DNA of 63,475 bases, filler included, from Hausera hauseri (taxonomy: Eukaryota): NCBI GenBank assembly GCA_046269625.1. It is 12 parts of 12 records of this genome, joined end to end, with 100 filler letters (N's around TTAATTAATTAA, not from the genome) between each part and the next. Parts side by side here need not be neighbours in the genome. Positions count along the whole stretch, not along the records: positions 58,924 to 63,475 come from JBJURY010530787.1; 11 more parts are not named here. One strand, written 5' to 3'. The translations under genes were made by a program, and so were the position numbers. Numbering within the stretch: position 1 is the first letter of the stretch; each line of letters starts with the position of its first letter. The notes under the pieces are model-generated. The model did not search any database, was not told the DNA's origin, and saw nothing but the letters and a program-made list of their open reading frames with translations. Shown here piece by piece: positions 1 to 63,475 of the stretch.

Positions 1-12964: not shown

Positions 12965-14071
12965 ATAATAATAAAATCAGATGCTAAATATATTTGGAGT
13001 GGATGTAGGCGAAGCTGAGGTGAAACCTCTTCAATTTGTACATGTTGTATAAATATTATTATATTACCTTATAAAAGTGACTGAAAAAAAATAATTCAAA
13101 AATTATTAAAGAAACATTTAATTCAATTTTTGGCACAGTTCCAATTATCCGATCAAAATATTAATACGATATTTGGATTCATAATACTCGAATTGACTAT
13201 AGAGCGAAAAATTGGGTCCAAATTAGAATATAAATTTTTCATCAATAATTTTTTCGAGGGGGGACCATAGGGTAAAAATCAAATTTTTTAAAATTATTAT
13301 TTTAATTTATTACAATTAATTTGAAACATATGTTAAACGATTATCCACATCAAGATCTACACATAGGCAAATAATCAAATTAATATGTACTACAGAATAA
13401 AATTTATGGTTAAAAAACCATTCCAAAAATGACCAAAATCAGATAAATTATCATATATCTGGATCACAAAATTCGATCTCGTTAATTTTTGGATATTTTG
13501 TAGACCTTTTCATCCTCTATCGAATACACCGCGTTGCTAAAGTAAACACAACCGTAACCAAGAGTATCCATGACCCAAATATGTTGACCAAATTTAAAAT
13601 TTCAACTCAATCGGACTTAAGAAATTTTACCAGACGGTAGTTTACCCATCGATTTTTCCCATGTTCCCATGGCCTGACCGAGTTGCCACCGTGTCCTTTG
13701 CAATGGCCAATATCGATTTACCCCTTGTACACATTTTCTGAGTCATAACAACATGCTTCGTGTTACACGTGGAGCGTTTCCTGTTTTGCTTCTTCCTCGT
13801 CTAGCGCCTCTGCATTACATTTCTGTAAGCCGCACCTCCGTTACTTTTTTCTCACCTCATCAGGCTCTATCCATATCATCTGGTCCGAACTAGTTTGATC
13901 GACCTCATTTACTGGGGGTGGTCGTGGGAAAATTTTAGTGAAATGTTCAGAATAGCCAATCAGGTGGGGAAAACTGGTCTGCGGACCAATCGTAGAAGTG
14001 CGGCAGAACACTTCCTTCTACCTACTGAAAATGTATAGGATGAAATGAAGAATCAATTATATTCCTTTGAC

Positions 14072-14226
14072 ATTCAGCACACGAATAGTGATCAGTTATT
14101 TCATCTATTACTGCTATTTGGAATGACTTCTTAAGCAATGAAAATTACCAGCATAAACTGATAGATTCTACGGATCGCCGTGTTCAGCTTATAATTGCAG
14201 CTGATGGTAGTTACACTAAATACTAA
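14072..14226 (+). pseudogene. Tc1/mariner transposase C-terminal remnant
   Basis: AIWNDF...KLIDSTDRRVQLIIAADGSYTKY-stop matches the Tc1 ending LIxSMPRRxxAVIxAxGGxTKY. Confidence 0.75.
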
Positions 14227-14314
14227 ATACAATAAATGTTATTACACCTTGCAAGTTTTGATCTACATTATTATAACACACATTTTTATATGTAATCTTT
14301 GTACACAATTATTG

Positions 14315-14991
14315 TGTTATAAAAAGACGCGGATCGTGAAGAAATATATAAACCTGTAAATAAATTAAAGTAGAAAACAAAAGCGAAACCGAAAGTGAAA
14401 ATTTAAAATATTAAACAGAATTTAATCATTGAAATCAAATAATTCACTGGATTACGCCCACAATTATTTCTCTGAAAATTAGTATTTCGCACGCCGACAA
14501 CTGAAATTAGTGGACAAAAATTGGAAAGAAATTGCTAGAAATTATTATGGAAACTCCTACCCACAATTATTCAGCCTACAACCAGCTATATAAGTGGCTC
14601 GATTTAGTTGAAAGAGTAGTACTTGCAAAAATCGAACGCTCAGAGGAGCCACCAAATTGTTCCGATCGAGACGAATATTTCTAGTTGTTTAAATTTTGTT
14701 CATTGCTGATTACTAACGACTGTATTGTCAAGGTACAGTTAATTTTTGTTGTTGCTCTTTAAGAGGGACTGGAGTAACACAAAGTGTAAAAATCTCACTT
14801 AAAATCTATAGGTAGGACTAGACTTATTTAACCGTGAACAGGATTCACACGCAGTACAGACATTATAAATTAGTGCAAACATTCTAAAGAGAGCGTTAGA
14901 ACTTATCTGCCTATATAAATCTCTATTTAATTTGATTATAATTCATTATTATAATTGGGTGTTGTATAGGGACAACCTTGAACTACTAACA
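14315..14991 (+). mobile_element. 5' LTR of a Ty3/Gypsy element
   Basis: TGTTA...TAACA ends; a PBS follows 2 nt downstream; left boundary less certain. Confidence 0.6.
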
Positions 14992-14993
14992 TT

Positions 14994-15011
14994 TGGCGAC
15001 CATAGCAGAAC
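14994..15011 (+). promoter_or_regulatory. Primer binding site (tRNA-Arg-like)
   Basis: TGGCGACCATAGCAGAAC directly after the LTR end. Confidence 0.7.
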
Positions 15012-15397
15012 AGTTTGCACTTGCTAGACTTTGACTTAGTGAAAGTAACGACATTAGCGATCAGCGCTACCACATCAAATAATTGTTATAGGATTGTTAA
15101 GAAATCAATTTCGGGATTTATAAGAAAACCTCCGTATTTTAACGACATACCATTGAATTCAGAACGAATATGGATAGACAGAAGTCAAACGATAATTTAA
15201 CCTTAGTCCCCAACGGTAAAGAAAATATTAATTTTCGCGAAACGCGCAATAAAGTTTATAGACAGGATAAAACATTTAATAGACGTACGTTATCTGAAAC
15301 GAATTTAGGTGATATTGAACGAACTGATTTAAACGCTGTTGAGCAGCCTATAGAATTTAAAATTCCTAACAAGTGAATCAGAACTCGTACGTTAATT

Positions 15398-16815
15398 ATG
15401 CAAAATTTAATAAACGTTGAAAAGATGGTTAAGAATCAAGCAGTTGCGCAGAAGCTGCATATTTTCACATCTACTCTGAATCTGCCAGCGTACGACGGAG
15501 ATACGCACGGACTTATTGAATTTTTAAGAACCTATAAATTGCACGCAGAATGTGCCGGACTCGCACTTAAAGTAATGATTAAACGTTTGTCATTGCATTT
15601 GAAGAATTTGGCCGCTGATGCCTATAGTGAACTCACTGATGATGAGAAGAAATCTTGGTTCTTCTTGGTAGGAGCCTTAAACCAAAAATTATTACCGACA
15701 GTAACTCTACAATAAAAACTTATGGCTTTCCAGAATAGGATGCAAAAGAAGGGTGAATTGGTAACCCAGTTTGCATTTGCACTGAAACAACTTGCAAACA
15801 GTTATGTGAATACTTTAAAAATAGCCAATATAGCTAAGGCTATAAGCGATGCAGAACGTGAAGCCGCAGAGAATGCAAACCCACCAGATTTAGACATCAT
15901 GATGGTGATGCAGTTAGTATACAGCATCTGGTCTAGAGACATAGGAAAACAGTTGATTTTAGCACAACCAGAAAATTTTGACAAGACTTGGAAATGGCAT
16001 TGGATAGATATGCTAGAATCAACGATAGAAACAATGATTGGAATGATTGTAATGATAGAAACCGGAATGATAATTATGGTAGAGACGATAAGCGATTTAA
16101 CAGAAATTATGGAAATAGAAATCCGAATAGTAATAATGATTGTAGCAGTAATGGGTATGGTAACCGAAATTTTGACAATGACCAAAATAGCTTATCTAGC
16201 AAACCAAATTATGTTACAGATAAACGTTCAGATGGTCCTAGAAGTTTTAACAATGAAAACCCATATAATGATAATCGAAATTATGATATTCGTCAGAATG
16301 GGGATAATAGACAAGTTTCGTCAAACCAAAATTATAATAGAAATTCGAGTAGGTCGAAATCACCTGTAAGTAAAGACGGTCGACAAAGAGTCGGTAGAAA
16401 TGGTAATCTAATTTGTTACACATGTGGACAAGAAGGACCCGTAGCAAGGTTTTGTCCAAATCCACGAAGTGTTTCGTTTGTTGAGCCTAGCAAAACTAAT
16501 GTATTTAAAAATAAAAATTTAGAAACAATCTACAGTATCGGTAAAGATACAAGCATGATTATCGAAATAGAAGATGTACGACGTTTTCTCAAAGGCCAGT
16601 CTGATACTAATGATCCCAATATCTTAATGGCTAGGAATGAGTATGAGCATAAGCTACGATTACTAGAAGTATATCATAGCCTTCGCGAGCAAGAAACTGA
16701 ATATGAATATTCTATAGCCCCACCAAAACTTACCGATATGGTACGGAAAAGAATGTTCCTGCGATTAATAGAGAGCCAGAGAAACCGGAAGAACCCAAAA
16801 CTTCGAATGAAGTAG
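15398..16815 (+). pseudogene. gag: Gypsy gag, disrupted
   Basis: LPAYDG...EFL...LKNLAADAY capsid-like region, RMQKKGELVTQF motif, Asn/Arg-rich linker, zinc knuckle CYTCGQEGPVARFC (His replaced by Pro); stop codon and frameshift. Confidence 0.8.
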
Positions 16816-17994
16816 ACTTAGATGCAGAACCTGAATATACGGTAGAAAAGTAAACAAAACTATAGACATTGATGAAGAAAGGGAATTTGTGGAACCACTA
16901 ATACTTAAAATTACGAAAAACAGAAGCCGTAGCCCATCTTTAAATCGGAAACCTAAAGATCTTTTACGATCTCTGATGACTAAGGGAAAATTAGACGGAG
17001 CGAAAGAGACTGAAAACGCTTTAGAAAATGACACAGAATTCAGTCTGAATACTCCGGAAATTAATGTAGTTACACCTGTTGGAATAGAAGAATTAACAAA
17101 ATCCGTAAATGCAATAAATGATATATGTCCATTACCTACTAGTGAAGAAGAGAGAGGTTTAATCAAAAAGGTGTAAAATTAGACGTTTGTAGAAAAATGT
17201 CGAGAAATTAAAGAGAATGAGAATTAATTGCCTCGACCTGGAAGTATTGCAATAGAATGTAGAGAAACTAAAGGAAATGGGTGAACAAGTGAATTAGCAC
17301 TCAGCCGTAGATGGAAATATCCAGAAAGTGGGCCTACAGTAAAGAAACAACTGGAAGGAAAATGCACGGAACTTGGATATAATACGATGGAAATAGACAT
17401 CTGGACTCAATTTGATGGGTCACACCAAGTGAAGTTAATGAAAGCAAAGCAAGAAACGACGATATTGGAAGAGATATACAAAATTATCGAAGAAACCAGA
17501 TTCACAGAAAAGTGGAATATGACTTGCAATTTCTATCCAAGATTAAGAAACGTTTGCCTAGAAGGAAATCAACATTTTACAGCTAAACCTATTGGTGCGG
17601 TCTCAATTCAGGATCTCAAAACTTTAAATATTTGCCCAGAACATAGAACAGCTATAGAGGAAGCAATTAAATTCCTACTCAAACCACAAGTAGTTGAATA
17701 ATGGCTGATATGGACCAGGGTCTCAAATTAAAAAAATTTTTCATTCGTTCGCCACCACTCACTCATAAAATTTCGTTTTTTTAAATTTTAAAACCCAACC
17801 CATACCAGCCATTATACAACTACTAATAAAATGGTTATATAAAAATGAGTTTAAATCATTCAGATTGTAAATTTTATGAAACAGGTCGTNNNNNNNNNNN
17901 NNNNNNNNNNNNNNNNNNNNNNNNNNNNNNNNNTTAATTAATTAANNNNNNNNNNNNNNNNNNNNNNNNNNNNNNNNNNNNNNNNNNNNTGTGA

Positions 17995-18140
17995 CATTGG
18001 TTGGGATAAAAAATATTCACGAATTCACCCAATCTGGGTAACTACAAATTTCCGATTCACCCAGTCATGGGATACTATATAATCACGGATTCGCCTAATC
18101 GGGGATAAAAAAATAAGTACCGATTCACCCAATCGTGAAA
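17995..18140 (+). repeat. Degenerate ~33-bp tandem repeat
   Basis: ATTCACCCAATC-like core at ~18023, 18055, 18089 and 18123. Confidence 0.75.
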
Positions 18141-18229
18141 CTCATTTTTGTTTAAACGCATCAATTCAAACAAATGGAGGGTGGGCTAGATTTTTGTGCC
18201 AGAACTCCCATTTTTCCACTACTTAAACT

Positions 18230-18715
18230 ATTTAAAAATAGCATTTCCTTTTATCTCATATGTTCTCAACAATAAAACTAGGGGAATTTTTCAAAAAGAC
18301 AGCTTCACAATTATAGCAATTCACAAATCCAGGACACTGAGAAATGAACTGAAATTAAAATTCCAAGAACACTGCAAATGGAAATTGTGCCCAATGGAAG
18401 ACAAACGAATATGACAGAAAGATAATGTAGTGTCCAAAATTGAATGGGATTCTTGTAAAGCTTCTTATATGGAAAGCGCAATAAGAAAACTGCATACTCG
18501 AATTTCACAACACTATAAAAAGATCAACTCATCGGTATATAAACATTTTCACGCACGCATGCGATAAAATGGGAACACAGAATCAAGTTTCCCCATTTCA
18601 ATTTTGGCTTCAAAACAAAACCCAATCGATCTGAGAATTTTAGAAGCAATTCTAATAAAGCGATTGAATCCTGTGATGATCTGCAAAGAAAAAGCCAACC
18701 AGTTGACTTCAATAA
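18230..18715 (+). pseudogene. Penelope-like element GIY-YIG endonuclease remnant
   Basis: DNVVSKIEWDSCKASYMESAIRKLHTRISQH (from 18421) and LRILEAILIKRLNP (from 18631) match the PLE endonuclease pattern. Confidence 0.75.
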
Positions 18716-18814
18716 TTTTTTGAAGAAAATTTAATCAATAAAAAATTCACAAGCTATTACACAAAAGTTCCGTATTTATTATCAGTATTTAATGGGCATT
18801 CCAGAAGAATTTTC

Positions 18815-18862
18815 CAGATATCCTGAAGAAGGCAATGTCTGTCAAAAAACTGGTAAAGAATA
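18815..18862 (+). ncRNA. Degenerate minimal hammerhead ribozyme in the Penelope pseudo-LTR
   Basis: CTGAAGA core, short GGC/GTC stem, then AAAAAAC where GAAAC is expected; lies just 3' of the GIY-YIG remnant. Confidence 0.35.
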
Positions 18863-19364
18863 AAACATTCAGCAGCAAAGGTTTTGACCTCTAATTTTAA
18901 ATCTATTTAGAATGCTGCTACACAAAAATGTCAAAAATTAAATGCCCTAATTCGACTTATCCTCTTATTCAAGATATGCAATCGATAATTAAAAATTAAA
19001 TAGCCAGTAGAAAGTTGAAATTTAGTCGAAGTAACAATAACAAGTGTATGTGACAATTACAACAATGAACAACGGTTCATACCTTGAATTGCTTAACGGT
19101 TCTTTTCATGTCGGCCAAATCGCTGACAGTCACATATTTATCCAACAGTTTGTTCTCACCAATTTTCAAATATTGTTCGTAGTTATTCAAAAGCCGTTTG
19201 TACTGCAAATTACTCTGCCTCGTTTCTTCTAGTTCGATCGATATATCATCCAACTGTAGTGATAACGAATACATCTCATTATCTATTTCTGTTAGTCGTT
19301 TCAAATCGAATTGTCCGAGATCGCTTACATCAAAACTTTTATGCAACAGGTCGGATAATTTGTT

Positions 19365-19785
19365 ACCAAAATCAATAATTTTGACAGATGCACCTCGAAG
19401 AATTCTTACGTTCTTTTTCGTATATTCATTATACTCCATATCATAAACAACACTCACTAATAAAACGTTCTCTGGTTTGAAATCAGTGTGATACAACTTT
19501 AAACTGTATAAAATATTAACAACTTTGCAATTCTGAAAATTCATAAATCTAATGTGACGCATCGGATAACCATCACAATGGTTATTCTTTAAAAAATTAA
19601 ATACGTTTAGACCGAGTAAACGAAAAACAATTGAAATATGTCCATGATAATTGAAAGAATCGAAGGTAAAATTCACTAACTTTTTTCCAGAGGGCAGATT
19701 TCTTTATCAAATCAAGAACTTTAATTTCTAAAATAGCAGTCTTTCTGCACTTTTCAACGGTAACATTTTGTAACATTTTACATAA
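19365..19785 (-). pseudogene. CLK: CLK/LAMMER (Doa-like) kinase fragment, subdomains ~II-VII
   Basis: VEKCRKTAILEIKVL, FNYHGHISIVFRLLGLNVFNFLK, HTDFKPEN, VKIIDFG; frameshifted; similarity stops at DFG. Confidence 0.85.
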
Positions 19786-20339
19786 ACTGTGAGAACTTTC
19801 ATACATTGTACTTTACTGTTATAATTACGCTTATTATTATTATTAATTATCAATTAATAGAAAATTATTTCGGTACACTTTTATTTTAATGTCAGACTGA
19901 TGAAATGATCGATTAGACACATAACGTAACCAGTTACGTGACACACGTGACGCGTGCGCGTAACCCGTGATGCGTGGAGTGGCAGCTCTGTGCTGGAAAT
20001 CCTGATTCATTTCGCCTACTTTTCCTCCTCCTCCTCTTTGACCCGCTTTCCTACTTTTCCCCCAAACACGCGAACCCCATGTTTCCCACATCATTCGAAC
20101 GCCCGTACTCTACACTTTCTCTTATCCATCCATGCTCAAATTTTGCTTCTGGAAAAAGTTCATATTTTTCTTTTGCATTTCCCGGCTTTGTCTTTTGCGA
20201 CATGCAAAAACCGACCGCACCATTCGACTCGCCGTTGTCGAATTGACCAATCAGCATGCGAGCGTTACGTTATTGGTCAGTTGGTGCGTGGGTGGATCCC
20301 CTGTCCTTGTTCCAGACTCATCTTTTTCCCCTTCTAAAA

Positions 20340-23300
20340 TGCCATCTCGAAGGTCCTGTGTAGTACGCGTCAGAAGACATCGGTAAAGTCAAGAAATGGC
20401 CGAAGATGTCTCTCAAAGAGAATATTGGCTCACAAATGCACGTTTGTGAAAAAATCAATTCCAAGCGAAATAAAGTCTAAACCGTTCACAAATGCGACGT
20501 GAAATGTAACAAGTTAGGAGGTCTCGAGCAAGCTCCACAGCTACAGTTTGCTCCGCTTACTCTTATAACGAATGCACCATTACAGAAGTTAATACTGAGC
20601 AGATGGATATCGTTTGTTCATCGTGCGGTGTTCTCCATTTTATCTGCGAGCGAATTTCTCTTTACATCGTGTTGCCAAAAGGGCAAAAGTAATTTAAGGT
20701 CAGTAACAATTGCGCCAAATGATACAAATTTTGAAAGGAAAACGCAAGATCTGCAATTTCGTGATTCCCTTTTAACTGATGAGCACTCTCATGGTGCCAA
20801 TATTCTTAATGAAGTTTGCTCTTGTAATGGTTCCTTAGCATTTGCGTCGATAAACTCCAATCTTGATATGTTTAACTCGCCAGATCCGTACGTCAACCAT
20901 GTACATGGACAAATTTACCATTGCTTAGGCCCAGCTAATGCAGGAATTGGCAAACTCATCAATTTAACCAATTATATTTTCTCAGTACCGATGAAGCCGT
21001 GACGCATCGTCAGCAAACATCTAAAAGCCACTTTACTGCTCCAATTGGAAAATGCAATTCGTCTTTTAAATCCAATTGTCCAAGAATACCAAATGATGAA
21101 AGATGTCATCTAACAGGAGACTTCAACGACATTGAGTGAGAGAAGATCGGAAAGAAAGATCATGCTAATTTTTGATGAAGAAAGTAATTTGAATTTACGT
21201 CGCTACAATGTTCCAACTGCTAAAGAAATTGGAGCTGTTATAGTCGGTAATTCATCGAATGGTTTTCAACTTCAGGATTTGGCCGTTATTCAGTCTCAGG
21301 TGTTTTGTCTCGAATCCCAACTATCAACGGAAATTGTGACCCAATGTGTTATCCAATCCTGTTTCCACTTGGTGATTTAAGCTGGCACTCGAGGCTTCTA
21401 AACAGTACAAGGAGAAAATTTCCCATGATGCAATTCTATTACTATAAGCTTGCGTATCGTGATAGTGTCAATTCTATTCTATACGGAGGAAAATTGTTCC
21501 AGCAATATGACGTTGATGCATATGTCAAAGTTAAAGAAAGAGCGTCTCAATTTTCAGCGCAATAATCAGAAAATTCTTCGAGCTAAAAGTTACCAAGGAC
21601 TCATGTACTATTTAGCCAATACTACTGATGCTACAAATGCACGTATTGGCAGAACAATTATACTCTCTTCTTCAATAACTGGAAGTCCTCGTGCAATGTT
21701 GCAAAAGTATCAAGACGCAATGACAATTTGCAAAAAGTTTGAGAAGCCGGATTTATTTATTACGATGATATGTAATCAGAATTGGTCTGAAATAATCAAT
21801 TAAATATTTCCCGGCCAAACTACCTCAAATCGTCCTGATATAGTTTGCAAAGTTTTCAAAATTAAATTGAACATACTATTGGATGACATTTTGAAGAAAT
21901 CCACATTCGGTAAAGTAGTTGCTTACATTTTGATAATCGAGTTCCAGTAGTGAGGATTGACACGCTGCAACATGCAATTCATTCTTGAGGACGAATTCAG
22001 AATAAGGGATTTTGATATTGTAAACAAAATCTTTGATTGCAATATTCCAAATCTTGCGAAAGAAGTAATCCTGTATGAGCGAATTAGTACTTTCATGGTC
22101 CACGGTCCTTGTGGAATTCTGAATCTATCTGCTGCTGCGTGAGTGAACATGATAATACGCGCTGAAAGAATTTTCCGAAGAAATATCAGGAGGAAACGAT
22201 TCTGAATGAAAATGGTTTTCCAAAGTACAAAAGAGCCTCGAATTCCTTTCCCATTTCACTACGAAATATCGATGTGGACAACAGATGGATTGTCCCTAAC
22301 AACCCACATTTACTTCCCAAGTACAATGCGCATATAAATGTAGAAATTTGCTCTTCGGTTAAAAGTTTCAAGTATCTCTACAAGTTCGTTTTCAAGGGAT
22401 ACGATTGTGAACATCTTCAGGTTGACACAAATCAAAACTCTTAGCAAGTACTTGATCGTGACGAAATACAGCAATTCGTGGATACAAGATACATAAATGC
22501 ACCTGAAGAGTGTTGGAGATTGAATGAGTAACCGATGCATGACAAATCGCATACAATTATACGATTAGCTGTTCATTTGCCGTTTGTGAATGATGTGGTA
22601 TTTCGAAAATGCGAAGAACAGTCCGCAATGGAACGAAATTCCGAGACAACACTAACTGCATGATTTAAATTAAATCAAACTGATACCACAACCAATCAAA
22701 TTATTTATCACGATATTTCACTTCACTATGCTTGGGACCTATGCAGCAAATCATGGAAAAGAAGGATACAAAATCGTACAAACACTATAGGAAGAAAGTA
22801 TAGTGCTAGCCCTCGGGAAATTGAGCGATATTATCTTCGGCTACTCCTCCTTCATTGTCCAGGAGATACAATGGTGGATACAAGAAGGCTTGGTGGAGCG
22901 AGATGACCATTGGAACAACTGTATGCAAGAAGGGGTACAACTTTCGTTGCCAAGGGAATTGCACATTCTGTTTGTGACGATTCTTATTGATGAACAGTCA
23001 ACGAATGCATTGGAACTGTGAACCAATATTTAGGATTTCGCGCGGGACTACCAAGAATCTGTTTCGATTCAAATAGTCCATCAACAAATTGATAGCATTC
23101 TTACTGCATCCAGAATGTCACTAGCTATGGATTACGGCATTATTGGCACTCCTGCAATAACTGATGAAATTACCGACTCGTTTGGTGATTTGACTAGTGT
23201 TAACAATGCTGTAGTCAAGAGCAGGCTGCTAATGTCATTTTGGATGCAATTTATTTGAACGCTTCTAATCGATTATTCTTTATTGATGGGAGGACAAGCA

Positions 23301-24032
23301 CAACATGTCTATATGAAACTTTTTACCATCTTATCAAAGCTCTAGGATTACAAATCATATCATGGACAGGAATTTCATCGCTGCTGCTTCCAAATGGTGT
23401 AATTTTGTATAGTCAATTCAAGTTACCGTTGAAGATTGATGCTAATTCAACCATTGAAGTTCGAGCCGGTTCTAAAGCAGCAACGGAGATTAATTCCGCT
23501 ACAGTAAAGTTTCTGGATGAGGAGTCGATGTGCTCTTCCAAACCTCTTAATGTCATTGATCGTGGACTCCAGTATATACGCAATTCTTCGTTGCCATTTG
23601 GTGGCACGTTTTTTATATTGGGAGGTGACTTTAGCAAATCCTAACTGTGATCAAGAACGGTACTCGAAATGAAATGATTTCATAATGCCTTAAACGTTTT
23701 CCACCCTGGACTCAGTTTAGTATACTTTAATTATCACATAATATGCGTGCGAATTCAAATGAAGTAGCTTTTGTTGATTGGCGTTTAGAAGTGGGAAATG
23801 GAACGAACATTGGTAATAAGCAAAATGTTTCTATTCCATTTGAATGAATTGTGAGAAACTCATTGGTAACAGAGATATTTGGTGATTGAATAATCAAATC
23901 ATTCATAAGCTGCTTGGGTATCTAGTGGTCGGCAAAAGTATTGACCAAATAATTTGAAGATCCAACTGGATATCCAACAGAATTTCTGAATATTCTGTTA
24001 AGCAGTAGATTGTCTCTTCGCGAATTACACCT
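20340..24032 (+). mobile_element. Helitron Rep/PIF1-helicase coding region, decayed
   Basis: RRYNVPT, CDPMCYPILFP, GKLFQQY..DAY, SITGSPRAM...YQDAM, KPDLFIT, MVHGPCG, HINVEIC...KYLYK; helicase FFIDG, DEESM, PFGG...GGDF; many stops and frameshifts. Confidence 0.95.
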
Positions 24033-24132
24033 NNNNNNNNNNNNNNNNNNNNNNNNNNNNNNNNNNNNNNNNNNNNTTAATTAATTAANNNNNNNNNNNN
24101 NNNNNNNNNNNNNNNNNNNNNNNNNNNNNNNN

Positions 24133-24960
24133 TGGTTAAGACGTTGGAATATTGCGTGAAGGTGTTCCTCGTGTTGTTTGGCCGAAGATGAAACGACGAG
24201 AATATCATCGATATAAAGGTGTGGAAATGGTGAATCGGAAAGAATTGAATCAGTGTGCCGCTGAAAAGTTTGTGGGGAATTTCGCAAACCAAATGGCATA
24301 AACAAGTATTCATAGAGGCCAAAAGAAGTAGTGACAGCAGTTTTTTCTGTCTTCCGGTGCCACCGGTATTTGATTGTATGCTTTAGCTAAATCAATAGTT
24401 GAATAGATGGTGGTTGAATTAAGACGATTCAAGATATCCTTGATATGTGGTAAAGGGTACGCATCCAAGAGAGTCATGTTATTCAGCTGTCGGTAGTCAC
24501 CGCATGGTCTAAAGGTACTGTCCTTTTTTGTACAACGTGTAAAGTTGATGACCAAGGAGATTTGGAACGGTGCACTATGCCGGAACGTTCTAACTCACGA
24601 AATTCGGCTTTTACTCCCTGTTTACGACGAGGTGATAGAGGCCGCACTTTTTGGCGTATCGTACGTTGGCGCTGTGTGACTATGTCGTGTAAAGTGCTGT
24701 TTGAGGGAGTAAAAGTATTGTCTTTTTAAGTACGCATGGACACGAGGTGTTGACGAATTGCTGTAAAGTTGTAGGTAAATGTAATAGATTTGGTGGAAGT
24801 GGTGAAACGGATTGAGTAATAGCGGATGCTATGTTTGAGTTGTTTGGTGATGTATAGTCAAGTGGTATTTGGTGTAAGATGGTTATATTGAAAATGGTGT
24901 TGGATGAAGTATTTTCGTCGAATGAGTTAGCGTTGGTGGCAGTAGCACAATTATCGACAT
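24133..24960 (-). pseudogene. pol: Gypsy pol, RT N-terminal part (continues across the contig-end overlap into 30374)
   Basis: RPCGDYRQLN, AYPLP, IDLAKAYNQIP, MPFGLRN, YIDDILV. Confidence 0.92.
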
Positions 24961-24989
24961 CGAACCTTGATCGTATATCAATATTATTA

Positions 24990-25815
24990 TTTAAAAATTT
25001 ACGAATAGAATTATTATTATGGAAATTGGAATTATTTATTAAGATCTTTAAGATTGACCTCCGCATTCCTGTCGAATGCGCGGTAGTCGAAATGCTATTG
25101 ACATATCCAGAAATGTCGGTTCGGGTTCTTTGTCCAAACCAAATCGAAATCCACTTTAAACAGAGTCGAGTCGGTTTCTTCCGAGTCAATGAGACCGGTA
25201 AAAATATTGAAGATGTCATTTTCAACTTGTTTTTTATCCCTTTTAATATTACAATTGAAGTCCGATTGAACTTCTTTATTTTCCGACAATTTCAACAAAA
25301 CCTCCAAAGCCAAATCTGGATAACCAATTTTCAAATAAATATAAGCCGTTCAAAAGAGTCGCCTTTCCATTTTGTTCAGTTTTTGTTGTTTATTAATTTC
25401 TTTCGAGCACTGATGCATTTGCTTTTTAATCAGGGAATGTTTTTTTCAGAAAATTGCAAAACATAAACACAGCGGTTTCATTGAGCATTGATTTGGAAAC
25501 CGTTGATTCGGTAGTACATTTGACACCGATTTCCAGAAGAGTTTCGAATGATTTCATGACCTGCCCCATCATCCAGAAACCCATGCTACAGATAAAGGGA
25601 TCGGGGCTGTTGACAGCATTATACTTAATGATGGACTCATAATGTTTGTCCTCCTTCGATACATGGATATCGTACAATTTTCAATGCTATCTCCTCCTCA
25701 AATTCTTTTTCGTCGCTAAAATAGACCCCATTGGCATTGCCATTTGCGTCCCATTTCATATTTCGCTGCATACTCTGAACTTCCATTGTGTTTGAAAAAT
25801 CAAAGATATTGATAA
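24990..25815 (-). pseudogene. DMXL: DMXL / Rabconnectin-3 alpha gene fragment
   Basis: DPFICSMGFWMMGQVMKSFETLL, VFMFCNFLK, GYPDLALEVLLKL and ILKILI match motifs recalled from DMXL1/2 in the same order; frameshifted. Confidence 0.65.
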
Positions 25816-26521
25816 ACTGATAAAATACAGATAATCAAATCACAGAAACAATGTCAGTAATGTTTCTGTCTGACACCAATTTATTATCTGAACTGTTTGA
25901 TAAATATCCAAATAAATAAAGCACAAATTCTAAAAAATAAGATCAGACAATCTAAAAAGGAAAATGGTTGCTAAAATTGTATTCAAATCAAATTACAAAT
26001 TGTCTCTCAAAACTCATTTAAATTATTTAAACAAGGAGAAAAATTTAGAAGTGTATTGTTCAGTAAACAGAGCATGAATATATAGTACATACTGACACGA
26101 ATACAATTACATAAAGTGGATCTCGAAATCATGTGTGCATAATAATAGGAAATTATTGATGCCTACATAATAAATCTCAAAAAAATGAATACAAGGAGAT
26201 TTTCTGAAATTATACAGTTTTTTATGGACATTTTTATCACGTGATTTTCTGCAACAGTTCTCTTAAAATATTTCACAGCACGAGCTAGAAATAAAAGTCT
26301 TCACTTGACCCGCTAACAATTCCAAATATAAATTTATCTTTTAAAAAACAGAATTTTGTTGATTAACAAAATTCATCAAATAAAAATATGCATCTGAGAT
26401 GAAGAAAAATCGACATAGGAATTTTAAAATCTGCTTTAACATTTGAAAAGTCGAATAATGAAAATATCTGAATTTTCCAAACCTTGATTCGTTTCTCTGG
26501 ATGGTAAAAAATATGAAACCA

Positions 26522-27076
26522 CTAGGAATCGTTATTCGACATTCGATAGGAAATCATTCCGATGTACTGCTGTTGCCACACATTGTTAGTTTCTACAGTG
26601 TTTTCTTTCAAATCCGCTTCGGGAACATTTACAACCTCATCTTGACTGCTACATCGTGGTGGAGGAGGTGGTGATGATGCAAAAGTTATTGAACCTAAAT
26701 CATCATTGTATTCGTCATCGGGGCAATTCAACTGGAGAACTTCGGAACCGTCTTCAACTTTTACCATTCGGTTGAAAGCAACTTTTGAACTCCGGTTACT
26801 CTTGTAATGTTGAGAAGTTTTGAAAATAGTTTCAAACTTTAAATTGGATTTTGCTGAAAACAATTTTGCTACGTTCTTGTTTGTACGACCTGATGTTACA
26901 GTTGTGTTGTCTGATAATTCTGGGTCATTTGAAGTATCACTGCTTCTTGTTGATGTTAAGTCATTTATTAAAGGTAGATGCTGTACATAGGATATTTTAT
27001 TGCTCAAATCTTTCAAATGTTGTAGTTCTGACTTTGTGATGTTTGTTTCGGGATCGGAATTGTTTAATGATGACAT
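26522..27076 (-). CDS. Unassigned Ser/Asn-rich ORF, probably a host gene fragment
   Basis: 184-aa open frame in AT-rich DNA; PPPPPR motif; no recognised domain. Confidence 0.35.
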   Translation of the reverse strand: MSSLNNSDPETNITKSELQHLKDLSNKISYVQHLPLINDLTSTRSSDTSNDPELSDNTTVTSGRTNKNVAKLFSAKSNLKFETIFKTSQHYKSNRSSKVAFNRMVKVEDGSEVLQLNCPDDEYNDDLGSITFASSPPPPPRCSSQDEVVNVPEADLKENTVETNNVWQQQYIGMISYRMSNNDS

Positions 27077-27284
27077 AGAATCTGATTCTCTAACATTAAT
27101 TCTAACAGTACCTTTATTTGTATGACCGTCATGAGTATCATGAGAGGAAGCGTTTATATCGCAGTGTTTTAGCAGCTAACTCCAAAGACTTCGAATTTTA
27201 ATTACTCATGATTCACAAACATTTTCTTTCGACATTCTCTTAGACTTTCGATTTGCCCAATTTGCTGCATTCGGTAACTGTGAT

Positions 27285-27715
27285 CAGGGACAATTGTTTT
27301 GATAGATTCCAAAACAGTATTTTCAGAAGTGCTGACAAATAAGTAAGGCATGATTCATCAAATAATATATTCAGCAGTTTGGTTGGTTCCAAAACCATGT
27401 CGGAATAAATGAGAACGTTCAAAATCGTAATAATTTCCAAATGAATAATGAACGTTGTTTCAATTGGTGGTACTTCAACGTATACCAATATTATGTTTTG
27501 ATGCGCTTACAGAGTATGGAATAGTTATCGTCTAAAATTGACTGACTTTGTTTTTGATATACTATTTGGACAAATGACAAAAATGAAACAGAGAATTGTA
27601 AAATTGTTTTAAGAATATTGAATTTCTTGCTAAATCGAATCACAATCAACATTTTCCTTCAATTCATCTGAACGAATAAGTAAAATTTCATTGAAGTTCA
27701 GGGGATTCTTGATCA
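27285..27715 (-). pseudogene. DYM: Dymeclin-like gene fragment
   Basis: VEVPPIETTFIIHLEIITILNVLI...CLTYLSALLKILFWNLSKQ resembles the recalled dymeclin segment DVPLLDITYEISVEAI...CLPYTSKLVKTLLYNFIRQ. Confidence 0.55.
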
Positions 27716-27731
27716 TTTCTCCCACACAATC

Positions 27732-27838
27732 TTGGTGGGAGATCGGAGCCTGCCTATGTGCCCGACGTACCGGCTGCGGAAAACCCGGCCGTGCTCAACC
27801 AAATGGGCCATAGGGCGCCGGCTGCTGACGGCACCACA
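27732..27838 (-). mobile_element. Short 3' LTR of the contig-5 Gypsy element
   Basis: Polypurine tract GGAGGGGGTGG followed by TGTGGTG; GC-rich ~107 bp ending at a CACCA-like end. Confidence 0.6.
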
Positions 27839-28459
27839 CCACCCCCTCCACCGTGGCAAAGTTAAAACTATAAAGAGTAAAAGGATAGAAAGAAAAAATC
27901 GCAGAACAAAAAGTGTTTGTCAGTTGAGCTTAGTGTGAATAAGACGTTGAATACCTTCGGCTGATTTTTCCCTGCTATGCTTCCTGAATGTGACTCTGCG
28001 TGTTGTGTGTTTATGTAATGTGTTTGTTTGGAGAGATTGAGATTGGAGAAAAAATTGGTAGATTTTTGTAAGGGTGTTGTGTCGTGTGAAGATAAGTCGG
28101 AATAAAGAGAAGAAAATGACGAAGAAGGAAGAGGGATTGGTGAAGACGGATGGTTAAAGGCATTGAAAAGAGTGTTAGAAGACGAAAGAGTGATGAAAGG
28201 TGTAGTAACGGATAAAGGAAGAGAGTAAAGAGTTGAAGTAGAGATTGGAATAGTGTTTAGTGGAAGAGTGGAAGAAAAAGATGATACAGAAGGAGTGATA
28301 GAAATAGAAGTAGAATGTGTAAAAATGAAGGAACAGGACTAGGCGCAGAAAAGAAAGGTGAAAATGATGTAGCAATAAATGTAGGAATACCAGGGAGTGG
28401 AGGAGTGAAAAGGGAGGCTGACGTGCCGGTTGGTAAGGTGTTGTCGACAAAGAATACGG

Positions 28460-30374
28460 GCTTTAAGTTGGTAATGTGTACTGTAAGATGTTTATCATCT
28501 TTGGAGATGATGGCGTTATGCGAGTGTAGCTATATCGGTTGGTAGGGCCCCATGTACCGCGGCTGGAAACCGCAAGGCGCTTAATTCTTTAGCCATACGA
28601 ATTTAGCCGTATACAAATCTTCGGGTAAGTATGTTTTGTCTTTGTGAACTAGCCTGCAGAACGAATCTTTGCTGACCTCGACAAAGTGATTTTGCGCCGC
28701 CCGTATCGTCTCATCCGTGGGAGTGTCGTCTAGAGCGGATAGTTCGAATAATGGTCGGACAACAGCTTCTAATAAGGCTTCAGTAGCTGAGCATCCTGTA
28801 GAAGTGGAAGGAGTGTTCCGCCAGCCGAGCAGAACGAACGGAAGAAAATTCGTTCAACTACTGTTGGACTCTGCGAGAATTCTTAGTGACGTTTTCAATG
28901 TTCGATGGAAACGTTCTAGAAAGTCATTCGATTGGGGTGATAAGGCACAGTACGTATGTAATGGATCCCCAATCGGTTAACAAGGGATTTGAACAAGTTG
29001 GATTCGAACCATGGACTCTGGTCTTTAATGATGAACCGAGGTGATCCCAACGTGCTAATCCATGTACGAATGAAAACGTCAGCTATGGTGTTGATGTTTG
29101 TGCTCCGCAGAGGGGCGGCTTCTGGCCATCGCGAGGAACGGTCCATCATGGTGAGGATGAATTGATGACCGTTGTCTGGAGGAAGAGGGCCAACGATATC
29201 GATATGCACAGGTTCGAAATGCGATGTACAGGGAAAGTGAAATAGTGGTGGCTTTAAGTGCTTAGCTGTTTTGTATTTTTGACAAGCCACACACACTTTA
29301 ACCCATGCTGCACATCAGAACGCATTGATGGCCATATTACTTGTCGATAGTGTAAACGAAAAGTGGCTTTAGCACCGGGATGGTGTAGCGAATGCACGTT
29401 GTGAAAAGCTTGCCTTTGCAATGATGGTGCTAGAATTATTAAGGAATGGCCTGATTTAGAAGTGTCTAAAGCCACGCCGTCAACGACTGTGCAGGACTTA
29501 AAAGAATTAAGCGTGTCCTGAGGTGGCTGGTTCTGTTGAAGTTGATCTTGCGTAAAAATCGGTTAAAAATTAATCGAACTAACCTACTTAGATAAAAAAT
29601 CAGCAACCAAATTGTCAACCCCGTTAATGTGTTTAATATCGAAGTTAAATGTCGAAAAGTATGATATTTGACGTTCTTGGCGTGTGGAAGGGTGTTTCAT
29701 GGCCATGATGTTATGTAAGGGTTTGTGATCGGTTTGTACAGTAAAATGGCGGGCGACAAGTAGGTGGGCGAAATGCTTTAAAGCGAGAACGATGGCCAAT
29801 AGTTCTCGATCGAACGTTGAATATCTGGTTTCAGAAGATATTAGCTTACGAGAGAAAAATTCTAGTGGTTGATTTTCTCTCTTGTAGATCTGGTGGAGTA
29901 CAGCGCCTACTGCCGTGGTTGACGCGTCTGTAGTAAGCATGAGTTCTGCATCAGGCTTGGGGAAAGCTAAAAAATCGACGGTTTTGATTCCTTCACGTAG
30001 CTTGTCAAATTTGTCAACTAATTCAGGTGTCCACTGGATTGGCTGATGCTTTTTGTCGCCGCTTAGGTGTGCGAATATTGATGTCAATTCAAAGCAATAT
30101 GGTACGTATTTATGTACAAAGTGTAGTGTGCCAAGGAAACTGCGCATTTCGGTGGTTGTACGTGGCAACTGGATATTTTTGAGGGCTTCGACTCGGTATG
30201 ATTGTGGAGAATGACCGTCTGGTGTAATAACGTGGCATAAAAGTTAATCCGCTTTTTGAAGAAATGGCATTTGTCGAAATTGACTTGGATATTATGGTGG
30301 TTAAGACGTTGGAATATTGCGTGAAGGTGTTCCTCGTGTTGTTTGGCCGAAGATGAAACGACGAGAATATCATC
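28460..30374 (-). pseudogene. pol: Gypsy pol: RT C-terminus, RNase H and integrase, disrupted
   Basis: LTTDAS, YSTFDRELLA, TDHKPL, HxxxHPG...CxxC, VHIDIVGPLP, GPY module. Confidence 0.95.
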
Positions 30375-30508
30375 NNNNNNNNNNNNNNNNNNNNNNNNNN
30401 NNNNNNNNNNNNNNNNNNTTAATTAATTAANNNNNNNNNNNNNNNNNNNNNNNNNNNNNNNNNNNNNNNNNNNNGAATCCCCATTTTCTCCCTACTTCCA
30501 TAGGAACA

Positions 30509-31257
30509 TTGAAACCCTCGGAATTTCTACAAACCTCAATAACTCAATTGAGTACCCTTGGCATTAATCAAGCAAATAACGCCGATTTACTACTCAGTTA
30601 TTTTCTACAGTCTTTACTAAGACACACACGCGCACTATTGACAATAGTAGAGGACACATCGTCACAACAAAAACTACCACAACTAACTGTCAAAAGCAAC
30701 GAGATTTTACATGCACATACAGCCCCATTAGTAGCCGCTGCGTCACATGCACCAACAACTCAACAAGCTAGCGACATAGCTAATCTGAACTCATATATTC
30801 TTTACGTGCCGAAAACGCCAACATACGGCAAGCAATTTCTGCACTCACGTCAAAAATCGAAGCTTTGACCATGCCTAGACGAAATCGTTTCGATGCGAAC
30901 CATAGCCGCACCTCATCTCAAAATTCAAGGCATGCGAGGTCATCTACACTTTTAATGGTGTGTTACTGCCACACCAAATTCAAAGACAACTCCACTAAAT
31001 GCTGTTTAGGTTGCAGATTTTATGCTCCCCATTTTAAACGACCCTACATTGTTTGTATTTACTATAACAAATTTAATTCTAAAGCATATAATTGCGTTAC
31101 AGGTTGCACTTTCGCTAACCGATCTAATTCACCACAACGTACTCTTTTGAACAACATAAGTCCTGTGCCTCCAAAAAACTCAAAGCCGCCAGATGTTTCG
31201 GCATATTCTGGCACATGCAAACGTTTTCATCATGATAGCCGTACTTATGCAGATTGA
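30509..31257 (+). pseudogene. gag: Gypsy gag with two CHCC-type zinc boxes
   Basis: KPSEFL motif; CYCHTKFKDNSTKCCLGC and CIYYNKFNSKAYNCVTGC. Confidence 0.8.
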
Positions 31258-31259
31258 CA

Positions 31260-34200
31260 CTAAAAACTTCTTTAACTTCCGAATTTAATCAACCAATCAA
31301 CTTCCTCGTTGACTCTGGGGCTGTTGTTTCTTTGTTACCACCATCCAACAAAGTACCATACATCTCACCATCTAACATTAAATTACACAGCTAACGGCCA
31401 AGCCTTACGCATTTTCGGCACGTACAAGGTTTCATTCACTTTACCACCATTCTCGGACATTTTCAATTGAACATACATCGTTGCCGACACACAAACTCCA
31501 ATACTTGGATCTGATTTCTTATCTTTCTACAACCTCCTTGTAGATTGTAGACAACGTCGGATCATCAAAAGCAGTTTAACAAAACCGACCTCTACAAATA
31601 ACCAACCGATCATGCAGCCTACTTCGACTATAAAATCAATATTAAAATCCATCAACCAATGTGAATAAAAGCCTTTGCAAAGCCTCTGTTGAAATCCGAT
31701 TTAAGCGGCCCGTTTTCTACCATTTCTTACACTAAGTCCGATCAAACCACTGCAGTGACAACAACAGCCTTTACTATGCTTAGCCAAGAAATGAAACAAT
31801 ATCTAACCAAATCTGGTTTTCACAATAAAAAAGACCCAGCATTTCGACCGGCTAACACGACGCTTTATCATATCATAGAAAATCCTAGGCCCGTTAGGCA
31901 AAAACTCCGCCCACTTTCACCACGCCGTCGACAGGCAGTCCAAGCGAAATTCTCCACACTCGAGCAAGCTGAAATAATAAAACGATCAAAATCACCGTGG
32001 GCATCACCACCCCACGTTGTCCCGAAAAAAGATGGCACATTCCGTCCATGCGGAGATTATTGCCAACTAAACAACGTCACTACCATGGACGCTTATGCTC
32101 TACCTTTGATTAAGGATATGTTGCATTCTTTACACAAGACTACGATTTATTCAACCATAGATCTCAAAAAAGCCTACCATCAAATACCGGTAGCACCAGA
32201 AGACATCCCCAAAACGGCCATAATAACACCTTTTGGTCTGTTCGAATATGATTCATGCCGTTCGGTTTAAAAAATGCAGCACAAATTTTTCAACGGCACA
32301 TTGATTCAGTTCTTTCGGGTCTGCCACTTGTATATCCGAACATTGATGATATACTAGTCGCATCGGCATCGCCCAAACAAAACGAAGAACATTTCAGACT
32401 AGTTTTCCAACGCTTGCACAACTACAATTTGCAAGTGAACTTTTCTAAGTTCTTTCTTCCAGAAAAAGGTAAATTTCCTTGGCCACGTCATTACACCTGA
32501 CAGTCACAGTCCACAGCCTGATAGAATCAATCAGCTACAAAACATCGAGCTACCAAAAACCACTAGTGATATGCGTAGTTTCCTTGGGACTTTACATTTT
32601 GTCCATAAATACGTCTCACACTGTAGTCAGTTCCTTTCGATCAAATAGGAGTAGGGCCGAAGAAAAGCTCATATATTGGACACCAGAACTTGTTAACCAA
32701 TTCGATGAACTCCGTGACAATCTCAAAATAGTCGAAATTTTAGCCTACCCAAAACCTGATGCTGACCTCATTTTAACAACCGACGTATCAACTACAGCAG
32801 TAGGAGCGGTTCTTTAAATATCTCTAGGCATAAATGAACCGTTAGAATTCTTTTCACACAAGCTGCAGCCACAAAAACGCCGCTATTCTCACTTCGATAG
32901 ATAACTCCTGGCTATTGTTTTAGCTCTGAAACATTTTTCACATTTGCTAATCGCTCGTTCCTTCATCATTCAAACTGACCACAAACCTCTCGTTCAGGTA
33001 ATAAACATGAAACAACCATCACTCCGACAAGAACGCCATATCTCATATCTGTCAACATTTAACTTCAAAATTCGCTATATTTTTGACACAAACAATTTAA
33101 TAGCCGATTTCTTATTAAGATCACTTGGCGCAATTAGCGTCATACCAATATCTTCAAAAGACCAGTTAATCCAAAATCCACCTTCCAATGAAATTCTGAG
33201 ACAATACAAATCCGTGCAAATTATCTATGGAATAGCCATGGATACTTCGACACCTGGACAACATTTGCCAGTTTTGGAACCTCCTCTCCAACAAACTGCA
33301 TTTCAACATGTTCATTCTTTGCATCATCCAGGTTCCAATGCTACATTCCGCCTCCTCAAACGTCATGTAACATGGCCATCGATGAGGTATGATGTACAGA
33401 GCTGGGTTAGGCAATGCGGATCTTGCCCAAAGTTCAAAGTAGCTAAATAACTTAAACCACTATTATTCCATTTCCCATGTACATCCCGCTTTGAGTCAGT
33501 TCACATAGATATCGTTGGCCCATTACTTTTCTATAACGGCCATCAATTCATCTTAACAATTATGGACCGCGCGTCTCGTTGTCCTGAAGCCGTCCCTTTG
33601 CGCTCCATCAATATAGACTCCATTGCTGACGCATTTATAAGGATTTGGATTAGCCGGTTCGGTTCGCCCCGCTATATAATTACACACCAAGGTCCTCAAT
33701 TTGAATCGAACCTATTCAAATCTTTAGTTAATCGGCTGGGCATAAACCACATACACACAACTCCATATAATCCCCAGTCGAATGGCTTATTGGAACGCTT
33801 TCATCGCACTCTCAAGATCTCGTTAAAAATCCTGGCCGAAACTCATAAGAATTGGACAACCATCCTCCCTTTTGTTTTATTCGGGTAGCGCATCCGCTGA
33901 AGCTCTTTTCAATACCACAATTCGCGCACTTTTTGAACTCACCGATTTCGACGACACACCAACTGACGAAACAATTAGGTCTGCACAAAATCACTTTGTT
34001 CAGCTAAGCTAGGATTCTTTCTGTAAATAGTATATGGAGACAAAACATACATACCTGACTCTCTATTTAATGCAAAGTTCGTGTGGATAAAAATCCTTCA
34101 CCTTCCGGATTCCAACCAAACTACTTAGGACCATATAAAGTTCTCAATTTAATTTCACATACGGTTACAATATTCAAACACGACAAAGAACAAAATGTCC

Positions 34201-34268
34201 GCATAACCAACCTAAAACTCACATTTTTCGTCAACGACACGCCTGAATCCTCAGATAAGCCTACGTAA
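31260..34268 (+). pseudogene. pol: Gypsy pol (PR-RT-RH-IN), frameshifted
   Basis: FLVDSGA; SPWASP, RPCGDY, MPFGLKNA, NIDDILV; TDHKPL; PQSNGLLERFHRTLK; GPYKV. Confidence 0.93.
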
Positions 34269-34616
34269 AAATTTCTTGACTCCTTCAATTCTTCTTCCAT
34301 TCTACCTACACGACAACCTGCTACTCCAAAGCCTGCATCAAATCAAAAGACTACGCTAAACGACATACCGAATAATTCTCAAGCTGTTGACACGTCAAAT
34401 CAAAATTTAACATCCTCCCAACTATCTCAGCAAACAATCAAACAAGACATTAAAATACACAAGGCAGTCACTTTCAGCAAATACAGCAGAGAACAAAATA
34501 TCGACAAAATTCAACGTCTTGTCCATACAAAGACTCTATAGATCACCTACACCTCTCTGCCTTGTCTTCTTACTTTCGTTACATTAACACAGTGTCATCT
34601 TCGTAACAGGGGGTAG

Positions 34617-34646
34617 TGTGGTGCTGCGGACTCGGGCAACACCACA
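34617..34646 (+). repeat. 30-bp inverted-repeat element in the 3' LTR position
   Basis: PPT AGGGGGTAG then TGTGGTGCTGC-GGACTCGG-GCAACACCACA. Confidence 0.7.
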
Positions 34647-34664
34647 ATCCACCTCACATGAGAA

Positions 34665-34905
34665 ATGAAGGTTAACAGTGCTACATCCAATTCAACTTCA
34701 AACGTGCCTATTGTCATACCTAAACTGGGATCGAATTTGTCAAGTAAAATGTTAATGATGGGAAATCCGGATTTGGAAGAAGGACCAAATTGTACCACTG
34801 GCGAGAAGGAATTCTTTGATGCTGTCGATGCTCAGTTAGATAAAATGAAACTTGTCGACGAACAAAAGAAAGCATTAAAGTATCTCCATCAAAATCATTC
34901 AACTC
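34665..34905 (+). pseudogene. CERT1: CERT (ceramide transfer protein) middle-region fragment with FFAT motif
   Basis: GNPDLEEGPNCTTGEKEFFDAVDAQLDK matches the recalled CERT segment [26 protein letters not shown]. Confidence 0.75.
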
Positions 34906-36359
34906 TCTTTCATAAAAGCAAAGTTAAATCTTCAATGTTACGGCTCACAACGGCTGTGACTTTTGACGAATATATTTTGTACAGTTTATCTTTGAGATCG
35001 TTCGGACTATACTTTTCAGTTCTTTTCTTCTTATTATTATTATTATCATTGTTAGAGTTGAGATATGGGACGAAACGCGGAGTCTGTCTAATACCAATTA
35101 TTTCCAAGTCATGTTGTACATGAAAACCGTGTTCTCCTTCGTCGAGTTGATTATTTGACCGTTTGATGATTTCTTCGGATTGCATTATTTGTTGAAATCT
35201 AAATAGAAAAATTCTACCGCCTTTATTTGGTAAAAAGAAACAAATTTTAATTTATATAATTTATTTGATTTTTTTGTTGGCGTTCATTTAACTGAACGCC
35301 CTTTTTAAATTAATATACAATTTAAATATCATCAATCGAGTTTCCCCTTCACACCCCTACTAAGATGAGTACTATCCTCCTTTTATTAAAATAAAAACGC
35401 ATGTTATGCCAAAGTACAATGTATTCCTCTAATTATAATTCGCATTGATATTATTTCGCCGCTTATGCATAACGATAACATGATCGACGAAAGATTACCG
35501 ACCGAACATTAGACATATATTTATTAGTTCGAAAGAACACGCAGAAAACGTAATAGATAAAATGGCAATGATAGAAAAAAAGACGACGATTTTTGTAATT
35601 CACAAAATTCTTGTGCAAGTGATGGATATATTGAAGAAGTTTCAAATGGCGTAATATTGGAAAGATGATTGCATGGTTTTAGCTTTGCTAGAATATCTGA
35701 TTTCACATCAAAGTTTGTAATTGCATGACTAATTTTCATAAAAAACCCTGACTAGTAGTAAAAATTTATCCTTCAGAAATGATGACATAATGCTTTGTTA
35801 AAGAATGTCCACATTGAGCTACTATGAAACGGATGTTTTATCATCTCAAGCAAGATAAGAAGGCACAAGGAGGTTAAAGCTGATATATATATCATACTAG
35901 CCGTCCTTGAGCATTAATTTATTTTAAGTAAATGGCCAAAGAATTATTGAAACAAAAATCTCATCACGATTTGCCTTTAGGCTTATAACTACGGAAATGA
36001 AGGAAAATTGAAGGTTGAAATCATGTTAAGAAAATATGAATATTTTGTGCCGAAATATTCGTTTTCGGATAATTTAATCCTAAAATTTGCACCATTTTTT
36101 CATAGTAATACGCACACGTTGAAAGCACTTTGTATAATAGCACATTTAAACAAATTTCATAACCAAAGGAACTGGTATTATATAGATTAAATTTCGCAAT
36201 CTGATACCGCAGTTTTTATAAAAATTTAATTTTCGTATTTACTTAGTAGACGCCAGAATNNNNNNNNNNNNNNNNNNNNNNNNNNNNNNNNNNNNNNNNN
36301 NNNTTAATTAATTAANNNNNNNNNNNNNNNNNNNNNNNNNNNNNNNNNNNNNNNNNNNN

Positions 36360-36790
36360 TCTTTCTGTGTTGGTTGTGCTGAGCGCTCCAATAGGTTAGG
36401 GTATTGCGCTTGCAGCAATGGTGCGATGTCACTGGGTTTGTAATTTTGATATCCGTGACAGCGTTTATGGTTAGAGTGAATGCTGGTGGAGGTAGTGGAT
36501 TGCTCCCGCTGGTGAGTTGTTGATTTTGGCAATCAACTGTGAGATCGTAGTGATCTAGGAAGTCAGAACCAAGGATCGGTTGCATGATATCGGCCAATAT
36601 AAATGACCAAGCGTATGGTCGGCCTTGTATGTGAAATTGTAGGTACAGTGTACATGTGGTTGCTATGCTCGTGCCATTGGCAGCTTCGAGCGATGCATGC
36701 GAGACCAGCGTAGGTCTAGCGTATGCGCTAGGTATCAACGATAAAGCTGCACCAGTGTCCATTAGAAAATCTAGTTGTTTCGAGATGTCG
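36360..36790 (-). pseudogene. pol: Gypsy aspartic protease (start of pol), cut by the contig end
   Basis: DTGAALSLIP...AANG...ILGSDFL. Confidence 0.9.
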
Positions 36791-36908
36791 GAGTGTAGTG
36801 GCTCATCCTCGAGAGTGAAAATTGCATCGACAATGCGTTCGCTATTTGTATACGGCAGTAGTGGTGATTTGGTTTCCAGTCGACGTGCCGTTGGTCATCT
36901 GGGCCCAT

Positions 36909-37800
36909 TTAGTTTTTTGATGGCTTGTGAAATTTGCAGCCGGGTCGACAAATTTTTGCGTCTGGACCGAAATGATTGCGATAAATACAAGTGTCTTGCA
37001 TTTTTATATTTGCAGATGGCTTATCAAATTGACTACCATGGCAACATTTATAGGCGGATTCGCCAAATCTTGTGTGGAAATGGCAAATTTTGAAAAATTT
37101 GCCTTTCTTTCGATTGCGGGATTGGCGCCGAGATTGCGGTTTGTCTGTGGCTGGCGGATTCTTGTGCGTTAGTGCCTGTAGTGCGGCGATAATGGTGTTC
37201 AGCTGATTTTGCTGGGTCGCCGTGAGGGAGTGGATGTTTTCCGTTGGAGCGGATTCTACGGTGCATTTAGTGCACTCATGTATTTTGTCAGCTTTTGATG
37301 CCATATCGTCCAAAGTGGTATCGGGCGGTAATAGCACAAGTACCGCTTGAATTTTGTTGGGAAAACTATTCCGGAAGTAGCGCCGTAGTATGTGCTGGTT
37401 GCTGTGGAGGTCCAATTCAGCATTACTCAAATCTGAGCGTAAGTTTTAAAGCAGAGCAGGTTTCATATTCCTTGTCTGTCGCTTAGTAAAAACCATGTTT
37501 AACTGGTCTTGTTGGGATGGCAGGTTTGATTTTGGCTGATTTGATTTTGTCAAACGGCTTTTCATCTGACAGTAATGTGTCCAGATCCGTTATTGCTGCG
37601 AGCGTTGTTGGCTGAAGGTATTGTATTAGTGTTAAGGCCGTCGGAACCTATGAAGAAGGTTGAACATGCTAATTTGGGAGGTTTGGCTGATACTGATGAT
37701 GCAGTTTCGGCTTTTTTGTCGGGCGTGAGTGTCGACGCCTCCTATTAGTCTGGGAGTAGCGAGCATTGTCGCGCTGTTTGATCCGAAATTGGACTATCCC
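36909..37800 (-). pseudogene. gag: CsRn1-like gag with two CHCC-type boxes
   Basis: LDDMASKADKI; CHFHTRFGESAYKC and CIYRNHFGPDAKICRPGC. Confidence 0.8.
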
Positions 37801-39274
37801 ATGGACGCAAAATTTTCGCGTTGTGAAAAAATGTCCTGATATGAAATGGCGAACTGTTGTAGCATTGCCTTAACAGACGTGTGTCAAGAAACGATATGCT
37901 TTCGTGTTGCGTAATCCGCGTATGAAAAATTGCATTACTTGCGGTTTTGTTGCGTCATCGGAATTGTGCCGATTTGACTGTTGGCGTGTGAAACCTGGCT
38001 TGGATATTCAGGCTTCGACTTTTGTTCAGTACCACTCGTGATTGCCTGAATGATAACCGCACTGAAGATATTGTCAGCAGGTGTTGTGTGATCACGTTTG
38101 GTGATGTGAATGAGTGTAGCCGGAGTGTTTTCGACGGCATTATTCTGAATTTCAGCCTGATTGCTGTCATCTGGTGTGTGCGGTATTTGAGCCGGATTGT
38201 TTTCAACGGCTGAGTTTATCGAAATGCCCGAACCAGTATGTACGGTTCTGTGCCAAAGAGACGTGTGTGCGGTATTCGCTGGCACCATTTTAGAGGTAGG
38301 TGCCTTAAAGCAGGCCTTACCTCTGGCCCACCACATAATAGCAACAAAACAATGAACTAAAAATGACACGCGACAATGAGGAGAAAAAACAGGGTAATGG
38401 CCACAACGTTTATTGTTATCACAATCGTTGGCCGAGTCAATGAGGCGTACGAGGCGTCCGTGGAGGATAATGCCGGGCTGTTTCGGAGACCTCGGCGTAC
38501 ACCGGTCAGAGCGTCGTCCGAGCTTGAATCCGACGGTGCGGGTTTTCTTAGTGCCGGGTCCATACGGCGGCGAAGACGGAATTTTAGCGAATCACCGGGG
38601 CTTAATGTCCTTCTATGCGGCTGTTGATGATTTTGTCGTATCGGGATTAATCGGATCTCCGAGAGCCACGGATTCGTAAAGGCGGTCGAATGCTGCCATC
38701 AGTCTCAAGCACACGGACAGGAAAACCGACGAGTCGAAGAGACGTCGATTTTCCCCGTCCTCGTAGAACCGATGGAGCGTTGCCACCGATAAAGCGTAAG
38801 GGTCGTCTCACTCCAGCTTGACTAAGTGCCGTATGAAACGGCTCCGTTGTAGCAGCTCCCGTACAATCAGAAAGTCCGAGTAGAACCGGTACGGGACTCG
38901 CTTGTCGGTGTTGAGATGTCGTCTGCCGCGTGGGACAGTATTCCGCCAAGCTGTGTTGTCGCTCTTCTGATCGACATTGTTACGGTGAGGCGACACGGCT
39001 GTCGGTGTTGTTTTCCGCTTCGGCGTGTACTGGTCGGAGTACCTTGGTAATGCGGTACCCCGGAATCTATATGGTCTTCCTTTCGCCAAGGGTGGCGTTT
39101 GATTGGAAGGGCTCCATCGGCTGGGATGGCCTTTGTCTTTCCTGACAATTGGTTCGCCGGGTTTCGCTGTTCAGGTCGCGTGCGTCCACATCCCAGCGCT
39201 GTATGTCCGTTTTGCCGTCTGGTCCTTTCCTCGGTTTTTCAGTGCTTGTAGTTTTTATTTCCTCTTTGAACAAA

Positions 39275-39405
39275 CTCTTTTTGAAGTTTTCTTTTCGAAA
39301 ATCTTTCTTTTTGAGTAGTTTTCTTTTTTTGAATAGTTTTCTTTTTGAAGTTTTCGTTTTGAATAGTTTTCTTTTTTGAAGAGTTTTCTTTTTTAAATAA
39401 TTTCT
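39275..39405. repeat. Degenerate 16-18-bp tandem repeat (TTTTTGAA.AGTTTTC)
   Basis: About 7 consecutive units. Confidence 0.8.
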
Positions 39406-41600
39406 CCATACTTTAAACTGTGGATTTAAGCAAATGAGTTTAAATCCATAGATTTTGTTTTGTGACTTTGTTGGCTACAAGTGCTGATTGCCCAGACACT
39501 TACAATTCCCTATTTGTTTTTTAATTTATATTTTTTAGTTTGATGTTGGGCGAACTCGTGATTCTATATTGTGATTTTCAGGTTACCCGATTTTCGTTAT
39601 TCATTTGAAATGTTATTTGCTTGCTTAATTAAAGGTTTAATTTTTCGTCAGCATTTTTTGTGATATTTATGATAAGCATGGAAACAGTGAAAATAAAGTG
39701 ATATTATTGTTTTGTAAATTTTATTGGGTGTGTGGATTTTAAATTTTATTTTAAATTTTGTTGTTAGTGTCGAAATTTATTTAACATGTTTGGTATAATT
39801 TATTTTTATTTCCTTTTTTCCCTTTTTTGTAAAATGGAACCTTACAATAATGTTTGCATAATTACTATTATTTGATTACTTTACCGCTTTGATTAACAAT
39901 TGTTTTACAAATAATATTGGGGATACGCATCATGGGGTTTAACAGTAACACAGGACATTTAATGTTTATTATTTATGATATCCACAATGAACAATGTTTG
40001 TGTCAGTTTCTATTACAATCAAATGTTAGTTCTTGCAATAGATTTGAAACAATAATTGTGATTTGGTTTTCGATCTTCTGAGTTGGTTACTGGGGTATTT
40101 TGGGTTATTTAATTTTATTAACGAACCCTAACAGTATACGCTCAAAAACTTTAGACTTAAGAATGAAGACTGCTTAAATATTTGAAGCCAAGGAGATGCA
40201 AAAACGTTTTGTTATTTCTAAACAGAACGTAATAAATTTAGCAAAAATATGGGATTATTGAGTTGCACTACTGTAATAGGATAAATCTTCATTCAGGAAA
40301 TGTGGTAAATGGTTGCAATTTAGATCGAGCAATATAAGAATTAAAGAAAAAAGCTAATAATTGGTTGAGTCAATTACGATACTAGAGCGAAATAAAAATA
40401 ACTAGGTGGTTACGAATGAAAGGCAAAAGAAGTTTTTTTCGCTGATGATNNNNNNNNNNNNNNNNNNNNNNNNNNNNNNNNNNNNNNNNNNNNTTAATTA
40501 ATTAANNNNNNNNNNNNNNNNNNNNNNNNNNNNNNNNNNNNNNNNNNNNCATTAAGAGCGTACATTTTCGGACTAAACCCAAGATAAGCAGTAATAATTT
40601 TGCTGTTTAACTCGTCCTAAATGAGATTTTTGGTCGATTCTAAATTCATTTTCTTAATTACGCAAACGGAAGAAATATGATTAAAAACCTCGGACATTTT
40701 GGAGTTCTGTTATTTACCCCTGTAAAATAAAATTGCAGAACCCCAGTTTAAGTCTAAAAGCAAGGCATTTTACATTTTCGATTGTTACATAATTATAAAA
40801 ACAGCTGAATGTGTTTAACTAAATATTTGCAAACTATCAAAAAGTCAATGGATACAGTGTTAGCAATAGTAAACAAGAATTTATTTGCGTTCCGATTTTT
40901 GAATATTTAAACAAGAACAATTGATAAAACTGCATATTAGCAAGGTCGGGTAAAACCGAGTCATCCCAAATAAATCGTAATTTTCGCTCATAGTTATTTT
41001 ATAGCCATCCGTCATTTCGAATAGTCATGAACTAATAAATTTTTGATATTTCGAAATATTTAAAAATTCATGTTCCAAATTTAATTCTGCTGTCTGGAGG
41101 TAAATTGCGATTTTTCATAGCCTGTACTCTCATAGCATTCATCATCTCATGTAAATAGTTCATTTGATTGATCTAATTTCAAGCGTTTAGAAGGGCTTTT
41201 CTTGATGTGACTTCTGCTCTTACATCCTCCGTAATTACAATCGAATTGTTATTTGTCATAGCATCATAGGCCTGAACAGCAATTCCTGCATATTTCAGTT
41301 ATTTTCTAAGTACCAATATCAGTGCTGGATCATTTTTTCACTTCTCTTTCTTAATAACAATCCTTCGATTGTATTGAAAAAATTTTGAAAATATTATAAG
41401 AGAGACTCTGTTTACACATCTGCTTCTTTAATTAACATGTTTATTGTTCATTTTTCCGAATGTTCCTCAATTTTCCGGGTCAAAATTATGGATATATATT
41501 TTCGAAAATAGTACCAGGGTTTTTGGGAGTTTTAACCGACTCCCGTCAACGGATTTTAAATTCTCGAATTCATGGTAAGATACAGCATAGGGGAATTTAA

Positions 41601-44235
41601 CCATTTCTTTACCAACAGTACATGCACTTTTAATATTTCAACTCCACACACATTTTCTATGTAAATACTATTAGTATAACATACAGTTGAAAATTTTTAG
41701 CAAAAATTATATAACTAATAAAGTTATATAACCGGGACTCCAAAGTCCCGACGGTAAAGTACAACATCCGAATCTACACAGGTCACACTCATGCCAAGAG
41801 CCAGTCACAGTTCAATAAGCAAGCTGCTAACACCACTATCAGTCTCTAACTGTCGTCAACTTTATATCGGCAACAGTTCATCTTGCTGTTGCAACACCGG
41901 TGAACTTTACAAAAGCTGCATGTGGAGTATGGCCTCGACTCGCGTTCAGTTTGGAACACTGAGCACAGCGACCCCTGTCCTCACCAAACACTGGCCAGTG
42001 ACTGCCTCTGTTTGATGTAGCAGCTTCCGGCAATGACCGCTTTCGATTCTTTCCCTGAACAGTTTCTGACGATCGAAACGCAATCAGGCAATGGAATTCG
42101 TTCCACCAGATCACAGTAAACAGTGTATGAATTTATCAGGATGATATCAGTCATGCCAAAACAGTCTATACCATCATTTGTTTGACTTTCTGTTGAAGCC
42201 ATACAGAGAGCGCAGCATGTCGGCATGATCTACGCCACACATGTTCCTGTTCTATGCTGCAATGGACTCTGGCTGGCTCACTTCAGTGGTGCTGCCATCT
42301 TTTAGCCGCCGTGTTGTCTTGCCACATGCAGTACCATGTGCACTTGACAGCATATGCACAACTCGGTTGTCTTTCCACTTCAGGAACACCACTCCTTTAT
42401 CTGACACGCCAGTCAGAGTCCCCACGTTTGAGCTGTTTGTCTTCAACCAGCTTTGGTAGGTGTCTCCTTCCTGCTCGTACCGTGCAGCATTCATAGATTC
42501 CATATTCTTCTAGGTAGTTCAACAAAGGGACCGAGGAGAAATAATTATCAAAATACAGCATGTGGCCCTTATCCTGGATTGATGCCGACATATTCACGAT
42601 GACTTGCCCACCAAGTCCAATGTCGGCAGGAGCATCAGTAACCAGAGACTTGCCCTGGTACACATCAAATTGATGAATGTAGCCATTGGTCTCAGCTCTG
42701 CACCAAATTTTGTAGCCTCTCTTTATCGGCTTCATTGGATTGTACTGTTTGATTGAGCTGCGACCTTTGAAAAGTATCATCGCCTCGTCAATGGACTGCA
42801 CTTGAGTTGCAGCAAAAAGTCGCTGAAACTGAGCATTCAACTCAGTTATAAGTGGTCGTAGCTTGTAGAGACGATCAGGGTTTTCTTTACTCCAGCTGCT
42901 GTTATCGGCGACATGCAAGGTGTGGATGATCTCCGAAAATCTATTTCTTGACATGGCCTTTTTCACGCAATTGACACCAAGATCAGTCTGAGTACTCCAA
43001 TAGAGAGTATAGGATGGGAGGCAGTGGTATCCCATCAGTAAATTGATTCCGAAAAAAACAGCTCCTCTTTCTGCAAAGATTGCAGTGGCTTTTATCCAAA
43101 TTTCAGTTGTCTCCAAACTGAATACAAATAGGACTGTTCAACAATATTATTTACAATGTTATCAGACAGAAACATCGTAAAATAGTCGATCTGTGTGCTA
43201 CAGGCAGCGAATTCCTCCTTAGCAGGCCCAGATGGTTCATCCAGAAACACAATCTTCTTGGTTTGCAGCTCTTTCTTACACCACTTTGTCGAACCTAAAT
43301 CCACGTGCCGAGATGTGCTTGATGTACTGATCTCATCGTCAACATCTTCCGGTTCAGAATCAGGCTGGACTTCTGTATCGGTGGATGCAGAAGAATCACT
43401 CTCATCATCAACAGGAGTATCATCTGCAGGATCTGGTATTTTAACTGGTATTGCCTGATGCTTGCGACTATAAAATTACGATGTAGAAAAGGCCTTTTTA
43501 CCTGCATGAAAAAAACTGCAAAATTGATAAACGTCGAGATTCAACTTGTTCATATGTTGGTTACTGATACACATCATTTTGTCTCTCATTCAGCCTACTG
43601 GGTGGGGTACTACCATAGGATTATGATTAGAGTGGGGTTCAATGAGTAGGTTTTATGAGCTGGCAAGACGAATGGTCGTCATATTTATCAGGCAATTATC
43701 GGTATCAGTACCTCAAATGACTGTATTTTGGATTTTTAACAAAGACTGATTCAAATTAAATCTAAATTCAATAATTTACTACTGACAGGGAACGGTATTT
43801 CATATCAAATACACAATGCTAGGTTGATAAGGAACTCTTACGATGAAACGACGTACTTTGCCAACGGGACGTCCTAGTCCCATGCACTTAAAAGCATTTT
43901 TCAACACTAACTCAACATCTAGTCATGTAATCTCATCAATCGTATCAATATCAATAAATAATCAACAAATTCGAATACGAATCTTAGTGCAAAATGAAGC
44001 TTTATCACTATAAATAACAATTTACAAACCATTCGTGATTCAGGAAGTAAACACCGTGGTTGACAGGAAAATCAGTCGTAAATACGAAATCAAAACAGGG
44101 TGCGTTCAATAAATCACATTCCTCCAATTGGGGCCACGAAGTCCCGCTGGTAAAGTGACCGTACAGAAATTCAGATCGATTTTTTTAATCGCAATTTACC
44201 ACTGGGACTTTGAAGTCCCGCAGGTAAAGAAATGG
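41601..44235 (-). mobile_element. Full-length piggyBac transposon with an inactivated transposase
   Basis: TTAA TSD at 41597-41600 and 44236-44239; perfect 13-bp TIR CCATTTCTTTACC. Confidence 0.95.
41830..43507 (-). pseudogene. piggyBac transposase (DDD), frameshifted
   Basis: MSRNRF, SIDEAM, KPIKRGYKIW, YFDNYFSS, WKDNRVV, GVDHAD and a Cys-rich C-terminus. Confidence 0.93.
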
Positions 44236-46263
44236 TTAATAGAATTCTGATAGAACAACCTCTTCACCAATAACAAGTAATTTTGTTTCATAAAATTGTT
44301 CGAAGTGTCCAAAACGAAAAGAAATATATGAACATGTATTTTCGAAACTCACCAAAGGCCAAATAATGAAAATGTAAATCAAAATGGCTAAAATATTTTG
44401 AAAATGTTGCCATTCTATAATTCTTGACCCATATCCACCAAGAGATAAATTTTTAAACATGTTACTCACAATTTGTTTAGTACGAATATTGAAACAAAAA
44501 GTCTATATACAAATTACCAAAGCAAGCCAAGGTGATTAAGTGATCAAGTTTGCACTTAATTATTATTTACATACTTATACGACTTTCACAATCGTTATTA
44601 TAATCAAAATTGCCATATTGCCTAATTCGAACTTCAATTGCCTTTTTTGGAATTATTTGGTCAAAGGACATTCTTTGATTTTAAAGAGATATTCAAAATA
44701 GTCTAAGAGACATGTAATAAGTTATTAAAATAATTACGTTTATTTCGTTACGTCATAAGATCGTAACTGGGTCATCGATAATTCTCTGAATAATCTTTCG
44801 ATGTATTTGGTTCCTCTAGGAATTAATTGTTTAATTTTATCTGATACTGTCGATATAGTTTTTTCGTAAGATTCAAGTTTCATATTCTGCCGTTGCAATT
44901 CATTATCATTTGCTATATTAAATCGTATTGCGATTTCCAATTCTTCTTCATGTTTCTTTTTCAGTGCAACTATTTCAGACCGCAGTTGTTTGGCTTCTTC
45001 TTTTTGCTGTTCTAATTCACTTCCTAAACCTTCAACCTAAAACGAAAGTTTTCAAATAAACATAATATAGTCAATAGGATTAACTTTATCCTTCAATGTA
45101 TTTGATTCTGAAGTTTTCATTTTTAATTCTCTACGGAATTTCCACATCTGTTCTGCTTGATTTACCCTTGCCACAGAAACCTTTCGTTGACGATCACGTT
45201 TTTGTGATATCAAAATAACATTTCTATTTTTGCCATATCATCTGCCCCTAAATTCCCAATTGAGATCTTGTTAAGAGCTTTTTGAATAAAAGGGCAAACC
45301 AGAGCCTCCACTTCCCTCCATGTATATTTCATCATGTCTGATTCTTGTACTGTATTTCTACGTCTGTATATGTCTATATTTTACAAAGCAAAAGCGGGCT
45401 TTCACATTTTAGCTATTGGCTCTTAGGAAGCATTAAAGTCTGTCAGATGAATTGGAAAAATCATTTTAAGAGAGCATGAAAAGACATCAAATCTTAAATA
45501 CTTTTCAGACAGACTTTGTTTTTGTTATTCATTTAGTAAATGGTGCAAACACTAAATTTAAGTTCCAGGAATAACTATGCAAGTACTTTTATTCTGTTTG
45601 ACTCTTTTTAGTCTTTCTGATTAGTTTGATTCTGTGCACGTGTGCAAGATATTAGTGTTTCTAATGCAAACTGAAAGACAATGTTGATATTTTGTTTTGT
45701 GTATGTATGTGTGCGTAGCATCCTGTTATGTTCTGCAGAAGAAATAATTACCATGCATTGATGATGACTATAACTGTAACTATTATTGGAAACCTTCAGA
45801 AGGTGTGACAAGATTTATGAACTTTTTATTGTGTGATCATAAAACAGGGTGTGCGACAGGGTTGTGTTCTNNNNNNNNNNNNNNNNNNNNNNNNNNNNNN
45901 NNNNNNNNNNNNNNTTAATTAATTAANNNNNNNNNNNNNNNNNNNNNNNNNNNNNNNNNNNNNNNNNNNNTTACATATATTTCTCGTGAACATGGTTCAC
46001 AATGCGCTTATAAAAACTGTTTAGCGTTATGTCAAAGTTATATTGTTACGAAATAAATGTGTTATGAAAAGTATTTGGTTTTTATAAGACACAAGCATAA
46101 AATGAAAAAACATGTATTGAAAAACAATCACATAATAGTATCATCGCAGTTACTGTCACTGTAAGGTTCTGTGTCTGGTAAGAATTCATTCATGGGTTTT
46201 ATCAGGAGTCCTACCCATCTTATATACAGGCACTGGTGTTCAGCATCCTGTACTATCACAAAC

Positions 46264-46410
46264 TCACTTTTTTCTGCATAGTGAACAAGACAATTTACTT
46301 CTTAGCCATTTCTGCAGACAGCCTATATAGAACATATGTGCATCGCATGTCGCCATTCGCATTATCTTATCGGGCATCTGCTCCCAACAAATCGGACAAG
46401 TTTTTGACAT
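46264..46410 (-). CDS. Small RING-finger (E3 ligase-like) ORF, probably frameshifted at its 3' end
   Basis: MSKTCPICWE...TCDAHMFYIGCLQKWLRSKLSCSLCR; CAAAATG start context. Confidence 0.75.
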   Translation of the reverse strand: MSKTCPICWEQMPDKIMRMATCDAHMFYIGCLQKWLRSKLSCSLCRKK

Positions 46411-46659
46411 TTTGAAATAATGATAGATTAATGCAAGTAATTGTCGCACTGTATTAATTTGTTAATCAAATTTCAAATTTATTGATTATATTGATCTTAC
46501 TTGGTCTTAACCTATATAGTAATTACTTAGTTTTACTTGGCCTTATCCTATATCCCACATTACTTGTTCAATAAGACAACAACACGATATTTCTATACAA
46601 GATTTATTACAAACAAAAATAACAACGACTAACAAAATGTACATATTTACAGTGCCACA

Positions 46660-49600
46660 TATCAATGATGTAGTGTGTGGATTCCATCGCTTAGGATCTG
46701 CCGCTTATCGTCCATCCAATCTAGGCTTTTCTTCTATAAGGTTACAGTTTATATGTTATAAGCCCTAGATTGTATCCGTCTCATCTCTGATATGATGTGA
46801 GTCTGCTCCTGCAGAACTCTCACATAGTCACTGAAGCCAACCTACTTGGTCAATGTAGCCCTTTGAACCCATTTTGCCCGCTTCTTTACTTGGCCACATA
46901 CGTCTAGAGCATACATTTTAGATCTGAGAGCCACAAATCTCGAGACGACTGCCCCATTCACCTCATCTTTGAATTTCCCTAGGACCTTTTTGTTGGCAAT
47001 TGAATAGTTGGGATGATTCTTCGTATAGTCCGAGTTATCCATATGCTTTGCTAACTGGGCAAAGTTTTCATAAATATTATCTGTATGGATCTGATAGATG
47101 AAACTATCAGTATCAATACACATCAGCTGCTTGGACTTGAACTTGGGGATCATGATGTCGTAGTGGAAATGATACATCAGGGTCTTTGACAGGTCGAGGA
47201 TTGCCATACCCACATATATAGGCTTGCTGAATACCAAGGATATTTTCAGCATAAGAATGCTGACGAAGTTCTCTATATCATGCTACTATGGGAGTTAGGC
47301 TTGGCAATAAGCTTCTTTGCGCGCTTCCAGTCAGAGTCCAGTTCGATGTTGATCCTGTTGCAAATATTCTCAATGGTCTTACCAAAGACCGAGTTGTTGT
47401 AAAGCTTGAACTGGTCCTTCTCAAAATCGTTCTTGGCATTTGTCCTAAGCTTGGTATTGAGATCTATGTAGGGCTGCAGCCACATGGACTGGCTGAAATG
47501 CAGGGTTCTACGGATCTTAGTAATACGAAGTCCATGTCTAACTGCTTGCTGGAGATTAATGTAGTGAACTACATACCTCTCCCTATTACCCAGATGGCAG
47601 AGCAGATTCTTATGCTTTCCATGAGGAGGAGGCCTGCTCTCAGAGAGGAAAGGCAGCTGTTGATGCCTTGCTTGGATGAAAGCCGGATATTCCATATCCA
47701 CCTCCATTATATAGCCCGTATCTTCAGTGGGATCCAGGTCCAATATAGGGATGTTTTCAGGATTCTCGACCCATTTAAAGTTATCATATGGCAATGGGGT
47801 ACTCATTGCGTATCCATACAAGTTGTTGACATCGAGGTATAATATATATGAGGATTCCTTGGATGGATCACACTGGGCCATATACCTGTTGTTGGCCTCA
47901 CTATACCGGTGAATGATCTGGCATATTCCGCATGTAATACCTCTCTCGATCATAAGGAGCATATCATAATCCTTAATGAACTGCTGCCTAATACCTGTAT
48001 ATCTCAGCATTGCTGCCCTACTCATCCCTGGCGTCCTAAAGAAATGAACCGGATCCAAAGCATGACTCTTTATTGTAACATCCCTGAAGCTCTCAAAGAC
48101 ATTTGTCAGCAGCATCCCGTCCATCTTGAGGTATATGTCGCTGTATTCCCCTAATATTTGGCATTGGAATGCATGCCAGACGTTCTGGGCATGCTGATAG
48201 TCAGCATCACTGATATCGCAATCAGAGAGGATACTGTAAAATTCCTTTTTGTACGGCAATGAGGTCTCATCCAGTGTTTCCCATGAGGTTATGTAGTTAT
48301 AAGGAAACACACCTTTCCTCTTGACGAGGTGATATGCTATAGGGAAGAACCGCTTCGTCCCCTTGAGTTCTTCTGCAGGGAGGTTCTTCACTAAACTATC
48401 CAGTGACGAACTCAAAAAGCGGAAGCTGTCTATGAATCGAAGTCTAATGCGGCCCACATGCTTCGTGAAGGTGATATATTTTTCCTCACTATTGGGAATG
48501 ACATCAATGTTCCCATCAATGTTGCCCAGTTCCCGAACAATGAAGTGGGAATCATAGCCACTGAAATTGTGGAACACTACAAGCACATATGTGCATGTTT
48601 TTCAACGCAGATTGCAGTTGCTGCATGCTGCATCTCGATATTTGCCTGTAAAATGACAATTCTGCCTGACTTTATGATTATCCTTGTTGAAGGACTTGTC
48701 GCACAAGTAACATGTTGTTGTCTTGCGTCATTCTTCTTTTTGTTGCTTCAACATTCTCATATTATCTTTATGCTGCTGAAGCAGCTTTTCAAGCCTATGA
48801 GCCATGTCTTCAAGTCGTTTCATGAAATGTACTGCTGCACCTGAACCCCTGAATAGAAACGGTTCACTTTCCAGTCCTTTGGCATACATGCAATACAATG
48901 AGAGTTCATGATATTAATATGCCGTTGTGTTGCTATGTTGAGGACTGGGAGTGCAGCTGTGAATTGGCCGGAGAATAGATAACTATTGGGACCTTGATCT
49001 TCTTCTCGAACTCTTTGAATTAAATATAGTCCCCCTTGGGAAAATCTGGCCTTATACAGTAATTGTTGCTGCAGTACATTTTGTGCTCTGCAAGCTTGTC
49101 CACGGCCTCATCGCCGCTAAAATGGGAAAAGCATCGTTTACATATTTCAATTTTTCCTTATGTTTCGTAATTTGTGATCCCACTAGACGCTCAAAGTTCT
49201 TGATCCAAACATAATGTTTCTTTTCTCAATCGTTTAGTAGGAGCAGATCCCTATGATCTTCCAATTCAGTATCATATATATGCAGGCGATAAAGTTTGTC
49301 CTCCTCATCCAATCCAATGATTTTGATGGATATGTTGTTGATTCGGCTAAACTTCTTAATTTCATCTAAGGATGGAGCGAATGTGATTCATTGGAAGTAA
49401 TAGTTGTGCTTCAGATCATTATATAGCCAAACTCGATCTGCTGTATGTTTTTGATCCGGTAAAAGTTTACATAAAATGGCATACATGAAACACATGCTGT
49501 CATTATTATTGACATTGACACATGCTTTTTAGCGATCCAATCCGCAAGCTGAATATAAGAACTGCCCGGCATTGGAGAATACTTGTGAACATACACAAGC

Positions 49601-49941
49601 AATCTCTTGGTGGTTGCCAGAGTCCATCCGCTCTTTTTATCCTGACTCTCATCGGCTTCACGAATCAGCCTTGCATGCTCTTCATGCAGCCATTCTACTA
49701 TAATGGTGGCTTCAAAAATGGATCTATTTGTGGTCTTGAAGTCCCTTTTGGACTCTTCGGCATCAACATTGACGTATGTGGCTTCAAATTTACTATTAGC
49801 CTTAATGGCCTTGAGCTCAGCTATGTTGTCCTGGAGAATTCCTTTTGTTTCTTTTTCTGTGTATTCCAGGAACTCCTTGATGGTTGTTTGACCAGTTGCA
49901 TCAATGACATATTTGCGGCATTTCCTCTTTAATGCTGCAGC
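46660..49941 (-). pseudogene. polB: Polinton/Maverick-type protein-primed family B DNA polymerase, copy 1
   Basis: FHNFSGYDSHFI, RKGVFPY, YLDVNNLYGYAM, KLYNNSVFGK, IDTDS, LGKFKDE, LRSKMY. Confidence 0.93.
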
Positions 49942-50949
49942 NNNNNNNNNNNNNNNNNNNNNNNNNNNNNNNNNNNNNNNNNNNNTTAATTAATTAANNN
50001 NNNNNNNNNNNNNNNNNNNNNNNNNNNNNNNNNNNNNNNNNAGCAATACATGTTTTACCAGATAATATTAAAGTTTTTGATCCACTATGGATGCATTATC
50101 CATCATCATTGGTGGCGAAATTGGTACGTATGCGGCAACCTGCCACATGCAATGATGTTATGTATCATGATCCATTAACATTTCTATGTGGGAATTATTG
50201 TGTGGACTGGCTTAAACGACAACGGATATAAAATGTTATAAACGTTGTCATTATTGTGTTAAGAAATGTTGTTGAAATAACGTCTGTCTTCTTTATTAAC
50301 TTGGAGTGATTTGTGGATAATAATAATGAATACACAAAAGGAGCTGTGTATAATGTCAGTGGATAATATGTTTCATCTACTACATTATGTATTTGCGTAA
50401 GTGAATTTTGAATATTGTAAAAGTAACATATGCTATTCTAGACCTACAGTACATTGTTACACAAACAGTGCACAAGCAACAAGTGCCTATTTGACGGAAC
50501 ATCATTACAAACTGATGTGGGAAGAATATAATACCCATTTTTGCAGAGATAGTCTCATGCTAGACGTTGAGACATGATGCCACGTTCTACGTCAAGGGTC
50601 ATGCTGATGGGCGGAAGAAGATATTTACCAGTATATTTTTAGATTTATAAAGATGTACATATGAATACGGCAAATTGGTAACTATACCAAAGAACATTAC
50701 ATGTATTTATTGTAAACATGGTTTACGTTGTGCTTATAAGAAGTGTTTAGCTTTATGCCAAAATTATGTAATGAAATAAATGCTTTATGAAAATACTTGT
50801 ACAGTTTTACTTGACCTATATAATATTTAGTTACTTGGCCTTATTCAATATCTCTCATTACTTAATCAAAAACACGATCTTTTATACGATTTACTGATAC
50901 AACACTACAATACGTCGTAAAAAATACACAACGACAATGATATTTACAT

Positions 50950-53135
50950 ATTCACATTAATGCAGCATGCCCGTGAGGTATTGTGTTGATTCCGTTATCC
51001 AGGATGCGTTTCTTGTTATTGTACCATTCCAGGCTCTTATTCTGCAGTGTTACTGTTTAGATCTCATGAGCCCTAGACGGGATCCTTCGCATTTCGGACA
51101 TTACGTGAGTCTGCTCCTGCAGAACTTTCACATAATCCGCAAAAGTGATTTTCTTGGCTAAAGTCGCCCTTAACCTCTTTAGCTCGCTTCTTTACTTGAC
51201 CACATACATCGATGGCATACATTTTACTCCGCAGCTTTAAAAATCGCGCGATGACTGCCCCATTCACCTTGTCTTTAAATTTCCCAAGGACTTTTTTGTT
51301 GGTTATTGAATAGTTGGGATTCTCCTTCGGGTAATCAGACGTATCCATATGCTGAGATAATTGAGCGAAGTCTGCAAAGATGTCCTCTGTATGGATAGAA
51401 TAGATAAAGTGTCCATGTATATTAGCTGTATAGACTGGAATATTGGGACCATGATGTCGTAATTAAAGTCGTACATCAAGGTCTTTTACTGAACTTGAGC
51501 GATGTTTTCAGCATATGGATGCTGACCAGGTTCGCTACATATATAGTGCTGCTGTGGAAGTTCGGCTTGGCTATCAGCTACTTTGCCCGCTTCCACTGGC
51601 ACACCAACTCTATGTTGATCCTGTTCCGGATGTTCTCCATCGTTTTGTCAGAAACGCTGTTGTTATACAGCTTTTTGAAGTCGTTTTGGCATTACCCCGC
51701 AGCTTCGAATTGAGGTCTATGTACGGCTGCAGTCACTTGGACTGGCTGAACCGCATGGCCCGATGAATCTTCGTAATGCGGAGTCCATTTCTGACCGCTT
51801 GCTGGAGATTTACGTAGTGGACTACATACCTCTTCCTCCTGTCCAGATAGCAGAGCAGCTTTTGATGTTTCCCATGAGGCGGAGGCTTGCTCTTAGGAAG
51901 GAAAGTCGGTTGTTCGTGCCTTTTGTGGGTGAAAGCTGGATATTCAACATCTACCTCCAATATGTAGCCCGCATCTCCAATGGGATCCAGATCCAGTAAA
52001 GGGATGTCTTCGGGATGTTCGACCCACTTGAATTCATCATATGGCAATGGGATGCTCATTGCCCATTCATATAAGTTGTTGGCATCTAGGTAGGCAATAT
52101 ATGAAGATGCCTTTGCTGAGTAATATTCAACCATATACTTGTTGTTGGCCTCACTATACCGGTAAATGGTCTCATTCGATCACGAGGATCATGTCGTAAT
52201 CCTTTAAGATCTGTAGCTTAATACCACTATATCGCAGCATTGCTGCCCAGCTCATCCCTGCAGCTGTAAAGAAATGAACCGGATCCAATACGTGGCTCTT
52301 TATGGTAACATCCCTGAAGCCCTCAGAAACATTCGTCAGCAGCAGCAGCAGCAGCAGCAGCCGCAGCACATCCGTGAGTAGATATATGACACTGTATTTC
52401 CCAATTTTCCTGCAATGGAATGCATGCCAGATTTTCTGCGCGTGCTGACAGTCCGCATCGCTATATGGCTGTCCGACAGCTTGTTATAAAACCCTGCTTG
52501 TCCGGCAATGAGGTCTCATCCAGTGATCCCCATGAGGTTATATAGTCATAGGGAAACACTTCTTTCCTCTTGACAATGTCAAATATAGTGGCGAAGAACC
52601 GCTTTGACTCCTTGAGTTCTTCTGCAGAGAGGTTCTTCATTAAGCTGCCAATTGAAGACGACATGAAAGGGGAACTGTCTACGAAGCGGAGCCTGATTTT
52701 CCCGACATGCTTTGTAAATGTGACGTACTTCTTCTCATTGTTGGGAATCACATCAATGTTACCCTCATTCTTGCGTAGTTCCCGAACAATGAAGTGGGAA
52801 TCATAGCCACTGAGATTATGGAACATCACAGGCACATATGTACATGTTTTACAACAAAGATTGCAGTTGTTGCATGCCGCACCTTGATATATGCCTGTAA
52901 AATGGCAGTGATCCCTGACTTTCAAATTCTCCTTAGTGAATGATTTGAAGGACAAGTATAATGCTGTTGCCTTGCGCCATTCTTCTTCCTACTTCGTCAT
53001 GCTCATGTTATACTTATGCTGTTGCAACATATCTTCAATTGTATGAGCCATGTCTTCAAGTCGCTTTATAAAATGCGCTGCTGAGCCTGGATCCATGAAT
53101 AAATATGGCACACTGTCCAGTCCTTTGGCATACAG
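50950..53135 (-). pseudogene. polB: Polinton/Maverick-type protein-primed DNA polymerase, copy 2
   Basis: VRDHCHFTG..GAACNNCNL (endonuclease-VII-like insert), FHNLSGYD, YLDANNLY, LGKFKD, LRSKMY; many frameshifts. Confidence 0.93.
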
Positions 53136-54251
53136 TCCTCTGTACATGTAATATGATGACAGTTTATGACATCATAGGAACCACACATGTGAATTTCTTT
53201 GGGACACTTGTTGCTATTGGCATATTACTGTTGAATATTTCTTCGACTTTCTGAAAGAATCCAGATATTGTTTATGCTGGTTATAAAATTTCTCGTAACC
53301 ACTCCAACACACTACCTCACATGCACGACACACATAGTATTGAGTCCTGTTATATTGGTATCCAAAATAATGCTGCATCAGAATGTGGAAAATCTGTGCC
53401 TCGTGATTCTGCGCATACAGTATTTTTAGAATTTTCAAGTCAAAATTTAGCATAAACAATTGCGGTATAAATAATTGGAAGTGATTCCTGAAATAATGAA
53501 AGATATGATAGTTTCAAAACACTGTCTAGTTTTGATAAATGATGCAGTAAAACAAGACAAAATATACTGCAAAATATACTGCCATGCACCAATTTTGATT
53601 TGATTATAGGTTTTCGCATATAGGGAATCCAATGGATGCATCAGATTATTCGCTCGACCGAGTTTTCGAGTTTGAATAGCTAAATATTCGACTTTTAAGC
53701 TCAATTTCGAAAATATGATGTCATATTCCGATTCGCCACATACAGGTTCCTATCTGTATATGCTATTAGATTTATCGACTTATGCCTCACTGAGCTTAAA
53801 ATGCACATTTTGCTTAATTCGATTTATTGATTTTATATCTATATAACATATTTTCATGGAATAATTTTAATGATTTAGGGGTTTTGGCAAACAGGAAATC
53901 GAATGACTACTTCAGATTTTTCAAAAATTGGAAGTTCGATATTCAGCAAAAAAAACTTTCGAATTTCGAATATTTGACTCGATATTTGAGATCTCCATAC
54001 TCGNNNNNNNNNNNNNNNNNNNNNNNNNNNNNNNNNNNNNNNNNNNNTTAATTAATTAANNNNNNNNNNNNNNNNNNNNNNNNNNNNNNNNNNNNNNNNN
54101 NNNAACTTCTTGTACTATTTTTTTTTTATTTAATAAATCTCGAGCGCATGATCTGAAGTGTCTGTTTTTAAAATTTTATCCCATTATGACCCATACAACA
54201 TGCTGCACAGGCCTCTGATTTGGGGAAGTTTAATTTCGATAACCCTGTATA

Positions 54252-55898
54252 TCATTTGTACATTATGTTTGCATAATTCAGTGCTTCTTTCGCCGAACAA
54301 AGAATGTTTAAGGTAATCGTTTTCAAAGTTTTGAATATCTCTTTGGCTGTATTTTTTAGTATGTAAGATCTCTGAGATGCGGAATCTATGATTGCTCGAG
54401 CCTCACGTTTTTTACCGTTACCTCTTAGAATAACTGTCAAGGTTTGCAATATAACATTAGGTGTTTTAACGACATTTGCGAGAGCCTGATCTCCCTCTGG
54501 ATTATTTTCAACTAACTCTGTATTTTTCTTATTGTGGTGACATGTGTTTATTTGAGATATGCTTCTGCATAAAAGTATATGATGTTTTTTCCCACAGGCT
54601 AAACATCCTGCTTTCAGATTACACTTCTTTATTTGATGACCAAATTTCAAACAAAGGAAACAGCAGCCTGATTTCTTGATGATAGTTTCTCGTTCACTCA
54701 GTGGCATATTTCTCGCGTTCCCACAGTCCCAAGAATTATGAAAACCGGAACAAAATATACATTGTTTTTGACTATGAGTAGATGTAAACAATTCAGCTGC
54801 ACTGTATACTGGAACATGTTTGCCAGACTTCCATTTGCTATTATTAATTTTGTTTTCTACATGTACATTAGCGTTTTGTCTGTTAGCCAGATTTCCCGAC
54901 TTGTTTCGATCAAAAGTCTGTGAAGCAAGGGATATTCGCTCTTCCCCTTCCACCTCATCTTGAAGAAATTCGAGTAAAGAGTCTAAATCAGTCTTCTCAT
55001 TTGTTTTTGCAATTTCTGAATCGTCAAAAGATTCTGAGTTTATATCTCTCGATCGGCGATTTACACTCCGATAACGTTCCCACGCTCTAAGCGTGTCGTC
55101 GGGTAACGAAGATTCTACAAGGGGGAATAACATAGCGGCATATTTTTCTCTAGTAACCCCCAGTACTTCCAGAGCACGTAGTTTCGATTCTAATTCATCA
55201 TATAATTTTCTTAACGATCTCCCAAGTGTACCTTGTTTTTGAAGTACCAACACTAATAAATCTCTTACATAAACTTGAATCAACAGTTCATCTTTCCCAA
55301 ACCGAGCTTGGAGTTGTTTTACGGCTTTCTCATAACTTTCGCCACTTGGCGGAAAACTTTTAATTAATTCTTCAGCAGAGGAACCCTTCTCCATTGCTTG
55401 GGAGAGATACGCAAATTTATCATGTTTGTCAATACTAACATCTTTATCTATCTTTTTAAACTGTCCCCAAAAACCGAGCCAGTTCTTTAAATTACCATCA
55501 AATGTGGGTAACTTTATTTTGGGATAACGCAACAATGTATTTGAAATCGATGGAACGTTTGCGTTTTCACTATGCTGAGTAAAACTATTTTTATCGGAAA
55601 GTAATTTTCTTAACTTGTGTTCTAATACTCTCCACCTGTCTATATATTTTTCTGACTCATCAATTTCTTCCTCTAAAATTTTCTCATCCTCAACTGTCTC
55701 GTAAAGTTTTTGTTTAACATTATCTTCGGCGGCAATCATTAGTTTCGATTTACCCTCTATAATGCTCAACTCTCGAATTTTGTCTTCATCGGTTAATTCA
55801 CTTTCTTTATTATCGAACTGATTACAAGCTCGAGTAAAAACTCGGCGATGTTGTGTGCGAATTGATTTTAAAGTTTCCATCATAAAAATAATATTCAA
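54252..55898 (-). CDS. gag: BEL/Pao gag plus start of the protease
   Basis: PKIKLPTFDG...FWGQF, three zinc knuckles (CIFC..H...C, CFLC...H....C, CLAC...HH..LC), RAIIDSASQRSYI. Confidence 0.92.
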   Translation of the reverse strand: MNIIFMMETLKSIRTQHRRVFTRACNQFDNKESELTDEDKIRELSIIEGKSKLMIAAEDNVKQKLYETVEDEKILEEEIDESEKYIDRWRVLEHKLRKLLSDKNSFTQHSENANVPSISNTLLRYPKIKLPTFDGNLKNWLGFWGQFKKIDKDVSIDKHDKFAYLSQAMEKGSSAEELIKSFPPSGESYEKAVKQLQARFGKDELLIQVYVRDLLVLVLQKQGTLGRSLRKLYDELESKLRALEVLGVTREKYAAMLFPLVESSLPDDTLRAWERYRSVNRRSRDINSESFDDSEIAKTNEKTDLDSLLEFLQDEVEGEERISLASQTFDRNKSGNLANRQNANVHVENKINNSKWKSGKHVPVYSAAELFTSTHSQKQCIFCSGFHNSWDCGNARNMPLSERETIIKKSGCCFLCLKFGHQIKKCNLKAGCLACGKKHHILLCRSISQINTCHHNKKNTELVENNPEGDQALANVVKTPNVILQTLTVILRGNGKKREARAIIDSASQRSYILKNTAKEIFKTLKTITLNILCSAKEALNYANIMYK

Positions 55899-55919
55899 AT
55901 AGTTGCTTACCTAAGCTAC

Positions 55920-55943
55920 TTCAATCCTGTTATGCGGACGCCA
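55920..55943 (-). promoter_or_regulatory. BEL/Pao primer binding site
   Basis: TGGCGTCCGCATAACAGGA 2 nt after the LTR end and just upstream of gag. Confidence 0.6.
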
Positions 55944-55945
55944 GT

Positions 55946-56290
55946 TGACACGAATTCTACGAAAACGAAAATCCCGTAGTTGAAGGTTCGATTGAAATTA
56001 TGATGGACGAAGTTACGCAATTTAGAAATAAACATTCATTTATTACGCACACATAGACTCACACATAGAATACATCTAATCTCAAAATTTATCTCTTAGC
56101 ACACACAACTTTGTGCTATACACTCATAGTATTATTAAAACTCAAAATATCGAAAAAAAAGGAATACAAACAAAACAAAAAACTCTTCTGTTGCCAAACG
56201 CAACGCCAAAACTTACCTCTTTTTTAAAGGAAAAAAAAGAGAACATAGATAATATCAATGTAGAGGCAACACAGCACTCATTTTGTGACA
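55946..56290 (-). mobile_element. BEL/Pao LTR (345 bp)
   Basis: TGTCAC...GTGTCA ends, preceded by PPT AGGTGGGAGTA and followed by the PBS; contains AATAAA. Confidence 0.85.
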
Positions 56291-56412
56291 TACTCCCACC
56301 TAAGTTAACGAAAAGAATAACATGATAAAAGTTAACTTATGAACACAAACAACAGGTCTCAAAAAAGGAGTCACTACATTGTACAATAATTGTCTAAAAA
56401 ATTAGAATGTTC

Positions 56413-57435
56413 TTATAGTGATAGTTTCTCAGGTGCTTTAACAACATGACCATGTCGCGTAATCATAGGCTTCTCAATGATTTTCTCTGCATTGGGTTTT
56501 CTCTCTTTTATTTCAGCATGATCGTGAAAGTCTCTCTTCTTTCTCACAGTATCTTTTACCTCGTTGAGCACTGCCTCTGGAAGGGTTTCAATAGTCGAGA
56601 GTTCTAAAGGATATAATCTTTGTACGGCTCTGAGCACCTCTCCTCCTTGAGTCTTCACTCTGGCACGTCGTACGATACCATCAGCTCCAGGTAGCACCTC
56701 AATTATTCTGCCAAGAGGCCAAGACAATCTCTTTTTATCTTCATCTCCGATGAGTACTATATCTCCTTGTTTCAAGGGAGTAAATGTTTCATTTCTTCGT
56801 CTCGAGCACAATGATCCCAAATATTCTCGTCGAAATCTCACTCGAAATGCATCTCTGACCGTTTGGATGTAGCGTAATCTACGTCGTAAATAGTTTGGAT
56901 TTTGTGTCATTCTCAGGTTGGGTACAGTGTTACTTTTGATATCTTTGAGAAAATCAGCTGGAGTAAGAGCAGTAAGGCTTGAATCGGAAGACACTGTCGT
57001 TAACGGTCTGTCATTCATAATAGCTTCACAGTTACATAGAGACGTGAGCATTTCCTCATAATTCATACAAGCTCTTCTTAATGTTCTTTTCAAGACGCCT
57101 TTCATCAAGCCTACTAAGCGCTCCCACCATCCACCCCACCATGGTGCACTGGGCGGTATAAATTTCCAAATTACGTATTCTTTTCTCATCTTTCTTGTTA
57201 CTTCATCTTCACAAGTAACGTCTTCAGCAGCAGGCCACGATTCAGCGGGTTGACAGAGCCACTCTGGGCCCTCCCACCATTTCATGTTACCAGGAACAAA
57301 TCGCCACGCTTCTTTATCTGTTAAGTTCAAAATTTCTTGTACTCGGTTATGTACAAATGTTCCCCAAGTATCTTCTCTTCTTATCCAAGCTAGGACCGTG
57401 GTCGAATCAGTCCAAAAATACACATGTTTAACCTT
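56413..57435 (-). pseudogene. pol: BEL/Pao RNase H end and integrase with internal deletions
   Basis: FWTDSTTVLAWI, WWEGPEWL, WKFIPPSAPWWGGWWERLV, NDRPLT, WPLGRI...GADG..R, LYPLEL. Confidence 0.92.
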
Positions 57436-58624
57436 TTGCTTACGGCTGGGATGAATCTGTCCCAGAAATATACTTCCGAAAAATGCGGCGTTGGGATGGA
57501 TACGTCCCAGACATTTCCTTCCCCCCTCTCTGTGGGTGTGCATTTCATCCGGTCAATCGCCCGCAGGTGCATTGTATCAGAGCATTGTATTGCAGCTGCG
57601 GATTATCTGCTGAGTTTGAGGGAGAATATGAAAAGGGGAAAAAAGGAGGGAAAAGGTCAAAGCGCCAAATGAAAGGGGAAATGCGGTGGACGTTTGTACA
57701 TAAGTAGAAAATTAGCTACTGTGATTCTGTTACACTCTATTCGTTATTGGTGCAGATATTTTTTTTTCGGTTTGGAATTTATAACCTGTATTTCTAAATA
57801 CATTTTTAGAAAAAAATAAATGAAGAAGGTGTGTTTTTTGTCAGGTTTGGGGACAAGAAAAGAGAACATCTTTCTTGTGCAAAAAGTGCAATGTCGGACT
57901 TTGTGTAAAAGACTGTTTTAGGGACTTTCACTGTCAAAACAGTTTAAATTGAAGAACTTTAGTGGTATATTGAAGTCGATTTCATTTAATACAATTTTTC
58001 ATTTCAAATTTAAACAAATTTCAATTTTTAGATATTTTGTTTTTGTCTTTGTTGTAAGAAATTTGTATTACAATATTTTATGTCTGTATAAAATGCTTTA
58101 AATTAAAAAAAAATTGCGCAAAATCTGTGTTGCGTAATTAGCACCATAAAACCACTTCTTTGCTCAAATTCAGAAACCATTTCATAGAAAAAAAAATCTC
58201 TTTTTGTGGAACACCAGAAACCTCTTCAGGGAAAAGTACACCCAATGATGAAGAAGCATGTTTCCTCATAGTAAGCATATTAATCTGAGGGTGTTACTAA
58301 AGAAAAAAAAAATCTTCATGCACTTAAAAACCCATATATTTTGCCAAATAACTTACAAATGAAACTTTCCATTTATATATAATATAATCTAGACCATGCA
58401 CGTAACCGGAAAGGGGATAAGGTTATAATTCCTCCCCCATATACTTTGGATATGCGCTGGTAAATATAGAAAAACCTTTATTTTAAAATTCGAGCGCAAT
58501 TTCCCAGTGAAAGCCCATCATTTACACCCCCCCCCATTCAGGACCACGCCAACCTAGCGGTGCAATTTACGCACCGCACCCGGGCGGCAGCGGGTGTGAA
58601 GGGTGGTGGGAGGAAAATGATTTG

Positions 58625-58812
58625 AAAAGTCTCCGTAAATTGTCATAAAAGCCTCGGTAAGGGAATTTAAGTCTCCGAAAAAGGGTAAAGAAATAAAATG
58701 AGGGTTAAAAAGTCTCGGGAAGAAGAAGAGAAACTTAAAAGTCTCGGTGGAAAAAGTTATCCCCCTCTCCCATTGTGAGAAGTAATAGACGGATAAAAAG
58801 CCTCGTGAAGGA
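58625..58812 (+). repeat. Spaced AAAAG(T/C)CTC(C/G) motif array
   Basis: About 6 copies 20-60 bp apart at the contig end. Confidence 0.65.
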
Positions 58813-58980
58813 AGGAAAGGAGGNNNNNNNNNNNNNNNNNNNNNNNNNNNNNNNNNNNNNNNNNNNNTTAATTAATTAANNNNNNNNNNNNNNNNNNNNN
58901 NNNNNNNNNNNNNNNNNNNNNNNTGCCTTTGGTGCTGTTCTCACCGTATCGGAGTCCGAACTTTGAATGATATACTCATC

Positions 58981-59763
58981 TCACCACTTTAATTGTTTGT
59001 AGATAGATTGGTAACACTGCGCTAAGGCAGTGCTTCGGAGTGAGAAGCCCTTCGTGTCATAGAACTTCCGGGCTAATTCTTTGTAGGTATTGGTCGATAA
59101 CTAATACCGGCGGACAACATCCTTGTGATATAAGATATCACGTACTCCAGCTATCCGTCGGATTGGACACTTGAAGTGGTTTATAACCATTTCAACCACG
59201 TCGGCTCCAATAACAATCTTGTCAGTTATTACTTCAGTCACTTTTCGGTAGAGGTCAACTTGATCAATTTGGTTATTAATGTTAAACTCGGTGAGGCCTG
59301 TTATGTGCATATCGAAATTGTTAATACGCTGCCTCGGGGTGATGATTTCATAGAGTAAAGTGTCTCCATTCAAGGTTAGAACCGAAGCTTCAGTGGGTTG
59401 AAGCTGATTCCACTGGTCATAGGCCAAGTTGACGGCTGCTATGACCATGTCTTTATCCGTAAATCTGTCCAACCTTCTAAAAGGGATGCCTTTATACTTG
59501 ACGTAATCGGGTTCTGGGAGATTGAAACACCTTCCTTCTGGAAAGCTTGGGTAGAATTTCTCATGTTTAATTATTTCCAATGCTAATATTACACGATTTG
59601 TACACGAACGGATTTTGAATGTACTGTCTTTTAAGAAGGTATGATCAAAAGCTATACCATGTTCGGGGTCGACATTGATTAAATCTCCTTTAATGGATGT
59701 CTTTCTATCTGTAGTTGTATTTGAATTTGGCCCACAACTCCATATAAATTCATTGAATGAAAT
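58981..59763 (-). pseudogene. Accessory ORF with a DEDDh (ISG20/REX4-like) exonuclease fold; one internal stop at 59101
   Basis: EASVLTLNGDTLLYEIITPRQRINNFDMHITGLT...DLYRKVTEVITDKIVIG...YKELARKFY follows the REX/ISG20 pattern; the frame is open from ~59763. Confidence 0.65.
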
Positions 59764-60290
59764 CTATCAGGTAGAATAATAATATCTGTCAAAAGAAAGG
59801 AAGTGGCTTTGGTTATTTGCGTTATGGCCAGAGATCGATTGGCCATGCTATACCCTTTTACATCATTAGGGATTTGCTGAGTCTGAGCATAGTTCAAACT
59901 AATCATGTGGTCATTGTGAGACACAGTATTGGTTGGACGGGTTGGCATTGATTATGTGATTCTTTACATCGCTATACCAGTGTTTGGAACGGTTGATAGA
60001 TTGTATCTGATGAATCTTTGCAGCTGAGACTGTAAAAATAAGAGTCAATACGTCATTTATTACTATACTTAGACACAACACAACGGTTACCAAACAACTC
60101 ATGGAGGTAATCGTTGTGGATTTACTACAATTATTTCTAAAGTGCAAGATAACTCGATGTTGTTTGGTTATCCTTTACTTAGGGTTGCGTATATTGCAAT
60201 CCCTGACATTAATCGTCATCTGGGGTTGTCCGTATCTAACGGGTTCGTTAGATAACGCATATCAATTCTGACCCAGCTTCTTTGTTTGAA

Positions 60291-61595
60291 TCACCAGTAT
60301 AAGATTCTACTCACTTTTATCAATATTACTATTAAGATTACAGGGGTTAGTGATCCTATGCACATTATTTCTAATCGTGAATATTTATACACAGCTCGTG
60401 CTAGTTTTGTAGTCATCTTATTGCTAATTATGTTGGTTTTATGAGATACATTTATCTCATAACTTACTCTGGTGATTGCTGTCACTACCTTTGTAGAAGT
60501 TACCTTATCTTTATCATTCCGTAATTGTAAAATTATCGTATATCGAGTATTAGGTTCTAGATCTGCACATGATACCACTAAATACATCCGGAGTTATGAC
60601 TCCCTTGGCTACCACTATCTCTTGTTTCTTGCAGCTGAATCTAATTTTTACAAAATCTAAATCTGGTCTGACAGAAATAATAAATGCGGTTGGGGCTGCT
60701 ACTATAGTGACATTATCCCATATGGATCGCTTTGTACGATAATATGAAGCGTAGGGCTTAATTAAGATAGTCATCTCCGTTTTATTAGTCGAGGACTGGA
60801 CAGATGACGCCATAATCCTTTTTGGTATATCATCGTACTCTTTCTGGTTTTTATATCGTATGAACATCGTCGGCCCTTTTCTCTGCATTCTATTCGTGAC
60901 AAAGTGTATTTTATATTGTATATTTTGCCTCTTGTTACATTACAGCAAACTTGTTGTTGTTCATTTGTTATTTCAAATTTTGGTAATCTTTGTTTGCCTC
61001 CTGTTTCTTTTATGGATATTGTTATCCATCGGATATATTCCAATTCTATCATATTCCTAATTTCGAGACAACTTCCACTTTTAAATCCCATTGGTCTTAT
61101 TATTAGCTGGGCGAGTATTATTTCATCTAGTAATGTTTCATTCATTTCATGTTTATTGGGAACTCGTATATACTTGTGAAATTTGGTATATAGATTGTAA
61201 TAATAGTTTTCTTTTTTCTTTATGAGTGTAAGGTACACTCCATGTGTTCCTAAAGTATCTATCAGACATCGCGTTTCATTTGTAGATGAATGGAGCATAC
61301 AGTCACTATATGGCTCATGAGTATTCCTCTTATAACCGTAGACTGGGGTTGTTTGGATCCTTATAAAATAGTCACCAGGCATTCGTCTTGTAGTATATCA
61401 GGTAATGCATTTTCGGCCTTTCATGGAGTACGTTATTTGGTATTTTAAGCTTTTTAACCATAGGTCCTCGTTTATGGCCGTGGCATGTCGTATCTTTGCT
61501 CGTTCGACTTCTTGTTCCGTCATCTGTCCGGCTACTTGGGGAAGCAAAAAGATAATCGTTAATAATATGCTCTTTATTAGCCAATACCTTCTATA
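60291..61595 (-). pseudogene. Env-like type-I membrane glycoprotein downstream of Gypsy pol
   Basis: Signal-like WLIKSILLTIIFLLPQVAG, N-glycosylation sequons, RTKR furin site (60727-60738), DLEPNTRYTI FN3-like motif, TM IMCIGSLTPVILIVILI; one stop and two frameshifts. Confidence 0.6.
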
Positions 61596-63475
61596 GATTG
61601 AGTTTCTTTCTCTACCTTTTCAGTAATACTTAGTACGATTTCCTTTTCGCCTTTCCTTAGCTCACTTTTTCGGGCCGCTGGTTTACATCTGTTAACGTAG
61701 ACCTTCACAGACGTATTATTTTTCTTCAAACAGATGTTTTGTAGATCTACTTTCTCCACTTTATACGACCCTTTATATGGTCTATCCAACTTACACGTTT
61801 TACCCTTTTTAATTGCCGGAGAATATAACATAACTTGGTCGCCTATCTTAATTTTTGGTTGCTTGGTCTTCTTGTCGCAATATCTTTTATATTTTGATTT
61901 ATAGTCCTCTTGATTTTTGCAAGTCGTTTTGTAGGCTAATTAAAGGCGTTCCTGCATTAATTGTTTATAATCTTCCACTTCCATTAAGTGAGACAGGTCT
62001 CACATTAAAGTCTAGGCCAATTGGTAATCTTGCATCCCCTAAATACATTAGATAAAAGGGTATCTCTTTAGTGGCTTCGTGAACTGACGTTCGATTTACG
62101 AACACACATGCATTAACATATTTGTCCCAATAGTCTTGTCTAGTATTAACTACTGTTTGTAATTTTCCTTTCAAATCTGCAATATGCCTCTCAACCAACC
62201 CGTTATTTTCTGGGTGTCCTGGCGTAGATCGTAACTTCAATATCTTCAAAATATCGTATATAGACTGCATTACAGTTCCAATTAAATTTGATGCTTGGTC
62301 GGTCAGAATAATTCTTGGGGATCCGTAATTAAACAATAGTAATTCGCCAAACCTAAAAATCGGCGTAATTCTTTAACTGTAGTTGGTTTTGGGAAGTCTC
62401 TTATTTTTCCCAATAATTTGTCTTGAGGTTTTACGCCGTGTTTTTCTACTCTATGTCCAAGAAAATCTACTTCCGCTTGAGCAAATGAACATTTTTTCGG
62501 GTTTATCTTCAGACCCATGATTTCACACCTATTGAAGAGGTCTTGCAAATCTTTTAGATGTTGTTGGAAATTTGGTGATGCTATTATTACATCATCAATA
62601 TATACCATGGCGTGTGGACCGTCCAACAGCAGAAGTTCCGTTCCTCTCTGGAATGTTGGTGGTCCATTTTTTAGTCCGAATGGCATCCTATTAAACTCCC
62701 ATAATCCTTCACCGATTGAAAAGGTTGTTTTTGGTTTATCCTCTTCTTTCACCTCCACTTGCCAATAGCCTTTCTGTAAATCTATCGTTGAGAATATGGT
62801 CGATCCGTAAAGCCTGTCTAGTATTTCGTCAATTCTTGGCAATGGGTATGTATCCGTTTCAGTTATTTCATTTAACGCTCAACAATCTATGCAAAATCTC
62901 ATGGTTCCATCCTTCTTTTTAACCATTACTACAAGAGCCGTCCAGGGGGAACAGCTTGGTCGGATGATATTGTTTTCCCTCATTTCCTTTATTATCTTTC
63001 ATGCTTCTTGTTTTGTGTAATACGCTAATCGATACGGTCTCTTCTTGATTGGGTTATCCTGTCTTTCTTTTAATTTAATAGTGTGTTGTATTACATTCAT
63101 TGTACCCAAATCGTATTCATTCTGTGCGAATCGGTCGTTATTCTTTTGTAATAATTCGATTAGCATTCTCTTCTCTTCCTCAGTTAAAATTTCACAATTC
63201 TGTAACTTGTCATGCCAGTTAATATTGTTTATTCTATTTTTCCCTCTATCCTTGCCTGGTTCCTTTTTTAACTTTTCCATCATTAACTTTTCTATCTTGT
63301 CTATGTCTGGCGTTGTCGAGCATGTTTCTTGTTTTATTATCCCTTCACTGGTGGTTACTTCTCCCAGTCTGGTATTCTTTCGTAATCGTCTTTCCTTACC
63401 TGCCGTATTACAAATTCGCAGGTGGATCTTTCCTTCTCTCACTTTATCTACATGAGGGGCGATTAAAACTTCATA
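61577..63475 (-). pseudogene. pol: Gypsy pol (RT and integrase; RNase H deleted)
   Basis: IDLQKGYWQV, RMPFGLKN, YIDDVII, RFLGLANYY, then directly YGSPRIILTDQ, HPENNGLVER and a GPY-like module. Confidence 0.95.

Follow-up and report, generated by a model that had tools for sequence, protein, structure and literature searches.

A disrupted Ty3/gypsy accessory gene in Hausera hauseri that is predicted to pair an AlkB-like barrel with an ISG20-like exonuclease fold lacking its catalytic residues

In bdelloid rotifers, the Juno, Vesta and Terminon elements carry an ORF3 that is RNase D-like, of the DEDDy type and intact in its residues, according to the available portion of their description (PMC5408684). 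That portion also presents Maelstrom and EXD1 as inactive DEDD derivatives of the piRNA pathway that are said to keep RNA binding (PMC5408684). In planarians, the giant gypsy elements Burro and GYPSM1 have been reported (PMC6431247, available text), and in ISG20L2 five catalytic residues (D, E, D, H, D) are each essential, as stated in the accessible part of the corresponding study (PMC10899777).

The gene described here, from Hausera hauseri, shares with the rotifer ORF3 its nature as a DEDD-superfamily nuclease gene placed after pol as an extra ORF; the acidic motif of the rotifer protein may read DEED, as it does in many relatives of the window protein. However, whereas the rotifer proteins are described in the portion cited above as intact RNase D-like DEDDy enzymes, this gene is predicted to encode an ISG20/REX4-like DEDDh domain joined to an AlkB-like domain, and it is dead in this copy and in other lineages. 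No RNase D-like DEDDy motif was found in the family, in which the spacing is of the DEDDh type and the best matches are ISG20-type proteins. Maelstrom and EXD1 are likewise catalytically inactive DEDD derivatives, but they are presented there as host silencing factors and not as element genes, and this analysis found no sequence or structure link to them.

The window, the whole stretch of 63,475 nucleotides that was analysed (assembly GCA_046269625.1), consists of 12 separate pieces joined by eleven artificial N-spacers. The last piece (58924-63475) carries the gene on the minus strand and is separated from an unrelated contig by the spacer at 58824-58923, so that a 3' LTR would be out of view here. 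A degenerate Ty3/gypsy pol occupies 62336-63433 on the minus strand and is cut by the end of the window; it comprises the region before the reverse transcriptase (RT) and the RT itself (RVT_1 E 2.6e-28), which is 58.6% identical over 239 aa to the RT of a related locus, L003, whereas the other gypsy pols in the window reach 27-32% identity in long matches. An integrase remnant follows at 61661-62351 (minus strand), where a tblastn alignment of the L003 polyprotein breaks off at residue 1918 and resumes at residue 2309. About 390 residues, corresponding to RNase H and the front of the integrase, are thus missing from this copy, which keeps the Ty3/gypsy order of RT and integrase with RNase H deleted; the full order of RT, RNase H and integrase is present in L003. 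The element piece is covered in all of its 30 bins by contigs of two public runs (10,940 and 1,208 contigs), one of which, X1, is possibly the source of the window itself. These contigs are mostly 80-95% alike, and coverage of every bin by so many of them indicates a multicopy family.

The original prediction described a single ORF at 58981-60110, a reading that does not hold for the window copy, in which two frame changes and two stops interrupt the gene. This is apparent from P0002, an uninterrupted natural relative of 447 aa that is 55% identical to the window protein over 244 aa. P0002 matches the window in three ungapped blocks lying in two frames (60006-59920, 59915-59715 and 59715-58930, with 72%, 58% and 53% identity, respectively), the frame changes fall near 59920 and 59715, and in-frame stops stand at 59103 and 58983. 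Nor does the gene end at 58981, as had been assumed: similarity to P0002 passes that stop and continues to 58930, equivalent to residue 401 of 447, so that the start of a C-terminal tail (58924-58971, minus strand) is cut by the end of the piece at 58924. The window gene is a defunct copy of an accessory gene that belongs to a multicopy family of Ty3/gypsy elements.

The C-terminal part of the protein, at 58972-59451 on the minus strand, corresponds in the P0002 model to an ISG20/REX4-like DEDDh exonuclease fold without catalytic residues, and both stops lie in it. The predicted ISG20/REX4 spacing proved correct in this part, and so did the predicted losses: the ExoI D-x-E reads A-V-N, with Ala and Asn in place of the DEDDh Asp and Glu in the alignment (59428-59436, minus strand), and the ExoIII H...D reads L...L. 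When scored on the catalytic columns defined for ISG20L2 in the accessible part of its study (PMC10899777), both the window protein and P0002 read A, N, V/M, L and L, with none of the five kept; the ExoII column is ambiguous in both, since an acidic residue stands one position away. By sequence alone, the window protein matched neither Pfam RNase_T nor a PDB nuclease, and P0002 gave nothing relevant against Pfam. The match to RNase_T and the DEDD fold put forward by the original prediction therefore failed for the window sequence taken alone and emerged through relatives and structure. RNase_T is matched by 15 of 26 relatives, 13 of them above its cut-off, and the best matches of the family profile are ISG20L2 (E 8.7e-24), ISG20 and SDN1. 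The AlphaFold model of P0002 (pLDDT 79.5) has two domains, of which residues 228-387 superpose on ISG20 with Z 16.7 and rmsd 2.5 over 156 aligned residues and show the DnaQ-like alpha-beta-alpha fold; Foldseek agrees with the fold matches of both domains. The likeness to ISG20, ISG20L2 and REX4 thus lies in the fold, with Z 16.7 and 16.2, and in the way the motifs are spaced, in addition to the profile E-value, while the lack of all five catalytic residues, the extra N-terminal domain and the encoding by an element set the window protein and P0002 apart (PMC10899777, available part). The relatives and the predicted structure therefore support the capture of an ISG20-like DEDDh domain, in line with the suggestion of a captured nuclease.

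All full-length members of the family add an N-terminal domain, which had escaped the earlier description. In the window it lies at 59559-60006 (minus strand), a stretch that includes the blocks 72% and 58% identical to P0002 as well as both frame changes, and is predicted from the P0002 model to be an AlkB/2OG-oxygenase-like double-stranded beta-helix without a conserved metal triad. Residues 37-192 of this model match ALKBH6 with Z 13.2 and rmsd 3.0 over 150 aligned residues, and also ALKBH7 and AlkB. Similarly, the N-domain of the L003 protein, folded alone with pLDDT 90.5, gave among 48,161 chains Z 12.3 for Ofd2 (rmsd 2.5, 129 aligned) and Z 12.2 for ALKBH6; the best cupin scored Z 10.6 over 97 aligned residues, which places cupins within about 2 Z of the AlkB proteins. 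Foldseek ranked cupins first by E-value and Ofd2 highest by TM-score. Matches in BFVD include viral replicase and AlkB entries, and the ESM Atlas, queried with the N-domain of P0036, returned no more than sub-threshold leads.

The AlkB-family 2OG-Fe(II) dioxygenases hold iron by an HxD/E...H triad and bind 2OG through an arginine. The likeness to this family, which includes domains of plant RNA virus replicases, is one of predicted fold over 130-150 residues with 5-13% identity; the differences are that no triad is conserved here and that cupins follow close behind. The N-domain of P0002 contains no HxD/E, none is conserved across 26 rows of the alignment, and the single conserved His column (22 of 26 rows) is occupied by Tyr in P0002. 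Since no triad is conserved, the modelled barrel appears to be metal-less throughout the family, and both domains look dead in the window lineage. Descent of this domain from AlkB is favoured by the models but not proven, because cupins score close and come first in the Foldseek ranking.

Among 1.84 billion representatives, the search returned 27 matches, namely P0002 and 26 proteins at 24-32% identity, and the resulting family of about 30 proteins is bimodal in catalytic state. Six cluster mates and two short fragments were removed beforehand, and of the 31 rows that were scored 21 retain the complete set of five catalytic residues. Nine rows, including the window protein and P0002, keep at most one, and one further, truncated row keeps the three residues that it covers. 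These shares may be biased, since the search started from a dead member, and P0035 and the L003 ORF probably represent the same protein entered in two rows. The PR, D and IPN motifs peculiar to the family are conserved irrespective of catalytic state: in the eight dead rows that were tabulated, the PR and D columns are conserved in 8/8, and the G-x-R columns in 8/8 and 7/8. A tree of 25 rows, built without the five catalytic columns and without the window copy, four partial proteins and one duplicate, requires four changes of catalytic state (3-5 across bootstraps); a topology that unites the dead members in one clade is not significantly worse (p-AU 0.12), in a test weakened by long branches. 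Scans of viral contigs with P0002 and with alignment A3 found no locus.

Whether the acidic residues were lost by a shared pseudo-enzyme or by this copy alone had been posed as the deciding point, and the loss is shared. P0002, at 55% identity to the window protein, has the same dead ExoI and ExoIII in an unbroken frame, and none of the 12 variants listed among contigs of the two runs over 59380-59480 creates an acidic residue. In addition, nine of these 12 variants are synonymous against an expected fraction of 0.19-0.29 (P 3e-5 to 1e-3), in a test that spans about 13 codons, counts contigs of shared ancestry and includes X1. The dead motif of an intact relative together with the synonymous excess indicates selection and not decay, and the gene is therefore very probably a selected pseudo-nuclease accessory gene.

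The surroundings of the gene were examined in a context scan with six intact-site members, which yielded seven loci, six of them from one assembly and all with intact-site members; the only dead member seen inside an element is the window copy, whose LTR lies beyond the end of the contig. In L003, a single open frame of 2,978 residues (2-8935) extends from a fusion protein to a C-terminal membrane protein, in the order fusion protein, protease, RT, RNase H, integrase and membrane protein, followed by a short ORF and the exonuclease gene. The fusion protein is of the Monjiviricetes type (E 8e-84) and stands in frame before the protease. The frame contains two protease-like stretches, its C-terminal membrane protein has no Pfam match, and a dUTPase-like region before the RT was recognized by eye only, Pfam being silent. 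In L005 and L007, RING and TRAF/MATH genes lie upstream of the exonuclease gene. L007 (1-6730) and L005 (54-4655) line up as many as eight accessory genes, comprising RING and TRAF/MATH genes, short ORFs that fit no clear family, and the exonuclease, and in most of them the ATG is immediately preceded by a splice-acceptor-like motif.

An LTR-like start is found at most 200 nt past the stop of the gene in five of the seven loci, and none was found after the gene in L002 and L003. Downstream of the gene, L004 continues through an LTR-like stretch and a primer site into gag. At the expected polypurine tract, before the LTR-like start, L004 (3021-3040) and the matching sites of L005, L006 and L007 have a run of C, whereas an ordinary purine tract occupies this position in L001. 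The placement of the gene inside the element, as originally predicted, is thus borne out in the relatives, where it stands after pol and before the 3' LTR, while in the window the piece ends inside the gene. With respect to the available description of Burro and GYPSM1, on which alone the comparison was made, the related loci resemble the layout of these giant Ty3/gypsy elements in the mononegavirus-type fusion protein in frame before pol (L003) and in the MATH/TRAF and RING genes (L005, L007), but no DEDD or AlkB gene is listed for Burro in that text (PMC6431247). For the window copy, the part of the element where such genes would stand falls outside the window.

Taken together, the locus is best explained as a dead copy of a gene whose product, predicted to be a metal-less AlkB-like barrel fused to a catalytically dead ISG20-like fold, likely binds RNA instead of cutting it, an account that we hold to be somewhat better than an even bet. 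Binding is preferred to cutting because the cutting residues are absent and the lineage was apparently kept by selection; more generally, catalysis can go while surfaces stay, so that the selected core is likely to be binding. The product would be translated from a spliced subgenomic RNA and would be soluble, cytosolic or nuclear. Its ancestor may have trimmed element RNA or small RNAs as an active 3'-5' exonuclease, an activity that most lineages would have retained, and catalysis may have been lost more than once with the shared binding surfaces retained. The product could then protect against RNA surveillance by the host, either as a shield or as a decoy, a role that is favoured because of the RING and TRAF genes beside it. 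This RNA-binding role in counter-defence, which we infer computationally, is tentative and falls a little short of an even chance. Counting against RNA binding, the dead domain has little net positive charge in the window lineage (+2 and 0), and the RNA-contact arginine of ISG20L2 (PMC10899777, accessible part) aligns by eye with an acidic residue in the window protein and most relatives.

The same low net charge would suit a protein that binds a host protein and not RNA; its target would be a restriction nuclease, an Argonaute/PIWI protein or a ubiquitin-ligase partner, for which it would act as decoy or adaptor. Conservation of the PR, D and IPN motifs regardless of catalytic state, and the RING and TRAF neighbours, are consistent with this reading. 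However, the best structural matches of both folds are proteins that handle nucleic acid, and the full nuclease site persists in 21 of the 31 rows, which makes binding of a host protein unlikely. A helper role in replication, through packaging of RNA or processing of the 3' end of element RNA or cDNA, with the dead versions acting as chaperones only and no anti-defence function, has been raised for the rotifer DEDDy ORF3s as well, in the available text (PMC5408684), and the gene is a regular part of the relatives near the 3' LTR. Nevertheless, a needed processing step should not tolerate the loss of catalysis in nine of 31 rows. To our knowledge, moreover, most gypsy elements replicate without such an exonuclease gene, and this role is judged rather improbable. 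The RNA-binding account could also be extended to a scheme in which the metal-less AlkB fold reads methylated RNA and passes it to the ISG20-type nuclease, several lineages having independently become double-dead decoys that shield element RNA from host silencing, and in which the gene belongs to a series of accessory genes that are each expressed from a separate spliced RNA, for counter-defence in giant Burro-like gypsy elements; as a whole, this extension is just as doubtful.

A different fate, in which the product would be secreted or anchored in a membrane as a partner of the membrane protein encoded upstream, was evoked by the signal-like stretch with which the ORF had been predicted to begin, and an in-frame upstream hydrophobic stretch is indeed present in both the window and P0002. 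Such a start is not a feature of the family: an N-terminal hydrophobic segment occurs in two of 36 proteins, 34 lack it, and one of the two, P0030, is a longer start call whose cluster representative has no such segment. Furthermore, family similarity begins after the hydrophobic stretch, which overlies a T-rich tract ending in CAG at 60030-60045 (minus strand), shortly before the point where this similarity sets in. The tract is a likely 3' splice acceptor and, of the four TTNYAG sites located below 61700, the one richest in pyrimidines. In the related loci, TTNYAG stands 0-3 nt before an early ATG in 16 of 24 ORFs against 24 of 877 ATGs overall, counts that are not independent, L004-L007 being related; among the exonuclease ORFs four of seven have the motif in this place and three do not, and in the window copy no ATG follows the tract directly. 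The rarity of hydrophobic N-termini and the T-rich CAG tract suggest that an acceptor tract, translated in frame, probably accounts for the putative signal peptide, and a membrane-associated partner is very improbable.

Upstream of the gene, at 60291-61586 (minus strand), a three-frame translation reveals a broken membrane-protein ORF with a signal-like start and a C-terminal hydrophobic segment. As noted originally, the exonuclease-like gene lies downstream of it on the same strand and no LTR separates them; the gene is also downstream of the gypsy pol, and the LTR search found none on the whole piece (58924-63475). The designation of this ORF as env-like is not confirmed by searches with its longest open piece, which has no meaningful Pfam match and no homologue. 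In position the ORF corresponds to the membrane protein that follows integrase in L003, but its similarity to that protein (23.9 bits, not significant) is within the noise of shuffled sequences (maximum 26.2 bits), so that an FN3-like reading made by eye is not upheld and the env identity stays putative.

That the missing catalytic residues reflect neutral decay of a once-active nuclease is scarcely credible, since this reading, to which the four breaks in the window copy and the large deletion in its pol lend some appeal, is largely refuted by the same dead motif in the intact P0002 and by the synonymous excess over the ExoI motif.

Other pieces of the window contain unrelated features. A protein-kinase fragment at 19080-19703 (minus strand; Pkinase E 1.7e-7) is either a host gene or a captured piece. 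Two copies of a region with a type B DNA polymerase, 70-82% alike and on separate pieces (46497-48888 and 50831-53134; DNA_pol_B_2 E 3.8e-23), are likely Maverick/Polinton relics. A DDE_Tnp_1_7 transposase at 42400-43137 (minus strand) is presumably of the piggyBac type, and the DUF1759/DUF5641 ORFs at 54255-57552 (minus strand) are taken by us to be of the Bel/Pao type. The pieces 12867-17889 and 24133-30374 carry a direct repeat at both ends (98 nt, 99% and 77 nt, 100%, respectively), probably representing assembly overlaps of collapsed LTR elements.

In the literature consulted, no accessory gene combining AlkB-like and DEDDh domains was described; the original Burro paper, the Repbase entries and the supplements lay beyond its scope and may list such a gene. 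PMC13524379 makes no mention of DEDD, accessory, TRAF or Burro, and PMC13238120 none of exonuclease or AlkB. Extra nuclease genes have already been described in the LTR retrotransposons of rotifers, where their function is not known. The present family extends this picture by a further class of nuclease, by its fusion to an AlkB-like domain, and by naturally occurring members, with and without an intact catalytic site, that share their surfaces. Such a series makes it testable whether accessory genes of retrotransposons act against host RNA defence, and whether they do so by catalysis or by binding.

Follow-up and report, generated by a model that had tools for sequence, protein, structure and literature searches.

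An FN3-like membrane protein predicted at the end of pol in a decayed Ty3/gypsy element of Hausera hauseri and in its relatives

The locus and its pol remnants

The window, that is, the whole 63,475-nucleotide stretch of Hausera hauseri DNA analysed here, is made of 12 short unrelated contigs joined by N44-TTAATTAATTAA-N44 spacers (at 5491, 12767, 17890, 24033, 30375, 36260, 40450, 45871, 49942, 54004 and 58824), and contains many decayed animal-type transposons. Since the contigs are unrelated, adjacency across the spacers is meaningless. The element under study lies in the last piece (58924-63475), on the minus strand, with the window end cutting inside pol and the contig end at 58924.

The pol region upstream of the RT core, between protease and RT (62879..63475, minus strand), aligns with the pol proteins P0004 and P0006 and with other gypsy pol; it is cut by the window end and interrupted by stops at 63001 and 62881. 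The Ty3/gypsy RT core itself (62339..62878, minus strand; PF00078, E=2.6e-28, and alignment) has the clade signature H-x-MVYIDD, which is common to the window, P0004 and P0006. Alignment to P0004 places the junction of an internal deletion at 62336..62351 (minus strand), where RT is fused to the middle of the integrase core; about 370 residues (P0004 846-1219), comprising RNase H and the integrase N-terminus, have been removed. The second half of the integrase core and the C-terminal domain (61580..62351, minus strand) contain one frame change and one stop, and the C-terminal domain is 33-42% identical to those of P0004 and of four metagenomic loci, L001-L004, described below. The order of RT and integrase, both alignable to gypsy pol proteins, is that of Ty3/gypsy, with RNase H deleted in this copy. 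The window copy is a decayed, dead Ty3/gypsy element.

A membrane protein gene directly after the integrase

A gene with a signal peptide, an ectodomain and a TM helix begins right after the integrase on the minus strand, and all of the features that the initial annotation had listed for it were recovered in place. The predicted signal peptide (61527..61598, minus strand; hydrophobic run 61583-61527, hydropathy 1.79 over 19 residues) has no start codon of its own, and its frame contains no Met from the upstream stop up to the signal. An equivalent hydrophobic run is found in all five relatives, where it is internal and in frame with pol, whereas the window gene sits in another frame than pol and lacks a Met. 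This arrangement fits either decay or splicing in the window copy.

The open frames of the gene (61397-60774, 60939-60553 and 60593-60294, minus strand) imply two frame changes. Since the resemblance of the first frame to L001 and L002 (judged by eye) extends to about 60820, the first change probably lies at around 60820-60790, after the 60939 ORF has begun. Codon-usage scoring gave no placement of the frame changes, and the codon-usage signal is weak in the window ectodomain.

The N-terminal part of the ectodomain (61074..61526, minus strand) has one in-frame TGA (61400-61398), two NET sequons and no homologue found. The first 275 residues of the membrane protein, the stop being read as X, find no match among 1.84 billion representatives or in a 5.8-billion set, in which 314 candidates were returned with none at E 0.001. 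The 208-residue open part of the ectodomain has no match in the Atlas or in viral contigs, and PHROGs and NCBIfam gave nothing useful for the window ectodomain. The C-terminal pieces were also scanned against family libraries. Because the ectodomain searches were empty, relatives were sought through pol.

A profile built from nine modules of the relatives only identifies two predicted two-cysteine beta modules in the window. The weaker one (60822..61073, minus strand) scores 11.0 bits in a scan of 61520-60774, which none of 1000 shuffles reaches (best shuffle 9.5). The membrane-proximal one (60474..60714, minus strand) is split by the frame change near 60600-60570 and scores 24.9 bits with X at the break (0/1000 shuffles, best 13.0). 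FN3 domains are seven-strand beta-sandwiches with a tyrosine corner of consensus L-x-P-x-T-x-Y, and the tyrosine-corner-like motif C-x-x-L-x-P-x-T-x-Y described earlier is present at 60572-60528 (minus strand). The module is all-beta in structure prediction, and the Foldseek matches listed for the predicted L004 module are almost all FN3 or FN3-type domains. Pfam fn3 matches the membrane-proximal module of the window at E=0.069, sub-threshold fn3 or Fn3_Dep-1 matches are present in the window, L001 and L002, and the best Pfam hints are the FN3 domains of the receptor phosphatase Dep-1 (E 0.001-0.002). The two-cysteine module therefore appears weakly FN3-like, by predicted fold and by Pfam.

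An RTKR motif that fits the furin consensus R-X-K/R-R lies in the linker before the last module (60727..60738, minus strand); such motifs are found in two of the six ectodomains of the clade and are not conserved in it. The predicted TM helix (60294..60374, minus strand; run 60374-60318, hydropathy 2.53) is directly followed by a TGA at 60293, and the cytoplasmic tail of the relatives is not recognisable in the window. The reported sequons are also present: NET at 61280 and 61142, NVT at 60941 and 60714, NKT at 60786 and NVS at 60452. In 5000 shuffles of a 436-residue path with X at the breaks, which drops one of the six sequons, at least five sequons arise with P=0.13 and at least one furin motif with P=0.28, so that taken alone both are within chance. 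It is conservation in the relatives that places the window gene above chance.

Between the TM helix and the next gene is an 87-residue open frame (59914-60174, minus strand) with a strong hydrophobic run at 60093. This run was rejected as a true TM helix, and it has no match to anything.

Relatives and lineage

The RT search returned 620 proteins at E 1e-20 or better, 120 of which were listed. P0004 is the best match among those listed for RT, for the integrase core and for the integrase tail. It is also the only one of 87 integrase-bearing pol proteins among the 120 listed RT matches to have post-integrase hydrophobic runs of TM strength, which are arranged in frame with pol as signal, RTRR, one module with the cysteines and the tyrosine corner, stalk and TM helix. 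The loci L001-L004 are on metagenome contigs and were picked by RT motif alone, in a scan that returned four; the motif has no match in prokaryote genomes or viral contigs. All four have a signal and a TM helix in frame with pol, and pol thus runs in frame into the membrane protein in each of the five closest pol relatives found (P0004 and L001-L004).

In a RT+integrase tree of 41 sequences (the window and the 40 best of 83 with both regions; 390 columns), the window, L001-L004 and P0004 group as one clade with support 97.3/100, in which the window is sister to the other five (86.8/96). The five relatives are not fully independent: L001 is closely related to L002, and a common sample prefix marks three of the loci. 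By sequence comparison, the post-integrase membrane protein is a trait of this lineage.

L001 and L002 are 93% identical in RT-RNase H and 36% in the ectodomain, where identity by codon position is 53/66/45, suggesting that the ectodomain is kept as a protein and yet diverges fast. The number of modules per ectodomain varies from one to three. The tail ends in [ST]-x-[VLI], the PDZ-type C-terminal consensus, in four of the five relatives vs 3/119 control pol proteins, some of which are partial. L001 (residues ~1250-1810) and L002 (~1110-1670) also have a second aspartic-protease-like domain and ankyrin repeats in the interval between integrase and membrane protein; no ankyrin repeats follow the integrase in the window, L003, L004 or P0004.

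An exonuclease-like gene downstream

The next gene downstream (58942..59951, minus strand; pieces 59951-59682 and 59763-58942) follows the membrane protein gene closely and was absent from the initial annotation. It is a broken accessory gene with a predicted ISG20/REX-like DEDDh exonuclease fold. The Atlas features of the window ORF (59951-58942) give RNase_T at 0.90, and in blastp against a small local database the ORF matches accessory ORFs of L001-L004 (E 5e-10 to 9e-7). Direct searches with it found no relatives, and its single-sequence model has a pLDDT of 30. Exonuclease-like accessory ORFs follow the polyprotein in all four loci. RNase_T matches three of the six related ORFs, two above cut-off, and those three keep the DEDDh residues. 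DEDDh exonucleases use a catalytic motif of D-E-D-D and H residues, and these are missing in 4/7 copies, namely the window and three related ORFs. The family profile is closest to ISG20L2 (E=8.5e-22), SDN1 and ISG20, driven mainly by the intact paralogues.

L001 and L002 each have a dead and an intact exonuclease paralogue in tandem, with related short tandem repeats between the two genes (L001:2570-2747, L002:1615-1735) that are possibly regulatory. In L004, a 222-residue charged, probably helical ORF without a Pfam match (11375-12040, plus strand) lies between the polyprotein and the exonuclease gene.

A second surface protein or an envelope

The gene had been proposed to be an independently acquired envelope or receptor-like gene, free of F-type env features and perhaps marking an undescribed enveloped lineage. 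The absence of F-type features is borne out: no Pfam env family matches the window pieces, and with an E limit of 10 none matches the four post-integrase regions that are intact. The protein is also element-borne and common to the whole clade; it is predicted to be a type I membrane protein that is glycosylated and has FN3-like modules. No LTR lies between pol and the gene, and the homologues are not merely intron-containing host genes unlinked to pol, being joined in frame to pol in 5/5 relatives. An 11-base purine run at 61613-61603 was rejected as a PPT, as there are three such runs in 2.8 kb, it is in the integrase tail and no LTR comes after it. No LTR pair was found in L001-L004, and in the window no 3' LTR is seen up to the contig end at 58924.

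The envelope part of the proposal fares less well, and the receptor-like part fits better. RTKR and the hydrophobic stretch after it had been taken as an env maturation site and fusion peptide, but the motif is absent from the ectodomains of L001-L004, and in alignment the stretch corresponds to strands one and two of a beta module. What had looked like a stand-alone env gene is, in the relatives, the in-frame end of the pol polyprotein. Nor does the protein appear to be the envelope of an undescribed enveloped lineage, since both of the relatives that include gag (L003 and L004) have a fusion glycoprotein upstream, in a layout that is already described. These two loci encode one polyprotein of gag with zinc knuckles, a ubiquitin-like hint, an in-frame mononegavirus-like fusion glycoprotein, protease and pol. 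PF24664, a viral fusion glycoprotein family, matches between gag and protease (L003, E 1e-92 to 4e-92; L004, E 1e-86 to 2e-86), in these loci only and never in the post-integrase protein. By analogy with these sister lineages, the window's own element would have had a fusion glycoprotein upstream as well, in the part of the element beyond 63475. The furin motif in 2/6 ectodomains, the module strands in place of a fusion peptide and PF24664 upstream in relatives suggest that the window protein is likely a second, fast-evolving accessory surface protein, a predicted attachment aid and not the membrane-fusing envelope.

The anatomy is observed in the window and its five relatives. All five relatives join the protein in frame to pol, two have the fusion glycoprotein and four the exonuclease-like genes. 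The reading that we favour, with moderate confidence, is that the window holds a decayed copy from a Ty3/gypsy clade that ends its pol polyprotein with an accessory membrane protein for attachment or targeting, while a separate upstream glycoprotein fuses. The membrane protein would consist of a signal peptide, one to three predicted FN3-like modules, a stalk, a TM helix and a short tail. The hydrophobic runs of L003 and L004 predict that gag is in the cytosol, followed by a signal, the fusion ectodomain in the lumen, a TM helix, pol in the cytosol, a second signal, the FN3-like ectodomain in the lumen, a TM helix and the tail. The internal signal would direct the ectodomain to the ER lumen, and the membrane protein would be cut free of the integrase by signal peptidase. 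It may then accompany the fusion protein to the cell surface or the particle, where its fast-changing FN3-like modules would most likely bind a host surface molecule, and the PDZ-type tail of the relatives may position it at cell junctions or budding sites. Membrane fusion would be left to the separate upstream glycoprotein.

Herpesviruses and paramyxoviruses divide binding and fusion between proteins. A more specific version is a two-glycoprotein entry system, with an FN3 attachment protein and a class III fusogen, an ISG20-derived exonuclease or pseudo-exonuclease for counter-defence, and the window as a deeper-branching lineage; we hold it as tentative. Class III fusogens can work without a partner, as rhabdovirus G and baculovirus GP64 do, and this speaks for the main rival, which has the same anatomy. 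There the protein would be a receptor mimic, made of a captured receptor-like FN3 ectodomain and a tail with PDZ and tyrosine motifs, that acts on the expressing cell and is not an entry factor: it may alter junctions, signalling or immune recognition, or block re-infection. The Dep-1 FN3 domains as best Pfam hints and the PDZ-type ends in 4/5 relatives point the same way, as does other host-manipulating cargo in such elements (ankyrin repeats, ubiquitin-like domains and exonucleases; in part also PMC6431247). Translation in frame with pol and the fusion protein, however, ties the amount of the protein to particle production, and glycosylated, fast-diverging ectodomains suit an exposed attachment role equally well; we consider the mimic rather unlikely, if the most serious competitor to an attachment protein.

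That the protein is instead a new type of envelope fusogen, matured by furin and with the following hydrophobic stretch as its fusion peptide, is improbable. Its place 3' of pol, its signal peptide, sequons and TM helix would suit an envelope; RTKR in the window has RTRR at the matching place in P0004, whose reading frame starts at protease-like domains and includes no other glycoprotein, and the window lineage, as sister to the others, could differ from them. Against this, the L001-L004 ectodomains have no furin motif and one motif is readily expected by chance, the supposed fusion peptide aligns with strands of a module that is present in one to three copies, and no Pfam env matches while the true fusogen is upstream in 2/2 gag-bearing relatives. 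Part of a host FN3 gene, or AT-rich frames that are open by chance beside a dead retrotransposon, could account for 275 N-terminal residues without a homologue in either of the large protein sets, for sequons and a furin motif within chance and for the weak codon-usage signal of the ectodomain. The absence of introns, the start at the integrase end, an arrangement of parts shared with five pol relatives and the same exonuclease-like gene following in 4/4 loci make this very improbable; it is in the main refuted by the anatomy of the relatives and the module profile. An ultimate origin of the membrane protein by host-gene capture is possible.

Comparison with known elements

The nearest described layouts are those of the giant gypsy-like planarian elements Burro and GYPSM1, over 30 kb long, whose polyprotein places a fusion glycoprotein in frame after gag and before pol (PMC6431247, in part). 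By description only, L003 and L004 resemble them in the order gag, fusion glycoprotein, protease and pol in a polyprotein, and L001 and L002 in their ankyrins; the parts of that report covered here name no post-integrase membrane protein, FN3 modules or exonuclease ORF (PMC6431247). Unlike them, the window passes from integrase to signal peptide without ankyrin repeats. GAG-ENV-POL errantiviruses with an HSV/gB-type env are described in Platyhelminthes, Bryozoa and Nematoda, and the order in the relatives (gag, gB/chuvirus-like glycoprotein, pol) is similar; in the sections covered, the env types recognised are F-type and gB-type only and the post-integrase domains discussed are chromodomains (PMC13524379). 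The words 'fibronectin', 'exonuclease' and 'ankyrin' do not occur in its main text (PMC13524379). The lineage type is not new, because enveloped gypsy elements with a gag-env-pol order are known.

The F-type env of insect errantiviruses (gypsy, ZAM, Idefix) is likewise 3' of pol, with a signal peptide, sequons, a furin-type motif and a TM helix; it is a separate ORF3 whose expression goes through a spliced RNA. The window clade differs in lacking homology to baculovirus/paramyxovirus F, a conserved furin site and a fusion peptide, in having beta modules and not heptad repeats, and in that its relatives are in frame with pol. The bdelloid rotifer LTR elements Juno and Vesta have a DnaQ-like 3'-5' exonuclease ORF downstream of pol, which is the likeness to this clade, and the same paper, in the part covered, cautions against calling an env from TM, sequon and cleavage motifs alone (PMC5408684). 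Their exonucleases are RNase D-like DEDDy with intact sites, as far as that part describes them (PMC5408684), whereas those of the window clade are ISG20/REX-like DEDDh, with 4/7 lacking the motif, and follow a membrane protein. A literature search covering result listings and parts of texts found no description of an FN3-like post-integrase membrane protein or of ISG20-like accessory genes in such elements.

To our knowledge, enveloped retroelements have been described with a single env doing both binding and fusion. A second receptor-like surface protein beside the fusogen, if true, would extend how retroelements move between cells, and the clade membrane protein is a concrete candidate for what directs them to target cells. 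The ISG20-like exonucleases, which pair active with catalytically dead copies, are a candidate counter-defence against small RNAs. For annotation, the clade is a warning that an ORF in the classical env position may not be the fusogen.

Other contigs of the window

Several other decayed gypsy fragments are found at 24133-40449, and a BEL/Pao element at 54255-57552 (minus strand). A piggyBac-type transposase lies at 42400-43137 (minus strand). Two related contigs (45971-49941 and 50042-54003), with blocks that are 71-82% identical, are decayed and Polinton-like, with a protein-primed DNA polymerase B (PF03175). The contig at 17990-24032 has a PIF1-like helicase fragment (23204-23641, plus strand) and an uninterrupted protein-kinase fragment (19080-19703, minus strand), and may be a Helitron that has captured the kinase or carries it as a retrocopy.
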